A stretch of 64,000 bases of DNA from Flavobacteriales bacterium. GTDB lineage: Bacteria; Bacteroidota; Bacteroidia; Flavobacteriales; BACL11. Location of the stretch: positions 128,122 through 192,121 of the forward strand of contig PAHP01000007.1 of assembly GCA_002705205.1 (NCBI GenBank), written 5' to 3'. A program made the position numbers and the translations under genes. Shown here piece by piece: positions 1-64,000 of this stretch; position 1 is the first letter of the stretch, and the number at the start of each line of letters is the position of its first letter. The notes beneath the pieces are model-generated. The model was not told where the DNA came from, searched no databases, and worked only from the letters and a program-made list of their open reading frames with translations.

Positions 1-2
1 TG

Positions 3-1682
3 ATTGCACTGGCGGATGATGTTTTATTAGAGCGCTTACGAAAACACTATAGTAATGTATATAGCTTGTCTTATAAAGAGATAAAGAATGATACTAAGGA
101 TTATCGTGCCGATAGAATAACAGCTTATTTGGAGATGGTAAATCAATTAGCATCAGAAAAATTTGAAGAATTTACAACAGCTACTAAAGATAAGTTTGAA
201 GAGGTTAAAAAATATTTTGCAATGTTGCCTGATGGTAGTGATATTAAGCAAGAATTTAATAGGTTAACTGAAAGCTCATTTAGTTTTGAGGATTTGTCTT
301 GTTGGTTAAAAGATAATCTGTCAATGGGAAGCATTGATGTAAATATCATGACAAAAGTTGATAAAAAAAATTATTTTAAAAGAGAGGAATTACCTTCAGA
401 ATACAATGACGCACATGCAGGCCTTAGAGGCTATGCAAATTCTAATTTAGCATCTTCAGTAATATTCTCTGCAGGAATGAATCCTAGACTTTATGGTTAT
501 ATTGCCAACTTTGATGATTTTTTCCCTGATAAAAATGGGTATATTAAGAAAAAAATAATACTTAAAGTCTCTGACTATAGATCAGCAGTTATTCAAGGTA
601 AATTTTTAGCTAAAAAAGGGTTGTGGGTTTCAGAATATCGTATTGAATCAGGTTTAAACTGTGGAGGACATGCTTTTGCTACGGATGGTTATTTAATGGG
701 TCCAATTTTAGCAGAATTTAGAGATAAAAGGCAAGAACTAATCAATGATACTTATGCTATTTGTAAGATGGCATTAGAGGCAAATAGCAGAACGATTCCT
801 GAAAAGATTTTGCCGATAAAAATTACTGCACAAGGAGGTGTTGCTACTGCTGAAGAACATAATTTTTTAATTAATTATTATAAATTAGATACTGTAGGTT
901 GGGGAACTCCTTTTTTATTGGTTCCTGAGGCCACTACAGTCGATGCTAAAACTCGAAAACAATTACAAGAGGCAAAGGAAAATGATTTGTATTTGAGTGG
1001 TATTTCTCCTTTAGGAGTTCCTTTTAATAATTTGAGAGATTCATCTAAAGATATAGAAAAATTTGAAAAGATTGCCGAAGGCAAGCCAGGAAGTTCTTGC
1101 CCGAGAAAGTTTTTAGCATTGAGTGATGAATACGGAAGAGAGGGGGTTTGTACTGCTTCTCGTTTATATCAAAAAAATAAAATTGATGAACAAGGGATTT
1201 CTGATCAGATTACAGAAAAAACCTGCTTATGTATGGGGCTTGCCGCAACTGCAGTTATAAACTATGAAGTGCAAACACGTGAAAGTAAAGGTGTTTCAAT
1301 TTGCCCAGGACCAAATATGGCTTATTTTGATAAGGAACTTACTTTGCAGGATATGTCTTATCATATATATACTGGCAATGATGATGTTGTTCGTGGTGAT
1401 CGGCCTAATATGTTTGTTAATGAATTAGGCATGTATCTTACTTATTTGGCTGATAAAATAGATGAACATAAAGAAAATTGGGGTAGAAAGTCAGCTAAAT
1501 ATTTAAATGCATTTACATTAAATATGAACGAGGGGATTGCATACTATAATGAATTATTTTCTTCTATTGGAGATACTTTTAGTAGTGTAAAAGAATCTGC
1601 TTTTGATTCATTAAATGAAGCAAAAGAGAGCATGCATAAAATGGGAGAGGAGATAAACTCTCTTATAGAGGAAAAGAAATGA
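3..1682 (+). CDS. Hypothetical protein, 5'-truncated by the window edge; possible FMN/TIM-barrel oxidoreductase-like fold
   Basis: The ORF-track ORF 66..1682 begins at a TTG, but the same frame stays open back to nt 3 (...IALADDVLLERLRKHYSNVYS LSYKE...), so the gene probably starts upstream of the window. Motifs ESGLNCGGHAF and ITAQGGVATAEE loosely recall the AGGH and GG loops of NMO/FabK-type flavoenzymes. No confident family call. Confidence 0.6.
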   Translation: MALADDVLLERLRKHYSNVYSLSYKEIKNDTKDYRADRITAYLEMVNQLASEKFEEFTTATKDKFEEVKKYFAMLPDGSDIKQEFNRLTESSFSFEDLSCWLKDNLSMGSIDVNIMTKVDKKNYFKREELPSEYNDAHAGLRGYANSNLASSVIFSAGMNPRLYGYIANFDDFFPDKNGYIKKKIILKVSDYRSAVIQGKFLAKKGLWVSEYRIESGLNCGGHAFATDGYLMGPILAEFRDKRQELINDTYAICKMALEANSRTIPEKILPIKITAQGGVATAEEHNFLINYYKLDTVGWGTPFLLVPEATTVDAKTRKQLQEAKENDLYLSGISPLGVPFNNLRDSSKDIEKFEKIAEGKPGSSCPRKFLALSDEYGREGVCTASRLYQKNKIDEQGISDQITEKTCLCMGLAATAVINYEVQTRESKGVSICPGPNMAYFDKELTLQDMSYHIYTGNDDVVRGDRPNMFVNELGMYLTYLADKIDEHKENWGRKSAKYLNAFTLNMNEGIAYYNELFSSIGDTFSSVKESAFDSLNEAKESMHKMGEEINSLIEEKK

Positions 1683-2589
1683 TTTTATCTAATAAAACCT
1701 TAGCAATTTTCATATTACTTTCATGCGTCCATCCAGCAATATGAGGAGATAGAATGGTTCTCTTACTATTAATGAGGTATTTCATTTCATCATTTAATCC
1801 ACCTTTACTTAATGCCTCAAATGATGTTTTTTCATATTCCAAGACATCAAGACAAGCTCCTTTAATTTTACCTGTTTTTATTGCGTCTATTATGCTTTTT
1901 GTATTGGCACACTTTCCTCTTGAAGTATTTATTAAATAGAAATTCTTCTTAAAGCTATTGATAAAATTAGAATCGACTAAATAGGTTGTCTCCTCAGTTA
2001 AGGGTACGTGTAAGCTTACAATATCTGCATTTTCAAATATTTTTTCTATACTACTTTTGTGTTTGTGATTAGATAGATATTTGTCATAAGCTAGAATTTC
2101 AACGCCAAAACCACTTAAAGAGTTAGCAAAAGCAGAACCATTATTTCCATAGCCAATTATCCCTATTGTTTTGCCAGAAAGTTCGATGCCTCTATTTGCC
2201 TCTCTATTCCATTTCCCATTTCTAACCTCTTGGTCAGCCGTGTTTAACTTATTGAATAATGAAAGTATCATTCCAATAGCATGTTCTGCTACTGACTGCC
2301 TATTTCCTTCAGAAGCATTAAAACAGCTTATATTCTTAATCTTGGCATAGTTTATATCAATATTTTCTAGTCCGCTTCCAGCACGAGCAATAAACTTCAG
2401 CTTAGAAGATTTTTCAATAAATAACTTGTCAATCTTAAATCTACTTCTGATAATTATCCCGTCATATACACTGATAATTTTTTCAACTTCTGATTTTGTC
2501 TTTTTATAAGCAGTATCACATGTATTACCGTTATTTTCTAACTCTTCCTTTAATAGTGGGTGTACCGTGTCAACAAATAAAATTTTCAT
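1663..2589 (-). CDS. D-isomer-specific 2-hydroxyacid dehydrogenase (phosphoglycerate dehydrogenase-like)
   Basis: 308 aa. Rossmann GxGxxG (IGIIGYGNNGSAF), RGK...LDV and the catalytic His region SPHIAGWT are typical of the family. Confidence 0.85.
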   Translation of the reverse strand: MKILFVDTVHPLLKEELENNGNTCDTAYKKTKSEVEKIISVYDGIIIRSRFKIDKLFIEKSSKLKFIARAGSGLENIDINYAKIKNISCFNASEGNRQSVAEHAIGMILSLFNKLNTADQEVRNGKWNREANRGIELSGKTIGIIGYGNNGSAFANSLSGFGVEILAYDKYLSNHKHKSSIEKIFENADIVSLHVPLTEETTYLVDSNFINSFKKNFYLINTSRGKCANTKSIIDAIKTGKIKGACLDVLEYEKTSFEALSKGGLNDEMKYLINSKRTILSPHIAGWTHESNMKIAKVLLDKIISFPL

Positions 2590-2595
2590 ACTAGA

Positions 2596-3948
2596 CTAGA
2601 GTATAGTTTGACCTATCCAAAAATAGATAAATAGTCCGAGGACATCATTTACTGTAGTTATAAAAGGGCCTGTTGCTAGTGCTGGGTCAATTTTGTATTT
2701 TTCGAGAGTTAAAGGTATAAATGCCCCAAAGAGAGCGGCAAATACAATAACTGCAAGCAAAGAAATACTTACTGTTAAACTCAATTCCATGCCATATCCT
2801 AGTCCAAATGTAGCTATTAATATTATTATAGAACAAATAATTCCATTTAATAATCCTACTCCTAACTCCTTAAATAACTTATGTAAAAGATTTTCCATTT
2901 TGAGTGAGTCATTTGCTATCCCTTGCACTACAATAGCTGCTGATTGAACTCCAACATTCCCTCCCATTGCAGCAATTAAAGGAATAAAAAATGCTAATTC
3001 AAAGTGCTTTTCTAAATTAAATATTCCAATTACTTTTGCTCCAAATAATCCTCCTATCATTCCAATTAATAACCATGGAAGTCTTGCTCTTGTAAGTTCC
3101 CAAATAGTATCGCTGCTTTCTACATCTTCAGATATACCGCTTGCTAATTGATAATCTTTTTCCGCCTCTTCTTTCGCAACATCCATTACATCATCAATAG
3201 TTATTCTCCCGATTAACCTTCCGATATCATCTACAACTGGTAGAGCTACTAGATCATATTTTTGCATGATATTAGCGACATCTTCATCATCTGTTGTTGC
3301 TTTTACAGATATAATATCTGTTGTAATTATATTCTTTATAGCAATTGATCTTTGAGTAAGTAACAATCTCCTTAATGACATCAGTCCTAACAGTTTGTTG
3401 TCATCATTGACCACGTAAATTGTATACACTTTTTTTACATCATTTGCTTGCTTACGCATTTCTTTAAGGCACTGCACAGTATTCCAATTTTCGTTTACTT
3501 TGATCAGCTCTTTTGCCATAAGTCCACCAGCAGAATCTTCGGGGTAGTTTAATAAATCACTAATATCATTTGCATGATCAATATCCTCAATATGAGATAG
3601 TACTTCTTCCTGAGTCTTGTCTGATAATTCTCCAATTACATCAGCCGCATCATCAGACTCTAACTTGTCAATTACTTCTTCAGCAATTTCTTTTGCGCTT
3701 AGATCAGAAAGCAGATTCTCTCTTGTATTATCTTCTAAATCTACGAGTATTGCTGCAGATCTTTCTTCATCAGAGATTAAATTAAAGATATATTTAGCAT
3801 TGTCTGATGATAGGGTCTCAATTACTTCAGCAATATCTGCAATGTGAAGCTCCTCAAGCTTTGAAACTACTTTAGTTGAGTCTTTATGCTCGATTAAAGT
3901 AGTTAATTCTTGAATATAGATACTATTTATTTCTATTTTATTGGACAT
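2596..3948 (-). CDS. mgtE: Magnesium transporter MgtE
   Basis: 450 aa. Acidic MgtE N-domain, CBS pair (ALPVVDDIGRLIGRITIDDV), and a C-terminal 5-TM domain with MGGNVGVQS. Confidence 0.9.
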   Translation of the reverse strand: MSNKIEINSIYIQELTTLIEHKDSTKVVSKLEELHIADIAEVIETLSSDNAKYIFNLISDEERSAAILVDLEDNTRENLLSDLSAKEIAEEVIDKLESDDAADVIGELSDKTQEEVLSHIEDIDHANDISDLLNYPEDSAGGLMAKELIKVNENWNTVQCLKEMRKQANDVKKVYTIYVVNDDNKLLGLMSLRRLLLTQRSIAIKNIITTDIISVKATTDDEDVANIMQKYDLVALPVVDDIGRLIGRITIDDVMDVAKEEAEKDYQLASGISEDVESSDTIWELTRARLPWLLIGMIGGLFGAKVIGIFNLEKHFELAFFIPLIAAMGGNVGVQSAAIVVQGIANDSLKMENLLHKLFKELGVGLLNGIICSIIILIATFGLGYGMELSLTVSISLLAVIVFAALFGAFIPLTLEKYKIDPALATGPFITTVNDVLGLFIYFWIGQTIL

Positions 3949-4690
3949 GATTTGTTAATCTGATAAAATCATCAACGGTTAATTGTTCAGCTCGTAAAGG
4001 TAGTAAATTTGCTATTTTACTTTCATTTATTAATTTAAAAGGTTTTAAAGCATTTTTTAAGGTTTTTCTTTTTTGATGAAAGCCAGCCTTTACAACTCGT
4101 TTAAATTTTTTTTCATCAACAGATAGTTTTTTCCTCTCATTCCGAACTAATTTTATTACCCCTGATTTTACTTTTGGAGCAGGGTTGAAGACATCTTCAT
4201 TTACTGTAAAGCAGTATTCAATGTCATAGAATGTTTGTAAAAATACAGATAGAATTCCTCTTTTTTTTCCTTTTTTAGAAGTTACCCTCTCAGCTACTTC
4301 TTTCTGGAACATACCAACTATTTCATGTATTTGATCTTTATTTTCAAATACTTTGAATAATATTTGTGATGAGATATTATAAGGGAAGTTTCCTATTAAT
4401 GAGAAATTGTATGGATATTTTTTTTTAAGATTAATTTGTAGAAAGTCACCCTCATGGATGTCTAATTTTGGGTAATTTAGCCTGAGGTAAAATACACTTT
4501 CTGTGTCAATCTCTATAACTTCAGTTTTATAATCATTTTTTACTAGAAATTGTGTTAGTATTCCCATACCTGGACCAATCTCTACAACATTTCTTGTATT
4601 ATTATTTAGTAATTTTGTAATGTTAAAAGCAATCGTTTCGTCATTTAAGAAATGCTGACCAAGGTGTTTTTTTGCTCTAACATCTTTCAT
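3938..4690 (-). CDS. rsmA: 16S rRNA (adenine1518/1519-N6)-dimethyltransferase RsmA/KsgA
   Basis: 250 aa. N-terminal KKHLGQHFL, SAM motif VVEIGPGMGILT, and NFPYNISS. Confidence 0.9.
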   Translation of the reverse strand: MKDVRAKKHLGQHFLNDETIAFNITKLLNNNTRNVVEIGPGMGILTQFLVKNDYKTEVIEIDTESVFYLRLNYPKLDIHEGDFLQINLKKKYPYNFSLIGNFPYNISSQILFKVFENKDQIHEIVGMFQKEVAERVTSKKGKKRGILSVFLQTFYDIEYCFTVNEDVFNPAPKVKSGVIKLVRNERKKLSVDEKKFKRVVKAGFHQKRKTLKNALKPFKLINESKIANLLPLRAEQLTVDDFIRLTNHVQ

Positions 4691-5439
4691 TATGATTTTC
4701 TTAAACTTTTAAAAAGTTCAGAAGCAAATACAAACTTGTTTAATTCTTTATTATCTGATTTAAAGAGGTTCTCCTTAGTGCCAGTCCACCATATCTCTCC
4801 TTGGTGAATAAAAGCAACATTCTCTCCAATCTGCATTACTGAATTCATGTCATGTGTATTTACAATAGTAGTAATATTATATTCTTCAGTAATTTCTTTG
4901 ATCAGATTGTCAATTACGATTGATGTTTTTGGGTCAAGACCAGAGTTTGGTTCATCGCAGAAAAGGTATTTTGGCTGCATTACTATTGCTCTTGCAATTG
5001 CAACTCTTTTTTTCATTCCGCCACTTAATTCACTTGGCATTAATTTATTAGTGCCTTCTAGATTAACTCTTTTAAGACAAAAGTTTACTCGCTCTAACTT
5101 TTCTATATTAGATCGTTCTGTAAACATCGTTAATGGGAATATAATATTTTCTTCGACGGTCATATAATCGTAAAGAGCTCCTCCTTGGAAAAGCATGCCT
5201 ATTTCTTTTCGTAAAGATTTTTTCTCTTTACTCTTCATTTGATTCATGTCAGTGCCATCAAAAAGCACAGAGCCAGTGTCATTCTCATAAAGTCCAACTA
5301 ATATCTTAATTAAAGTAGTTTTCCCTGACCCACTCTCTCCAATAATTAGATTTACTTTGCCTTGTTCAAATTTATGTGTCATGTTTTTTAAAACATGATG
5401 TTCTCCAAAATATTTTTCAATGTTTTTAATTTCTATCAT
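4690..5439 (-). CDS. ABC transporter ATP-binding protein (MlaF-like)
   Basis: Walker A GESGSGKTT, signature LSGGMKKR, Walker B LFCDEP. Its start overlaps the end of the upstream MlaE-like permease by 4 nt, and its stop overlaps the rsmA start (TAATG). Confidence 0.85.
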   Translation of the reverse strand: MIEIKNIEKYFGEHHVLKNMTHKFEQGKVNLIIGESGSGKTTLIKILVGLYENDTGSVLFDGTDMNQMKSKEKKSLRKEIGMLFQGGALYDYMTVEENIIFPLTMFTERSNIEKLERVNFCLKRVNLEGTNKLMPSELSGGMKKRVAIARAIVMQPKYLFCDEPNSGLDPKTSIVIDNLIKEITEEYNITTIVNTHDMNSVMQIGENVAFIHQGEIWWTGTKENLFKSDNKELNKFVFASELFKSLRKS

Positions 5440-6176
5440 GCTAAAAGAAGCTTTGTAAGAATAAAATTAAAAAATAAGATTATAATACTGCTATAAACTA
5501 CTGCTTTTGTACTTGATCTTCCTACTTCTATTGACCCCCCTCTAGTAAAATATCCAAAATAAGATGATACTGAAGAAACGATAAAGGCAAAGAATAATGT
5601 TTTAACTATTGCATAAGTGATATAGAATGAATTAAACTCATATTTTAATCCGTAAAGAAAATCAGCAGTGGTGACATTTGCAGATAATCCTCCAACCCAA
5701 GCACCAACCATTCCAATGCCCATACTAATTATTACTAAAAATGGGAAGAATACTATTGCAGCAATTATTTTTGGCAAAATTAAAAATGATGCTGAATTTA
5801 CTCCCATTATGTCTAATGCATCTATTTGCTCACTAACCCTCATGCTTCCAATTTCTGAAGCAATACTTGAGCCTACTTTTCCAGCTAATATTAGAGAAAT
5901 CATTGTAGGAGAGAATTCTAATATTAATGAATCACGGCTGGCTAAACCAACTAAATATTTTGGTAACAAAGGGTTTGTCATGTTAAAGGCAGTTTGTATG
6001 CTTACAACTCCACCTACAAAGAATGAGATAATTACAACTATGCCTAATGAATTAAGTCCTACTTTTTCTAGTTCTAATAGGCATTGCTTCTTAAACGCAC
6101 TCCACTTTTCTGGGATACTTAAAACTTTCTGCATCATAATAAAGTATAGGCCTAAGTGTTTGAGTAATTTTAACAT
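5436..6176 (-). CDS. ABC transporter permease, MlaE family
   Basis: 246 aa polytopic membrane protein directly upstream of the MlaF-like ATPase. Size and hydrophobicity pattern fit MlaE/YrbE. Confidence 0.8.
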   Translation of the reverse strand: MLKLLKHLGLYFIMMQKVLSIPEKWSAFKKQCLLELEKVGLNSLGIVVIISFFVGGVVSIQTAFNMTNPLLPKYLVGLASRDSLILEFSPTMISLILAGKVGSSIASEIGSMRVSEQIDALDIMGVNSASFLILPKIIAAIVFFPFLVIISMGIGMVGAWVGGLSANVTTADFLYGLKYEFNSFYITYAIVKTLFFAFIVSSVSSYFGYFTRGGSIEVGRSSTKAVVYSSIIILFFNFILTKLLLA

Positions 6177-6195
6177 TAAAAATTAGTAATTTGTT

Positions 6196-6203
6196 TAAAT
6201 TTG
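6196..6203 (+). promoter_or_regulatory. Bacteroidetes -7 promoter box TAAATTTG
   Basis: Matches TAnnTTTG, 8 nt upstream of the sORF ATG at 6212. Confidence 0.35.
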
Positions 6204-6211
6204 CATTTATT

Positions 6212-6346
6212 ATGAAGATACAAAAATATCATCTTTTATTAATTATTGCATTATTAGCTCTTATTTCTTGTGGAACAACAAAGAAGAACGGTTGTAATAC
6301 TTGTCCTAATTTCTCTTCAAACAGTAGTGTAAAAGAGTTAGTCTAA
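6212..6346 (+). CDS. Small putative lipoprotein (44 aa), below the ORF-track length cutoff
   Basis: MKIQKYHLLLIIALLALISCGTTKKNGCNTCPNFSSNSSVKELV*. Signal peptide with lipobox LISC, and a -7 box just upstream. It fills an otherwise empty 213-nt gap. Confidence 0.4.
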   Translation: MKIQKYHLLLIIALLALISCGTTKKNGCNTCPNFSSNSSVKELV

Positions 6347-6351
6347 ATAAC

Positions 6352-6359
6352 TATATTTG
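6352..6359 (+). promoter_or_regulatory. -7 promoter box TATATTTG
   Basis: Matches TAnnTTTG, 30 nt upstream of the ATG at 6390. Confidence 0.35.
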
Positions 6360-6389
6360 CCACGCTAGATATACAATAGATAGGTAAAT

Positions 6390-7496
6390 ATGGAATTTAA
6401 TCTTTGGTCATTTATTTTAGATAATCTTGAAGCAGCAGGTGCAATAGGAGGCTATGTTTCGTTATCAATTATTGGATTTGCTTTAATTAGTTTTGCAACC
6501 AAAACAAGACATGATAATATAGCGAATAAGATTGGTCCTAAGTGGACACATCCTATTGTTGGCTCTTTATTGGGGGCAATCCCTGGCTGTGGTGCAACAA
6601 TTGTAGTCGCTTCATTATATAAAAATAACAAAATATCGTTTGGGGGTTTATTTGCTACTTTTATTAGTACGTTAGGAGAAGGATCATTTGTTTTATTAGG
6701 AGCTTCTAATGAAGCGGATGTTGCAGGGAACTTAAAAGCATATATAACAATTACTATATTTGGATTAATTGCAGGAGTTATTTTTGGCTATTTATCAGAT
6801 ATCCTCGGATTTAGAGCTAATTCTGAAAATAATCAGCCAAATTATACGGATGATCAAAGCTTTCAAGCCAAACAAAATTCTTCAGCAAGCATATTTATTG
6901 AGGATTTTGGTTTTTATGCTATCATAGCGATGGCTATATTTTTAGCTCCCGGTTCTATTATGGCTTTATGGGGTGGAGGTATTGATGCTATTTCAAACCT
7001 AACTTATTGGGTTGCAGTATCACTTACGGCTACCTGTATAATCTTTTACTGTGTCAGTGTTTTTATTTATACATATCACGACTGCTATTCCTCTTATAAG
7101 AATATCAAATCGACCATATTACATGCAATATTAGATGTTGCTATGGTGGTGACATACGTTTTTATTGGGTTGTTTGTTGCTAACTATATCATTGATGTGC
7201 TTATCGGTGAAGATACGTTTCATTCATGGATGGAATCATCAGCATACGTTGTTATATTATTAGCAGCTTTAATAGGAGTAACTCCCGGTTGCGGTGGAAT
7301 GATTGCAGTTGCAGTAGCCTTTATTACAATTCCTAATTTTCCTATGGCAGCATTAATTTCAGCAGCTATAGCAACTAGTGGAGATGGACTTTTTCCGTTA
7401 CTTGCACAAAATAGAAAAGATGGACTTATTGTTTCTGGCGTTGGATTAGTTATTGCTTTAGTTGTAGGTTACATAGCTTTATTTTTAGGCTTCTAA
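6390..7496 (+). CDS. Polytopic membrane protein, putative metal transporter (ArsP_2 / putative manganese transporter-like)
   Basis: 368 aa, about 10 TM segments. The PGCG motif is duplicated, once per half (GAIPGCGATIVVASLY and GVTPGCGGMIAVAVAF). The family name is from memory only. Confidence 0.5.
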   Translation: MEFNLWSFILDNLEAAGAIGGYVSLSIIGFALISFATKTRHDNIANKIGPKWTHPIVGSLLGAIPGCGATIVVASLYKNNKISFGGLFATFISTLGEGSFVLLGASNEADVAGNLKAYITITIFGLIAGVIFGYLSDILGFRANSENNQPNYTDDQSFQAKQNSSASIFIEDFGFYAIIAMAIFLAPGSIMALWGGGIDAISNLTYWVAVSLTATCIIFYCVSVFIYTYHDCYSSYKNIKSTILHAILDVAMVVTYVFIGLFVANYIIDVLIGEDTFHSWMESSAYVVILLAALIGVTPGCGGMIAVAVAFITIPNFPMAALISAAIATSGDGLFPLLAQNRKDGLIVSGVGLVIALVVGYIALFLGF

Positions 7497-7612
7497 TTTA
7501 TATATGTTCTGTGAAATATTTATAAGATTGTTGATAGGACTTTTAAGAAAGTTAGTTTCTGCTTTAACTGACATAGAGATTAACCAAAAAGGCTATAATC
7601 ATACCTTCGTAT

Positions 7613-8227
7613 ATGAGTATCTTTATCATAATGCCTAAGCTAATGAGTTCTTTCCATTCATTTGTACCAAAATCTAGCATACCATTGCTAGAATGTTGGA
7701 TTGCTGAATTAGATTTAGATGTAAGAATATCCAAGCCAAGAAGAAGTAAACTTGGAGATTTTAAGGTTGTAAAGAATCGAATGGTAGTTACTATTAATAA
7801 TAACTTAAATACATATTCTTTTTTAATTACTATCGTGCATGAACTTGCTCACGCATTTGTTTTTAGAGAATATGGGAATAGTGTACCTCCACATGGTAAT
7901 AACTGGAAAGCTATTTATAAATCTATGATGTTGAATTTTTTATCTCCAACTTTTTTCCCTAAGGATATCTTAAAAGTCTTGAGTGGGCATATGGTCCTGC
8001 CTAAAGCATCTACATATTCTGACATTGAATTGGTGAAAGTGTTAAAAAAATATGATGATACAATATTGTTAACTATTTCTGATATTCAAGTTGGTGAGTT
8101 ATTTAAATTATCAAATGGAAGATCCTTTATAAAAGGAGTTAGGTTAAGAAAACGATTTAGGTGTATTGAGGAACAAACCAACAAGGTATATTTATTTCAT
8201 CCTTTTTCCGAGGTAATTCGTGGATAA
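7613..8227 (+). CDS. SprT-like zinc metalloprotease domain protein
   Basis: 204 aa with the HExxH motif VHELAHAF followed by a His/Asn-rich segment. The exact start is ambiguous (three in-frame ATGs within the first 12 codons). Confidence 0.65.
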   Translation: MSIFIIMPKLMSSFHSFVPKSSIPLLECWIAELDLDVRISKPRRSKLGDFKVVKNRMVVTINNNLNTYSFLITIVHELAHAFVFREYGNSVPPHGNNWKAIYKSMMLNFLSPTFFPKDILKVLSGHMVLPKASTYSDIELVKVLKKYDDTILLTISDIQVGELFKLSNGRSFIKGVRLRKRFRCIEEQTNKVYLFHPFSEVIRG

Positions 8228-8280
8228 TACATTAAAGTATAAATTGTTGTATTTTAGCAGGAATTTTTTTGAAAAGCTTA

Positions 8281-9363
8281 ATGAAGATAAATAAAAATAA
8301 TTATGCTGTAATAATGGCAGGAGGAATTGGCTCAAGATTTTGGCCGATGAGTAAGAGAGCATTCCCAAAGCAGTTTATAGATATTTTAGGAACAGGAGAT
8401 ACCCTAATTCAACAAACATATAGTCGATTAAAAAGAATCTGTTTTTCTGAGAATATATTTGTTGTGACAAATGCAAATTACAAGCATTTATGTTTAAAGC
8501 AATTGCCCGATGTGCCTGAGAGTAATATTTTATGCGAACCAGCTATGAGAAATACAGCTCCTTGTATTGCTTATGCCTCTTTTAAGATTTATAGTATAAA
8601 TAAGAATGCTAATATGATAATTGCAGCATCTGATCATATTATTTTAAATGAAGGCGAATTTGTTAGGGTTATGCAAGATTGCTTAGAGGTTACTGCAAGT
8701 AATAATATCTTATTAACTTTAGGGATTAAGCCTTCTCGACCCGAAACAGGATATGGCTATGTTCAATTTACAGAAGAAAGAATTCCAAATTATAAAAAAG
8801 TAAGAAGAGTAAAAACATTTACTGAAAAACCTAATCAGGAGTTAGCTCTTAACTTCCTAGACAGTGGTGATTTTTTGTGGAATTCAGGAATGTTTGTTTG
8901 GAGTGTTGCGTCAATTACCTTAGCATTCCGTAAGCATTTGCGTGATATGTATGATGTATTTAGTGAGGGTAAACAATTTTATAATACCGCTGAAGAATCA
9001 GAGTTTATTAATAGAGTATTTCCAGGATGTAAAAACATCTCTATTGACTATGGATTGATGGAGAAGTCAGATAATGTATACGTTTATCCTGCTAATTTTG
9101 GCTGGAGTGATTTAGGGACGTGGGGGTCTCTTTATGCTCATCTTGATTTAGATGAACATAATAATGCTTTGCAGGGGGATAATGTAAGGTTATATAACTC
9201 ATCTGAGAATCTAGTGAAGATGCCTCATGATAAGTTAGTAGTTATACAGGGTATGAATGGTTATATTATTGTTGAGGATGAAGGCACATTACTTATTTGT
9301 AAAAAGGAAGATGAGCAGCACATTAAGAAATTTGTGTCGGATATAAAATCTGATACTGAATAA
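8281..9363 (+). CDS. manC: Mannose-1-phosphate guanylyltransferase
   Basis: N-terminal AVIMAGGIGSRFWPMSK nucleotidyltransferase motif, and GMFVW/WSDLGTW downstream. I prefer the ATG at 8281 to the ORF-track TTG at 8269. Confidence 0.85.
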   Translation: MKINKNNYAVIMAGGIGSRFWPMSKRAFPKQFIDILGTGDTLIQQTYSRLKRICFSENIFVVTNANYKHLCLKQLPDVPESNILCEPAMRNTAPCIAYASFKIYSINKNANMIIAASDHIILNEGEFVRVMQDCLEVTASNNILLTLGIKPSRPETGYGYVQFTEERIPNYKKVRRVKTFTEKPNQELALNFLDSGDFLWNSGMFVWSVASITLAFRKHLRDMYDVFSEGKQFYNTAEESEFINRVFPGCKNISIDYGLMEKSDNVYVYPANFGWSDLGTWGSLYAHLDLDEHNNALQGDNVRLYNSSENLVKMPHDKLVVIQGMNGYIIVEDEGTLLICKKEDEQHIKKFVSDIKSDTE

Positions 9364-9494
9364 TACGTCTTCAAAAGAACTCTTTATAGTTGTTTTTCTT
9401 GGTTTTAATTAAAGTCATAAATCATTAAGAATCAATGATCTTAGGATAGGATTGGGCTGTTTTTTTTGTATTTCTTATTTTCATAAATTTATAG

Positions 9495-9502
9495 TATGTT
9501 TG
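9495..9502 (+). promoter_or_regulatory. -7 promoter box TATGTTTG, candidate promoter of the P1-P8 operon
   Basis: Matches TAnnTTTG, 24 nt upstream of the ATG at 9527. The nearest upstream TTG (9466-9468) is further away than the usual -33 spacing. Confidence 0.35.
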
Positions 9503-9526
9503 CAGCTGAATTAACTAAAAGAAATT

Positions 9527-10795
9527 ATGAGAAAATTAAATGTATTTTTAACGTTATTAATAGTAGCTAGTTTAAGTGCTTTAGCTCAAGATAATACAAA
9601 GTATAGCAGAAGCTCTTTGCATGTTATGATGATTGAGGACCCTGCAATGGAAAAAGGAGAGATTATTACCAATACTTTTAGATCAATGGATTTTCCAGAA
9701 AAGTATGATAATCATCTTCTAAAAGAGAGATATGCTAATATTATCGGTGAGCTTAGTGATATGACAAAAGCAGGAATTCCTGGATTTAAACTTAAAGGAA
9801 TAGAAGGTAAAATTGATGCCTATTTTAAAGAAAAGAGAATTGCCAATCAACTGGTTGGGAAATGGTTTAATAGAGATGCCAGTGGCGTTATGAATATAGA
9901 TCTCATTAAAAAAAGAGGACTATATAATGCTACAGAGGACGATGCTTCAGATGCTGCTATGTTACAAAAAGGTTTTGCTGCGTTGGAGCGCTCAGGACTT
10001 GAATTAATAGGAAATACTTTTGTAGTACTTGAATATTTTGAATTTATTGATAATGAGAAGTGGGCTAAGCCAGTTTATGAAGCTTCTAAAGCAGCGATTA
10101 ATAAGCAAGACATCCCTGATTTAGCAAAAAAATTAGCCCTTAAAGCAGCTGAAGCAGTTTATAATAAAGCTGAAGGTTATAATGTATGGACACATGCTTA
10201 TCTATATCAATTAGAATGGAATGATAGTATTCAGCAAATCTTTAAAAATAGATGCTGGATAGGCGACAATAATAAAGATAAGCTTAGTGAAGAAGAGAGA
10301 AAACAAAGAATTCAGGCATTTGAAAATCCAGACATGTTTAATTTAAAGTTTGTAGGTAAAGCAAAAGCATTTACTCTAATTTCGCAGCTTAATACCAAGC
10401 GTTCTGACAGTGAGGTAATACAAGAAGCGACAGTACGTTCTGTGAACAAGGTATATGTAAATCTTCAAAGAAAATATGATGTATTTAAAACCAAGACTCC
10501 ATTCTATGAGTTTGCAAAAAAAGGTAAAGTATGTAATGCAAAGATTGGTATGAAAGAAGGCTTGACAGGTGGTGAGAAATTTGATGTTCTTGTCCCAAAA
10601 TATAGCTCTAAAGGAGGAACGAAATATGCTAAGAAAGGAACGGTTAAAGTAGATAAAAAAGCTATTTGGGATAATAGATATTATGTAACCAGGCCTCCTG
10701 AGTTAGATGAGAAAGATGCGATACAAGCAACGAACTTTAAAGGCTGTAAGAAAGGATGGGATGAATTAATTTTACTTTTAAGACAACAAAAATAA
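9527..10795 (+). CDS. P1: exported protein of unknown function
   Basis: 422 aa. Signal peptide MRKLNVFLTLLIVASLSALA|QD. Lys-rich C-terminal segment (KIGMKEGLTGGEKFDVLVPKYSSKGGTKYAKKGTVKVDKK). No family recognised. Confidence 0.85.
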   Translation: MRKLNVFLTLLIVASLSALAQDNTKYSRSSLHVMMIEDPAMEKGEIITNTFRSMDFPEKYDNHLLKERYANIIGELSDMTKAGIPGFKLKGIEGKIDAYFKEKRIANQLVGKWFNRDASGVMNIDLIKKRGLYNATEDDASDAAMLQKGFAALERSGLELIGNTFVVLEYFEFIDNEKWAKPVYEASKAAINKQDIPDLAKKLALKAAEAVYNKAEGYNVWTHAYLYQLEWNDSIQQIFKNRCWIGDNNKDKLSEEERKQRIQAFENPDMFNLKFVGKAKAFTLISQLNTKRSDSEVIQEATVRSVNKVYVNLQRKYDVFKTKTPFYEFAKKGKVCNAKIGMKEGLTGGEKFDVLVPKYSSKGGTKYAKKGTVKVDKKAIWDNRYYVTRPPELDEKDAIQATNFKGCKKGWDELILLLRQQK

Positions 10796-10818
10796 TCTAA
10801 ATAAAAACACAAGAAATC

Positions 10819-11334
10819 ATGAAAAAAATATTTTTATTAGCATTTACAATATTATTATCTAATTTTAGTGAAGCGCAAATTTTCGCTAAGAAAAAGGCAA
10901 ATAAAGACACGAAACAATGGAGGTATGAAGTTGTTTGCGTAGATGAAGGAAAGGGAACTAATTATACTATTAAAGTATTTTCATTCTCTAAAAAACCAAA
11001 GGTTGCTATTGAACAAGCAAAAAAGAATGCAGTACATGCAATTATTTTTCAGGGTATTAACTCTGGGCCCTGTGTTAGCCAAAAACCTTTAGTTATGAAT
11101 CCAAATATTGAGCAAGAAAAGAAGGAGTTCTTTAAGTCTTTTTTTGCTACAGGAGGTAAATATATGAAGTTTGTAACAGCATCAAATAATGGACGTGTAC
11201 GACCTGAGGATGTATCTAAGGTAAGTAAGAAAGAATTTAAGATTGGAGTTATTGTGTCTGTAGATGTTGATGGATTAAGAAGAGATCTAGAAGCTGCAGG
11301 TATTTTACAGAATCTTGGAAACATGTTTAGATAA
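10819..11334 (+). CDS. P2: small exported protein, paralog of P3
   Basis: 171 aa. Signal peptide ...NFSEA|QI. Shares YE..C, AIEQAKKNA..I.F.G.N, C...PL and GV.V..DV.G.R..L with P3. Confidence 0.85.
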   Translation: MKKIFLLAFTILLSNFSEAQIFAKKKANKDTKQWRYEVVCVDEGKGTNYTIKVFSFSKKPKVAIEQAKKNAVHAIIFQGINSGPCVSQKPLVMNPNIEQEKKEFFKSFFATGGKYMKFVTASNNGRVRPEDVSKVSKKEFKIGVIVSVDVDGLRRDLEAAGILQNLGNMFR

Positions 11335-11341
11335 TATAATT

Positions 11342-11812
11342 ATGAAAAATTATTTAATACATACCTTCCTTACTTTAGCATGTTTATTTATGTGCATTTC
11401 TATTAATGCACAGAGTAAGCAAGCAAAATCAGCAAGTTTCTATCAGTATGAAACGGAGTGCTTAGAGGATAAACTTGACGGTAACTTTGTATTTATGGCT
11501 TGGGGGTCAGGAAGCTCAAAGAAGGAGGCTATAGATCAGGCTAAACGAAATGCTATTAATGATATTTTATTTAAAGGAGTTAATAAAAGCACATGTAGTG
11601 TTCGCCCTCTAATAACTGAAGTACAGGCTAGAGAAAAATATAGAGCCTATGTAGCTGAATTCTTTAGAGAAGATTATTCAAAATATATTAAGATAGAGCA
11701 ATCAACTAAGTCTAAGAAAAAATCAAGAAGCCAGACTACATATGGAGTTAAAGTTAAGATTGATGTAGAAGGAATACGATATAAATTAAAAACAGATCAA
11801 ATAATAAAATAA
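11342..11812 (+). CDS. P3: small exported protein, paralog of P2
   Basis: 156 aa from the ATG at 11342 (MKNYLIHTFLTLACLFMCISINA|QS). The ORF-track start at 11315 would overlap P2 and bury the signal peptide. Confidence 0.8.
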   Translation: MKNYLIHTFLTLACLFMCISINAQSKQAKSASFYQYETECLEDKLDGNFVFMAWGSGSSKKEAIDQAKRNAINDILFKGVNKSTCSVRPLITEVQAREKYRAYVAEFFREDYSKYIKIEQSTKSKKKSRSQTTYGVKVKIDVEGIRYKLKTDQIIK

Positions 11813-11819
11813 TAAAATC

Positions 11820-12791
11820 ATGAAAAACAAAATATTACTACTAGCTATATTTTTAGGCATTTCATATGCTGGTGTTGCTCAAATAAAACCAACTCTTATG
11901 GTAATGCCTGCAAATGCCTGGATGACAGCTAATGGTTACACGCAAGAATTTAACAATCAAGGGACAACAGATGTTATTTATCTTTATGATAAGGCATTAA
12001 GAGAAGATAGAGATCTTAAGAAGATTATCAATAAAATTAGTGGGTTATGGGCTGAGAGAGGATTTCCTTTAGAGGATCTTGAAGCTGTGCTTGCAGAAAT
12101 AAAAGAGGATGCTGCTGAAGATAATATGCGAACTATGAAGGATGGTTCTGAAATAGCTAAGAACCCTGTAGATGTATTGTTTGAGAAAGCGAGTCCAGAT
12201 ATTAAGTTTATGTTAGATTTTGATTTTGTTGATGATGGATTTGATAAAAGATGTGATTTTAATATTACTGCAATAGATGCTTATACAAATTCTCCTATAG
12301 CAGATAAGCAAGGAACAGGAAACGGAGATTTCTCTAGAACTGAAGTTGAATTAGCTAGGGAAATGGTATATGCTCATATGGATGGATTTGTTGGTCAAGT
12401 TACATCTCACTTTCAAAAGATAATAGCTTGTCAATGTAGAGAGGTACGAATTGACATTAAAAATACTGATGGTTGGGGTGAAGACTTAGAAAGCGAATTT
12501 GGTGAGGATGATGAAGAATTAAATGTTCTAATAGAAGATTGGCTTTCTGAGAATACTACAGATGGTGGTCCAAATATTAAAATGGTTAGTGAGAATAAGA
12601 TGACCTGTAAGAGAGTAATGATACCATTGTTCTATCAGAAGGTGTATAAGTCTGGAAAAGTGAAGGAGAAGAAGATGGATACAAAGAAATTTGCTCAGCA
12701 GTTGCAGAAATATTTAAAAGAGTTTGATATTACTGCTAAGGTTGTAACGAAAGGTTTAGGTCGTGCAGATATCATTTTAGGAACAAAATAA
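11820..12791 (+). CDS. P4: exported two-domain protein of unknown function
   Basis: 323 aa. Signal peptide ...SYAGVA|QI. The mature N-terminus is KPTLMVMPANAWM. Acidic middle segment. 4 Cys. Confidence 0.85.
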   Translation: MKNKILLLAIFLGISYAGVAQIKPTLMVMPANAWMTANGYTQEFNNQGTTDVIYLYDKALREDRDLKKIINKISGLWAERGFPLEDLEAVLAEIKEDAAEDNMRTMKDGSEIAKNPVDVLFEKASPDIKFMLDFDFVDDGFDKRCDFNITAIDAYTNSPIADKQGTGNGDFSRTEVELAREMVYAHMDGFVGQVTSHFQKIIACQCREVRIDIKNTDGWGEDLESEFGEDDEELNVLIEDWLSENTTDGGPNIKMVSENKMTCKRVMIPLFYQKVYKSGKVKEKKMDTKKFAQQLQKYLKEFDITAKVVTKGLGRADIILGTK

Positions 12792-12798
12792 TAAGATT

Positions 12799-13890
12799 AT
12801 GAGAAATATACTATTAACACTCATTACATTTATCTTTATAGGTGTAAATTTAGAAGCTCAAAATAATTTAGGTAAGACTGACGATGTTGGTAGAATTGCT
12901 ATCAAAACAATAATGCCAAATATTCCTGATATGCCCTCTGGAGCAGAAAGAATATTACTAACTAGAATGACTCAGATTGCAAGTAAGAATGGGCTTGCTA
13001 GTTATGGGAGTCGTTTTATAATGTATCCTAGAGTGGATATTTTAACTCAAGATGTTATTCCAAGTGCTCCTCCTAAACATGCATATACTATAAATGTTAG
13101 CTTAAGAATTGCAGACAATATGACTAGAACTATTTATTCTACAACCGACATTACATTAAAAGGGGTTGGAAATAATGAAACAAAGGCTTATATCAGTGCA
13201 TTAAAAGGGTTGTCATATAGACATAGAGATGTAAAAGGTTTTATTGAGGAGGGTAAAACAAGGATTATTGAGTTCTATAATTCTGAATGTGATTTTATTA
13301 TTAAGGAGGCAGAATCTTTAGCCGGTAAGAAGGAGTATGATCAAGCTATTTATACGTTAATAACAATACCAAGTATTTGTAAAGATTGCTATATGAAAGG
13401 TCAAGATGCTTCTGTAGAAATTTTCAAGCAAAAGATGGAGAATGAATGCATGCAGAATATTGCTGATGCAAGAGCCGCTAAGGCACAAGATAATTATGAT
13501 TTAGCAGCTAGTTATTTATCAGGAATTTTACCAGATGTAAGTTGTTATACTGATGCTCAATCCTTATTAAAGGAGATTGAGGATCACCGTTGCGCAGTTG
13601 CCTTAGGTAAAGCTAAAGGAGCTTGGGCATCACAAAATGCAAGAGAAGCAGGGCGCTGGTTAGGTGAAGTTGCAGCTGACTCTAAGTGTAATAAGGATGC
13701 AACAGCATTAGGAAATCAAATAAAAGCAAAATTGAAAGCAGATGAAGATAGAGAATGGGATTTTATTTTGAAAGTACAGCGAGATCAAGTTGCCCTAGAG
13801 AAGGAGGCTATTAAAGCTATTAGAGATGTTGGAGTTGCTTGGGGTGAGAACCAACAGCCAACAAATGTTAATTGGGTAAATATGGATTAA
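12799..13890 (+). CDS. P5: exported protein with an N-terminal alpha/beta-like domain and a Cys-rich helical (TPR-like) C-terminal half
   Basis: 363 aa. Signal peptide ...GVNLEA|QN. N-terminal domain GRIAIKTIMPNIPDMP... The C-terminal ~190 aa are Ala/Lys/Glu-rich with 7 Cys. Confidence 0.85.
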   Translation: MRNILLTLITFIFIGVNLEAQNNLGKTDDVGRIAIKTIMPNIPDMPSGAERILLTRMTQIASKNGLASYGSRFIMYPRVDILTQDVIPSAPPKHAYTINVSLRIADNMTRTIYSTTDITLKGVGNNETKAYISALKGLSYRHRDVKGFIEEGKTRIIEFYNSECDFIIKEAESLAGKKEYDQAIYTLITIPSICKDCYMKGQDASVEIFKQKMENECMQNIADARAAKAQDNYDLAASYLSGILPDVSCYTDAQSLLKEIEDHRCAVALGKAKGAWASQNAREAGRWLGEVAADSKCNKDATALGNQIKAKLKADEDREWDFILKVQRDQVALEKEAIKAIRDVGVAWGENQQPTNVNWVNMD

Positions 13891-13901
13891 TTATTAATTT
13901 A

Positions 13902-13936
13902 GGGGAAGCTGAAAACCTATTCTAAAAGAGTAAGCA
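13902..13936 (+). promoter_or_regulatory. Conserved intergenic motif, copy A (GGGGAAGCTGAAAACC ... AGAGTAAGCA)
   Basis: Lies in the 65-nt P5-P6 gap. Near-identical boxes recur at 14807-14837 in the P7-P8 gap. No TAnnTTTG box is present in either gap. Confidence 0.6.
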
Positions 13937-13955
13937 TAAATAAAAATTAAATATT

Positions 13956-14231
13956 ATGAAAAAAAGAATTTTACAAGTTTTAGCTATTAGTTTTTTAGCT
14001 TTCGGATTCACATCATGTAAAAAATGTAAAGATTGTGAAATCAAAGTTGATTTAACTAGTTCTTATGGGTTAACAGATGCAGATTGCCAGGCTACATTTG
14101 GCATGAATTGTGAAGATTATTTAACACAAGGATATGATTCGCAAGAATATTGTGGTGATGATTTAGAAGCAATTGAAGAAACAGATGCTGTTACAGGCGT
14201 TGGCTATAGTGTTTATTGGGAGTGCAAATAA
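13956..14231 (+). CDS. P6: small Cys-rich acidic lipoprotein
   Basis: 91 aa. Lipobox GFTSC (Cys21), plus six further Cys (24, 27, 44, 52, 66, 90). Confidence 0.8.
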   Translation: MKKRILQVLAISFLAFGFTSCKKCKDCEIKVDLTSSYGLTDADCQATFGMNCEDYLTQGYDSQEYCGDDLEAIEETDAVTGVGYSVYWECK

Positions 14232-14238
14232 GATAGTT

Positions 14239-14796
14239 ATGAGACTATTATTTATTATATTTATAAGTCTTCTTTCTTTCACTCTTTCAGCACAGTCATT
14301 TGGGTTAAAGACCGGTGCTGCAATGACGAATTTCTCAGGAGATGATGCTGAGGGTGTAGATTTCAGGACAGGATTTTATTTTGGATCATTTATGAAATTA
14401 GGTGAGGCAAATATAAGGTACTCTCCAGAGGTCATTTTTCATCAGAAAGGAGGGTTAGTCGATCAAACAATAGATACAATAACTGTCTCTAATGAGATTA
14501 AAACAAATTATGTTGATATTGCTTTTAATGGCAATTTTCATATTAATGATGAATTAGCCTTGGTTTTAGGACCGTATTTTGCATATGCATTTAGTGGCTC
14601 TACAGGTGATGAATCTATGGATTGGGATATATATAATAAAACAGAGTTTGGAGCAAATATAGGAGCAACTTATGAGGTAAATGATTTATTTCATGTAGAT
14701 CTAAGGTATGGGTTGGCTTTCACTGATATTATGGAGGCCAAAACTATAAAGAATAGATCTATTCAAATAGGTATAGGCTATATTTTCTCGTATTAA
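14239..14796 (+). CDS. P7: small outer-membrane beta-barrel (porin-family / OMP_b-brl_2-like)
   Basis: 185 aa from the ATG at 14239 (MRLLFIIFISLLSFTLSA|QS). Alternating hydrophobic strands, with C-terminal IGIGYIFSY. The ORF-track start at 14173 overlaps P6 out of frame. Confidence 0.8.
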   Translation: MRLLFIIFISLLSFTLSAQSFGLKTGAAMTNFSGDDAEGVDFRTGFYFGSFMKLGEANIRYSPEVIFHQKGGLVDQTIDTITVSNEIKTNYVDIAFNGNFHINDELALVLGPYFAYAFSGSTGDESMDWDIYNKTEFGANIGATYEVNDLFHVDLRYGLAFTDIMEAKTIKNRSIQIGIGYIFSY

Positions 14797-14806
14797 AAAA
14801 ATTATT

Positions 14807-14837
14807 GGGGACGCTGAAAACCATGTTAGAGTAAGCA
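14807..14837 (+). promoter_or_regulatory. Conserved intergenic motif, copy B (GGGGACGCTGAAAACC ... AGAGTAAGCA)
   Basis: Lies in the 60-nt P7-P8 gap. 15/16 and 10/10 identity to the two boxes of copy A. The spacer between the boxes is 4 nt shorter. Confidence 0.6.
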
Positions 14838-14856
14838 AAAATTAAAAATAAAAATT

Positions 14857-15456
14857 ATGAAAAAAACAATTACATTTTTATGTGCAGGATTTCTTACTTT
14901 AGGATTATCAGCACAAAATTTTGGAGTAGGCTTAGATTACATGATGTTATCTGGAACGATGATAGCAGATGCTGATGGAAATGCAGTTATGTATAAGGCA
15001 AATGATGAAGATACAGAAATGACTGAAGTAGGTTCGTCTTCAGCTGTTTTGAATTTGAGTTATGATTACTCTATTAATGATGACATGTCTGCTGTCCTTT
15101 CCGCTGGTTATGGTATGGGATTTGGTATTGTTCCATTAAAAGCAAGTTTGTCATATGGATTCTCTCCTAGTATTTCAGCAAATGTAGGTATGGGTATGTA
15201 TATGATAACTGATGCGTCGTATGTGCCAGAAGAAGGAACGTTTGGAGATGATGAATTTACAGCATCTTCTAATGAATTTGGAGGTGGTGCAGGGATTGCT
15301 TATCATATGAATAATATTGGTATTGGTCTTGGTTATGAAATGATTAAAGGAACTGATAATGCTAAATCATTAAATTCTTTTACTATTGGTCTTTCTTATA
15401 GTTTTGGAGGTGGATCTGGAGGTGATAGTGCTCCTGCTGCTCCTGCTGGAAAGTAA
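14857..15456 (+). CDS. P8: small outer-membrane beta-barrel with a Gly/Ala/Pro C-terminal tail
   Basis: 199 aa. Signal peptide ...LTLGLSA|QN. Gly/aromatic-rich alternating strands. A beta-signal-like TIGLSYSF is followed by GGGSGGDSAPAAPAGK. Confidence 0.8.
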   Translation: MKKTITFLCAGFLTLGLSAQNFGVGLDYMMLSGTMIADADGNAVMYKANDEDTEMTEVGSSSAVLNLSYDYSINDDMSAVLSAGYGMGFGIVPLKASLSYGFSPSISANVGMGMYMITDASYVPEEGTFGDDEFTASSNEFGGGAGIAYHMNNIGIGLGYEMIKGTDNAKSLNSFTIGLSYSFGGGSGGDSAPAAPAGK

Positions 15457-15476
15457 GCTATTATGGTAATTTAAAT

Positions 15477-15510
15477 AAAAAAAGCATGGAAATTTTTCCA
15501 TGCTTTTTTT
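15477..15510. terminator. Bidirectional rho-independent terminator shared by P8 (+) and fumC (-)
   Basis: Perfect 16-nt inverted repeat AAAAAAAGCATGGAAA tt TTTCCATGCTTTTTTT. The GC-containing stem is flanked by an A-tract and a T-tract, so it can terminate in both directions. Confidence 0.85.
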
Positions 15511-15529
15511 ATTTGTAGTTTATTACTTT

Positions 15530-16921
15530 TTAATTCCCACACATTTCTTTAGGTTTCACCCAAGCATCAAATTCTTCTGCAGTAAGGTAACCTAAATTAA
15601 TACTCTCTTGCTTTAAAGTTGTTCCATTTTCATGAGCAGTTTTTGCAATTTTAGCAGCTTTCTCATATCCGATCTTAGTATTAAGAGCAGTCACTAGCAT
15701 TAATGAGTTCTCTAAATTAGTTTTTAAATTTTCGTGATTTGGCTGAATCCCAACAGCACAATGTATGTTAAAAGAGATACAAGCATCTCCAAGTAATTTT
15801 GCTGATTCTAAAAAATTAGCTGCTATTACTGGTTTAAATACATTTAATTCATAATGACCTTGCATTCCTCCGATTGATATTGTAGTATCATTTCCTATAA
15901 CTTGAGCACATACCATTGTAAGTGCTTCAGCTTGTGTCGGATTGACTTTTCCTGGCATAATAGAAGAGCCAGGCTCATTTGAAGGGATTATAATCTCACC
16001 TATTCCGCTTCTTGGTCCTGAGGCAAGTAATCGTATATCATTTGCAATTTTATTCAAAGAAATAGCCAGCTGCTTTAATGCTGCATGGCTTTCTACTATC
16101 GCATCATGTGCGGCAAGAGCTTCAAACTTATTCTTAGCAGTAATAAAAGGAAGGCTTGTGAATTCCGCAATATATTTTGCTACTAATTCAGAATATCCAT
16201 CAGGGGTATTAATACCTGTTCCTACTGCTGTTCCTCCTAAAGCCAGTTCAGATAAGTGATCTAATGTGTTTTTCAATGCTTTTAATCCATGATCTAGCTG
16301 AGAAACATATCCTGAGAATTCCTGCCCTAAAGTTAGCGGGGTCGCATCCATTAGATGAGTTCTTCCAATTTTTACAACATTCATAAACTCTTCTGATTTT
16401 TTCTGAAGGGTTTCTCTTAATTGTTGTAGTCCAGGAATTGTTTTTTCAACAATCATTTTATAAGATGCTATATGCATTCCTGTAGGAAAAGTATCATTTG
16501 AGCTTTGCGATTTATTTACATCATCATTAGGATGGATTGTTTTTTCAGCATCTTCTAGCCTGCCTCCATTGATTACATGAGCCCTATTAGCAATCACTTC
16601 ATTGATATTCATATTACTCTGAGTTCCACTTCCTGTTTGCCAAATCACTAAAGGGAACTGGTCGTCATGCTTCTTATCTAAAATCTCGTCACAAACCTTT
16701 GAGATTAAATCTCTTTTCTCAGAAGATAAGACGCCTAATTTACAGTTAGTATGTGCAGCAGCTTTTTTTAGATATGCAAAGCCATAAATAATTTCTTTTG
16801 GCATACTAGCTTCGCGTCCAATTTTAAAGTTATTTCTACTTCTTTCGGTTTGTGCTCCCCAGTATTTATCTTCAGGGACTTTAACTTCTCCCATTGTATC
16901 TTTCTCGATTCTGTAATTCAT
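15530..16921 (-). CDS. fumC: Class II fumarate hydratase
   Basis: 463 aa. Signature [16 protein letters not shown]. The N-terminal [20 protein letters not shown] is typical of FumC. Confidence 0.95.
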
Positions 16922-16973
16922 GGCTAAAATATTTTGATATCTTTATTTCTTATCGTTCCTTTGTGAAAAATAT

Positions 16974-17123
16974 ATGATTATGAAATTTTTAGGTTTTTTA
17001 ATATTTGTTTTTGTTTTTTTAATGGCTTTCTGGTGCCTTATTTTTTTAGCTTCGGTTATTCCTTATTTTATTTTTGTTTGGCTTAAAGAGGGAAAGTTAG
17101 ACGAAGATCAGATCCCTAGTTAA
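16974..17123 (+). CDS. Possible 49-aa hydrophobic small membrane protein (not in the ORF track)
   Basis: MIMKFLGFLIFVFVFLMAFWCLIFLASVIPYFIFVWLKEGKLDEDQIPS*. Two predicted TM stretches and a charged tail. Sits in a 194-nt gap and overlaps the 3' end of the convergent arsC-family gene by 8 nt. Confidence 0.3.
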   Translation: MIMKFLGFLIFVFVFLMAFWCLIFLASVIPYFIFVWLKEGKLDEDQIPS

Positions 17124-17457
17124 ACAGTTCTAATACATTTTCTGGAGGCCTTCCTATTATAGCTTTTTCTTTCGTTTCTACTATTGGCCGTTCCATTAAT
17201 TTTGGGTTTTCAGCTAATATATTGATAATTTCATTATCATTTATTTCCTTACCCTTAAACTTCTCTCTCCAAATTGTTTCTTTAGTTCTTACAATCTTAA
17301 TAGGCTTTATATTAAGTTTTATTAATAGTACCTTAATATCATTAAATTTTAGAGGATCTTCTAAATATCTAACGATCTCAAAATTAGATGTTTTCTTCTC
17401 AATAATGGCAAGTGTTTGTCTGCTTTTGCTGCATCTAGGATTATGATATATCTTCAT
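17116..17457 (-). CDS. ArsC/Spx-family (YffB-like) reductase
   Basis: 113 aa. N-terminal MKIYHNPRCSKSRQTL with the conserved Cys, and RPIV near the C-terminus. Confidence 0.8.
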   Translation of the reverse strand: MKIYHNPRCSKSRQTLAIIEKKTSNFEIVRYLEDPLKFNDIKVLLIKLNIKPIKIVRTKETIWREKFKGKEINDNEIINILAENPKLMERPIVETKEKAIIGRPPENVLELFN

Positions 17458-17520
17458 TATTAGTTTCTTTCATGCAAATAGAGTAATTATTCTTTAATTG
17501 TATGTACTTATTCTTAAATT

Positions 17521-18597
17521 TTATTTTTGACCAAATTCCATTAAATATGATTTGATGAAACTGTTTAATTCACCATCTAGAACAGCTTCTGGGTTTGAGC
17601 TTTCATGATTTGTTCTTAGGTCTTTTACCATCTTATAAGGATGTAAAACATAATTTCTTATTTGTGATCCCCATTCAATCTTCATTTTACTTCCTTCAAG
17701 TTTATCTTTTTCTTCTTGTATTTTTCTTATTTCTAATTCATAAAGTTGAGATTTTAATAATTGAATTGCTTTTGCTTTATTTTCTAATTGAGATCTTGAC
17801 TCAGAATTTTCAATTGTAATGCCTGTTGGATCATGTTTTAATCTAACAGCTGACTCAGTTTTATTTACTCCTTGTCCGCCGGCACCACTTGCTCTAAATG
17901 TATCCCAGCTTATATCAGAAGGGTCAATAATTATTTCAATACTATCATCTGCTAATGGATATACAAACACTGAGGCGAATGAAGTATGTCGTTTTGCATT
18001 TGAATCAAAAGGAGATATTCGAACTAATCTGTGCACTCCATTTTCTCCTTTTAGATGTCCAAATGCAAATTCTCCTTCAAATTCTAAGGTTACTGATTTT
18101 ATTCCTGCTGGATCAGCTTTTTGTAGGTCAAGAGTTTTAATTTTATACTTATTTTTGTCTCCCCACATAATATACATTCTCATTATCATTTCTGCCCAAT
18201 CTTGACTTTCTGTGCCTCCAGCTCCAGGATTAATTGTCATTACAGCTGACATGCTGTCCTCTTGAGCACTTAGCATATTCTTAAATTCTAAATCTTCAAT
18301 TGACCCAATAGTTTTTTTATGATATTTATCAAGTTCAGATTCGTCAGCATTAAGCTCTATTAGTACTTGAAGTTCTTCAATATTAGTGGAGACTGAATGA
18401 TATGATTTTATCCAGCTTTTTAGAATACTTAACTTTTTTAGTATTGATTGAGCTTCTTTTGGATTCTCCCAGAAATTACTAGATTGCGACTCTTGCTCTA
18501 AAGCATTTGCTTCCTCTTTCTTCTTTTCAATATCAATGAATCTGTTAAGTTCATCTCTCCTTTTTGATAATGCTCTTATCTGTTCATCTGTAATCAT
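17521..18597 (-). CDS. prfB: Peptide chain release factor 2, uninterrupted ORF
   Basis: 358 aa. SPF tripeptide (RISPFDS), GGQ motif (SGAGGQGVNKTESAVR), and N-terminal NFWENPKEAQ. Confidence 0.9.
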   Translation of the reverse strand: MITDEQIRALSKRRDELNRFIDIEKKKEEANALEQESQSSNFWENPKEAQSILKKLSILKSWIKSYHSVSTNIEELQVLIELNADESELDKYHKKTIGSIEDLEFKNMLSAQEDSMSAVMTINPGAGGTESQDWAEMIMRMYIMWGDKNKYKIKTLDLQKADPAGIKSVTLEFEGEFAFGHLKGENGVHRLVRISPFDSNAKRHTSFASVFVYPLADDSIEIIIDPSDISWDTFRASGAGGQGVNKTESAVRLKHDPTGITIENSESRSQLENKAKAIQLLKSQLYELEIRKIQEEKDKLEGSKMKIEWGSQIRNYVLHPYKMVKDLRTNHESSNPEAVLDGELNSFIKSYLMEFGQK

Positions 18598-18610
18598 AAT
18601 ACAAAAGTAC

Positions 18611-19084
18611 TTATTCTTTTAACTCTCTTACTTTATCCCAGACTAAATTGCTCTCGTAACCTTTATTTATTAAGTAGGTTGCAATCTTATTTTTCTTAAT
18701 GAAATGATTTTTCTCGTGGATATTATTTATTTTCTTTTGATAGAGGCTCTCTAATTCTTTAAGATATTGGACCTCATCAATTTCTTTTAGGCCATTCAGA
18801 ATACAATTTTCCGAGATATGTTTCTTTTTTAATTCATTAATTATTTTGCGTTTGCCCCATTTTTTTATTTTGAATTTCCCTCTACAAAAGGATTTAGAGT
18901 ATCGCTCTTCATCCACATATCTCTCCTGAATTAATATTCCTAAGATATGTTCTTGTGTTATCTTAAGTAATCCCCAATCTTTCATCTTTTGGATTACCTC
19001 CAATTGACATCTGTCTTGTATAGCACAATAGTCTTTTAATCGATCAGTAGCTACTTTAATATCATAAACTCTTTTGCTGTTCAT
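18611..19084 (-). CDS. recX: Regulatory protein RecX
   Basis: 157 aa helical-repeat protein. The N-terminal DYCAIQDRCQLEVIQKM pattern and the size are typical of RecX. Confidence 0.75.
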   Translation of the reverse strand: MNSKRVYDIKVATDRLKDYCAIQDRCQLEVIQKMKDWGLLKITQEHILGILIQERYVDEERYSKSFCRGKFKIKKWGKRKIINELKKKHISENCILNGLKEIDEVQYLKELESLYQKKINNIHEKNHFIKKNKIATYLINKGYESNLVWDKVRELKE

Positions 19085-19088
19085 CTAT

Positions 19089-19096
19089 CAAAAATA
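19089..19096 (-). promoter_or_regulatory. -7 box TATTTTTG for recX (leaderless geometry)
   Basis: The plus-strand CAAAAATA is the reverse complement of TAnnTTTG. Only 4 nt separate the motif from the recX ATG. Confidence 0.4.
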
Positions 19097-19116
19097 CAAT
19101 TTATCAATATAAATAC

Positions 19117-19124
19117 TAATTTTG
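19117..19124 (+). promoter_or_regulatory. -7 box TAATTTTG for the MFS gene (leaderless geometry)
   Basis: Matches TAnnTTTG. 5 nt separate the motif from the GTG at 19130. Confidence 0.4.
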
Positions 19125-19129
19125 CGATC

Positions 19130-20431
19130 GTGAAAAATAAACAAGCAATTTCATTACTCTTTTTAGCTAATATCATTTCTGGATTGGCTCAAGGGATAAG
19201 CATGATTGCTATTCCATGGTATTTTGTAAAAATTGTTTCAAGACCAGAAGTTTTTGCGAATGCATACTTACTTATTACATTTCTTACTCTCTTCTGGGGT
19301 TTGTATGCAGGAACATTAATTGATAGGTATTCTAGAAAGAGATTATTTATTATAATTAATCTAATCTGTGGTTTGTTTATTGGAGGGATAGCATGCTTTG
19401 GTATTCAACATCAACATTTAGGAGATGTATTAATAATTTTTGTTTTTGGCATTACTATCTTTAATTATAATGTTCATTATCCTAATCTGTATGCATTTGG
19501 TCAAGAGATTACTGAACCAAAGAATTATGGGAAATTAAATTCTTATATTGAGGTTCAAGGGCAGGTTACCTCAGTTCTGGCAGGTGCATTTGCAGCAATA
19601 CTGCTGACTGGAACTACAGATAATTCTCTTGATATTGCAGGCATTACTCTTAAGCTTCCATTTAATATAGAGCCATGGAAGATATATGAGGTATTACTTA
19701 TGGATGCGATAACTTACATTGTAGTTATTTTTATTTTTTTATTAATGAGATATATTCCAATAGCTAAAGAAAAGATACATACTGAAGGTCTTTTTCAACG
19801 CTTAAAAGGGGGGTTTAAATATTTGCACAATCATCCAATTATTTTTGTTTTTGGGTTAGCATCTTATATGTTATTTGCATTTACTTTAGTTGAAATCCAT
19901 GTTTTATTGCCTTCATATGTAGATAGGTTCTTGAAAATGGATGGTAATATTTATGCTTCGTCTGAAATATATTATTCTTTTGGCGCAATATTTTCAGGGA
20001 TAATGATTTTGAGATTATTTAAAAATAGTAATACAGTTTTCGGAGTGATTTTTCTAATGCTTGTTGTTGCTTTTGCATTCTATTTGATGGCCATTTATAA
20101 TATTTTATGGATTTTCTTTGGAGGAAGTTTTATATTAGGTATTACAAATGCGGGTGTAAGAATATTACGTACTACTTATATATTTAATCATGTTCCTAAT
20201 AATCTGATTGGTAGAGCTGGTTCTGTTTTTAGTACTTTAAATATTTTATGTAGGATGCTTCTAATTGGGGTGTTTACATTGCCTTTCTTTCATGTTGCTG
20301 ACAATATTAGATTTGGATATTTAGTTGGTGTAATTATGATGTTGCTAGCTATAATACCTCTTCTTATATGGTATAAGAGAATAGTTGCAGTTGAAATAAA
20401 TAAATCATTTGATAACAGAATATTGGAGTAG
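19130..20431 (+). CDS. MFS transporter
   Basis: 433 aa, about 12 TM segments, with a D-R-x-x-R-K-like loop (LIDRYSRKRL) after TM2. GTG start. Its 3' end overlaps convergent rng by 27 nt. Confidence 0.8.
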   Translation: MKNKQAISLLFLANIISGLAQGISMIAIPWYFVKIVSRPEVFANAYLLITFLTLFWGLYAGTLIDRYSRKRLFIIINLICGLFIGGIACFGIQHQHLGDVLIIFVFGITIFNYNVHYPNLYAFGQEITEPKNYGKLNSYIEVQGQVTSVLAGAFAAILLTGTTDNSLDIAGITLKLPFNIEPWKIYEVLLMDAITYIVVIFIFLLMRYIPIAKEKIHTEGLFQRLKGGFKYLHNHPIIFVFGLASYMLFAFTLVEIHVLLPSYVDRFLKMDGNIYASSEIYYSFGAIFSGIMILRLFKNSNTVFGVIFLMLVVAFAFYLMAIYNILWIFFGGSFILGITNAGVRILRTTYIFNHVPNNLIGRAGSVFSTLNILCRMLLIGVFTLPFFHVADNIRFGYLVGVIMMLLAIIPLLIWYKRIVAVEINKSFDNRILE

Positions 20432-21940
20432 ATGCAATCTGTCATCCCCTTTGACAAGAATTTTTCTTCCAAATTTCTTGCTCCAATTCTTACAAATAGA
20501 TGAAGAAAACCAGCTGTCTTTCTTGTTAATATATGATGCAACAAAAGGGTGTGTAGATATTTGGATTGACCCTTTAGTTGTTTCATTTAGACTATGTAGT
20601 TTATTCTCAATTTGATCTACTAACAATAAACTTGAATCTATTTGTTTATTACCAGAACACATCGGGCATTTTTCCTGTGTATCAATATTCATCTCAGGCT
20701 TTACTCTTTGTCTGGTAATTTGTACTAAGCCAAATTTTGTTGGAGGTAAGATGTAATGTTTTGCTTTGTCATTACTCATTGCTTCTCTCATCTTTTCAGT
20801 TAAAAGTTTTCGGTTCTTTTCCTTTTTCATATCTATGAAGTCGACAACAATTATTCCGCCCATATCTCGCAATCTTAATTGCCTAGCAACTTCCTCTGCA
20901 GCCTCAAGATTTACTGATAGAGCATTTTCTTCTTGATCTTTTTTCGCATCTACTTTCTTTCCACTATTAACATCAATTACATGTAAGGCTTCGGTATGTT
21001 CAATTACAAGATAGATTCCTTTTTTCATAGTTACGTTTTTGCCAAATGCACCTTTAATTTGCTTGGTAACATTAAACTCCTGGAAGATTGGTGTGTCTTT
21101 CTTATGCAATTTCACAATCTTTTCTTGATCAGGAGCTATTCTTGATAAGTATTCTTTTAGTTCAGATTTTAATTCCGTATTATTTACATAGATACTATTA
21201 AACTTTGCGCTTAATAAGTCTCGTAATATAACTGATGATTTGTTTAACTCTCCGTGTATCCTTGTTGCTGGTTTAGCATTTTTTAGCTTTTTACTAATCT
21301 GTTGCCACTTCTTATAGAGGTTCTTTAAATCCTTATCTAGCTCAGCTACCTTTATATCTTTTGCTACAGTCCTTATAATAACTCCAAATCCATGAGGCTT
21401 TATACTTTTAATAAGTTTTTTTAATCTTGTCTTCTCCTCAGAGCTACCAATCTTTTGAGATATGGACACTTTGTCAGAGAATGGTAATAACACCATATAT
21501 CTTCCTGCGAGTGATATTTCTGTTGTGAGTCTTGGGCCTTTTGTTGAGATTGGTTCTTTTGAAATCTGAGTTAAGATTAGATCTCCTCCTTTAAGGGTAT
21601 TGTTGATTTTGCCTTCTTTCTCAAGATTAGGTTCTTTTTTAACATTCTTTAATGAAGCTGTATTTAGTTTTTTGTCAATTGCTTTTCTAGTGAATTTCTT
21701 AAATGAATTGAATTGAGGTCCAAGATCAAGATAGTGCAAGAAACCATCCTTTTCATAGCCAGTATTAACAAATGAGGCATTTAGCCCAGGAACAGTCTTT
21801 CGGACTTTTCCTAAGTAGATATCACCTACTGAAAAATTATTGTCGTGCTTTTCTTTATGAAGTTCTATTAGAAGTCCGTCACGCAAAAGCGCAATCACTA
21901 CTTCAGAAGGCCTTGAGTCGATTATAAGATCGTATTTCAT
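20405..21940 (-). CDS. rng: Ribonuclease E/G family endoribonuclease
   Basis: 511 aa. N-terminal S1 domain (GDIYLGKVRKTVPGLNASFVNTGYEKDGFLH), catalytic core (HVIDVNSGK), and a CPxC zinc link (CPMCSG). Confidence 0.9.
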   Translation of the reverse strand: MKYDLIIDSRPSEVVIALLRDGLLIELHKEKHDNNFSVGDIYLGKVRKTVPGLNASFVNTGYEKDGFLHYLDLGPQFNSFKKFTRKAIDKKLNTASLKNVKKEPNLEKEGKINNTLKGGDLILTQISKEPISTKGPRLTTEISLAGRYMVLLPFSDKVSISQKIGSSEEKTRLKKLIKSIKPHGFGVIIRTVAKDIKVAELDKDLKNLYKKWQQISKKLKNAKPATRIHGELNKSSVILRDLLSAKFNSIYVNNTELKSELKEYLSRIAPDQEKIVKLHKKDTPIFQEFNVTKQIKGAFGKNVTMKKGIYLVIEHTEALHVIDVNSGKKVDAKKDQEENALSVNLEAAEEVARQLRLRDMGGIIVVDFIDMKKEKNRKLLTEKMREAMSNDKAKHYILPPTKFGLVQITRQRVKPEMNIDTQEKCPMCSGNKQIDSSLLLVDQIENKLHSLNETTKGSIQISTHPFVASYINKKDSWFSSSICKNWSKKFGRKILVKGDDRLHLLQYSVIK

Positions 21941-21980
21941 GGCTATTTCGTTAAAGAGAATTATAGTATAAAACTAAAAA

Positions 21981-22070
21981 TTATTTAGTTTTATGTCTGT
22001 TTTTCCTTGAACGCTTCTTACGTTTGTGAGTAGCAATTTTTAATCTTTTCTTTTTTTTAGCTCCTGACAT
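21981..22070 (-). CDS. 29-aa hyper-basic protein, bS22 / mS38 (AURKAIP1/COX24)-like (not in the ORF track)
   Basis: MSGAKKKKRLKIATHKRKKRSRKNRHKTK*. 18 of 29 residues are Lys/Arg/His. The KRLKxxTHKRKKR core resembles the KRRKRMSKKKHRK-type motif of bS22/mS38. It lies between hup and rng on the same strand. Confidence 0.5.
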   Translation of the reverse strand: MSGAKKKKRLKIATHKRKKRSRKNRHKTK

Positions 22071-22100
22071 ATTTTATTCTTTATAACTTTTATAAAAAGT

Positions 22101-22385
22101 TTATTTTACATTATTTTTTACCTCTTCAATAAATATTTTAGCAGGTTTAAATGCAGGAATATGATGTGCTGGGATAATAATAGTTGTATTTTTTTTGATA
22201 TTTCTCCCAGTTTTTTCCGCTCTCTTTTTAGGTTTAAAAGTGCCGAAACCTCTTAAGAATACGGAGTTATTTGATGAGATTGAATCTTTAATTTCATTCA
22301 TCATAGACTCCACTACTGCTAGCGTGGTTAATTTCTCAACTCCTGTTTTTTCTGCTATTTTACTAACAAGTTCTGCTTTTGTCAT
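22101..22385 (-). CDS. hup: HU-family DNA-binding protein
   Basis: 94 aa. MTKAELVSKIAEKTG..., and the arm FGTFKPKKRAEKTGRN. Confidence 0.9.
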   Translation of the reverse strand: MTKAELVSKIAEKTGVEKLTTLAVVESMMNEIKDSISSNNSVFLRGFGTFKPKKRAEKTGRNIKKNTTIIIPAHHIPAFKPAKIFIEEVKNNVK

Positions 22386-22429
22386 TTCTTAGGTGTATTT
22401 TTATAATTTCTTGATTAATTTTGAGCTGG

Positions 22430-22437
22430 CAAAGATA
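22430..22437 (-). promoter_or_regulatory. -7 box TATCTTTG upstream of hup
   Basis: The plus-strand CAAAGATA is the reverse complement of TAnnTTTG, 44 nt upstream of the hup ATG. Confidence 0.3.
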
Positions 22438-22509
22438 TTAAAATAATTTGCCCTACAATAAGTAGTGGTAATTTTTTAGTATTCATACAACTTTATTTAT
22501 CAGTAGTTT

Positions 22510-23553
22510 ATGACTTTCAGTAAGACACTATTAGAATGGTATGCTCTTCATAAAAGAGAATTACCATGGAGGAACACGAGTGATCCATATTATATTTGGC
22601 TTTCAGAGATTATTCTACAGCAAACTAGAGTGCAGCAAGGTCTGTCATATTATTTAAAATTTATTCATTCTTTTCCTACAATATTTGATTTAGCGAATGC
22701 AGAAGAAGATACTATATTAAAGCTATGGCAAGGACTAGGATATTATTCTAGGGCAAGAAATCTACATCATAGTGCAAAAGATATTGTTTCAAATAGAAAT
22801 GGAAAATTTCCTGATAATTATGATGATATATTAAGCTTAAAAGGAGTTGGCCCTTATACTGCTGCTGCTATTGCCTCATTTGCATTTGAATTGCCTTATT
22901 CTGTATTAGATGGAAATGTAATTAGAGTTTTAAGTAGATTCTTTGGTGTTGAGGTTCCCTTTGATATTCCCTCAGGAAAAAAGCAGTTTCAAGAATTAGC
23001 ACAAGAACTAATAGATAAAGAGAATGCTTCAGAATATAATCAAGCAATTATGGAATTTGGAGCTATTCAATGCACTCCAAAACGTGTTAAATGCACTAAT
23101 TGCCCTTTATCTGATGAGTGTGTCGCATTTAATAATAATGAGGTTGAAAGATTGCCAGTAAGATCTAAACGAATAATATTAAAAAAGAGATTCATTCACT
23201 ATTTAATAATTGATCAAGACTCTAAAGTATTATTTGGTAAAAGAAAAGAAGGTATTTGGAATGGCCTTTATGAGTTTCCTTTTCTAGAATTCCCGCACAA
23301 CATAGACTCTAGTTCTGTTTTACATTCAGATAAATGGATTGATTTTTTTAATGGTTTAGATTATGAGGTTGAGTTTATTTCAGAAGAATTCATACATAAA
23401 CTTTCTCATCAACACATATATGTAAGATTCTGGTTAGTGAAAATGAGAGGTTTAACTTTAGCTAATTATCAATTAGTAAATAAATCAGAGCTAAATAATT
23501 ATCCTGTGTCAGCTCTTATTGATAAATTCTTAGAACAGATTAAGTTCAGTTAG
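22510..23553 (+). CDS. mutY: A/G-specific adenine DNA glycosylase
   Basis: 347 aa. HhH-GPD (LKGVGPYTAAAIASF), WQGLGYYSRARNLH, a 4Fe-4S Cys cluster (CTPKRVKCTNCPLSDEC), and a NUDIX-like C-terminal domain. Confidence 0.9.
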   Translation: MTFSKTLLEWYALHKRELPWRNTSDPYYIWLSEIILQQTRVQQGLSYYLKFIHSFPTIFDLANAEEDTILKLWQGLGYYSRARNLHHSAKDIVSNRNGKFPDNYDDILSLKGVGPYTAAAIASFAFELPYSVLDGNVIRVLSRFFGVEVPFDIPSGKKQFQELAQELIDKENASEYNQAIMEFGAIQCTPKRVKCTNCPLSDECVAFNNNEVERLPVRSKRIILKKRFIHYLIIDQDSKVLFGKRKEGIWNGLYEFPFLEFPHNIDSSSVLHSDKWIDFFNGLDYEVEFISEEFIHKLSHQHIYVRFWLVKMRGLTLANYQLVNKSELNNYPVSALIDKFLEQIKFS

Positions 23554-23561
23554 AAATTTTA

Positions 23562-23569
23562 TATATTTG
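23562..23569 (+). promoter_or_regulatory. -7 box TATATTTG upstream of ssb
   Basis: Matches TAnnTTTG, 29 nt before the ATG at 23599. Confidence 0.35.
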
Positions 23570-23598
23570 TTGAAATAATAATTCGTAAAATTTTAGTT

Positions 23599-23994
23599 AT
23601 GGCTGGAGTAAATAAAGTGATATTGGTTGGAAACTTAGGTAAGGATCCTGAAGTAAGATATTTAGATAGTGGAGTAGCTGTTGCAAATTTTTCATTAGCA
23701 ACTACTGAGAATTATAAAAATAAAGAAGGAGAGAGGGTAAGTCAGACTGAATGGCATAATGTTGTGCTTTGGAGAGGGTTAGCTGAAGTTGCAGAGAAAT
23801 GGTTAAAGAAAGGTTCTTCGGTATATATTGAGGGTAAAATTAGAACTAGGAAGTGGGAGGATAAGGATGGGAATACTAGATATAGTACTGAGATACTTGG
23901 AGATAATATGACTATGCTAGGGGGGAAGCCTTCTTCTGAAGTAAGTCCTACAACAAGTGAAGAATTGGATTCAAAAGACGACTTACCATTTTAA
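23599..23994 (+). CDS. ssb: Single-stranded DNA-binding protein
   Basis: 131 aa. OB fold ([17 protein letters not shown] ... TEWHNVVLW) and an acidic C-terminal tip DDLPF. Confidence 0.95.
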
Positions 23995-24009
23995 TTTAAA
24001 TTTTAGAAA

Positions 24010-25314
24010 TTGGAAGAGGTCCCCGTCAGTTTATTATTCAATCTTAGTGGTATAGAACTTCATTTATTTAGTATTGATGTTTTATTGAGTCTTATAGTAA
24101 TTTTAGTTTTATTAATATTCTCTGCGTTTATTTCTGGGGCAGAAGTTGCATATTTTTCATTAAATCCAGCAGATTTAGAAGGTCTGGAGAATGATAATGT
24201 CAAGAAACTTCTTAAAAATCCAAATGAGCTTCTAGCAACTATCTTAATTGCAAATAACTTTATAAATGTTGGTATTGTTGTTATTTCAGCATATCTTACC
24301 TCAATTGCTATATCATTTCCTACTGGATCTAGTTTAGAGTTTTTTTTCCAGGTTATAGTTATCACATTCTTATTAGTATTATTTGGTGAGATTACACCAA
24401 AGGTTTATGCAAATAATAATGCAGTTAAGTTCTCAGTAATAATGAATAAGCCTTTACTGTTCTTAAGAAAATTTTTTTATCCTTTGAGCTATATATTAGT
24501 TACAACTACTAATTTTATTGATAATAAGTTAGCAGCAAAACAAACTGAAATATCTGTTGAAGAGATGTCAAAAGCATTAGATATTACTGAGTATGGGAGT
24601 AAAGAAGACGAGAGTAGGATTCTTAGATCAATTGTTGAGTTTGGGAATATTGATGTAAAAGAGATTATGAGATCAAGAGTTGATGTTTTAGCAATTGATA
24701 AGGCTACTAATTTTTCTGAAGTCTTGAAGCTAATAATAAGTTCTGGTTACTCAAGGATTCCTGTTTTTGAGAAACAATTTGATAATATTTTAGGTATATT
24801 GTATATTAAAGATTTAATACCTTATTTACATAAAGATGAAAGATTTGATTGGGTAAAATTGTGTCGGACTCCATATTTTATTCCTGAGACTAAGATGATT
24901 AATGATTTGTTAAAAGAGTTTCAATTGAAGAAGAATCACATTGCTATAGTAGTAGATGAGTATGGAGGAACTTCAGGAATTGTTACTCTTGAAGATGTGT
25001 TAGAGGAAATTGTTGGGGAGATTAATGATGAGTTTGATGTTGAAGATAATATTTACTCTAAACTTGATGAGACAAATTATATTTTTGAAGGGAAAATATC
25101 TTTAAATGATTTTCTCAAGGCTGTAAAAGGTAGGCTTGATTGCTTTGATGATATTAAGGGCGAAGCAGATTCTTTAGCTGGATTAGTTTTGGAAGTTGAA
25201 GGTAAGATACCTAAAATAGGCACTATTTGTAGAATACCTCCTTATACTATGATGGTTGAGTCTGTAGATCTAAGAAGAGTTAACCGTATAAAAGTGACTA
25301 TTGATGAAGCTTAG
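24010..25314 (+). CDS. gldE: Gliding motility-associated protein GldE (DUF21-CBS-CorC_HlyC architecture)
   Basis: 434 aa. N-terminal 4-TM DUF21, CBS pair, and C-terminal CorC/HlyC domain. It directly precedes and overlaps gldD, the gldE-gldD arrangement described in Flavobacterium johnsoniae. Confidence 0.7.
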   Translation: MEEVPVSLLFNLSGIELHLFSIDVLLSLIVILVLLIFSAFISGAEVAYFSLNPADLEGLENDNVKKLLKNPNELLATILIANNFINVGIVVISAYLTSIAISFPTGSSLEFFFQVIVITFLLVLFGEITPKVYANNNAVKFSVIMNKPLLFLRKFFYPLSYILVTTTNFIDNKLAAKQTEISVEEMSKALDITEYGSKEDESRILRSIVEFGNIDVKEIMRSRVDVLAIDKATNFSEVLKLIISSGYSRIPVFEKQFDNILGILYIKDLIPYLHKDERFDWVKLCRTPYFIPETKMINDLLKEFQLKKNHIAIVVDEYGGTSGIVTLEDVLEEIVGEINDEFDVEDNIYSKLDETNYIFEGKISLNDFLKAVKGRLDCFDDIKGEADSLAGLVLEVEGKIPKIGTICRIPPYTMMVESVDLRRVNRIKVTIDEA

Positions 25315-25855
25315 TCGTTTGATATTATTTGCTTTTTTTTTAGTGTCTTGTAATGATAATTACACTCCAAAGCCTAGAGCTTTTTTTAAGATTGATTTGC
25401 CTAATAAACATAATGTAGAAATAGATATTGCCTGTCCCTTTGTATTTGAGATGCCTACTTATAGCGTATTAGAAAGAAAACAGCATGAGTGTTTTTATAA
25501 TCTTAATTTTCCAAAGCAAAATGGAATACTTCATATAACTTATTTGCCACTGAATAATAATTTATTAGAGCATACCGAGGAATCAAGGAGGTTGGCTTTT
25601 AATCACGATGTGATGGCAGACGCCATAATAGAACAAGTTTATATAAATGAAGAAAATAAAGTCTATGGCATGTTATATGATTATGATGGTGTGACTGCAA
25701 CTTCTACTCAGTTTTACCTCACAGATAGTATAAACCATTTCTTTAGAGGGGCCTTATATTTTAATACTCAGATTTCAGATTCACTATTGCCAGTAAATAA
25801 TTTCTTAAAACACGATATTAAGCATATTATTGAATCCTTTAGATGGATAAATTAA
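25301..25855 (+). CDS. gldD: Gliding motility lipoprotein GldD
   Basis: 184 aa. Lipobox FLVSC followed by NDNYTPKPRAFFKIDLP, a GldD-like N-terminus. Overlaps gldE by 14 nt. Confidence 0.7.
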   Translation: MMKLSRLILFAFFLVSCNDNYTPKPRAFFKIDLPNKHNVEIDIACPFVFEMPTYSVLERKQHECFYNLNFPKQNGILHITYLPLNNNLLEHTEESRRLAFNHDVMADAIIEQVYINEENKVYGMLYDYDGVTATSTQFYLTDSINHFFRGALYFNTQISDSLLPVNNFLKHDIKHIIESFRWIN

Positions 25856-26718
25856 TACGGAACTACGTAATCATCTTTTTTTTAGCAGTGATATGGGGCA
25901 GCTCATTTATACTTATGAAGAGAGGTTTAGATGCGTTTACATATACACAAGTTTCAACGCTACGTCTTTTTATTGCTTTTCTTGCTCTTTTACCTTTTGT
26001 ATTTAGCGCATGTAAAAAAGCAGCAAAAAAGCATTGGAAATCTATTATTATTGTAGCTTTCTTAGGCAATGGGATACCTGCTTTTTTATTTGCTAAAGCA
26101 CAGATATACCTAGAAAGTTCTTTAGTTGGTATTTTAAATTCATTAACCCCTCTTTTCACACTTATATTGGGAGTCTATTTTTTTAGAGCAAAGCCGAGTA
26201 GGATTAATGTTATTGGTATTATTATTGGTCTTAGTGGGGCATTAATTCTGTTTCTCTCTGACATCACTAGTGGATTCTCAATAAATTATTATGTCTTATT
26301 TGTAATTCTAGCTACTGCTTTTTATGCAACCAGTATAAATGTAATACGGAAATATCTTAGTGATCTAGATGCAATTTCAATATCAGCACTTGCTTTTTTA
26401 TTTTTAGGTCCTGCATCCGCGATATATCTATTTAGTACTGATTTTTTGAGTATATTATTCACAGATAAAGGAAAGTCATCATTTGTATATATAGTGATAT
26501 TAGGTGTTTTTGGGACATCATTTGCTGTAGTGATTTTTAATAAATTAATACAAGATTCTTCAGCAATATTTGCTTCATCAGTAACATATCTAATCCCTAT
26601 CGTTGCGTTGTTATGGGGTGTTTTCGATGAGGAGAATATCACTATTTACTATCTGGCAGGTGTTGTAATAATTTTAAGTGGGGTATATTTGGTAAATAGA
26701 GACCCTAATAAGGGTTAG
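25843..26718 (+). CDS. EamA/DMT-family transporter
   Basis: 291 aa, 10 TM segments arranged as two EamA repeats. Confidence 0.8.
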   Translation: MDKLIRNYVIIFFLAVIWGSSFILMKRGLDAFTYTQVSTLRLFIAFLALLPFVFSACKKAAKKHWKSIIIVAFLGNGIPAFLFAKAQIYLESSLVGILNSLTPLFTLILGVYFFRAKPSRINVIGIIIGLSGALILFLSDITSGFSINYYVLFVILATAFYATSINVIRKYLSDLDAISISALAFLFLGPASAIYLFSTDFLSILFTDKGKSSFVYIVILGVFGTSFAVVIFNKLIQDSSAIFASSVTYLIPIVALLWGVFDEENITIYYLAGVVIILSGVYLVNRDPNKG

Positions 26719-26747
26719 CTTTTTTTGTTGAGAGAATAATATTATAG

Positions 26748-27860
26748 TTACTCGATTATAATTCTCTTTTCTACACTCCCATCATCAAATATATAGAACA
26801 ATGGGGTATTAGTCTTTGATTTATTTGTTTCTTTTCCAAGAATGTTAAGTACTCGTATAAGTTCTTTTCTTTTCGCGTTACTATTTAAGATACTAGTTGG
26901 CACACTACATAGATTATGATTTAACATGTTTTGTCTATAGTTGTTAATAGCAGCTAGCATTCTAGTTTTTTGCCCGTTAGTGAATAGGTTCATACAAGCA
27001 TCATTAGTATAATCCATATAGTTCATAAACATGTCTCCATTGGAATTAGTTGTGTTGCAAGAGTTTGGGTTTTTAGGAAATCCAGGGCATGAATAATTTT
27101 CTTGCTCTTGTTTTGGGGTATCAGACACTTGATCATTCCCACAATTATTGTCACCCCACACGTGTTCCAGATTAAGCCAATGCCCTACTTCATGTGTTGC
27201 TGTTCTTCCTTTATTATATGGGGCTTGAACTGTGCCGGTATTACCAAAATAATTATATCCAATTACTACGCCATCTACATTGCTTATCCAGTTGCTTGGA
27301 GGTGTTGCATACCCAAGGATCCCTCCTCCTAGGTTACATACCCAGATATTTAAATAATCATCATTTGGCCATGCAGATGCTTCATCTTTAACTGTGGTTC
27401 CTCCCCACATAAGGAATTGGTCTGCATTGGTCTGAACTCGATTAATTCCTGTCGTGGGATTTCCGTTTGGATCAGTTTGCGCTAAGCAAAACTCTATCTC
27501 TACATCAGCAGCAATAGAATTCCATGCTGAAGGGGTATTTATTGCGTCAATATTTGTTCTTCTATAGTCTTGATTTAGGATGTCAATTTGTGATTGGATT
27601 TGTGCATTAGATATATTTTGAGTGTTTGTTTTCCAAACGACATGAACTACTACCGGTATAGAAATGATGGTCTCTTCTTTATGGTTAGGATGGCTCTTGA
27701 TCCATTCTTTAGTTTGAGTATTTACTTTTGATCTAGCTAAAGCATATTCTGGATTATTTAACATCATTTGCTCCGTGATCATTACAGTTCCACATCTTTC
27801 TTGAGCATTTATTAAAAAAGTAGAACATACAATTAGTAGTGTAAATAGTTGTTTTGTCAT
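26748..27860 (-). CDS. Secreted zinc metalloprotease, M43 (pappalysin-like), with a T9SS C-terminal sorting domain
   Basis: HEVGHWLNLEHVWG zincin motif. Signal peptide MTKQLFTLLIVCSTFLINA|QE. The C-terminal ~70 aa (…ELIRVLNILGKET…PLFYIFDDGSVEKRIIIE) look like a T9SS CTD. I prefer the ATG at 27860 because the ORF-track TTG at 27884 lies inside the -7 box. Confidence 0.8.
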   Translation of the reverse strand: MTKQLFTLLIVCSTFLINAQERCGTVMITEQMMLNNPEYALARSKVNTQTKEWIKSHPNHKEETIISIPVVVHVVWKTNTQNISNAQIQSQIDILNQDYRRTNIDAINTPSAWNSIAADVEIEFCLAQTDPNGNPTTGINRVQTNADQFLMWGGTTVKDEASAWPNDDYLNIWVCNLGGGILGYATPPSNWISNVDGVVIGYNYFGNTGTVQAPYNKGRTATHEVGHWLNLEHVWGDNNCGNDQVSDTPKQEQENYSCPGFPKNPNSCNTTNSNGDMFMNYMDYTNDACMNLFTNGQKTRMLAAINNYRQNMLNHNLCSVPTSILNSNAKRKELIRVLNILGKETNKSKTNTPLFYIFDDGSVEKRIIIE

Positions 27861-27881
27861 TTTTACAGTTATTTTGGATAG

Positions 27882-27889
27882 CAAATTTA
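27882..27889 (-). promoter_or_regulatory. -7 box TAAATTTG upstream of the M43 protease gene
   Basis: The plus-strand CAAATTTA is the reverse complement of TAnnTTTG, 21 nt before the ATG at 27860. Confidence 0.4.
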
Positions 27890-27960
27890 GTTTATTTTAA
27901 CGAAATAATACTTTTAAAAGTTTTGTTTCGTCTTAATTATCTAAAAAAAAAGGCTAAATT

Positions 27961-27991
27961 TTTGCTTGTTCTATCAGATTGTTTAATTTTG
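27961..27991 (+). promoter_or_regulatory. Bacteroidetes sigma-A type promoter of rplU-rpmA (-33 TTTG, -7 TAATTTTG)
   Basis: TTTG at 27961-27964 and TAATTTTG at 27984-27991, separated by 19 nt. ATG 25 nt downstream. Confidence 0.55.
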
Positions 27992-28016
27992 CAGACCATT
28001 TTTAAAAAAAATAATA

Positions 28017-28514
28017 ATGTACGCAATAGTTGAGATAGCAGGGCAACAATTTAAAGTTGAGAAAGATCAGCAGATATTTGTACACAGGTTAGAAACTAAA
28101 GAAGGGTCAAACATTGATTTTGATAAAGTTCTTTTGATGGATAATTCTGGTAAAGTAAATGTTGGCGCCCCAGTTATAAAAGGAGCTAAGGTAACAGCAA
28201 AAGTGCTTGAGCATCTTAAAGGAGATAAAGTGATAGTTTTTAAAAAGAAAAGAAGAAAGGGGTATAAAGTTAAAAACGGTCATAGACAATATTTAACAAA
28301 GCTAGAAATTCTTAAAATTGATGATAAAGCTGCTAGTTCAAAAAAGACTTCTGCTAAAAAGGACGTTAAATCAATTGTTGAAAAAGCACCAGCAAAGAAA
28401 ACTGCTGCTAAAAAGCCGGCTGCTAAAAAAGCACCAGCAAAGAAAACTGCTGCTAAAAAGCCGGCTGCTAAAAAAGCACCAACAAAGAAAACTACAGCTA
28501 AAAAAGCTGAATAA
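28017..28514 (+). CDS. rplU: 50S ribosomal protein L21 with a ~60-aa Lys/Ala/Pro-rich C-terminal extension
   Basis: [14 protein letters not shown]... is the canonical L21 core (~103 aa). It continues in frame into [14 protein letters not shown]...([15 protein letters not shown])x2...[12 protein letters not shown]. Confidence 0.9.
28386..28475 (+). repeat. Perfect 45-bp tandem duplication inside the rplU tail, plus a degenerate third copy to about 28510
   Basis: gcaccagcaaagaaaactgctgctaaaaagccggctgctaaaaaa occurs at 28386-28430 and identically at 28431-28475. The third copy has several substitutions. Confidence 0.9.
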
Positions 28515-28536
28515 GTAAAAATTAAAATCTTAGATA

Positions 28537-28794
28537 ATGGCACATAAGAAAGGAGCAGGTAGTTCAAAAAACGGTAGAGAATCACAAAGTAAACGATTAG
28601 GCGTAAAGATCTTTGGAGGGCAAGCCATTATTGCAGGAAATATTATTGTACGACAAAGAGGAACTGTACATAATGCTGGTGAAAATGTAGGTATGGGTAA
28701 GGATCATACTTTATTTGCGTTAGCTGATGGTAAAGTTAAATTTACAAAAAAGAGAAATAATAAATCCTATGTTTCTGTTGAAACAATAAACTAA
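28537..28794 (+). CDS. rpmA: 50S ribosomal protein L27
   Basis: 85 aa. [24 protein letters not shown]. Confidence 0.95.
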
Positions 28795-28820
28795 GGGTTG
28801 CATCATATTATAATTTAGAA

Positions 28821-28848
28821 AACTCTTGAGCAATCAAGAGTTTTTTAT
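28821..28848 (+). terminator. Rho-independent terminator after rpmA
   Basis: Stem AACTCTTGA / TCAAGAGTT with loop GCAA, followed by a T-run. Confidence 0.8.
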
Positions 28849-28849
28849 T

Positions 28850-28857
28850 TACATTTG
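28850..28857 (+). promoter_or_regulatory. -7 box TACATTTG upstream of serS
   Basis: Matches TAnnTTTG, 25 nt before the ATG at 28883. A TTG sits 21 nt upstream, inside the terminator stem. Confidence 0.35.
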
Positions 28858-28882
28858 TTTATGATTTTAATAAAATAATAAG

Positions 28883-30151
28883 ATGTTACATATTACTAAT
28901 ATAAGAGAGAATAAGGAAAACTTTATTACGTTATTAAAAATAAAGAACATTGATGCTGCTGATTTAGTAATATCTGCTATTTCTAAAGATGATGAGCGCA
29001 AAAAAAATCAGAAAAGTGTGGATGATTTATTGGCTCAAGGCAATAAGTTAGCTAAGAAGATCGGTGAATTATATAAAATAGGGCAAGCTGATAAAGCAAG
29101 CACATTAAAAGAGGAATCATCTTTAATTAAGGAGAGGTCTAAGAAGTTACAAGAAAAACAGACAATTCTTGAAAAAGAAATTCAAGAAATTTTAGTCCAG
29201 ATTCCTAATATTCCACATCCAAGCGTTCCTGTTGGTAAGTCTGATGCAGATAATATTACAATTAAAGAAGTAGGGAAGATTCCAACTTTATTTGATGGAG
29301 CAAAACCTCATTGGGAGCTCGCAAATGATTATAAACTGATAGATTTTGATTTAGGAAATAAGATTACAGGTGCTGGATTTCCTGTTTATACGAATAAAGG
29401 GGCAAGGTTACAAAGAGCACTGATTGCTTATTTTTTGGATAAAAATATTGATGCTGGTTATATAGAATATTTACCTCCTCATGTTGTGAATGAAGCTTCA
29501 GGTTTTGGTACTGGACAGCTACCTAAGTTTGAAGAAGATCTATATAAGATACCTTCCGAGACAGACTTATATCTTATCCCAACTGCTGAAGTGCCTGTTA
29601 CTAATTTTTTTCGAGATATCATTGTAAATGAGTTTCCTATTAAATGTACTGCTTATACTCCATGCTTTAGGCGTGAGGCAGGTTCGTATGGTAAAGAAGT
29701 TAGAGGCCTAAATAGGTTGCACCAATTTGATAAAGTAGAGATTGTTCAAATTCAACATCCTGAAAAATCATATGAGGCATTAGATTCAATGGTTCATCAT
29801 GTAGCTATTATTTTAGATGAATTAGAATTGCCATATAGGATTTTACAACTATGTGGAGGGGATCTAAGCTTTACATCTGCATTAACTTATGACTTTGAAG
29901 TATTCTCTGCTGGTCAAGAAAGGTGGTTAGAGGTAAGTTCTGTTTCTAATTTTGAAAGTTATCAAGCTAATAGGTTAAAGTTAAGATATAAAGATGAAAA
30001 CGGAAAAAATAAGCTTTGCCATACTTTAAATGGAAGCGCATTAGCATTACCAAGAGTTTATGCTGCACTCTTAGAAAATAATCAGACTACTGAAGGAATT
30101 AAAATACCTCAAGTATTACAGCCTTATACTGGATTTGATATCATAAAGTAA
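28883..30151 (+). CDS. serS: Serine--tRNA ligase
   Basis: 422 aa. N-terminal coiled-coil arm and a class II core (FRREAGSYGKEVRGLNRLHQFDKVE, TLNGSALALPR). Confidence 0.95.
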   Translation: MLHITNIRENKENFITLLKIKNIDAADLVISAISKDDERKKNQKSVDDLLAQGNKLAKKIGELYKIGQADKASTLKEESSLIKERSKKLQEKQTILEKEIQEILVQIPNIPHPSVPVGKSDADNITIKEVGKIPTLFDGAKPHWELANDYKLIDFDLGNKITGAGFPVYTNKGARLQRALIAYFLDKNIDAGYIEYLPPHVVNEASGFGTGQLPKFEEDLYKIPSETDLYLIPTAEVPVTNFFRDIIVNEFPIKCTAYTPCFRREAGSYGKEVRGLNRLHQFDKVEIVQIQHPEKSYEALDSMVHHVAIILDELELPYRILQLCGGDLSFTSALTYDFEVFSAGQERWLEVSSVSNFESYQANRLKLRYKDENGKNKLCHTLNGSALALPRVYAALLENNQTTEGIKIPQVLQPYTGFDIIK

Positions 30152-31957
30152 ATGCGATTGCTGCTAGTATTTCTATTCATTTCCTCTTTTGCTTTCTCCC
30201 AGCAAAGTAATCAGCAGATAGCTTATCAGTATTATATTAATGGGGAATACAAGAAAGCAATATCTCTTTATGAAGAGTTAATAAAATCAAGATTATCAGT
30301 TGCATATTACTCACCATATCTTCAATCATTATTTCAGATGAAGAATTACAAAGCTGCTGATGCTTTAGCTAGAAAGTTTGTCAAAAAATATCCAAAAAGT
30401 TTAACTTATCAGATAGAAGTTGGGATTTTACAAGAAAAGTTAGGAAATATAAAAAAGGCAGATAGGATTTTCAAGAAAGTAATTGATAAAATTGATGGCA
30501 GTAGAGCAAAAGCAATAAATATCTCAAATACATTTAATAAATATGGTATGTTTGAGAGAGCACTTGATGTATATATATTGTCAGAGAAGATAAACCCTAA
30601 AAATAATTTTGGTTCTAATAAAGCACAGCTATATGCGCAGTTAGGTCATTCAGATTTAATGATTTCTGAGTACTTGAGTATGTTAGAAAGAGATCCAAGA
30701 CAAAAGCAGTTTGTGATAAGTAATGTCCAGAAATTTATGGATAATGATGGGATTAAGAGTGATAAAAATTATCAACTTGTCAAAAAAGCACTATTGCCAT
30801 TTGTGCGAAATGAGAATGAAAGATCTGATTTTACTGAGATGCTGATTTGGCTATTTATGCAGAATCATCAATTTAAAATGGCTTTAACGCAAGCAAAAGC
30901 TTTAGATAGAAGGTTAGATGCTTATGGTGAGGAGGTCTATGATCTAGCAGAATCTTTTCTAGATAAAGAATATTATGATCTAGCTATTGAGGCATATGAA
31001 TATGTTATTAATAAAGGGAAAGATAATTTTCTATATATTGATGCTAATATTAATAAGTTATTTGCTTTAACGAAGCAGCTTGATGCAGAAGAGAATAATA
31101 TTAGTGATCTCGACAATTTGTATAAGTCTCTTATTTTTGAGTTGGGTAAAAATAGTAATACAGTGCTACTCCTTTCAAATTTTGCTCATTTTAAGGCATT
31201 TTATTTGCATGACCTGCAATCTGCTGAAATTTTGTTGTTAGATGCCATGAGAATATCTGGAGTAGATGATTATGATTTAGCTGAGTGTAAACTTGAGTAT
31301 GCCGATATTCAATTGTTGATGGGTAATATTTGGGAGTCATTACTTTATTATTCGCAAGTGGAAAAAGATTTTAAAGAGCATCCAATTGGGCATGAAGCTA
31401 AACTTAGAAGAGCAAAAGTTGCCTACTATCAAGGAGACTTCCAATGGGCACAGGCACAGTTAGAAACTTTAAAAGCATCAACTTCAAAGCTTATTGCGAA
31501 TGATGCAATGGAACTCTCATTAATAATTACAGATAATTATAACTTAGATACCACTGAAATAGCAATGAGTAATTTTTCTTCAGCAGACTTACTAAATTAT
31601 CAGCAAAGATATTCTGAAGCAATAGAAAAGTATGATGCTATTCTTAATTCTTTTAGTGGTCATACATTATCAGATGAGATATTTATGCGCAAAGCAGAGA
31701 TATTTCTAATACAAGGTAAAATAGCAGCAGCGTTATTAGAACTTGAGCGAATAGAAGATAGCTGGGCTTATGATATTTTAGCAGATGATGCCGTTTATAA
31801 GAGGGCCCAAGTATATGATATTAAGTTACAAGACACAGAAAAAGCAATGCTACTTTATGAGAAGATATTATTAGAGCATAGTGGAAGTGTTTATGTTGAG
31901 GAGTCTAGAAAGAGATATAGAGAGTTGCGAGGTGATAATATAAATAATACAGAATGA
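30152..31957 (+). CDS. Exported tetratricopeptide-repeat protein
   Basis: 601 aa. Signal peptide MRLLLVFLFISSFAFS|QQ. Multiple TPR-like A/Y/L repeats. The ATG directly abuts the serS stop (TAAATG). Confidence 0.7.
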   Translation: MRLLLVFLFISSFAFSQQSNQQIAYQYYINGEYKKAISLYEELIKSRLSVAYYSPYLQSLFQMKNYKAADALARKFVKKYPKSLTYQIEVGILQEKLGNIKKADRIFKKVIDKIDGSRAKAINISNTFNKYGMFERALDVYILSEKINPKNNFGSNKAQLYAQLGHSDLMISEYLSMLERDPRQKQFVISNVQKFMDNDGIKSDKNYQLVKKALLPFVRNENERSDFTEMLIWLFMQNHQFKMALTQAKALDRRLDAYGEEVYDLAESFLDKEYYDLAIEAYEYVINKGKDNFLYIDANINKLFALTKQLDAEENNISDLDNLYKSLIFELGKNSNTVLLLSNFAHFKAFYLHDLQSAEILLLDAMRISGVDDYDLAECKLEYADIQLLMGNIWESLLYYSQVEKDFKEHPIGHEAKLRRAKVAYYQGDFQWAQAQLETLKASTSKLIANDAMELSLIITDNYNLDTTEIAMSNFSSADLLNYQQRYSEAIEKYDAILNSFSGHTLSDEIFMRKAEIFLIQGKIAAALLELERIEDSWAYDILADDAVYKRAQVYDIKLQDTEKAMLLYEKILLEHSGSVYVEESRKRYRELRGDNINNTE

Positions 31958-32262
31958 TAATATATAATGTAACTGTTAATGTTGATAAGAATATTAATGA
32001 TGATTGGTTAGAATGGATGCAGAAAGTTCATATCCCAGAGGTAATGGAAGCAGGAGTTTTTATTAAGTCACAAATAAATCAAGTGATTACTGAATCAGAT
32101 ACTGGTTATACTTATGCAATTGCTTATACTTGTGCTAGCATGAAAGACTTACATCAGTATCAAGTTAATTTTGCGCCTGGATTACAACAAAAACATGTTG
32201 TTCGCTATGGAGATAAGGCGGTTTCTTTTCGCACTATTTTAGAGGTGATCAAGGAATTTTAG
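31954..32262 (+). CDS. DUF4286-family protein
   Basis: 102 aa. MIIYNVTVNVDKNINDDWLEWM... is typical of DUF4286 (recalled from memory). 4-nt ATGA overlap with the TPR gene. Confidence 0.6.
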   Translation: MIIYNVTVNVDKNINDDWLEWMQKVHIPEVMEAGVFIKSQINQVITESDTGYTYAIAYTCASMKDLHQYQVNFAPGLQQKHVVRYGDKAVSFRTILEVIKEF

Positions 32263-32270
32263 AGCTCATT

Positions 32271-33506
32271 TTGAAGAAAGTTATTAAAGCATACTTACAA
32301 TTAGAAGAACATGTTCTTTTAATGATAAAGGCTGAATTTTTTGTGCAGTTAATTGGCGCGGCTTTCTTTCTTATTTTAAATATATATTTAGCTAAGCAGG
32401 GTTTTTCTGACCCTGAGATTGCCAATTTTATTTCTTATCGTTTTTTGGCAGTTATGTTGTTAGCATTCCCTCTAGGTTTTTTTATAAAAGGAAAAGCGCT
32501 GAAGCCCTTTTTTTTGTTGGGTAGTATAGGTGTGCCTACAGTTGCTATTGCTCTTGTGTTAGCCGTACAAAACTCTTTATTCTATTTATTACCAATGTTG
32601 TTTGTATTGTGGGGTATTGTATTTACGCTTTTTCAAGTGAGCTCTTTGCCTTATGTAATGCGAAATACATTTGTAGATAATCAATCTCATGCTATATCAT
32701 TGAATTATGCTACTCATAGTTTTGGTACTATTTTAAGTGGGGTAATTATATTTGGATTTGGACAATTTATGCAAGAAATTAATGAAGGAATCATTCTGCT
32801 TTTTATTGCTACAATTGGTTTCTTTGGGGTATATTTTCTGCTGAAAATAAAAGTAGATGTCATAATCCCTGTTAAAAAAGGTTTACAATGGAGATTTTAT
32901 GATTGGGATTTGTTGCTTAAGGCAATTATTCCAACTGTGATTATTGCTATTGGAGCAGGGCTTACTATTCCGTTTATTAATTTATTCTTCTTTCATAATT
33001 TTCAGATAGATTCCTCAGGATTTGCAGTTATTGGTGGTGTGGCTAGTATATTGGTTGCTATTTTAGCTTTGCTTGTTCCCAATGTTAAGAATAAATTAGG
33101 CTTTAGAAAAGGCATAACATATACGCAAACTACTGCAATCATTGCTTTAATTGCTTTGGCTACTACTGAGTTCTTTGCGCAATATTTTTGGGCATTTCCT
33201 ATTGCTGTTTTGTGCTTCTGGGTGCGTACCCCACTTATGAATATGGCTGCCCCTATGACTTCTGAGCTTACGATGAATTATGTAGGAAAGAAAAATCAAG
33301 AGATGCTGAGTGCAATTATGGCTGCAATATGGAGCGGTAGTTGGTTTTTTAGCTCACAGATATTTAGATACCTAAAATCAGAGGGCTTGCCCTATGCTTA
33401 TATTTTTTATATCACAGCTGCATTATATGCTCTTGGTGTGCTTATGTATTATTTGTTAGTATTGGATTATGAGAAAGGCATTTCTAGTAAGACTATAAAT
33501 TACTAG
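32271..33506 (+). CDS. MFS transporter
   Basis: 411 aa, about 12 TM segments. The start is uncertain: TTG at 32271 or ATG at 32322. Confidence 0.7.
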   Translation: MKKVIKAYLQLEEHVLLMIKAEFFVQLIGAAFFLILNIYLAKQGFSDPEIANFISYRFLAVMLLAFPLGFFIKGKALKPFFLLGSIGVPTVAIALVLAVQNSLFYLLPMLFVLWGIVFTLFQVSSLPYVMRNTFVDNQSHAISLNYATHSFGTILSGVIIFGFGQFMQEINEGIILLFIATIGFFGVYFLLKIKVDVIIPVKKGLQWRFYDWDLLLKAIIPTVIIAIGAGLTIPFINLFFFHNFQIDSSGFAVIGGVASILVAILALLVPNVKNKLGFRKGITYTQTTAIIALIALATTEFFAQYFWAFPIAVLCFWVRTPLMNMAAPMTSELTMNYVGKKNQEMLSAIMAAIWSGSWFFSSQIFRYLKSEGLPYAYIFYITAALYALGVLMYYLLVLDYEKGISSKTINY

Positions 33507-33647
33507 AAATAAAAACCAAAAAGGCGCCCAAACAGTTCCCTCAATATTTTACACATAAGAAATAGAAAGCAAATTTAGAAAGATGATACAGATATTATCC
33601 TAACACCTTTTTAAATGATTAAAGTAATCTTTAAAATTAGCTTTTGA

Positions 33648-34682
33648 TTATTTATCTTCTAGTTCTTTGATTTTTGATAGAAGTAGTTTATTACTTTCAA
33701 TTAGTTCAATAATTTGCTTTTGCTGTTCTTTTATTGAATTAATAATTATGTAATGCAGAGATGAATCATCAAAAGTCAAAACACTTTTTTTAATGCCTAA
33801 ATCAACAAAATCCCTTTTATTTAAATAGCTAGGTAAAATATTAGTTAGTTCAGTAGAAGTTAAGCCAACCCTATATTGCGATTTATCATCTTTAAACGTA
33901 TATTTTTTTGGTTTTATTTTCATTAGGGTTTTCAGACCTAAATTAAATGGAGTGACATCAATTAATAATTCTCTATTTACAATATTTTCTGAAGCAGAAC
34001 CTGATTTAAAAATTATTCCTTTAGAAGAAATGATATATCCGCTTTCTACTATAATATTTCCTGTATTTTTCAAAGTTAAAATAGATTTAAAAATACCCGA
34101 CTTTGCCTCAGATCCAAATTCCCGATTCCAGGTTCCAAACTGCAAGTGCTCCTTACTATTCCAACAAATATCCATATTAGATGATGAAAAATAAAGTGAT
34201 GGTATTCCGGAATTACCTCCCTGATGGTTAATTATATTTAGAAAGCCATCCATACCATTTTCATCACCGATTTTTTTACCATTATCTAAATATCCAAATA
34301 ATTGATCTCTATTACTAGGATTTGTCGCAAACCTACCTCCAATTGCAATTTGCCCAAACTGATTTATCATAAAGCGACCATAACCTCCCGTAAGTAAAGA
34401 TAGAGCGCCTGGGTGTTCAATATCATTTTTACCATAAAGATGAATTGAAGAGCCATCAAAATTATGGCCAAAACTATTCTTGCCACTATTAACTAACAGC
34501 TCAGACCTTCCTATTTTTTTATTTGAATATATAGTAGGGGATATAGTTTTTAATGAATCATGGTCATTTGTTAGTATCAATTTATTGGTTGAAATTGCAT
34601 CCCAATTATGAGAAACTAACTTGCCTTGGGAATAGCTTAATAACGGATACAGAAAAAATAGTATAAGTAGTTGTTTTGTCAT
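33648..34682 (-). CDS. Exported tail-fibre-domain protein (C-terminal peptidase S74 / intramolecular-chaperone-like domain)
   Basis: Signal peptide MTKQLLILFFLYPLLSYS|QG. The C-terminus (...LKTLMKIKPKKYTFKDD...YRVGLTSTELTNILPSYL...INSIKEQQKQIIELIESNKLLLSKIKELEDK) matches the pattern of phage tail-fibre/endosialidase chaperone domains. ATG at 34682 preferred over 34697. Confidence 0.6.
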   Translation of the reverse strand: MTKQLLILFFLYPLLSYSQGKLVSHNWDAISTNKLILTNDHDSLKTISPTIYSNKKIGRSELLVNSGKNSFGHNFDGSSIHLYGKNDIEHPGALSLLTGGYGRFMINQFGQIAIGGRFATNPSNRDQLFGYLDNGKKIGDENGMDGFLNIINHQGGNSGIPSLYFSSSNMDICWNSKEHLQFGTWNREFGSEAKSGIFKSILTLKNTGNIIVESGYIISSKGIIFKSGSASENIVNRELLIDVTPFNLGLKTLMKIKPKKYTFKDDKSQYRVGLTSTELTNILPSYLNKRDFVDLGIKKSVLTFDDSSLHYIIINSIKEQQKQIIELIESNKLLLSKIKELEDK

Positions 34683-34764
34683 ATTACAATAGTACATAAT
34701 TTATAGAAAATATGAACATGAAAAAGTTGGGGTAGAAAGATTACAAGCTATCATCTTTTGCTTG

Positions 34765-35403
34765 TTATTGTAAAAACGGGTTATGTTTCTTTTCATATCC
34801 TAGATTGGTAAAAGGACCATGTCCGCAAAAAACTTGTGTTTCATTGGGTAAAGGAAAAAGCTTTGTAATGATACTATTAATAAGTGTACTATGATCTCCT
34901 CCTGGCAAATCAGTTCGGCCAATACTTCCTTTAAATAGAACATCTCCAGAAATAATCCAGCCTTCTTTTTCACTATACAAACCAATATGACCTGGAGCAT
35001 GCCCTGGAATGAAAATAATATCTAGTTCGTTATTTCCAAACTTCAGCTTGTCTCCATCCTTTAAAAAATGTTTTGGATAAGGAGAATCTTCATATTTATC
35101 AAGTCCATACATTTTAGCAACTGTTGCTGTATTACCTAAAAGGGGTAGATCTTTTTTGTGTATACAAAGTTCTACATTATATTTTTCACTAATAAATTTA
35201 TTTCCTAAAACATGGTCAATATGGCAATGTGTATTAATAAGCTTTACTGGCTCTAGATCGTTAGATTCAATAAAGTTAGCTAATTCAGTTTTCTCAGAAT
35301 TTTCATAACAACCTGGATCAATAATAATACATTGCTTTGTTTCATCATAGAGAATATATGTATTCTCTTGAAAAGGATTAAATGTTAGAGATTTTACTTG
35401 CAT
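34765..35403 (-). CDS. MBL-fold metallo-hydrolase (glyoxalase II-like)
   Basis: 212 aa with the HxHxDH motif (THCHIDHV) and downstream His/Asp ligands. Confidence 0.85.
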   Translation of the reverse strand: MQVKSLTFNPFQENTYILYDETKQCIIIDPGCYENSEKTELANFIESNDLEPVKLINTHCHIDHVLGNKFISEKYNVELCIHKKDLPLLGNTATVAKMYGLDKYEDSPYPKHFLKDGDKLKFGNNELDIIFIPGHAPGHIGLYSEKEGWIISGDVLFKGSIGRTDLPGGDHSTLINSIITKLFPLPNETQVFCGHGPFTNLGYEKKHNPFLQ

Positions 35404-35420
35404 GTGTAATAATTTGACTG

Positions 35421-35428
35421 CAAATATA
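35421..35428 (-). promoter_or_regulatory. -7 box TATATTTG upstream of the MBL hydrolase gene
   Basis: The plus-strand CAAATATA is the reverse complement of TAnnTTTG, 17 nt before the ATG at 35403. Confidence 0.35.
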
Positions 35429-35486
35429 TGTTAATTAAAGTGTGATAACTATAAAGTGATGTTATCTTAGTGTTGATATTCATTAT

Positions 35487-35494
35487 TATTTTTG
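35487..35494 (+). promoter_or_regulatory. -7 box TATTTTTG upstream of the TauE-like gene (leaderless geometry)
   Basis: Matches TAnnTTTG. Only 4 nt lie between the motif and the ATG at 35499. Confidence 0.4.
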
Positions 35495-35498
35495 CTTC

Positions 35499-35867
35499 AT
35501 GAGTTTTTCTACTTTTATAATACTGATTATTATTGGTTTGTTAGCTGGAGTTGTATCTGGATTCGTAGGTGTTGGTGGTGGTATTCTAATGATTCCTTTA
35601 CTGATATTTTTTTTAGGTCTCTCTCAATTTGAAGCGCAGGGAACAGCTTTAACAGCAATGTTGCCTCCAATAGGAATTCTTGCTGCTATGAATTATTTTA
35701 AAGCAGGATATGTTAAGTGGGAATATGCAGTTGTTATTGCACTGACATTTGTCATTGGTGGATATTTTGGGTCTAACATGTCATTAAGTTTAAATCCTAT
35801 TACAGTAAGAAAAATATTTGGTGTAATAATGTTTTTGGCTGCAATTAAATTGATATTTTCAAAGTGA
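35499..35867 (+). CDS. Half-size TauE/SafE-family membrane protein
   Basis: 122 aa, 4 TM segments, with the GVGGGILMIPLL motif of TauE/SafE. About half the usual family length. Confidence 0.7.
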   Translation: MSFSTFIILIIIGLLAGVVSGFVGVGGGILMIPLLIFFLGLSQFEAQGTALTAMLPPIGILAAMNYFKAGYVKWEYAVVIALTFVIGGYFGSNMSLSLNPITVRKIFGVIMFLAAIKLIFSK

Positions 35868-37033
35868 TAAACTTAATTAAAAGATTAGTAGAAGAAAATT
35901 TTAATGAAATAGTTAAGATAAGAAGACATCTGCATAAGTATCCAGAACTCTCTTTTCATGAGCACAAGACATCAGCGTATATAAAATCAATCTTAACTAA
36001 ATGGGATATTCCTTTTACTGATGGTATTGCTGAGACTGGAGTTGTTGTTGTTTTAAAAGGGAAGAATCCAGATATCAAAACAGTTGCATTGCGTGCTGAT
36101 TTTGATGCTTTGCCTATTCAGGAAGAGACTGATTTGGCTTATGGATCAGTGAATCAGGGGGTGATGCATGCTTGCGGTCATGATGCACATACAGCATCAA
36201 TGTTAGGTGCCTTGAAAGTATTACATTATTTGCAATTAGAATGGGAAGGAAGTATTAAATTTATTTTTCAGCCAGCGGAGGAACAATTACCTGGAGGTGC
36301 TCAGCAAATGATAAAAGAAGGAGTTCTTAAATCTCCTAATGTAGAAACTATAATTGGACAACATGTTTTTCCTGATATGGAAGTAGGTAAAGTGGGCTTT
36401 AGAGTAGGTAAATATATGGCCTCTACCGATGAGGTGCATATTGTTGTAAAAGGCAAGGGTGGACATGCAGCATTGCCACAGCAATACAATAACCCATTAA
36501 TAGTAGGAGCAAGATTAATTCTTGAACTGGATTCATTTTTCAATCAATATAAGGATGCTCCTTCTGTTTTTGCAATTGGCTTTATTGAAGGTGCAGGATC
36601 TACAAATGTTATCCCTGATAGAGTCAGCTTAAAAGGAACTTTACGGGTTATGGATGAAGATCTTAGAAAAGAATTTCATTCTCAATTATTGGCAATTTCT
36701 GAAGGTATTTCGAAGGAATATAATATGGTAATTGATTTTGATATTCGGAAAGGATATCCTTGTTTGATTAATGACAAGAAGATAACTGAAGAATCTATTA
36801 GTTTTGCAAAGAAGTACCTTGGAGAAGAAAATGTTATTGAATTGCCTGTTAGAATGACAGCCGAAGATTTTTCTTATTACTCACAGATTATTCCTTCATG
36901 CTTTTATCGTTTAGGTGTAAGAAACGAAGTTAAAGGAATTATTAATGGACTTCATACGTCAAAGTTTAATATTGATGAAGAATCACTTAAGATTGGTATG
37001 GGATTAATGGCTTATCTAGCCATTAAAAATTAA
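35864..37033 (+). CDS. M20-family amidohydrolase (N-acyl-amino-acid amidohydrolase-like)
   Basis: 389 aa. RRHLHKYPELSFHE, MHACGHDAH, and PAEE metal-ligand motifs. Confidence 0.85.
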   Translation: MINLIKRLVEENFNEIVKIRRHLHKYPELSFHEHKTSAYIKSILTKWDIPFTDGIAETGVVVVLKGKNPDIKTVALRADFDALPIQEETDLAYGSVNQGVMHACGHDAHTASMLGALKVLHYLQLEWEGSIKFIFQPAEEQLPGGAQQMIKEGVLKSPNVETIIGQHVFPDMEVGKVGFRVGKYMASTDEVHIVVKGKGGHAALPQQYNNPLIVGARLILELDSFFNQYKDAPSVFAIGFIEGAGSTNVIPDRVSLKGTLRVMDEDLRKEFHSQLLAISEGISKEYNMVIDFDIRKGYPCLINDKKITEESISFAKKYLGEENVIELPVRMTAEDFSYYSQIIPSCFYRLGVRNEVKGIINGLHTSKFNIDEESLKIGMGLMAYLAIKN

Positions 37034-37545
37034 GCAATTAATTTATTTCCTATAATATTAAATTCCTTGCAAAAGACCTTTATTCGTTCTAATACTTCAT
37101 CAGAAGTGATAACATCTTTCGTAAAATCTTTACCTGTTACATATATTATTCTAGGAAGTTGGATCATTCTCCATTCATTCATACAGATTTGTGTAAGATG
37201 CATAGTAGATAAGTAGCTTCTCTCTCCTCCTGCAGCACACAGAATACCAAAAAACTTATTAGTTGCTCCTGAAAAACAATTATCTAATAATATTTTCAGG
37301 CCATCATTTATGCTATAGCAGTGCACCCCCATGCCAATAATAATATTGTCTGTGTTATCAATTGTTTTAGTTAAAGATTCCATGTCTTTAGTTTTTCCAA
37401 GATGACAAGGCTGAATCCTTATATCTCTTATATCAATAAGTGTACAATGAACTCCTTGATTTATTAATTCTTTTTCTACATTCTTACAAACTAGAAAGGA
37501 TCTTGAATTTTTAGATAAAGAACTTGATAAGATTAAAGTATTCAT
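37030..37545 (-). CDS. NAD(P)H-dependent FMN reductase-family oxidoreductase
   Basis: 171 aa flavodoxin-like protein (ILSSSLSKNSRS...). Its start overlaps the recQ stop (TAATG). Confidence 0.65.
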   Translation of the reverse strand: MNTLILSSSLSKNSRSFLVCKNVEKELINQGVHCTLIDIRDIRIQPCHLGKTKDMESLTKTIDNTDNIIIGMGVHCYSINDGLKILLDNCFSGATNKFFGILCAAGGERSYLSTMHLTQICMNEWRMIQLPRIIYVTGKDFTKDVITSDEVLERIKVFCKEFNIIGNKLIA

Positions 37546-39731
37546 TAGTTGGCTATTTGAGAGATAAAATCAATTCGTAATAATCTAACCTCATCATCCG
37601 TAAACTCATCTTCTGCAAATTCTATTCTTGCTTCATCAAAAGAGAATTCTGCTGTGTTTTTAAAGAAATCATGGATTTCATCTCTTTCATCTTCATCCAT
37701 CATATCTAGCATAATATGGTTTAGATTCAGTTTTGTTCCACCTTCAACAATTTCTTCCATCTCATTTAGAAGATCTGGATTTGAAAGGCCTTTGCCTTTA
37801 GCAATATCATCAATAGAAAGCTTCTTGTCTAATGATTGAATAATATAAATTTTGTTTGATGATTTATTTGCAACACTTCTTACAGTAAAATCTTGTGGTC
37901 GTTCAATATTATTCTCCTCAACATATTCTTTGATTATTTCTATAAAGCTTGGTCCATATTTTTTTGCCTTTCCAATACCAACTCCTTGTACTTTACCCAT
38001 TTCTTCAATATTGATTGGGTATTGATTTGCCATGTCAATTAATGAGGGTTCAGTAAAAATAATAGCAGGAGGTAATCCAATTTTTTTTGCTAGTTTTTTT
38101 CTTGAATCTTTTAGGATATTGAAAAGAATAGTATCAGCAGCTTGTCCTTTGTGAGCAGCTGATGATGCAGCTGAAATTGTTTGTCCATAATCATGATCTT
38201 CAGTAATTTTAAAGCTGTATTGTGTTTTTATAAATTTTTTACCTGATTCAGTTAGTTTTAATATGCCATAGCTTTCAATCTCTTTTGTAAGTAGTTGTTT
38301 TACATATGCCTGCCTTATAATCGAATGCCAGAAATCTAATGATTTACTTTTTCCTATTCCAAAGATGTCAGATAATTGGGACATATTTTGTTTGATAAGG
38401 GAATTGCTTTCTCCTACCATTATCTTAGCCATTTCTTTTGGTTTAAATCTTTCCCTTGCTCCTGCCACCCCCTCTAATAATAATTTCACATACTTCTTGC
38501 CTTCAATTTTATCCTTTGGATTCTTGCAATTGTCACACATCTGATTGCATTCTTGATCATTAAACTCTTCTCCGAAGTAATGTAATAAATATTTTCTTCT
38601 ACACATTGACGTCTCAGAAAAAGTAATTGTTTCCATTATTAGCAGTCTTCCCACTTCTTGCTCTGCAACAGGCTTTCCTTGTAAAAAGTTTTCTAGTTTC
38701 TCAATATCCTTATAGTCATAGAATGTTATTAAGTCTCCTTTTCCTCCATCCCTTCCTGCGCGGCCAGTTTCTTGATAATAACCCTCTAGGCTTTTAGGTA
38801 TGTCATGATGTATTACATATCTTATATCTGGTTTATCAATACCCATTCCAAAAGCAATTGTAGCAACAATCACATTGCAATCATCCATTAAAAATGCTTC
38901 TTGATGCATTACTCTCTTTTTTGCTTCAAGCCCTGCATGATATGGCAAGGCATTAATTCCGTTTATTTGTAGTATCTCTGAAATTTCTTCAACCTTTTTC
39001 CGGCTTAAACAATAAACAATGCCTGACTCACCTTGTCTGCTATTAATATATTGTATGATTTGTTTAGCAACATCTTTCTTAGGCTGGATTTCATAGAATA
39101 AATTACTTCTGTTAAAAGAAGAAAGATATAGCTTGGCATCACTTATTTCAAGATTCTTCATTATATCTTGCCTTACTTTTGGTGTTGCTGTTGCTGTAAG
39201 CGCAATGATTGGGGCTTCTCCTATATTATTTACTATTTGTTTTAATTTTCTATACTCTGGTCTAAAATCATGTCCCCATTCTGAGATACAATGAGCCTCA
39301 TCAATTGCATAGAAAGAGATATTTACAGAACTTAAGAATTCAGTGTTTTCAGCTTTTACAAGTGATTCAGGTGCTACATATAGGAGTTTTGTTTTTCCAT
39401 CTGAGATATCACTCTTTACTTGATTAATCTGTGATTTTGATAGAGATGAATTAAGAACATGAGCAATACTTTCATTTTGATAATATCCTCTAAGCACATC
39501 AACCTGATTCTTCATTAAAGCTATTAAGGGAGATACAATAATAGCACAGCCATTAGACATAAGTGCTGGTAGTTGATAGCACATTGACTTTCCACCTCCA
39601 GTTGGCATAATGACCATACTGTCATTACCCTCAAGCAAGTTGATGATAATATCTTCTTGTTCAGCTCTGAAACTATTAAATCCAAATATATCTTTGAGGT
39701 TTTTGTGCAGTGTTTCAGTGGAAATGCTCAT
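37545..39731 (-). CDS. recQ: ATP-dependent DNA helicase RecQ
   Basis: 728 aa. Motif I PTGGGKS, DEAH (AIDEAHCISEWGHDFRPEY), a Zn-binding Cys cluster, and RQC plus HRDC regions. Confidence 0.95.
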   Translation of the reverse strand: MSISTETLHKNLKDIFGFNSFRAEQEDIIINLLEGNDSMVIMPTGGGKSMCYQLPALMSNGCAIIVSPLIALMKNQVDVLRGYYQNESIAHVLNSSLSKSQINQVKSDISDGKTKLLYVAPESLVKAENTEFLSSVNISFYAIDEAHCISEWGHDFRPEYRKLKQIVNNIGEAPIIALTATATPKVRQDIMKNLEISDAKLYLSSFNRSNLFYEIQPKKDVAKQIIQYINSRQGESGIVYCLSRKKVEEISEILQINGINALPYHAGLEAKKRVMHQEAFLMDDCNVIVATIAFGMGIDKPDIRYVIHHDIPKSLEGYYQETGRAGRDGGKGDLITFYDYKDIEKLENFLQGKPVAEQEVGRLLIMETITFSETSMCRRKYLLHYFGEEFNDQECNQMCDNCKNPKDKIEGKKYVKLLLEGVAGARERFKPKEMAKIMVGESNSLIKQNMSQLSDIFGIGKSKSLDFWHSIIRQAYVKQLLTKEIESYGILKLTESGKKFIKTQYSFKITEDHDYGQTISAASSAAHKGQAADTILFNILKDSRKKLAKKIGLPPAIIFTEPSLIDMANQYPINIEEMGKVQGVGIGKAKKYGPSFIEIIKEYVEENNIERPQDFTVRSVANKSSNKIYIIQSLDKKLSIDDIAKGKGLSNPDLLNEMEEIVEGGTKLNLNHIMLDMMDEDERDEIHDFFKNTAEFSFDEARIEFAEDEFTDDEVRLLRIDFISQIAN

Positions 39732-39748
39732 TTATTATAAAAATGTGA

Positions 39749-39756
39749 TACTTTTG
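39749..39756 (+). promoter_or_regulatory. -7 box TACTTTTG upstream of kpsF
   Basis: Matches TAnnTTTG, 38 nt before the ATG at 39795. Confidence 0.35.
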
Positions 39757-39794
39757 TTCTTGTTTTTATACAACGAATATACTATTTTATTTTT

Positions 39795-40760
39795 ATGAAA
39801 TCTTCAATTGATATAAAAAAAGTTGCTAGAGATACAATCTCCTTAGAATTAGAGGCTATATCAGAATTGGAAAGTAGGATTGATGATAATTTTGTAAATA
39901 TAATTAAGCTAATACTGAATATGCAAGGAAGACTGATTGTAGCGGGTATTGGTAAGAGTGCTAATATAGCAAATAAGATGGTTGCTACATTTAATTCAAC
40001 AGGACAGCCTGCTGTTTTTTTGCATGCTGCTGATGCAATACATGGTGATCTGGGATCTATTCAAGATGGTGATTTAGTGATTTGCATTTCAAAAAGTGGC
40101 AATACTCCAGAAGTTAAAGCGCTTCTTCTTTCTATTAAGGAAATGGGGAATAAAATAATTGCATTAACTGGAAATTCAACATCATTTCTAGCAAAAGAAG
40201 CAGATTATTCTTTAGATGTGAGTGTTGAGAAAGAGGCTTGTCCTAATAATTTAGCGCCAACTTCATCAACTACTGCTCAATTAGTGATGGGCGACGCCAT
40301 CGCTGTAAGTTTACTGTCATGCAAAGATTTCTCAGATAAAGATTTTGCTCGCTTTCATCCAGGAGGAACTCTTGGAAAAAGACTGTATTTAAGATTGTCA
40401 GATATTCTCTCTGATAAGAATGTCCCAGCAGTTGATAAATATGCAACTGTGAACGAAGTAATTATTGAGATATCAAGTAAAAGGGTTGGAGCAACTGCAG
40501 TAATTGATAATAATAAGCTCAGAGGTATTATTACAGATGGAGATTTAAGAAGAATGCTTGAAACAGGTGGTGATTTGAAAAGAGTGCTAGCCAAAGATAT
40601 AATGAGTGAGGATCCTAAAATGATTGAACTAGAGTCCTTGGCTTATGATGCATTGAAGATCATGGAGAATAATAATATTAATCAAATAGTTGTGATGAAT
40701 AATGGTGTATATGCTGGAATAGTACACATTCATGAATTATTAAGAGAGGGTGTTGTATAA
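39795..40760 (+). CDS. kpsF: Arabinose-5-phosphate isomerase (KpsF/GutQ family; SIS + CBS pair)
   Basis: 321 aa. SIS motif GIGKSANIANKMVATFNSTG, followed by two CBS domains. Confidence 0.85.
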   Translation: MKSSIDIKKVARDTISLELEAISELESRIDDNFVNIIKLILNMQGRLIVAGIGKSANIANKMVATFNSTGQPAVFLHAADAIHGDLGSIQDGDLVICISKSGNTPEVKALLLSIKEMGNKIIALTGNSTSFLAKEADYSLDVSVEKEACPNNLAPTSSTTAQLVMGDAIAVSLLSCKDFSDKDFARFHPGGTLGKRLYLRLSDILSDKNVPAVDKYATVNEVIIEISSKRVGATAVIDNNKLRGIITDGDLRRMLETGGDLKRVLAKDIMSEDPKMIELESLAYDALKIMENNNINQIVVMNNGVYAGIVHIHELLREGVV

Positions 40761-41569
40761 TGAATAGTGAAGATAATGAGATGTCCTTCTTAGATCATCT
40801 AGAGATCTTTAGATGGCATTTAATACGAGCGGCTGCGGCAATTATGTTCTTTGGAGTGATTGCGTTTATTTATAAAGAGATACTTTTTGATTTGATTCTT
40901 TTAGGCCCAAGAGACCCTAACTTTCTTACCTATAAAGTATTATGTAGTATCTCTCAGTATTTAGGATTGCAAGATGCACTTTGTTTGCAGGAATCTCCCT
41001 TTATTTTAATGAATATCACTATGAGTGGACAATTTTCAACTCATGTTATGACCTCAATCTTTGCAGGCTTTATTATTGCTTTTCCTTATGTTTTCTGGGA
41101 ATTTTGGCGTTTTATTAGTCCTGCATTGCATCCTGAAGAGACTAAACTTGCAAGAGGGGTTGTTTTTTTTAGTTCATTGCTTTTTATGTTTGGTATTTTA
41201 TTTGGCTATTATATTATAGCTCCCTTATCAGTTAATTTCTTAGGATCGTACCAGGTAAGTAGTGAAGTTGCTAACCAGATTAGTTTAACATCATTTATTT
41301 CAACTGTTACTACAGTCAGCCTTGCTAATGGTATAATTTTTGAATTACCAATACTTGTATATTTTTTGACTAAGATAGGATTATTAACGCCTGAGTTTAT
41401 GTGTATATATCGGAAACATGCTATGGTATTAACACTGATATTATCTGCAATAATTACCCCCCCTGATATTACATCACAAATTTTGGTTTCATTACCTTTG
41501 ATCTTACTTTATGAGATGAGTATAAAAATATCAGAAAGAGTGATTAAGAATCAAGAAAAGAAACAGTAA
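40760..41569 (+). CDS. tatC: Twin-arginine translocase subunit TatC
   Basis: 269 aa, 6 TM segments, N-terminal [16 protein letters not shown]. 1-nt overlap with kpsF. Confidence 0.85.
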
Positions 41570-42294
41570 TGATATTAAGAGCCAAAAATATCATAAAGTA
41601 TTATGCAGGAAGAGCCGTTGTGAAAGGTGTTTCTCTTGATGTTAAACAAGGAGAGATAGTTGGGCTTTTAGGTCCCAATGGAGCAGGAAAGACTACTTCA
41701 TTTTACATGATGGTTGGTTTAGTAGATCCAAATGAAGGAAATGTATATCTTGATGATTCTTCTATTACAAAACTACCTATGTATAAGCGTGCTCAGATGG
41801 GTATTGGTTATTTGGCTCAAGAGGCATCTGTATTTAGAAAAATGAGCGTAGAAGACAATATAAGGTCAGTTCTAGAAATGACCACTTTATCAAAGAAAGA
41901 GCAATATACAAGATGCGAGTCATTATTGGATGAGTTTGGCTTACAAGGTGTACGTAAAAATATAGGTGGGTTGCTATCAGGAGGAGAAAGAAGAAGAACA
42001 GAGATTGCAAGAGCACTAGCTACAAATCCTAAATTTATTTTGTTAGATGAGCCATTTGCTGGAGTTGATCCAATTGCAGTGGAGGATATACAGCAAATTG
42101 TTTCTAAATTAAAGAATAAAAATATTGGGATCCTTATTACGGATCATAATGTACATGAAACCTTAAAAATTACTGATAGAGCTTATCTTTTGTTTGAAGG
42201 GAATATATTAAAGCAAGGAACCTCGCAAGAGCTTGCTGAGGATGAGCAAGTTAGAAAGGTTTATCTTGGGAAAAATTTTGAGCTTAGAAAATAA
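41569..42294 (+). CDS. lptB: LPS export ABC transporter ATP-binding protein LptB
   Basis: 241 aa. Walker [10 protein letters not shown], signature LSGGERRR, Walker [12 protein letters not shown], and a C-terminal VRKVYLG typical of LptB. Confidence 0.85.
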
Positions 42295-42546
42295 TTAAGC
42301 CTCTTCTAAGGTAAACTCATAAGATTCCATAATCTGATTACAAAGCATCTTACTGCAAGCTGCATTTACTTTAGATGATGCAGTTTCTTTGTTTTCAGCT
42401 TCGATTTCCAACGTAATATGTTTACCAATTCGTACATTTTTAATCTCTGACAGCCCTACATTCCCCATGCTAGCGCTTACAGCCTTTCCTTGTGGGTCTA
42501 ATAATGATTTAAGTGGCATTACATCTATTTCGGCTCTGAACTTCAT
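42295..42546 (-). CDS. purS: Phosphoribosylformylglycinamidine synthase subunit PurS
   Basis: 83 aa. VMPLKSLLDPQGKAV is the typical PurS motif. Confidence 0.85.
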   Translation of the reverse strand: MKFRAEIDVMPLKSLLDPQGKAVSASMGNVGLSEIKNVRIGKHITLEIEAENKETASSKVNAACSKMLCNQIMESYEFTLEEA

Positions 42547-42549
42547 AAT

Positions 42550-43272
42550 TTATAATATATTATTTAATAGTGATAGAATCAGATACAAAATTACAATAAA
42601 TGGGATAGCAGCAAACTGAAATGCCAAGAATAATATCACTGTTGATAAAATAAGTGTAGCTCTGAGAATATTTACCTTAGAAGTAATATTTTCATTAGGA
42701 TTCAATTTGAATGAGAAAAGTGGCATATTTACTACTAATAGTAGCGGCATTATAATGCAGATTATTGTTAAAAAATTCATGTCAATAAACATCGGAAATT
42801 GTTTAAAGTTAATGTGGGGAATAGCGGCAAAGAATATTCCTAGAGCGGGTGTTGGTAATCCAATAAATGAAGCTGTTTGCTTTTTATCAATGTTAAAGTT
42901 TGCTAGCCTATAAGCTGATAGGATAGGAATTAGTAGTGCTAATGATGTCGGTAAAAGAATTGGTTGATTGCTCATTGAGTGACGAAAAAGGATATCATTA
43001 CTAAGATAAAACATAAAATTAAACATAATAAATCCTGGAGCAACACCGAATGTAACCATGTCAGCCATAGAATCTAATTGCTTGCCAAGCTGATTGCTTA
43101 CTTTTAGAGCCCTAGCGGTTAATCCATCAAAAAGATCAAAAAATGCACCTGAGAAAATGCATAATGATGCCATATCTAAGCTCCCTTTAAAAGCAAAAAT
43201 AATTGAAAGAAGCCCACAAATTAAGTTGGCTAGTGTAATTAAATTTGGTAAAATCCTTTTTAATATATTCAT
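42550..43272 (-). CDS. pssA: CDP-diacylglycerol--serine O-phosphatidyltransferase
   Basis: 240 aa. CDP-alcohol phosphatidyltransferase motif DLFDGLTARAL...GKQLDSMADMV. Multi-TM. Confidence 0.85.
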   Translation of the reverse strand: MNILKRILPNLITLANLICGLLSIIFAFKGSLDMASLCIFSGAFFDLFDGLTARALKVSNQLGKQLDSMADMVTFGVAPGFIMFNFMFYLSNDILFRHSMSNQPILLPTSLALLIPILSAYRLANFNIDKKQTASFIGLPTPALGIFFAAIPHINFKQFPMFIDMNFLTIICIIMPLLLVVNMPLFSFKLNPNENITSKVNILRATLILSTVILFLAFQFAAIPFIVILYLILSLLNNIL

Positions 43273-43277
43273 ATCAG

Positions 43278-43285
43278 CAAAAATA
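43278..43285 (-). promoter_or_regulatory. -7 box TATTTTTG upstream of pssA (leaderless geometry)
   Basis: The plus-strand CAAAAATA is the reverse complement of TAnnTTTG. 5 nt lie between the motif and the pssA ATG. Confidence 0.4.
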
Positions 43286-43305
43286 TGATAATATTTGTAA
43301 TCAAT

Positions 43306-44847
43306 ATGAAAAAAATATTTCTAGCACTCTTTAGTGGACTATTACTAGCATTCTCTTGGCCTGCGATTGGCATTTTCCCTTTTATATTTCTTGGCTTTGT
43401 TCCGTTATTAATTCTAGAAGATGAAGTTGAAAATGGGAGTGAAGCATTTGGTTATAGCTATATCTCATTCATGTGTTTCAATATTTTTACTACTTATTGG
43501 GTATGGTATGCGACTCCTCTTGGATCTATTTTTGCTTTTCTAGTTAATTCTTTTTTAATGTCAATTGCTTTTTATGCGTTTCATAAGATAAAGACAATTA
43601 CTAATAACAGGTTAGGCTATGTAGCTTTTATAGTATCCTGGCTTACTTTTGAGTACTTACATTTAAATTGGGATTTATCATGGCCTTGGCTTACATTAGG
43701 TAATGTTTTTGCTGAATCAACTCAATTTGTTCAATGGTACGAATATACTGGTGTATTAGGAGGTTCTTTTTGGGTGCTTTTAATAAATTTTTTAGTTTTT
43801 CGTTCGATAAAATCTAAACAAAAGATTAAATCAGTTTTATTGTTTTTATCTTTTTTTCTTATTCCAGTTGGGATTTCATATTATCTTTATCTAACAAAAG
43901 ATTACCTTGTTAGTAAGGGAGAGACTGTTAATACATTAATTATTCAACCTAATATTGATCCTTATACTGATAAGTTTAATGTCGGATATGAAGAGCAACT
44001 GAAAGATTTTATCGTCTTAGCAAGATCAAAGTTAGACCAAGAAACAGAGCTCTTAATAGGGCCAGAAACAGTTTTACAAGAACCGATATGGGAGAATAAT
44101 ATAGAAGCTACTTATAGTATTAGAGCTTTTAGGAGACTACAAGAAGAGTTTCCGAATCTGAACATTCTAGTAGGAGCTTCAACTTATAAGATGTTTGGGC
44201 ATCTTGAGAAAAAAACAAGTACTGCCAGAAAGATTAGGAATAAAGATATATTTTATGATGCGTATAATTCAGCTATCTTTATTCCGGATAGTGGGAATGT
44301 TGATGTTTACCATAAGATAAAGTTAGTGCCAGGAGCAGAGAAAACACCCTACCCTATGCTTTTAGATAAATTAGCAAATCTAATGGTAGATCTTGGAGGA
44401 GTCTCAGGGTCTTTGGGTAGTGAAAATAAACTAAGTAACTTTTATTTTAATGGTATAAATATTCGCCCGCTTATTTGTTATGAAAGTATTTATGGTGAAA
44501 TGGATTTTAATAATTCTGATTTGATAGCTATAATAACAAATGATGGATGGTGGAAGAATACTGCAGGATATCAGCAGCATTTTTCATATGCTAGGTTGCG
44601 TTCTATTGAGCAAAGAAAAGTAATCGTACGCTCAGCAAATACAGGAATTTCTGGAGTAATACTTGCAAATGGAGAGATCCTGAATAAAACAAAATGGGAT
44701 GAAGAAATTTGTATTGAAGCTATGGTTGGTATAAATAATAATCCTACCTTTTACACTAGCTTTGGTGATTATATTGGAAGAGTAAGTTTATTTATTTTGG
44801 TGATACTGATTTTGGTTTCTTTTATTAAAGAAAGGCTAAGAAAATAG
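43306..44847 (+). CDS. lnt: Apolipoprotein N-acyltransferase
   Basis: 513 aa from the ATG at 43306 (MKKIFLALFSG...). N-terminal multi-TM region and a C-N hydrolase domain (ICYESIYGE, NDGWW). Confidence 0.85.
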   Translation: MKKIFLALFSGLLLAFSWPAIGIFPFIFLGFVPLLILEDEVENGSEAFGYSYISFMCFNIFTTYWVWYATPLGSIFAFLVNSFLMSIAFYAFHKIKTITNNRLGYVAFIVSWLTFEYLHLNWDLSWPWLTLGNVFAESTQFVQWYEYTGVLGGSFWVLLINFLVFRSIKSKQKIKSVLLFLSFFLIPVGISYYLYLTKDYLVSKGETVNTLIIQPNIDPYTDKFNVGYEEQLKDFIVLARSKLDQETELLIGPETVLQEPIWENNIEATYSIRAFRRLQEEFPNLNILVGASTYKMFGHLEKKTSTARKIRNKDIFYDAYNSAIFIPDSGNVDVYHKIKLVPGAEKTPYPMLLDKLANLMVDLGGVSGSLGSENKLSNFYFNGINIRPLICYESIYGEMDFNNSDLIAIITNDGWWKNTAGYQQHFSYARLRSIEQRKVIVRSANTGISGVILANGEILNKTKWDEEICIEAMVGINNNPTFYTSFGDYIGRVSLFILVILILVSFIKERLRK

Positions 44848-44852
44848 GGGGT

Positions 44853-45155
44853 TTATTCTGATAAGGATTGCTTTCTTTTAACTTTCAATCTATTCTTATT
44901 TAAGGTTAGATCAATATTTGTACTGTCACTTTCTAATTCTTCTACCACAACCGTTAACATACTGTCAATATTAAGGTTAGTATCGCAATTAGTTAAAGTA
45001 GTAGTAGTTTTATCTTCACTTTCAATTTCTTCAATCAAGTTAAAGTTATTTTCACTTTTGCAATTTGAATTTATTCTATAATAATTTGTTGTAAGTAAGT
45101 AGCCTAAGATACATATTAGTAAGAACCAGGTGAACGATGTTTCTAATTTTCCCAT
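44853..45155 (-). CDS. Hypothetical membrane-anchored acidic protein
   Basis: 100 aa. One N-terminal TM segment (FTWFLLICILGYLL), then an acidic Thr/Asn-rich region. No family recognised. Confidence 0.5.
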   Translation of the reverse strand: MGKLETSFTWFLLICILGYLLTTNYYRINSNCKSENNFNLIEEIESEDKTTTTLTNCDTNLNIDSMLTVVVEELESDSTNIDLTLNKNRLKVKRKQSLSE

Positions 45156-45198
45156 ACTTTTTGTTTATTATTTTCTGGCTAAATTAATAAAAAATAAG

Positions 45199-45972
45199 CT
45201 ACTTAAGATTATTTGGGATCTTACAGACAGGGATTGGTTTCATTTTATGTTGGTTTGCTTTATTTAGTTTTGTGTAAATAGAGAGTATCTTAGCTTCTCT
45301 TTCTGATAAGTCGCTTTTATTGCTGTTTAAATTCATTGCCCATTCTAATTCTGGGTAAGTTGCTCCTATTTGTTCCTCATCAGTTTTTTCATCCCCCCAA
45401 AGTCCATCAGTAGGTTCAGCAACTAAAATTTCTTCAATGACCCCAAGTGCTTTCCCAAGTGTATAAATCTCAGTTTTTAATAAATCAGCAATAGGACTTA
45501 TATCTACTCCGCCATCTCCATATTTTGTAAAAAATCCAATACCAAAATCTTCTACTTTATTACCAGTCCCTACAACTAATGAATTGTTTGCTTGTGCAAA
45601 ATAATAAAGAGTTGTCATTCTAAGTCTTGCCCTTGTATTTACTAAGGCAAGTTCATGTTTGTCTTCAGTGGTTGGAAGTTGAGATATAAATTTTTCAAAG
45701 ACAGGAGTAAGGTTAAGTTCTGAAGAACTTACGTTTGTAAAATTATCTTTTAACCACTTAATATGTTTCAAGCCTCTTTCTACTTGTGATTTTTGTTGAT
45801 GAATTGGTAATTCTATGCAGATAAGTGGTAGTCCAGTTTTTGCAACCAGTGTAGATGTTACTGCTGAGTCAATTCCACCAGATATTCCAATAACAAAACC
45901 TTTGGACTTAGATAATTCTGAGTATTCTTTTAGCCAATTTATAATATGATCTATTATACTAGTAGTTCGCAT
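45199..45972 (-). CDS. nadE: Ammonia-dependent NAD+ synthetase
   Basis: PP-loop GISGGIDSAV. I prefer the ATG at 45972 (MRTTSIIDHIINWLKEY) because the ORF-track start at 46023 would run through the gldB promoter and start. Confidence 0.85.
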   Translation of the reverse strand: MRTTSIIDHIINWLKEYSELSKSKGFVIGISGGIDSAVTSTLVAKTGLPLICIELPIHQQKSQVERGLKHIKWLKDNFTNVSSSELNLTPVFEKFISQLPTTEDKHELALVNTRARLRMTTLYYFAQANNSLVVGTGNKVEDFGIGFFTKYGDGGVDISPIADLLKTEIYTLGKALGVIEEILVAEPTDGLWGDEKTDEEQIGATYPELEWAMNLNSNKSDLSEREAKILSIYTKLNKANQHKMKPIPVCKIPNNLK

Positions 45973-45981
45973 AATTGTTTG

Positions 45982-45989
45982 CAAATGTA
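45982..45989 (-). promoter_or_regulatory. -7 box TACATTTG upstream of nadE
   Basis: The plus-strand CAAATGTA is the reverse complement of TAnnTTTG, 9 nt before the ATG at 45972. Confidence 0.4.
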
Positions 45990-46002
45990 ATGCAAAACTT
46001 CT

Positions 46003-46010
46003 TACTTTTG
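46003..46010 (+). promoter_or_regulatory. -7 box TACTTTTG upstream of gldB (leaderless geometry)
   Basis: Matches TAnnTTTG. 4 nt lie between the motif and the ATG at 46015. Confidence 0.4.
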
Positions 46011-46014
46011 CCTT

Positions 46015-47019
46015 ATGAAACAAATACTATTATTTTTTAGCATTGCATTACTTACTTTTTTCACAGCTACCTGGTTTTTAGGATCGAATAAAGTTTATGA
46101 TAGGATAGAATTAGAAATCAACAGGTTTGAAGAGGAGTTATTTTCAATTACTGAAGAAAATGTGCAAAATAAGATGTTATATTGGGAGGCTGATTATGGC
46201 ACTTTTCCTGCGATTTTTGCTAGTCAAATAATGCGAAGTGGGGAGGTGAAAAATAAGCAATATGAAGATGAGTTATTAGCCTTTACTCATCAGGAAGATA
46301 TGAGAGAAGCATATGATTCTACAGTCTTATTATACAAGGATTTCTCTAGTCTTCAATATGATCTGGAGTTAGCATTTGGACAGTTCTCTGCCAACTTCCC
46401 ATCCTTCCCTATACCTGAGATAACCACTTTTTTTGGAGGTTTTAATTATGGAGTAGTTACTTACGATAATAATATTGCAATTGGCTTAGAGAACTTCCTA
46501 GGCAGAAATAGTAAGTTTTATAAGTATCTTTCAGATCCTGAGTATATTAGGTTTCAGAAACAAAAGAAGTTTATTATATCAAATGTAATGGAAGTATGGT
46601 TTAATGAGCATTTCCAGAAGTTTTTAGGTGGTAGAGATTTGTTGTCTCAAATAATATATAAAGGCAAGGTAATGTATTTTATTGATAAAATGCTTCGTGA
46701 TATCCCAATTGAGGATAAGTTTAGATTTACTAAGAGTCAAATGGATTGGGTCATAGATAATGAAGCAAGTATTTGGCAATATTTAGTCTATGAAGATTTG
46801 CTGTTTTCTAAAAAAGAAGATGAATTTAGAACTTTTGTAAATTATGCTCCTTTTGCTAAAGGGATGCCAAATGAAGCTCCTGCAAGGGTAGCTTATTATA
46901 CAGGTTATCAAATGGTATGTGAGTATATGAAAAATAATAAAATTAACATAGAAGAGTTGATGTATCTTACTGATTCAAGGCAGTTTCTCCAACAATCAAA
47001 ATATAAACCAACAAAATAA
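46015..47019 (+). CDS. gldB: Gliding motility protein GldB homolog
   Basis: 334 aa, the size of GldB. An RFEEELFS-type motif after the N-terminal hydrophobic segment. It directly precedes a 108-aa GldC-like gene, the gldB-gldC operon arrangement of F. johnsoniae. Confidence 0.65.
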   Translation: MKQILLFFSIALLTFFTATWFLGSNKVYDRIELEINRFEEELFSITEENVQNKMLYWEADYGTFPAIFASQIMRSGEVKNKQYEDELLAFTHQEDMREAYDSTVLLYKDFSSLQYDLELAFGQFSANFPSFPIPEITTFFGGFNYGVVTYDNNIAIGLENFLGRNSKFYKYLSDPEYIRFQKQKKFIISNVMEVWFNEHFQKFLGGRDLLSQIIYKGKVMYFIDKMLRDIPIEDKFRFTKSQMDWVIDNEASIWQYLVYEDLLFSKKEDEFRTFVNYAPFAKGMPNEAPARVAYYTGYQMVCEYMKNNKINIEELMYLTDSRQFLQQSKYKPTK

Positions 47020-47025
47020 TAGCGT

Positions 47026-47352
47026 ATGAAACAGACATTAAAGTTTGAAGTAGAATTAGACGAAAATCATTTACCATTAGATATTAGAATGGATTCAGGC
47101 AATGGTATGGATGTAGAAAATAATATTAAGGCTTTGATGGTTTCAGCTTGGGCTGCAAAGACCCAAGAAACCTTGCGTATTGATTTATGGACTAAAGATA
47201 TGCCCGTAAATGAAATGTTTATTATGTTTCATCAAACAATGATAGGTATGGCTAACACATTAGATAAAGCAACGGGTCATTCCAAATTGGCAGGTGCATT
47301 AAAGGATTATTGTGAATTTTTCGCAGAACAAACAAAAATAAAAGAATTTTAA
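47026..47352 (+). CDS. gldC: Gliding motility-associated protein GldC homolog
   Basis: 108 aa soluble protein 6 nt downstream of gldB. N-terminal [14 protein letters not shown] pattern. Confidence 0.6.
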
Positions 47353-47957
47353 GATGTTTTTTTAAATTGGGGGTTGAGGCGTTCAATATATGTTAAGATG
47401 CCATTAAGTCCTTCTTTTTTTTCTGCTGAGGTAATAAATATTTCAGGTAGCCATTCCCATTGTTGAAGCATTGTAGCTTTGTATTTCTTGATGTTATCAG
47501 AAAGTGCTGTTTTCCCAAGTTTATCACTTTTAGTAAAAACTATTGTAAAAGGGATTCGTTTTTCTGCTAACCATTTCATAAATTCTTGATCAATCTGCTG
47601 GGGCTTGTGTCTACTGTCAATTAAAACAAATAGACATATAAGATTTAGTCTATTTAATAAGTATTCGCTTATCATATTATGAAACTCCGCTCTTTTTACT
47701 TTAGATACTCTTGCAAATCCGTATCCAGGTAGGTCAACTAAATACCAATTATTATTTATTAGAAAATGATTTATTAGTTGCGTTTTTCCTGGATTTCCTG
47801 ATGTTTTTGCTAGCTTTCTATTGTTTGCAAGCGCATTTATTAATGATGATTTTCCCACATTAGATCTTCCTATAAAAGCATATTCTGGAATTTCCGGTGT
47901 AGGACAAATTTTGTAATTAGTATTGCTAATTACAAATTCAGCAGATTTAATCTTCAT
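47349..47957 (-). CDS. engB: Ribosome biogenesis GTP-binding protein YsxC/EngB
   Basis: 202 aa. G1 [10 protein letters not shown]3 DLPGYG, G4 TKSDK. Confidence 0.9.
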
Positions 47958-47963
47958 AAATAA

Positions 47964-48716
47964 TTAGAATTTTTCTTTAAGAAATTGAAGTACAATTTCA
48001 CTAAATCTTTTTGGGTGCTCCCACATCGCTGCATGTCCGCATAAAGGAATCCAATTTAACTCCGAATCTGGCAATAGTTTATGAAATTCTTCAGCTACGT
48101 GTGGAGGAGTAACTTTGTCATCAGCGCCCCAAACTAAGCAAACAGGTTTATTGATGTTTGGGATATCGTCAGCCATATTATGTCTAATAGCTGATTTTGC
48201 ATATCCTAATAATTTAAGTACAGAGATTCTGTTGTTAGCAATTTCGAAAACCCGATCTACTAAATCATCTGTAGCTACTTTTGGGTCGTAAAATACTTCT
48301 TCAGTTTTTGCGCGGATATAATCTTTATCACCTCTTCTAGGAAAAGAGCTTCCCATTGACTCTTCAAATAGTCCTGAACTTCCTGTTAATATTAATCCAT
48401 CAACTTTCTCTGGATGTTCTTTTGTGAATATTAGGCCAATATGACCTCCCATGGAGTTTCCTATTAGTACAGCGCTATCAAGATTTAAATGGCTCATAAA
48501 ATCATATAGGTAGTCACTTAATGCTTTTACAGATACCTTAAGTAAGTTACCTTCAAAAAGTTTTAGGTCAAGACCGTAGACTACATATTCTTCTGATATA
48601 AAATCAACCATCTCTCCAAAGTTTTCAACTCCACCCATTAGACCGTGCAGTAGGATGATAGGTTGCCCACTCACACCTTCTTGAAGCCATTTAAATTTCC
48701 CTTCTTCCTTAACCAT
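47964..48716 (-). CDS. Alpha/beta-fold hydrolase
   Basis: 250 aa. Nucleophile elbow GNSMGG, HG oxyanion motif (LLHGL), and a C-terminal His (CGHAAMWEHP). Confidence 0.8.
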   Translation of the reverse strand: MVKEEGKFKWLQEGVSGQPIILLHGLMGGVENFGEMVDFISEEYVVYGLDLKLFEGNLLKVSVKALSDYLYDFMSHLNLDSAVLIGNSMGGHIGLIFTKEHPEKVDGLILTGSSGLFEESMGSSFPRRGDKDYIRAKTEEVFYDPKVATDDLVDRVFEIANNRISVLKLLGYAKSAIRHNMADDIPNINKPVCLVWGADDKVTPPHVAEEFHKLLPDSELNWIPLCGHAAMWEHPKRFSEIVLQFLKEKF

Positions 48717-48804
48717 ATAGAGTTTTAGATTTTAGATTACAAAGAAACGAAAATATTTATTAAAGTCAAATACTAGATTTGAGGGTGCGTTTTTTTTGAC
48801 GGAT

Positions 48805-48850
48805 GTGGGTAAAGTTATCAACAAAGTGGGGTATAGTGGGAGAAAGTGGG
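48805..48850 (+). promoter_or_regulatory. MraZ operator: GTGGG direct repeats upstream of mraZ
   Basis: GTGGG at 48826, 48836 and 48846, exactly 10-bp phased, plus a fourth copy at 48805. Located 43-88 nt upstream of the mraZ start. Confidence 0.7.
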
Positions 48851-48892
48851 GTTTATTCGTATATTAGCACCCAGATTTAAAATAAACACTAG

Positions 48893-49369
48893 GTGATTAA
48901 TATTGTTGGAACACACGAATGTAAGGTTGATGCTAAGGGACGTGTAATGTTTCCTGCCTCTCTCAAGAAGCAGTTACTAAAGGTAATTTCTGATGGTTTT
49001 GTAATTAAACGATCTGTATTTAATCAGTGTTTAGAAATTCATCCTATGAATGAATGGAATAAGGTGGTTGGTCAAGTGAGTAAGCTTAATCGATTTGTAA
49101 AAAAGAATAATGATTTTATTCGATCATATATGGCAGGGCTAAAGATAGTTGAAGTAGATAATGCTGGTCGTTTTCTAATCCCAAAAGATTTGTTGTCTTT
49201 TGCGGCTTTGGATAAAGAGATTGTATTATCATCATCAGTCAATATGATTGAGATATGGGACAAAAAAAAGTATGAGTCTTCAGTTGCTGAAACTTTAAAG
49301 GATTTTGGTAATTTATCTGAAGAAGTAATGGGAGGCCAAACATCAACTGATTCTAATGGTTTATCATAA
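48893..49369 (+). CDS. mraZ: Transcriptional regulator MraZ
   Basis: 158 aa, GTG start. Two SpoVT/AbrB-like repeats with DAKGRVMFP and DNAGRFLIP. Confidence 0.9.
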   Translation: MINIVGTHECKVDAKGRVMFPASLKKQLLKVISDGFVIKRSVFNQCLEIHPMNEWNKVVGQVSKLNRFVKKNNDFIRSYMAGLKIVEVDNAGRFLIPKDLLSFAALDKEIVLSSSVNMIEIWDKKKYESSVAETLKDFGNLSEEVMGGQTSTDSNGLS

Positions 49370-50267
49370 CCCTGTATTACTACAAGAATGTATAGATGGA
49401 TTGAATATAAAACCTGAAGGGATCTACGTAGATACTACTTTTGGGGGTGGTGGCCACTCAAGATTGATTATGAGTAAATTAAGTCATGGTAGGTTATTTG
49501 CTTTTGATCAAGATAGAGATGCTGCTAATAATGATTTAAAGCAGGCAGGATTTAAATTAATTAATGCAAATTTTCGGTATTTGAGTAACTTTCTAAGAAT
49601 GGAGGGGGTTGAAAAAATAGACGGCTTACTTGCTGATTTAGGAGTTTCTTCTTATCAGTTTGATATTCCTGAAAGGGGTTTCTCAACTCGATTTACTGGC
49701 AAACTTGACATGAGAATGAATAGGGATGCAGATTTATCAGCAATAGAAGTAATCAATAACTACTCAGAAGAGAGCTTGGCAAGTATTTTATTTAGATATG
49801 GAGATTTAAATAACTCAAGGAGGATATCAAGAGAGATTGTTAGAGCTAGATCTATTAGCCCAATTAGAACTACAACTCAGTTAATTGCTGTTATAAATGA
49901 AATAGTTCATGAGAAGCATAGAAACCAGTTTCTCGCAAGAGTTTTTCAGGCAATCAGAATTGAGGTAAATGATGAGATTTCTGCTCTCCAAGAAATGTTA
50001 TTAAGCGCAATTGATATGCTTAATCCTGATGGGCGGTTAGTAGTTCTATCATATCATTCATTGGAAGATAGGTTAGTGAAGAATTTGATGAAGAAAGGAA
50101 ATTTTGATGGATTAGTTAAGAAAGATTTCTTTGGAAATCAAATTAAGAAACTTAAGGAAATAAATAAAAAAGTAATCATAGCATCCAAAAAAGAGGTGAA
50201 AGATAACTCAAGAGCACGAAGTGCAAAATTAAGAGTAGCAGAAAAAATTAATGAGAATAAAAACTGA
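49356..50267 (+). CDS. rsmH: 16S rRNA (cytosine1402-N4)-methyltransferase RsmH
   Basis: 303 aa. YHNPVLLQE, TFGGGGHS, DLGVSS. Confidence 0.95.
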   Translation: MVYHNPVLLQECIDGLNIKPEGIYVDTTFGGGGHSRLIMSKLSHGRLFAFDQDRDAANNDLKQAGFKLINANFRYLSNFLRMEGVEKIDGLLADLGVSSYQFDIPERGFSTRFTGKLDMRMNRDADLSAIEVINNYSEESLASILFRYGDLNNSRRISREIVRARSISPIRTTTQLIAVINEIVHEKHRNQFLARVFQAIRIEVNDEISALQEMLLSAIDMLNPDGRLVVLSYHSLEDRLVKNLMKKGNFDGLVKKDFFGNQIKKLKEINKKVIIASKKEVKDNSRARSAKLRVAEKINENKN

Positions 50268-50580
50268 GAGAGCAAATACAATTAGTTCAATTTTAAGAGG
50301 GGAGTTTATTGCTGATAGAAGCAATTCTAAACTTGTTCCTTTTTTACTAATGATAGTTGTACTTGTGCTTATTAATATTCGTTCTTCATTTCATGCTGAA
50401 GCATTATTGAAAAGATCAATTGCATTAGAAAAAGAAGTCGCTGACTTAAGGTTAGGATATATTACTACAAAATCAGAGTTAATGAGCATGTATCGAAGGT
50501 CTGTAATTGAAAAAATTGTAGAAGAAGAAGGGCTTAGAACATCTTTAGTTCATCCAGAAATTATTACGCTTAATGAATAA
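50251..50580 (+). CDS. ftsL: FtsL-like cell division protein
   Basis: 109 aa. A single TM segment (LVPFLLMIVVLVLINI) followed by a short coiled coil, in the canonical position between rsmH and ftsI. Confidence 0.65.
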   Translation: MRIKTERANTISSILRGEFIADRSNSKLVPFLLMIVVLVLINIRSSFHAEALLKRSIALEKEVADLRLGYITTKSELMSMYRRSVIEKIVEEEGLRTSLVHPEIITLNE

Positions 50581-52660
50581 AGAAACGCAAAAAACAAATA
50601 TTAGAGTCATAGGCTTATATCTATTTGTTCTATTTGTTTTTTTTACTGTTGTTGCGAAGGTGATAAAAGTCCAGCAATTTGATGCAGTCATAAATACTAC
50701 AAGTCAACCAAGGTTTTTTACTGTTCCGGCTCCAAGGGGTAATATTCTTGCAGATGATGGTTCTTTACTTGCTATCTCAATGCCACTCTATAATGTTCAT
50801 CTTGACATGAGTGTAATAGATGACGTATTATTTGAAGAATATGTTGCTGAGATATCTGTAGCTCTTGCAGATTTATTTAATGATAAAACATCAGATGAGT
50901 ATGAGCAATTTTTAAGGTTATCCAAGAAGTCAAAAAGAAATAAATATGTTAGACTTCATGTTAAGGTTACTCATAATGAGCTGAATTTACTTAAGAAATT
51001 TCCAATATTTAAACTTGGACAGAATAGAGGAGGTCTTATTGCAGAGCAAAGGCCAAATCGAGAGACACCTTTTGGTGTCCTTGCACAAAGAACAATAGGA
51101 GAATATCGTGAGGTAAATCCAGTTGGAGTTGAGCGAGCCTATGATCCAGTACTATCAGGAATTGATGGGATCCATTTAAAGAGAAAAATTGCTCAAGGAG
51201 TTTGGGTTCATCAAGATTCTGAAGGAAATAAAATGCCAAAAGCAGGTAAAGATATTGTAATGACTATAAATATCGACATGCAGGATGTTGCAGAGAAATC
51301 ATTAGAAAGAACATTGATTAAACAGAATGCCGATTGGGGGTGTGTAGTGCTTATGGAAGTAGCAACTGGTAAGATAAAAGTTATTGCAAATCTTAGGAAG
51401 GATACGCTTGACAGAGTGAGTGAGTATTATAATTACGCGATGGCTGAGCATGATGCGCCAGGATCAACATTTAAATTAGCTTCTATAATTGCAGGATTAG
51501 AAGACGGTAAATTTAAGGTTTCTGACTCTGTTGATTTGCAAATGGGGATGATACAATATTATGACAGAGTAATGAAAGATTCGCCTCACAATTTTCAGAA
51601 AGTAAGTATTCAGGAAGCATTTATTATGTCTTCAAATGTTGGGATTTCCAGAATAATAAATGATAACTACAAGAAAGAGCCGACATCTTATACTAATAGG
51701 ATTTATAAAATGGGTTTGAATACTCCGCTTGAATTAGAGCTCCCATATCCTCCAGGCTTAAGAATGCCTGCGCCTAATAAGAGAGGTTGGTCTGGAGTTA
51801 CTTTGCCTTGGATGTCAACTGGATATGAAATGGCATTGACTCCATTACATGTACTTACATTCTATAATGCGATTGCAAATAATGGTAAGATGATGAAGCC
51901 AATTTTTACTTCATCTATTGTCTCTGAGGGAAGAGAGATAGTAAAGAAATACCCTGAGGTAATAAATCCTGCTATTTGTTCTCAATCTACTATTAATGAA
52001 ATTATGCCCTTATTAATTGGGGTAGTGGATTACGGAACAGCAAAAGATATTAAGTCAGATAATTATAAAATTGCTGGAAAAACAGGTACAACTGTGCTTA
52101 ATTATGCAGGAAGAAAGGAGGGCGAAGAAAAGAAGTATCAAGCCTCATTTGCTGGTTTCTTTCCTGCTGATGATCCTAAGTATTCGTGTATTGTTGTTAT
52201 TAATAATCCAAAGAATGGTCAGGTTTATGGAGGTAAAGTGGCTGCACCTATATTTAAAGAATTAGCTGATAAAGTTTACGCTCTTGACATGGACATCCAT
52301 AACCCAATGCTAGTTTCAGAGAACTATAAGAGTTTGCCAAAGATAAAACAAGGAAAAGTAAAACAAGCAACTGTTGTTTTAAATGACTTAAAGATTATTA
52401 ATGACGCAACAGAAGCTAATTACATGGTTGCTTTGACTTCTGATAAAGAGGTAAGGTTAGAAGTAAGGAAAGTAGAAGAAGATTTGCAGAATGGAAGCAT
52501 GCCAAATTTAAGAGGCATGAATTTAAAGGACGCAATATATCTATTAGAAACTTATGGATTGACAGTGAAAATTTCAGGATGTGGCGAGATTATAAGACAA
52601 TCTATCAAGAAAGGCGAGCTAATAAAGAAAGGAGGTGTAATAAAAATAGAATTAGGATAA
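50573..52660 (+). CDS. ftsI: Penicillin-binding protein 3 (FtsI) with a C-terminal PASTA domain
   Basis: 695 aa. SxxK (GSTFKL), SxN (SSN), KTGT, and a C-terminal PASTA-like MPNLRGMNLKDAIYLLETYGLTVKISG. Confidence 0.9.
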   Translation: MNKETQKTNIRVIGLYLFVLFVFFTVVAKVIKVQQFDAVINTTSQPRFFTVPAPRGNILADDGSLLAISMPLYNVHLDMSVIDDVLFEEYVAEISVALADLFNDKTSDEYEQFLRLSKKSKRNKYVRLHVKVTHNELNLLKKFPIFKLGQNRGGLIAEQRPNRETPFGVLAQRTIGEYREVNPVGVERAYDPVLSGIDGIHLKRKIAQGVWVHQDSEGNKMPKAGKDIVMTINIDMQDVAEKSLERTLIKQNADWGCVVLMEVATGKIKVIANLRKDTLDRVSEYYNYAMAEHDAPGSTFKLASIIAGLEDGKFKVSDSVDLQMGMIQYYDRVMKDSPHNFQKVSIQEAFIMSSNVGISRIINDNYKKEPTSYTNRIYKMGLNTPLELELPYPPGLRMPAPNKRGWSGVTLPWMSTGYEMALTPLHVLTFYNAIANNGKMMKPIFTSSIVSEGREIVKKYPEVINPAICSQSTINEIMPLLIGVVDYGTAKDIKSDNYKIAGKTGTTVLNYAGRKEGEEKKYQASFAGFFPADDPKYSCIVVINNPKNGQVYGGKVAAPIFKELADKVYALDMDIHNPMLVSENYKSLPKIKQGKVKQATVVLNDLKIINDATEANYMVALTSDKEVRLEVRKVEEDLQNGSMPNLRGMNLKDAIYLLETYGLTVKISGCGEIIRQSIKKGELIKKGGVIKIELG

Positions 52661-54117
52661 TGAAGTTACAGCATCTTTTATATAAAGTAAGTATTGACAA
52701 GTTAATTGGTAAAACTGATTTAGAGATCTCTAATATTCAGTTTGATTCAAGAAAAGTGAAGCAAAGCAATCTGTTTGTTGCAATCAAAGGAATTATAGAT
52801 GATGGGCATAAATATATCTCTAATGCCATTGAGAATGGGGCTAGCAGTATTATTATTGAAGATATTCCTGAAGATATAAATGAACAAGTAACCTATATAC
52901 AGGTTGAGAGTTCACATGATGCATTAGCTATATTAGCAGCTAATTTCTATAACAACCCTTCTGAAAGAATCAAGTTAGTAGGGGTGACTGGCACTAATGG
53001 CAAGACGACTATTGTTAGTTTATTGCACCAGCTTTTTATTTTACTTAATCTAAGGGTAGGTATGTTGTCTACTATACAGAATAAGATAATGGATGAAGCT
53101 ATAGAATCAACTTTTACAACGCCAGATGCATTACAGATAAACTTCTTACTTGACAAGATGATTAAGAATGGTTGTGAGTATTGCTTTATGGAGGTTAGTT
53201 CGCATGCATTGGCCCAAGGCAGAGTAAATGGACTTAATTTCTCTGCAGGAGTTTTTACAAATATTACTCATGACCATTTAGATTACCATAACACTTTTGC
53301 TGAATACCGTGATGTGAAGAAATCTTTTTTTGATTCGTTAAATAAAAATGCTTTTGTATTAACAAATAATGATGATAAAAACGGTTTAAAAATGCTAGAA
53401 GGAACTAAAGCTAGGAAGCTTACATATTCCTTGAGGTCATCATCAGATTATAAGTTAAAAGTATTAGAAAATCAGTTTCAGGGTATGTTGTTAAAGATTA
53501 ATAATGTGGATGTTTGGGTAAAGCTTATTGGCGATTTTAATGCATATAATATTTTGGCTGTTTATGCAATTGCACATCAATTTTCTTTTGAGGATTATGA
53601 TGTGCTTACAGCATTAAGTATGCTTATTCCAGCAGAGGGGAGGTTTCAGTTTGTAAGGAATGATGATAAAATTACTGGTATTGTTGATTATGCCCATACA
53701 GAGGATGCTTTAAAAAATGTTTTGTCGACAATTAATAATATCAGAACAAATGAAGAGGAGTTAATAACTGTTGTGGGTTGTGGTGGCGATAGAGATAAAA
53801 CAAAACGACCATTTATGGCGATAGTTGCTTGTAATTTAAGTGATCAGGTTATTATTACTTCTGATAATCCAAGATCAGAAAATCCAGATGAAATAATTCA
53901 GCATATGATAAAAGAATTAGATCCTGTGCAAAAGAAGAAGGTTCTTGTGATCAATGATAGAAGACAAGCAATAATGACTGCAGGAAGATTAGCGAATCCA
54001 AAAGACATCATCTTAATTGCAGGCAAAGGACATGAAAAGTATCAAGAGATAGGTGGCGAAAAATTGCCATTTGACGATATGGAAGAATTAAAACAATCAT
54101 TAAATATAAATAACTAA
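52660..54117 (+). CDS. murE: UDP-N-acetylmuramoyl-L-alanyl-D-glutamate--2,6-diaminopimelate ligase
   Basis: ATG at 52660 (MKLQHLLYK) overlaps the ftsI stop (TAATG). [11 protein letters not shown]-loop, and a DNPR motif ([10 protein letters not shown]) indicating DAP specificity. Confidence 0.9.
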
Positions 54118-54118
54118 T

Positions 54119-55333
54119 ATGTTATACTACTTATTCGAATACTTGCAAAGCGTATATGATTTTCCAGGAGCTGGCCTATTTCAATATATTTCTTTTAGAG
54201 CAGCTATGGCTGTAATTACATCTTTGTTGGTTTCACTTGTTTTTGGGGGTAAGATTATTGAGTTAATCCAAAGAAAACAAATTAGTGAGGAAGTAAGATC
54301 GTTAGGACTTATAGGTGAGGAACAAAAACAAGGAACCCCAACAATGGGAGGCTTAATCATTTTAGCAGCAATACTAATCCCAACTTTATTATTTACAAAA
54401 CTTGATAACATTTACATTATCACTATGATAGTATCCACAGTATGGTTGGGTGTAATTGGTTTTATTGATGACTATATAAAAGTCTTTAAAAAAGATAAAG
54501 AAGGATTGGCTGGCAGGTTCAAAGTATTAGGGCAAATTGGACTGGGTATAATTGTTGGATTGATTATGGTATTTCATTCTGACATCGTTGTAAAAGATGA
54601 AGTGAGTTTTTCATCAGATACTGAAGTTTTTGATTCTGTTAATTTAGCGAAGAAGTCTTCAAAAACTACCACTCCATTTTTAAAGAATAATGAATTTGAT
54701 TATCAAATATTGACTGATTGGGTGGGAGAATCTGCAAAGGATTATACTTGGATTCTTTTTATCCTGATTGTTGTTATAATTATCACTGCTGTAAGTAATG
54801 GGGCAAATATGACTGATGGACTTGATGGATTGGCGACAGGTACTTCTGCAATTATAGGAGGAACATTAGCTCTTTTTGCTTATGTGTCTGGGAATATAAT
54901 TGCTGCTGATTATTTGAATATAATGTACATTCCAGACACTGGTGAATTAGTGATATATATGGCAGCATTTGTAGGAGCTTGTGTAGGTTTTATGTGGTAT
55001 AACTCATATCCAGCACAAGTATTTATGGGGGATACAGGTTCATTAGCTCTTGGGGGCATTATTGCTGTTGTTTCTATATTAATAAGGAAAGAATTATTAA
55101 TTCCAGTATTGTGTGGGATTTTCTTAGTTGAAAATTTATCAGTGATTATGCAGGTAGGTTATTTTAAATACACAAAAAAGAAGTTTGGAGAAGGGAAGCG
55201 GATTTTTAAGATGGCTCCTTTACATCATCATTATCAAAAACTAGGAATGAATGAAAGTAAGATCGTAACACGATTTTGGATTGTAGGCATTATGCTTGCA
55301 GTCATTACAGTAGTAACATTAAAATTAAGATAA
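54119..55333 (+). CDS. mraY: Phospho-N-acetylmuramoyl-pentapeptide transferase
   Basis: 404 aa polytopic. Motifs [26 protein letters not shown], and PLHHH. Confidence 0.95.
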
Positions 55334-56652
55334 TGAATAAAAGGATAGTTGTCCTTGGAGCTGGAATTAGTGGTTTAGGTGCAGCTGTACTAGCAAAGAA
55401 AAAAGGATTTAATGTTTTTATTTCTGACAATGGAGTAATTACTAATCAGCATAAAGCAGTTCTTTTAAATAATAAGATTGAATGGGAAGAAGGAAAGCAT
55501 ACTATGCATAAGATTTTAAATGCGAATGAGATAATTAAGAGTCCTGGTATCCCTGATGATATCGATGTTGTAAAGGAGATTCATAGAAAAGGAATATCAG
55601 TAATATCTGAAGTGGAATTTGCATTTCGATATACTAAAGCAAGAATTGCAGCAATAACAGGAAGTAATGGGAAAACTACAACTACATTATTGTTGGGTCA
55701 CATCCTTAAAAATGCAGATTATGATGTTCTGATTGCAGGAAATGTAGGTGTTGGCTTTGCTCTTTCTCTTGCAGAGAGGGATTATGACTTTATAGTACTT
55801 GAGTTAAGTAGCTTTCAGCTTGATGGAATTAAGAAATTCAGAAGTGATATAGCAATATTACTAAATATAAAGGCTGATCATCTAGATAGATATAATAATA
55901 GGTTAGAAGAATATGCAAGATCAAAGTTTAGGATTACAGAGAATCAAACTGAAAATGATGTATTGATATTTAATGCAGACGATACAATTATAGATAAGAT
56001 AAGTACTAAAGCAAAAACACTTCCAATATCACTAATAAAAGAAATAGATGAGGGAGGTTATTTAAATGAAAACGAACTAATAATAAATATAAATAATAAA
56101 ACTATGACAATTCAAGAACTAGCTCTTCAGGGAAAACATAATACCTTTAACTCTATGGCTGCTGGGATAGCTGCTAGAGTCTTTGATGTAAAAGATTCAG
56201 TTATTAGGAAATCAATGATTGATTTTCAGAATGTAGAACACAGATTAGAATATGTATTAACAGTACATGGGATAGATTTCATTAATGATTCAAAAGCAAC
56301 GAATGTGAATGCTTGTTGGTTTGCACTTGAAAGCATGCAAAAAGAAACAGTTTGGATTGTTGGTGGTGTTGACAAAGGAAATGATTACTCTGAATTATAT
56401 GATATGGTAAGAGATAAGGTAAAGGCAATTATTTGTTTAGGAGAGAATAATCAAAATATCATTAGTGCTTTTAAAGGAAAGGTTGAGACTATTGTTCAGG
56501 CTTCATCAATGGATGAGGCGGTTAACCAGTCGTATAGTTTAGCGGATAAAGGAGATGTTGTTCTTTTATCTCCAGCATGTGCAAGTTTTGATTTGTTTTC
56601 TAATTATGAAGATAGAGGTTTTCAATTCAAAAATGCAGTTAGGATTCTTTAA
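55333..56652 (+). CDS. murD: UDP-N-acetylmuramoylalanine--D-glutamate ligase
   Basis: ATG at 55333 ([16 protein letters not shown]). GSNGKTTT P-loop. The ORF-track start at 55276 lies inside mraY. Confidence 0.9.
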   Translation: MNKRIVVLGAGISGLGAAVLAKKKGFNVFISDNGVITNQHKAVLLNNKIEWEEGKHTMHKILNANEIIKSPGIPDDIDVVKEIHRKGISVISEVEFAFRYTKARIAAITGSNGKTTTTLLLGHILKNADYDVLIAGNVGVGFALSLAERDYDFIVLELSSFQLDGIKKFRSDIAILLNIKADHLDRYNNRLEEYARSKFRITENQTENDVLIFNADDTIIDKISTKAKTLPISLIKEIDEGGYLNENELIININNKTMTIQELALQGKHNTFNSMAAGIAARVFDVKDSVIRKSMIDFQNVEHRLEYVLTVHGIDFINDSKATNVNACWFALESMQKETVWIVGGVDKGNDYSELYDMVRDKVKAIICLGENNQNIISAFKGKVETIVQASSMDEAVNQSYSLADKGDVVLLSPACASFDLFSNYEDRGFQFKNAVRIL

Positions 56653-57777
56653 ATGCATCATATTTTTGAAAATATTAAGCTGAGGGGGGATAAAACCATC
56701 TGGATTATAGTTTTTTTATTGTCATTGTTTTCTGTGATGGTAGTATATTCTGCTGCAGGTTGGGTCGATTTAACACAACATATCTTTAAATTATCATTAG
56801 GTTTAATTTGCATGTACATAGTGCATTTGATTCCTTTTAAGTATTTTTCAAAATTAGGTCAATTAGGGTATTTTACATCTTTAGTTTTATTGATCTTAGT
56901 TTTGTTGATAGGGGTTACAATAAATGGGGCTTCAAGGTGGATTGAATTAGCAGGACTCCGATTTCAACCTTCTGATGTAGCAAAACTTACAGTGATCTTA
57001 TTTATGGCTCGTCAAATAAGTATTAATAGAGAGAATTTAGATAGATTTAAAGAGTTTGCATGGTATATTTTATTCCCTTTGCTTATAGTTTGTGTTTTGA
57101 TTTTACCAAATAATTTCTCTACTTCAGCACTCGTCTTTATCAATGGCATTGTTCTGATGTTTATTGGTAGAGTAAAAATAGCTTTTATTACAAAAGTACT
57201 TGCGTTATCTTTTTTAGTGTCAGGTGTTATTTATGCAGCAACAAAATATACATCTTTTGGAGAAAGGGTCATCCCTCGCTCTGAAACTTGGGTTAGTAGG
57301 ATTGACAGCTATTTTGTAGAAGTAGATGAGGTAGATAAAGATTATCAGCAAATGCAAGCATTAGTTGCAATACAGAATGGTGGTATTAAAGGAGTCGGTC
57401 CTGGGAAAAGTACACAAAGAAGTATTTTACCTTACTCTGAGTCTGATTTTATTTATGCTATTATTTTAGAAGAATATGGTTTACTTGGTGGCGTTGTTGC
57501 AATTCTGCTATATCTTATATTACTCTTTAGAGCTGTTCGAATTTCATTAAAGGTTAATAGTATCTTTGGAAGCTTGATAGTTGTTGGGCTCATATTTTCT
57601 TTAGTTTTTCAGGCATTAATAAACATGTTAGTGTCTGTAGAAATCTTTCCGGTAACAGGACAGACACTTCCCTTGATAAGTATGGGGGGTACCTCAATAG
57701 TGTTTACATGTATTTCTATAGGTATTGTATTAAGTGTTAGTAGAAACTCATTAATGGGAGAATATGAAAAATCTTAA
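56653..57777 (+). CDS. ftsW: SEDS-family peptidoglycan glycosyltransferase FtsW
   Basis: 374 aa, about 10 TM segments. Motifs QPSDVAK, SDFIYAIILEE, and TGQTLPLISMGGTS. Confidence 0.9.
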   Translation: MHHIFENIKLRGDKTIWIIVFLLSLFSVMVVYSAAGWVDLTQHIFKLSLGLICMYIVHLIPFKYFSKLGQLGYFTSLVLLILVLLIGVTINGASRWIELAGLRFQPSDVAKLTVILFMARQISINRENLDRFKEFAWYILFPLLIVCVLILPNNFSTSALVFINGIVLMFIGRVKIAFITKVLALSFLVSGVIYAATKYTSFGERVIPRSETWVSRIDSYFVEVDEVDKDYQQMQALVAIQNGGIKGVGPGKSTQRSILPYSESDFIYAIILEEYGLLGGVVAILLYLILLFRAVRISLKVNSIFGSLIVVGLIFSLVFQALINMLVSVEIFPVTGQTLPLISMGGTSIVFTCISIGIVLSVSRNSLMGEYEKS

Positions 57778-58864
57778 AGTTATTATTAGTGGAGGTGGTA
57801 CAGGCGGGCATATTTTCCCGGCAATTGCAATTGCTAATGCTATAGAAAGCCAAGTAAAAGCTGTTGAATTCTTGTTTGTTGGTGCAGAAGACAGGATGGA
57901 AATGGATAAAGTTCCAGCTGCTGGATATAAGATTGTAGGACTTTGGATTAGTGGACTGCAAAGAAAAATAGATAGTAGGAATCTTGCCTTCCCTTTTAAG
58001 CTTATTCATAGTATATGGAGATCAAAGAAGATTATAAAACAATTTAATCCTGATTTAGTTATTGGAACAGGTGGATATGCTAGCGCTCCAGTGATTTATG
58101 TTGCTGCAAAAAGAGGGATTCCTTCACTTATTCAAGAGCAAAACTCTTACCCTGGAATTACAAATAAGATTTTAGCTAAATATGTTCAGAAGATTTGTGT
58201 AGCTTATGATAAAATGGAACGCTTTTTTCCATCTGAGAAATTGATCTTAACAGGAAATCCAATTCGTAAAGATATTTTAGGTTTTGATATTCAAAATAAA
58301 AATGCTCAGAATTACTTTGAAATTAATAAAAATAAACAAACAGTATTGGTGGTTGGTGGTAGCTTGGGTGCTTTAACAATAAATAAAGCAATTGCTGAGA
58401 ATATTAATAGAATTGAAAGTATCGGTATTAATTTAATATGGCAGACAGGAGCTTCTTTTTACGACAAGGCTCAGCAATACCTTGCAGATATAGACGTAAA
58501 AGGGGTTAATGCTTATGCCTTTATAAAAGAAATGGACTTAGCATATGCCTCTGCAGATATTATTATATCAAGAGCAGGAGCTATTGCTATTTCTGAACTT
58601 TGCTGTGTTGGGAAGCCCCTGATCTTAGTTCCTTCTCCAAATGTTTCAGAAAATCATCAATTTAAAAATGCACAATCTTTGGTTAATAAGAATGCGGCAA
58701 TACTTGTGGAGGATGCTAATGCAAATCGTAAACTTGTAGATACTCTTGAAGATTTGATTAAAAATAAAGATTTGAAAAGATCTTTAAGTAGTAACATTAA
58801 AAAGATAGCAGTTGTTGATGCAGCGGAAAGGATTGCAAAAATAGCATTGGATTTAGTAAAATGA
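57764..58864 (+). CDS. murG: UDP-N-acetylglucosamine--N-acetylmuramyl-(pentapeptide) pyrophosphoryl-undecaprenol GlcNAc transferase
   Basis: 366 aa. GGGTGGHIFPAIA, and the C-terminal QxxNA motif (HQFKNAQ). Confidence 0.95.
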   Translation: MKNLKVIISGGGTGGHIFPAIAIANAIESQVKAVEFLFVGAEDRMEMDKVPAAGYKIVGLWISGLQRKIDSRNLAFPFKLIHSIWRSKKIIKQFNPDLVIGTGGYASAPVIYVAAKRGIPSLIQEQNSYPGITNKILAKYVQKICVAYDKMERFFPSEKLILTGNPIRKDILGFDIQNKNAQNYFEINKNKQTVLVVGGSLGALTINKAIAENINRIESIGINLIWQTGASFYDKAQQYLADIDVKGVNAYAFIKEMDLAYASADIIISRAGAIAISELCCVGKPLILVPSPNVSENHQFKNAQSLVNKNAAILVEDANANRKLVDTLEDLIKNKDLKRSLSSNIKKIAVVDAAERIAKIALDLVK

Positions 58865-60261
58865 GCTTAGATTTATATAAAAATATTTACTTGATCGGTA
58901 TAGGTGGCATTGGAATGAGTGCTCTGGCACGTTATTTTAATGCTAGAGGCTGTTTAGTTTATGGATATGATAAATTAGAATCTGATTTGTGTAAAGAATT
59001 AGAGAATGAAGGAATAAATATTCATTATTCTGATCTAGTAAACGATATGCCTGAACAAATAAGGAATACAGAATCTAATAATATTTTGGTGATTTATACT
59101 CCTGCTATTCCTATTGAGAATAAAATCTTTTCCTACTTTATTGAAAAAAGATTTAATGTCTATAAACGATCTGAAGTTCTTGGTATGATTAGTAGGAAAT
59201 TATTTACAATTGCAGTTGCAGGAACTCATGGTAAAACAACAACCTCAACAATACTTGCTCATATCCTGCAGAATTCAGGAAAAGAAATAACGGCATTTTT
59301 AGGAGGTATTAGTAGGAACTACAATACCAACTTACTTTTAGCAGATAAAGCTAATATTTTAATTATTGAGGCTGATGAGTATGATAGATCCTTTTTGGAG
59401 CTAGAACCTGACATCGCAATTATTACATCTGTTGATGCTGATCATCTAGATGTATATAATAATAAAGATGATTTGCATCAGGCATTTATACAATTTGCTT
59501 CTCAGATAAAACAAAATGGGTTGTTATTAGTTGAGGACTCAATTGATATTGATCTGCCAAAACCAGAGGGAGGCGTGAAATCCACTTATTCGGCTAATAA
59601 TAAAGCAGATTATTTTGCTCGGAATGTGAAAATAAATGATGGGAGGATGTTATTTGATATGATAGTTTTAGATAGCATGAAAGGTATTCCATATGAAAGA
59701 AAGCAAGTAAATTTAGACTTGCGATTGCCAGGTATTCATAATGTGAGTAACTCTTTAGCTGCATCAGCAGTTTCTATTTATTTAGGTTTGTCGTATAATA
59801 ATATTGCGCAAGGACTTTCTACATTTAAAGGAATAGTCAGAAGGTTTGATAAACATATCGAGACAAAAGAACTAGTGTATATTGATGATTATGCACATCA
59901 TCCTAATGAAGTTAGCGCTACGATTACTGCGGCTAAACAATTGTATCCTTCAAGGGAGATAACTGTAGTGTTTCAGCCTCATTTATATACCAGAACTCAG
60001 CAATTTGCTAGTGAATTTGCACTTTCATTATCCAAGGCTGATAATTTAGTATTATTAGATATTTATCCTGCAAGAGAAGAGCCAATTATTGATGTTAATT
60101 CAGAGATGTTACTAGATCTCTGCAATAGCCCTAAGCAAGAGGTTTGTTCAAAACAAGAATTATTGTCAGTATTAAGATGTAAAGATATTGATGTTCTTTT
60201 AACATTAGGGGCGGGAGATATAGGAGATTTAGTTGAACCAATAAAACATATGTTAAATTAA
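58861..60261 (+). CDS. murC: UDP-N-acetylmuramate--L-alanine ligase
   Basis: 466 aa. GIGGIGMSALA, the GTHGKTTT P-loop, and DDYAHHP. Confidence 0.95.
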   Translation: MSLDLYKNIYLIGIGGIGMSALARYFNARGCLVYGYDKLESDLCKELENEGINIHYSDLVNDMPEQIRNTESNNILVIYTPAIPIENKIFSYFIEKRFNVYKRSEVLGMISRKLFTIAVAGTHGKTTTSTILAHILQNSGKEITAFLGGISRNYNTNLLLADKANILIIEADEYDRSFLELEPDIAIITSVDADHLDVYNNKDDLHQAFIQFASQIKQNGLLLVEDSIDIDLPKPEGGVKSTYSANNKADYFARNVKINDGRMLFDMIVLDSMKGIPYERKQVNLDLRLPGIHNVSNSLAASAVSIYLGLSYNNIAQGLSTFKGIVRRFDKHIETKELVYIDDYAHHPNEVSATITAAKQLYPSREITVVFQPHLYTRTQQFASEFALSLSKADNLVLLDIYPAREEPIIDVNSEMLLDLCNSPKQEVCSKQELLSVLRCKDIDVLLTLGAGDIGDLVEPIKHMLN

Positions 60262-60983
60262 TGAGAAGAGTTCTTATCATATTTAAGTGGGTTTTGGTAA
60301 CGTTTTTATTATTAGTTACATTGTCATTTACTAATGAGAGGCAAACTAAACAACTTCTTAACTTAAATAAGATTAGTATTGGAGTATCCGAGGAGGATTT
60401 TATCAATAAACAAATCATTTTAACTTATTTAGTTGCTAATAATATCAGTTTTGATAGTGTCTTAGTGAATGATTTTCAGATAGATGATATAGAGGAAATA
60501 CTTCAGTTACACCCCGGAATACAGGATGCAGAGGTATATTCTAATCAAAAGGGCGATGTCAATATACTTGTCGAGCAAAAGAAAGCAATTGTAAGGGTAA
60601 AAAGTAATTTTGATGATTGTTATCTAGATAAGTTTGGAGAACGAATGGATTTGTCAGAGAATTATACCCCATGCTTACTAGTAGCTACAGGTAAAATATC
60701 AAGTAATAATTATAAAGAAATTGTTGCATTTGTCAATGAAATTAATAAATCAGATTTCTGGAAATCACAATTAACCCAGCTTCATTATCATGATGATGAT
60801 GATATAATATTAATTCCTCGAGTAGGAAAGCATAAAATACATGTTGGGGGGTTGGACAATATAAAAGAAAAGTTAGATCATTTATACCAGCTCTATAATG
60901 TAGCATTACCAGTAAAAGGATGGCAAACTTATTCTGATATTAACTTAAAGTATAAGAATCAAATTATTTGTACAAAAAAATAA
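60261..60983 (+). CDS. ftsQ: Cell division protein FtsQ
   Basis: 240 aa bitopic protein (N-terminal TM segment, POTRA-like region) in the canonical position between murC and ftsA. Confidence 0.7.
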   Translation: MRRVLIIFKWVLVTFLLLVTLSFTNERQTKQLLNLNKISIGVSEEDFINKQIILTYLVANNISFDSVLVNDFQIDDIEEILQLHPGIQDAEVYSNQKGDVNILVEQKKAIVRVKSNFDDCYLDKFGERMDLSENYTPCLLVATGKISSNNYKEIVAFVNEINKSDFWKSQLTQLHYHDDDDIILIPRVGKHKIHVGGLDNIKEKLDHLYQLYNVALPVKGWQTYSDINLKYKNQIICTKK

Positions 60984-60984
60984 A

Positions 60985-62289
60985 ATGATGGAAGAAAACA
61001 TACAACAACTGCCTAAAGGATCCTTCATGGTTGGTCTTGATATTGGAACTACCAAGATATCCGTAATGATAGGAAGAAAAAACGAATATGGAAAGTTAGA
61101 AATTCTTGGGACAGGCAAGGCTATATCTAATGGAGTATCTAGAGGTATTGTTGCAAATATAGATAAAACAGTTGCTTCAATAGTTGATGCAGTAGATCAG
61201 GCAGAGAAAAAGTCAGGTATTAAGATAAAAGATGTGTTTGTTGGCGTTGCTGGTCAGCATATAAAAAGCTTGCAACACAGAGGTGAAATAGTTCGAGATA
61301 ATATTGATGTTGAAATAGGCAAAGCAGATATTGATAAATTAAAATCCAATATGTTTAAATTGATTACTATCCCTGGCGAGGAAGTAATTCATGTTATTCC
61401 TCAAGAATATACAGTTGACGGTGAAGATGGTATCGAAGATCCTAAAGGTATGGCTGGGGTAAAATTAGAGGCTAATTTTCATGTTATTACAGCTCAAGTT
61501 GGTGCTGTTCGAAATATTATGAGATGCGTTGAGAAATCAGGGTTAAAAACAAAGGATCTAGTGTTGGAGCCATTTGCTTCAGCAGTTGCAACCTTAGATG
61601 CAGATGAATTAAGGGAGGGGGTAGCTTTAGTAGATATTGGAGGAGGAACTACTGATGTTGCTATATTTTTAGGAAATATTATTAGGCATACGGCTGTCAT
61701 TCCTTTTGGAGGAAATGTAATTACAAAAGATATTAAAACTGGATTAGAGATATTAGAAAAGCAAGCTGAGCTTTTAAAAATCAAGTTTGGTTCTGCCATG
61801 TATACTGATGATCAAGAGAATGTAATGGTTTCTATTCCAGGATTAAGAGGAAGGCCTCCAAAAGAAATAGCGGTAAAAACCTTATCTGAGATTATTGGAG
61901 CTAGGTATAAAGAAATTATTGATCTTGTATATCATGAAATTAAAGTTTCTGGCTATGAGAATAAATTGATGACTGGAATTGTAATAACTGGAGGAGGTTC
62001 TCAGATTAGAAATTTAAAACAATTAGTTGCTTATGTCACCGGTAAAGAAACTAGGATAGGGTACCCTAATGAATATTTGGGTGCTGAATCCAAAGACTTA
62101 GTTGTTAGCCCAATGTATTCAACAGGTGTAGGTTTGGTCCTAAAGGGCTTTGAGTATATAGAACAGTATCCTGAGCAATTTGAAGCGGTAGAGGTTGATA
62201 AGACTATTAATGATAATGAAGAATCAACCAACGAAATTAGTTTAGTAGAAAGAATAACAGGCTGGTTTGTTGATGAGGATGTAGATTAA
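60985..62289 (+). CDS. ftsA: Cell division protein FtsA
   Basis: 434 aa actin-like ATPase. VGLDIGTTKISV, VDIGGGTTDVAIF, ITGGGSQI. Confidence 0.95.
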   Translation: MMEENIQQLPKGSFMVGLDIGTTKISVMIGRKNEYGKLEILGTGKAISNGVSRGIVANIDKTVASIVDAVDQAEKKSGIKIKDVFVGVAGQHIKSLQHRGEIVRDNIDVEIGKADIDKLKSNMFKLITIPGEEVIHVIPQEYTVDGEDGIEDPKGMAGVKLEANFHVITAQVGAVRNIMRCVEKSGLKTKDLVLEPFASAVATLDADELREGVALVDIGGGTTDVAIFLGNIIRHTAVIPFGGNVITKDIKTGLEILEKQAELLKIKFGSAMYTDDQENVMVSIPGLRGRPPKEIAVKTLSEIIGARYKEIIDLVYHEIKVSGYENKLMTGIVITGGGSQIRNLKQLVAYVTGKETRIGYPNEYLGAESKDLVVSPMYSTGVGLVLKGFEYIEQYPEQFEAVEVDKTINDNEESTNEISLVERITGWFVDEDVD

Positions 62290-62328
62290 GATAACGAATA
62301 TTAATTATAAAATTAAAAAAAGAAAATT

Positions 62329-63987
62329 ATGAGCGCAATTGACTTAGGAATGGATTTCCAGATGCCAAAAAATCAATCATCTCAAATAAAGGTTTTGGGT
62401 ATTGGAGGAGGAGGTAGTAATGCCGTAAATTACATGTACATAAATGGAATAAAAGGTGTTGATTTTGTTATATGCAATACTGATAATCAAGCATTAGAAG
62501 CTAGTCCTGTGCCAGTTAAGATTCAGTTAGGGCAGGATTTAACTGAAGGTCTTGGTGCAGGAGCTAATCCTGAGATCGGAAAAAAGGCTGCTGAAGAAAG
62601 TGCAGATAGGATAATAGAATTACTTGATGCAAATACTAAGATGTTATTTCTAACAGCAGGTATGGGAGGGGGGACAGGTACTGGAGCAGCTCCTGTAATT
62701 GCTGAAATCGCTAAAGAAAAAGGTATTCTTACAGTTGGAGTTGTTACTATACCTTTTGGTACTGAAGGAGGCTATAGAAGGCAATATGCTGATGCTGGTA
62801 TTACAGAATTAAAGAAGTATGTTGATACACTCTTAGTAATAAATAATGATAAGTTAATTGAGGTGTATGGTGATCTTACTTTTACTGATGCATTTGCAAA
62901 AGCTAATGAGGTATTAAATACAGCTACAAAAGGAATTGCAGAGGTTATTTCAGAACACTTACTGGTAAATATTGATCTTAATGACGCAAGAAAAGTACTA
63001 GAAAATAGCGGAACTGCTGTTATGGGACAGTCGAAGGTTGAAGGTGATAACAGAGCAATTGAGGCTGTTACTCAGGCTTTAGACTCACCACTTTTAAATG
63101 ATAACGATATTACTGGCGCTCAGCAAGTATTGTTAAAAATTGTAACTGGTGATGGTGATGGTGAGATTAAGATGTCAGAACTTGGAAAGATAAAGAATAA
63201 AATACAAGAAGTTGCTGGAGCAAATGTTAATATTATTGAGGGGATTGGTATTGATCCTGAATTAGGAATGGCGATTAGTGTTACCGTGATTGCTACAGGA
63301 TTTCAAGAAAGAAGAAGACCAAAAGGGCCTACTACTGTGACATTATCTGAAGATAATTTTGACACAATGACCACTGATGAGATAGAACCTACTGATACTC
63401 TTAATAAAGACAAGTCAGCTATAGATGAGTCTAGACAACAGACTTTATTGTTAGATGAAGAGATTGATTTTGAGATCCCTGAAATAGAGATCCCTGAATC
63501 AGTTGAGGAGGAAATTGATACAGTTGTTGAATCAGAGAATGTTTCAAAAAAGATTGTTTTTGATTTAGGTGGTGATGATGAGTCTATCACGCAGGAAGAA
63601 TCTCTTAATGAAACAATTATATCAAATATGCCAGAAGAGGAGCCAAATATTTCTGAAAAATTAGTTGTTCCAGATATTGAAAATGAAGAAGAGGTAGTTG
63701 AGCCAACATTAAATACTTTTGAGTCTGCATCAGTTAATTCTGAGGTTATGAAAGTTGAATCTAGGGAAAGAGAAAATAGATTGAGAACTATATCGCTTCA
63801 ATTACGGACTCCTTCAGGATTAACTTCATTAGAAGATGTGCCTGCATATAAGAGAGATAATATCGATACTGAACAGCCAACTCATTCATCTGAAAGTGAA
63901 GTTTCTTCTTATACTTTAGCTAACGGTAATAATAATACCACTGAACTAAAACAAAACAATTCTTTCCTTCATGATAATGTGGACTAG
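62329..63987 (+). CDS. ftsZ: Cell division GTPase FtsZ with a long acidic linker and a Bacteroidetes-type C-terminal extension
   Basis: 552 aa. GIGGGGSNAV, tubulin signature GGGTGTGAAP, a ~170-aa Glu/Asp-rich linker, a VPAYKR C-terminal-peptide-like element, and a terminal NNSFLHDNVD. Confidence 0.95.
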   Translation: MSAIDLGMDFQMPKNQSSQIKVLGIGGGGSNAVNYMYINGIKGVDFVICNTDNQALEASPVPVKIQLGQDLTEGLGAGANPEIGKKAAEESADRIIELLDANTKMLFLTAGMGGGTGTGAAPVIAEIAKEKGILTVGVVTIPFGTEGGYRRQYADAGITELKKYVDTLLVINNDKLIEVYGDLTFTDAFAKANEVLNTATKGIAEVISEHLLVNIDLNDARKVLENSGTAVMGQSKVEGDNRAIEAVTQALDSPLLNDNDITGAQQVLLKIVTGDGDGEIKMSELGKIKNKIQEVAGANVNIIEGIGIDPELGMAISVTVIATGFQERRRPKGPTTVTLSEDNFDTMTTDEIEPTDTLNKDKSAIDESRQQTLLLDEEIDFEIPEIEIPESVEEEIDTVVESENVSKKIVFDLGGDDESITQEESLNETIISNMPEEEPNISEKLVVPDIENEEEVVEPTLNTFESASVNSEVMKVESRERENRLRTISLQLRTPSGLTSLEDVPAYKRDNIDTEQPTHSSESEVSSYTLANGNNNTTELKQNNSFLHDNVD

Positions 63988-64000
63988 TTAATCAAGTGTT

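What the first reader, a model, noticed from the sequence alone, without database searches (positions are those of the whole stretch)
9527..15456. Eight-gene operon of exported proteins, six of unrecognised family, ending in two small OM beta-barrels: best candidate for an undescribed envelope system
Eight same-strand ORFs lie between manC and a perfect bidirectional terminator: P1 9527-10795, P2 10819-11334, P3 11342-11812, P4 11820-12791, P5 12799-13890, P6 13956-14231, P7 14239-14796, P8 14857-15456. Gaps are only 7, 23, 60 or 65 nt. Seen directly: every product starts with a signal peptide. Seven have SPI sites of the Ala|Gln type, and P6 has a lipobox (FTSC). None shows an NTPase motif, a catalytic signature or a polytopic TM bundle that I can recognise. 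P7 and P8 show the alternating-hydrophobic pattern and aromatic beta-signal of 8-10-strand OM barrels. P2-P6 carry conserved or multiple cysteines, consistent with an oxidising compartment. I cannot assign P1-P6 to any named family from memory. Base composition looks like the flanks, so this is not an obvious recent island. Inference: these proteins form a periplasm/outer-membrane multiprotein assembly made of soluble or OM-tethered alpha/beta modules plus two dedicated barrels. The AxxQAKxNA-type helix of P2/P3 is vaguely reminiscent of LPP20/LpoB/CsgG-class periplasmic modules, but that is only a pattern impression.
Basis: partly seen in the sequence, partly recalled or inferred. Interest (0 to 1): 0.72.

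Follow-up and report, generated by a model that had tools for sequence, protein, structure and literature searches.

The report
Conserved Bacteroidota periplasmic five-gene cassette
The region holds a five-gene cassette for exported proteins of unknown function, conserved as a block across Bacteroidota, followed by three lineage-specific outer-membrane genes; it probably builds an outer-membrane-anchored periplasmic complex that nobody has described.

Summary
All eight ORFs, their short gaps, their signal peptides and the terminal hairpin are real. The unit is not eight genes, though. P1-P5 (9527-13890) form a self-contained cassette, found in order in 76-78 of 80 loci from at least 555 Bacteroidota species, with median gaps of 12-18 nt and no other conserved neighbour. 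P6 and P8 are confined to the window's close relatives. A P7-like barrel gene is an occasional neighbour (12 of 81 loci). P6 and P8 each follow a DUF805b-type RNA element.

Only P4 has a family (Pfam DUF6175, uncharacterised). P1, P2/P3 and P5 match no Pfam, NCBIfam, PADLOC or PHROG model and no PDB sequence. P2 and P3 are paralogues.

A confident AlphaFold model of P1 matches only the flagellar H-ring protein FlgT (Foldseek probability 0.98-0.99, but TM about 0.2). The P2 model matches nothing, so the LPP20 impression is not supported.

Natural fusions (P2::DUF6175, P3::P2, P1::OM barrel), frequent lipidation of P3 without a surface-export signal, and the absence of TM segments or T9SS tails point to a periplasmic hetero-oligomer tethered to the outer membrane. 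Its function is unknown. No paper mentions it.

The parts
9527..10795 (+). P1, 422 aa. Exported (ALA|QD). Core subunit 1. Predicted alpha/beta body plus a C-terminal small beta domain. FlgT-like fold.
   Evidence: ORF. No Pfam, NCBIfam or PDB sequence hit. At least 2458 homologous 90%-identity clusters, every name given by a source being 'hypothetical protein'. AF2 pLDDT 82.5, pTM 0.79. Foldseek PDB: FlgT 8z5n_0 E 1.5e-4 and 3w1e E 4e-4; the next hit is E 0.08.
10819..11334 (+). P2, 171 aa. Exported (EA|QI). Core subunit 2. Small alpha/beta protein with a conserved Cys pair. No family and no structural match.
   Evidence: AF2 pLDDT 82.8. Foldseek best E 0.44 in PDB and 0.14 in BFVD. 1444 clusters at 50% identity in 1.84 billion representatives, including fusions to DUF6175.
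11342..11812 (+). P3, 156 aa. Paralogue of P2. Signal peptidase I type here (NA|QS), but carries a lipobox in roughly 30 of 60 other loci.
   Evidence: hhalign P2 vs P3 profiles: probability 99.95%, E 6e-38. Lipobox count and the lack of acidic residues after the Cys. No Pfam hit in 46 members.
11820..12791 (+). P4, 323 aa. Exported (VA|QI). Pfam DUF6175.
   Evidence: PF19672 E 2.4e-80, full length. 106 DUF6175-bearing homologues from several Bacteroidota orders. At least 555 species. No PDB hit.
12799..13890 (+). P5, 363 aa. Exported (EA|QN). N-terminal alpha/beta region plus a Cys-rich helical, TPR/ARM-like C-terminal half.
   Evidence: Weak ARM_TT21/TPR hits in 16 of 46 members, all below the cut-off. 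Invariant or near-invariant Cys at 164, 197, 217 and 297. No PDB hit.
13899..13936 (+). DUF805b-type RNA element (hairpin plus AAAAGAGUAAGCA) that fills the P5-P6 spacer.
   Evidence: Rfam RF02914, 38.6 bits against a gathering score of 35.6. Conserved in L081/L082 with one compensatory stem change.
13956..14231 (+). P6, 91 aa. Small Cys-rich predicted lipoprotein (…GFTSC). Lineage-specific.
   Evidence: No family. Present only in close relatives L081/L082; absent from L083 and from the 80 genome loci.
14239..14796 (+). P7, 185 aa. Small outer-membrane beta-barrel ending ...GYIFSY.
   Evidence: PF13568 E 4e-15 and PF13505 E 2e-12. A homologous barrel gene lies next to the cassette in 12 of 81 loci.
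14804..14837 (+). Second, weaker DUF805b-type RNA element, in the P7-P8 spacer.
   Evidence: RF02914, 25.1 bits, E 8e-4, below the gathering score. The same 16-mer GGGGAMGCTGAAAACC occurs only at these two places in the window. Conserved in L081/L082.
14857..15456 (+). P8, 199 aa. Divergent small outer-membrane beta-barrel with a 16-residue Gly/Pro/Ala tail after the beta-signal.
   Evidence: PF13505, 26.7 bits, below the 28.7 cut-off. Iterated barrel HMM E 2.4e-36. Sequence.
15472..15515 (.). Bidirectional intrinsic-terminator-like hairpin shared with the convergent fumarase gene.
   Evidence: 20-bp stem, 4-nt loop, T-runs on both sides. It is the only terminator-like site in 9300-15700.

Best explanation
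P1-P5 are the subunits of one periplasmic protein complex that hangs from the inner face of the outer membrane.

Shown: all five are exported through Sec and, in this window, carry signal peptidase I type Ala|Gln sites. None has a TM segment, a T9SS C-terminal domain or an enzyme signature.

Inferred composition:
- P1 is a FlgT-like multidomain scaffold subunit.
- P2 and P3 are paralogous small alpha/beta subunits that sit next to each other and next to the N-terminus of P4 (DUF6175).
- P5 adds a disulfide-stabilised helical-repeat arm.

Inferred anchoring: in most species the complex is tethered by lipidation of P3. In some Flavobacterium species a small 8-strand barrel does this, either encoded alongside or fused to a P1 paralogue. 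In the window's lineage P3 has lost its lipobox, and the appended genes P6 (lipoprotein), P7 and P8 (barrels) probably supply the anchor. P6 and P8 each sit behind a DUF805b-type RNA leader that may set their expression separately.

Inferred role: the complex most likely has a structural or organising function in the envelope, as a membrane-proximal scaffold, rather than a catalytic one. Whether it forms rings like FlgT is not known.
For: - Block conservation. P1, P2, P3, P4 and P5 were found in 77, 78, 76, 80 and 78 of 80 loci. These came from Flavobacteriales, Bacteroidales, Sphingobacteriales, Cytophagales, Chitinophagales, Saprospiraceae and Balneolaceae.
- Fixed order. 46 loci are P1-P2-P3-P4-P5 and 16 are P1-P2-P4-P5, with median gaps of 12-18 nt.
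- No other conserved neighbour.
- Fusions. About nine clusters of roughly 470 aa are P2-like::DUF6175, in frame and without a second signal peptide. One of them sits inside a P1-like / fusion / P5 cassette on 7 contigs. P0348 is a P3::P2 tandem fusion. P1 paralogues with a C-terminal 8-strand barrel ending ...GVGFKF occur in three Flavobacterium loci.
- Location. Each product has a signal peptide only. There are no Por_Secre_tail or TIGR04183 hits. About 30 P3 lipoproteins have basic or neutral residues after the Cys (mean 0.2 acidic residues in +2..+6). Surface export needs K/Q-(D/E)2 (PMC5080379). Cys pairs are conserved in P2/P3 and P5.
- The P1 model matches FlgT alone, about 500-fold better than background. 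FlgT is a periplasmic ring subunit that docks lipoprotein rings to the outer membrane (bioRxiv 10.64898/2025.12.02.691832; 10.64898/2025.12.04.692373).
Against: - No direct evidence of any interaction, localisation or phenotype.
- The FlgT match has TM of only 0.18-0.21 and no sequence support: no FlgT_N/M/C Pfam hit in 46 members and no PDB profile hit.
- P2 does not resemble FlgP/LPP20, so the H-ring analogy rests on one subunit.
- Barrel adjacency is seen in only 12 of 81 loci.
- The window's P3 could still be lipidated at an atypical LTLAC site.
Confidence: 0.45

Rival explanations
1. The cassette builds a true ring or disk scaffold, like the flagellar H-ring or basal disk. It would encircle or stabilise a trans-envelope machine of non-flagellated Bacteroidota, for example T9SS or the gliding motor. 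Alternatively it would be the non-flagellar relative from which FlgT was recruited.
For: The P1 model matches only FlgT, in both its crystal and in-ring forms. Other features are reminiscent of the FlgT/FlgP/FlgO H-ring layout: a small partner subunit that is often a lipoprotein, a flexible conserved C-terminal tail in P2 (pLDDT 49-68; invariant F170), and outer-membrane anchoring.
Against: P2/P3 are not FlgP-like by Pfam or Foldseek. The TM-score of P1 to FlgT is low. No T9SS, gliding or flagellar gene is a conserved neighbour. In the fusions the P2 tail is covalently continued into P4 rather than left free.
Confidence: 0.12
2. The five proteins are co-regulated but act separately. They would be soluble periplasmic binding, chaperone or stress proteins, and do not form one assembly.
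For: The four families show no mutual homology. No interaction data exist. Many conserved operons encode functionally linked but non-complexed proteins.
Against: Recurrent in-frame fusions between P2 and P4, and between P3 and P2. Strict gene order with 12-18 nt gaps across a phylum. No ligand-binding or chaperone family hit.
Confidence: 0.2
3. The products are surface-exposed or released, for example as an adhesin layer, OMV cargo or an anti-phage/anti-predator coat, rather than periplasmic.
For: Bacteroidota export many lipoproteins to the surface. The barrels could act as anchors for surface loops.
Against: No LES after the P3 lipobox. No T9SS C-terminal domain. No PADLOC hit. Not found on plasmids. 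The single 'phage' record is an unverified 9-kb faecal scaffold that carries the whole cassette.
Confidence: 0.08
4. The cassette is part of polysaccharide or capsule export, because it lies directly downstream of manC.
For: manC (8269-9363) is adjacent in the window and in relatives L081 and L083.
Against: That adjacency is limited to this lineage. In the 80 other loci the neighbours are unrelated, for example purL, an S41 protease and a GH8 enzyme. There is no Wza, Wzc, GfcC or glycosyltransferase match.
Confidence: 0.03

Closest known systems
FlgT, periplasmic H-ring subunit of Vibrio polar flagella (PDB 3W1E; 8Z5N chain 0)
   Same: It is the only significant structural match of the P1 model (Foldseek E 1.5e-4 and 4e-4, probability 0.99 and 0.98). 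It is similar in size (377 vs about 400 mature residues). The layout is also similar, an alpha/beta body followed by a C-terminal beta domain. Both are Sec-exported, non-lipidated and periplasmic, and work with outer-membrane lipoprotein partners.
   Different: There is no sequence similarity and TM is only about 0.2. The host phylum is non-flagellated and no flagellar gene lies nearby. The partner proteins P2-P5 are unrelated to FlgP, FlgO, MotX or MotY as far as tested.
LPP20/FlgP lipoprotein family (Pfam PF02169)
   Same: These are small exported alpha/beta proteins, often lipidated, encoded next to a FlgT-like gene.
   Different: No PF02169 hit in 92 P2/P3 family members. The confident P2 model has no PDB match at all (best E 0.44). 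The window's P2 and P3 are signal peptidase I type, not lipoproteins.
Pfam DUF6175 (PF19672)
   Same: P4 is a full-length member.
   Different: The family is only a sequence model. No function, structure or paper is attached to it. Its constant partnership with P1, P2/3 and P5, and its fusion to P2, are not part of that entry as far as I could see.
Bacteroidota T6SS-iii membrane complex TssNQOPR
   Same: It is also a Bacteroidota-specific five-gene envelope complex, discovered recently (PMC10781749).
   Different: TssNQOPR are four TM proteins plus one lipoprotein, with PKD and vWA domains, and always lie inside T6SS loci. P1-P5 have no TM segments, none of those domains and no T6SS neighbours.

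Membership tests
Pfam DUF6175 (P4) | Match to the PF19672 HMM above the gathering score, over the full length | tested here: met
   270.2 bits against a cut-off of 23; residues 23-321 match profile positions 2-293 of 293.
FlgT (P1) | Sequence match to the FlgT_N / FlgT_M / FlgT_C Pfam models or to FlgT chains in the PDB | tested here: not met
   No such hit at E <= 0.1 in 46 P1 family members. FlgT is absent from the PDB profile search at E <= 10.
FlgT (P1) | Three-domain FlgT fold | tested here: inconclusive
   Foldseek probability 0.98-0.99 and E about 1e-4 to 3w1e and 8z5n_0, but TM 0.18-0.23 and rmsd 12-15 Å. Domain-wise superposition was not possible with these tools.
FlgT (P1) | Encoded with, and assembling around, a flagellar LP ring | tested here: not met
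   No conserved neighbour of any kind in 80 loci. That the host lineages are non-flagellated Bacteroidota is my own knowledge.
LPP20/FlgP (P2, P3) | PF02169 match | tested here: not met
   0 of 46 P2-family and 0 of 46 P3-family members at E <= 0.1.
LPP20/FlgP (P2, P3) | LPP20-type fold | tested here: not met
   P2 model with pLDDT 82.8. The best PDB hit has E 0.44 and TM 0.17-0.25, and none of the 50 hits shown is LPP20 or FlgP.
LPP20/FlgP (P2, P3) | N-terminal lipobox (outer-membrane lipoprotein) | tested here: inconclusive
   About 30 of 60 P3 orthologues have a lipobox. The window's P2 and P3 have AQ signal peptidase I sites.
Small OM beta-barrel, Pfam OMP_b-brl / OMP_b-brl_2 (P7, P8) | HMM match above the gathering score and a C-terminal aromatic beta-signal | tested here: met
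   P7 meets both: 56.7 and 48.1 bits, above the cut-offs, and it ends ...IFSY. P8 meets them only partly: 26.7 bits against 28.7, with its beta-signal followed by a 16-residue tail. P8 does join the family in an iterated HMM.
T9SS cargo | C-terminal sorting domain (Por_Secre_tail / TIGR04183) | tested here: not met
   No hit in P1-P8. The model does fire on an unrelated neighbour in L078.
Surface-exposed Bacteroidota lipoprotein | LES, K/Q-(D/E)2, at +2..+6 after the lipidated Cys (PMC5080379) | tested here: not met
   P3 lipoproteins have a mean of 0.2 acidic and 1.2 basic residues in +2..+6. P6 has CKKCKDC.
T6SS-iii membrane complex TssNQOPR | Four TM proteins plus a lipoprotein, located within a T6SS locus | tested here: not met
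   No TM segments and no T6SS neighbours. The definition comes from PMC10781749.
Rfam DUF805b RNA (RF02914), the two spacers | Covariance-model score at or above the gathering score | tested here: met
   Copy 1: 38.6 bits against 35.6. Copy 2: only 25.1 bits, E 8e-4. Both are conserved in L081/L082.

The most novel reading that the evidence does not exclude
P1-P5 form a ring- or disk-shaped periplasmic scaffold under the outer membrane of non-flagellated Bacteroidota, and this scaffold is evolutionarily related to the flagellar H-ring subunit FlgT. Either it is the kind of envelope scaffold from which the accessory rings of high-torque flagella were recruited, or it plays the same bracing role for a Bacteroidota machine such as T9SS or gliding.
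Probability: 0.12. Interest if true: 0.85.

Novelty: categorically new. Interest (0 to 1): 0.6.

Why it matters
The Bacteroidota envelope differs in many ways from the proteobacterial model, and new phylum-specific complexes such as BAM additions, LolA/B, TamL and the T6SS-iii membrane complex are still being found.

This analysis turns a vague 'operon of hypotheticals' into a defined target. It is a five-gene, four-family cassette present in at least 555 Bacteroidota species across many orders. It has fusion-based evidence for a complex and a predicted location. Three of the four families have no database model at all.

The cassette occurs in cultured organisms such as Leeuwenhoekiella blandensis, Pedobacter and Flavobacterium, and in MAGs labelled Chryseobacterium gleum and Chitinophaga pinensis. 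Deletion, pull-down and cryo-ET experiments should therefore be feasible in these genera.

If the FlgT link holds, the cassette also bears on how flagellar accessory rings evolved.

Tried and rejected
- Family scans. Pfam, NCBIfam, PADLOC and PHROG scans of P1-P8 gave only DUF6175 and OMP_b-brl.
- PDB sequence and profile searches for P1, P2, P4 and P5 gave nothing credible.
- Member-wise Pfam scans of 46 homologues each of P1, P2, P3 and P5 found no recurrent real family. HTH_CodY in 20 P2 members is a short, sub-threshold match to the C-terminal LRKxLExAGII helix of an exported protein, and I judged it spurious.
- Profile-profile comparison of whole proteins and of sub-domains found only P2~P3. 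My idea that P1, P4 and P5 share a TolB-N-like domain therefore has no sequence support.
- LPP20/FlgP identity of P2 was rejected.
- BFVD search with the P2 model found nothing.
- Neighbourhood clustering found no sixth conserved gene. The 'ABC ATPase' cluster was a single-linkage artefact of generic ATPases.
- Mobile or defence origin was rejected.
- A T6SS-iii membrane complex was rejected.
- Literature searches for DUF6175 and for FlgT-like found no paper. Searches for FlgT with Bacteroidetes or Bacteroidota, and for DUF805b, returned only unrelated papers.
- The first alignment for the genome scan was too diverse to give a search pattern.
- Pfam scans of long P1 forms gave only weak DUF2846 hits.

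Full report
**1. Observation**

The gaps are 23, 7, 7, 7, 65, 7 and 60 nt.

Each product starts with a basic n-region and a hydrophobic h-region. None has a second hydrophobic segment: the maximum 19-residue hydropathy after residue 25 is 1.19 or less.

Seven have an Ala|Gln site. This is the pattern described as the Bacteroidetes Q-rule for signal peptidase I substrates (PMC5837995). P6 has ...GFTSC followed by six more Cys.

One 20-bp hairpin with T-runs on both sides lies at 15472-15515, before the convergent fumarase gene. It is the only terminator-like site in 9300-15700. GC content matches the flanks.

The exact P1 sequence is on record as a hypothetical protein of a marine Flavobacteriales MAG.

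**2. What is recognisable**

- P4 is a full-length member of Pfam DUF6175 (E 2.4e-80).
- P7 is an OMP_b-brl barrel.
- P8 is just below the Pfam cut-off. It joins the same barrel family in an iterated HMM.
- NCBIfam, PADLOC and PHROGs give nothing else.
- PDB sequences and profiles give nothing credible.
- Scanning 46 homologues each of P1, P2, P3 and P5 individually against Pfam brought up no real family. P5 shows only weak TPR/ARM-like signals.
- No paper in the library contains 'DUF6175'.

**3. The unit is five genes, not eight**

The best 80 loci came from Flavobacteriales, Bacteroidales, Sphingobacteriales, Cytophagales, Chitinophagales, Saprospiraceae, Marinilabiliales-type MAGs and Balneolaceae.

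Occurrence of each gene:

| Gene | Loci with it, of 80 |
|---|---|
| P1 | 77 |
| P2 | 78 |
| P3 | 76 |
| P4 | 80 |
| P5 | 78 |
| P6 | 0 |
| P7-like | 11 |
| P8 | 0 |

- Gene order, counting the window as an 81st locus, is P1-P2-P3-P4-P5 in 46 and P1-P2-P4-P5 in 16.
- Median gaps are 12-18 nt.
- Clustering all flanking ORFs found no further conserved neighbour. Sampled neighbours are unrelated housekeeping or hydrolase genes.
- Close relatives of the window (P1 89% identical) keep all eight genes. A 57%-identity relative has P1-P5 plus one barrel and no P6.

The cassette is absent from PLSDB plasmids. The one 'phage' hit is an unverified 9-kb faecal scaffold that simply carries the whole cassette.

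**4. Relations among the parts**

P2 and P3 are paralogues (hhalign probability 99.95%). No other pair of proteins or sub-domains is related at profile level. The cassette therefore holds four families.

A profile search of 1.84 billion representatives found 1444 P2/P3-type clusters. Several of them are fusions:

- About nine clusters of roughly 470 aa are P2-like::DUF6175 fusions. They are in frame, with a 5-10 residue linker running straight into the conserved KKPTLMV N-terminus of DUF6175 and no second signal peptide.
- One such fusion sits between a P1-like and a P5 gene on seven contigs.
- P0348 is a P3::P2 tandem fusion.
- In three Flavobacterium loci a second P1 paralogue carries a C-terminal 160-residue 8-strand barrel ending ...GVGFKF.

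A separate barrel gene abuts the cassette in 12 of 81 loci.

P3 orthologues carry a lipobox in roughly 30 of 60 loci. P1, P2, P4 and P5 are almost always AQ-type. The residues after the P3 Cys are basic or neutral. Surface export in this phylum needs K/Q-(D/E)2 (PMC5080379). No product has a T9SS C-terminal domain.

Taken together, these observations argue for one hetero-oligomer on the periplasmic side of the outer membrane. This is an inference; nothing here shows an interaction directly.

**5. Structure**

P1:
- With a 79-sequence alignment, AlphaFold2 gave pLDDT 82.5 and pTM 0.79.
- Foldseek against the PDB returned two significant hits, both FlgT of Vibrio. One is the in-ring form (8z5n_0, E 1.5e-4, probability 0.99). 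The other is the crystal form (3w1e, E 4e-4, probability 0.98).
- The next hit is at E 0.08 and is clearly noise.
- TM-scores are low (about 0.2). That is expected if the domains are arranged differently, but it also means the match is not proven homology.
- FlgT is a three-domain periplasmic protein. Twenty-six copies form the inner H-ring and dock the lipoprotein rings FlgP and FlgO to the outer membrane.

P2:
- The model is also confident (pLDDT 82.8).
- It has no match in the PDB (best E 0.44) or in BFVD.
- The LPP20/FlgP idea therefore fails both the sequence test and the fold test.

**6. The appended genes and the RNA elements**

The two long spacers each hold a hairpin plus AAAAGAGUAAGCA element that matches Rfam DUF805b. 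The copy at 13899-13936 scores 38.6 bits, above the gathering score. The copy at 14804-14837 scores 25.1 bits. These are the only two copies in the window.

Both are conserved in relatives, with one compensatory change in the stem: AGG/CCU becomes GGG/CCC.

No terminator separates them from P5, so read-through transcription of all eight genes is possible. The elements do suggest that P6(-P7) and P8 are controlled separately.

In this lineage P3 lacks a clear lipobox. P6, P7 and P8 may therefore replace the usual lipid anchor. This is an inference.

**7. Mechanism and rivals**

Best-supported reading (confidence about 0.45): a Sec-exported, outer-membrane-tethered, non-enzymatic scaffold complex. 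It would consist of P1 (FlgT-like), P2/P3, P4 and P5.

Rivals:
- A true H-ring-like ring around a machine, or the non-flagellar relative of FlgT (about 0.12). This is the most novel reading.
- Co-regulated but separate periplasmic proteins (about 0.2). The fusions argue against this.
- A surface or secreted layer (about 0.08). The lack of LES and of a T9SS C-terminal domain argues against this.
- Polysaccharide export because of manC (about 0.03). That context is not conserved.
- The T6SS-iii membrane complex TssNQOPR was considered and rejected. It consists of four TM proteins plus a lipoprotein inside T6SS loci.

**8. Novelty and verdict**

The cassette cannot be filed under any described system. 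Three of its four families have no database model, and the fourth is a DUF with no literature. I rate it 'categorically new' in that sense, not because a new mechanism has been demonstrated.

It is a solid and testable lead for Bacteroidota envelope biology rather than a surprise in itself. Interest 0.6.

Noticed in passing
window 13899-13936 and 14804-14837: Two copies of a DUF805b-type RNA element (Rfam RF02914) fill the P5-P6 and P7-P8 spacers. The first scores above the gathering score. These are the only copies in the 64-kb window. They are conserved in L081/L082 with one compensatory stem change. Their role (leader, processing site or regulator) is unknown.
   Followed up: partly
window 15409-15456 (P8 C-terminus): The barrel P8 ends with a 16-residue GGGSGGDSAPAAPAGK tail after its ...LSYSF beta-signal. 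This is unusual for outer-membrane barrels, whose last residue is normally aromatic.
   Followed up: no
L084 (MT836698.1, 'UNVERIFIED: Bacteriophage sp.' from human faeces), 2339-6883: This 9-kb record, filed as a phage, carries the complete P1-P5 cassette. It is more likely a Bacteroidales chromosomal fragment.
   Followed up: partly
L072 (CAZTXG010000050.1) and L078 (CAVFXQ010000029.1): Contigs binned as Oscillospiraceae / Clostridiales carry the full Bacteroidota cassette. L078 also has a neighbouring gene with a T9SS Por_Secre_tail. These are probably mis-binned contigs.
   Followed up: no
L007:6241-8940, L019:6167-8971, L030:6689-9451 and other marine Flavobacteriaceae loci: P1 orthologues here are 650-930 aa, with a 250-550 residue N-terminal extension ahead of the P1 domain. 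The extension has no family apart from weak sub-threshold DUF2846 hits.
   Followed up: partly
window 9364-9526: The 163-nt spacer upstream of P1 contains TTTG (9465-9468) and TATGTTTG (9495-9502). These resemble the Bacteroidota -33/-7 promoter motifs, a consensus I cite from my own knowledge. The spacing of 26 nt is longer than usual. I did not test this.
   Followed up: no
window 11342-11812 (P3 N-terminus): The window's P3 has an AQ signal peptidase I site but also Cys residues at positions 14 and 18 inside the h-region (LTLAC, LFMC). Loss of lipidation in this lineage is therefore likely but not certain.
   Followed up: no
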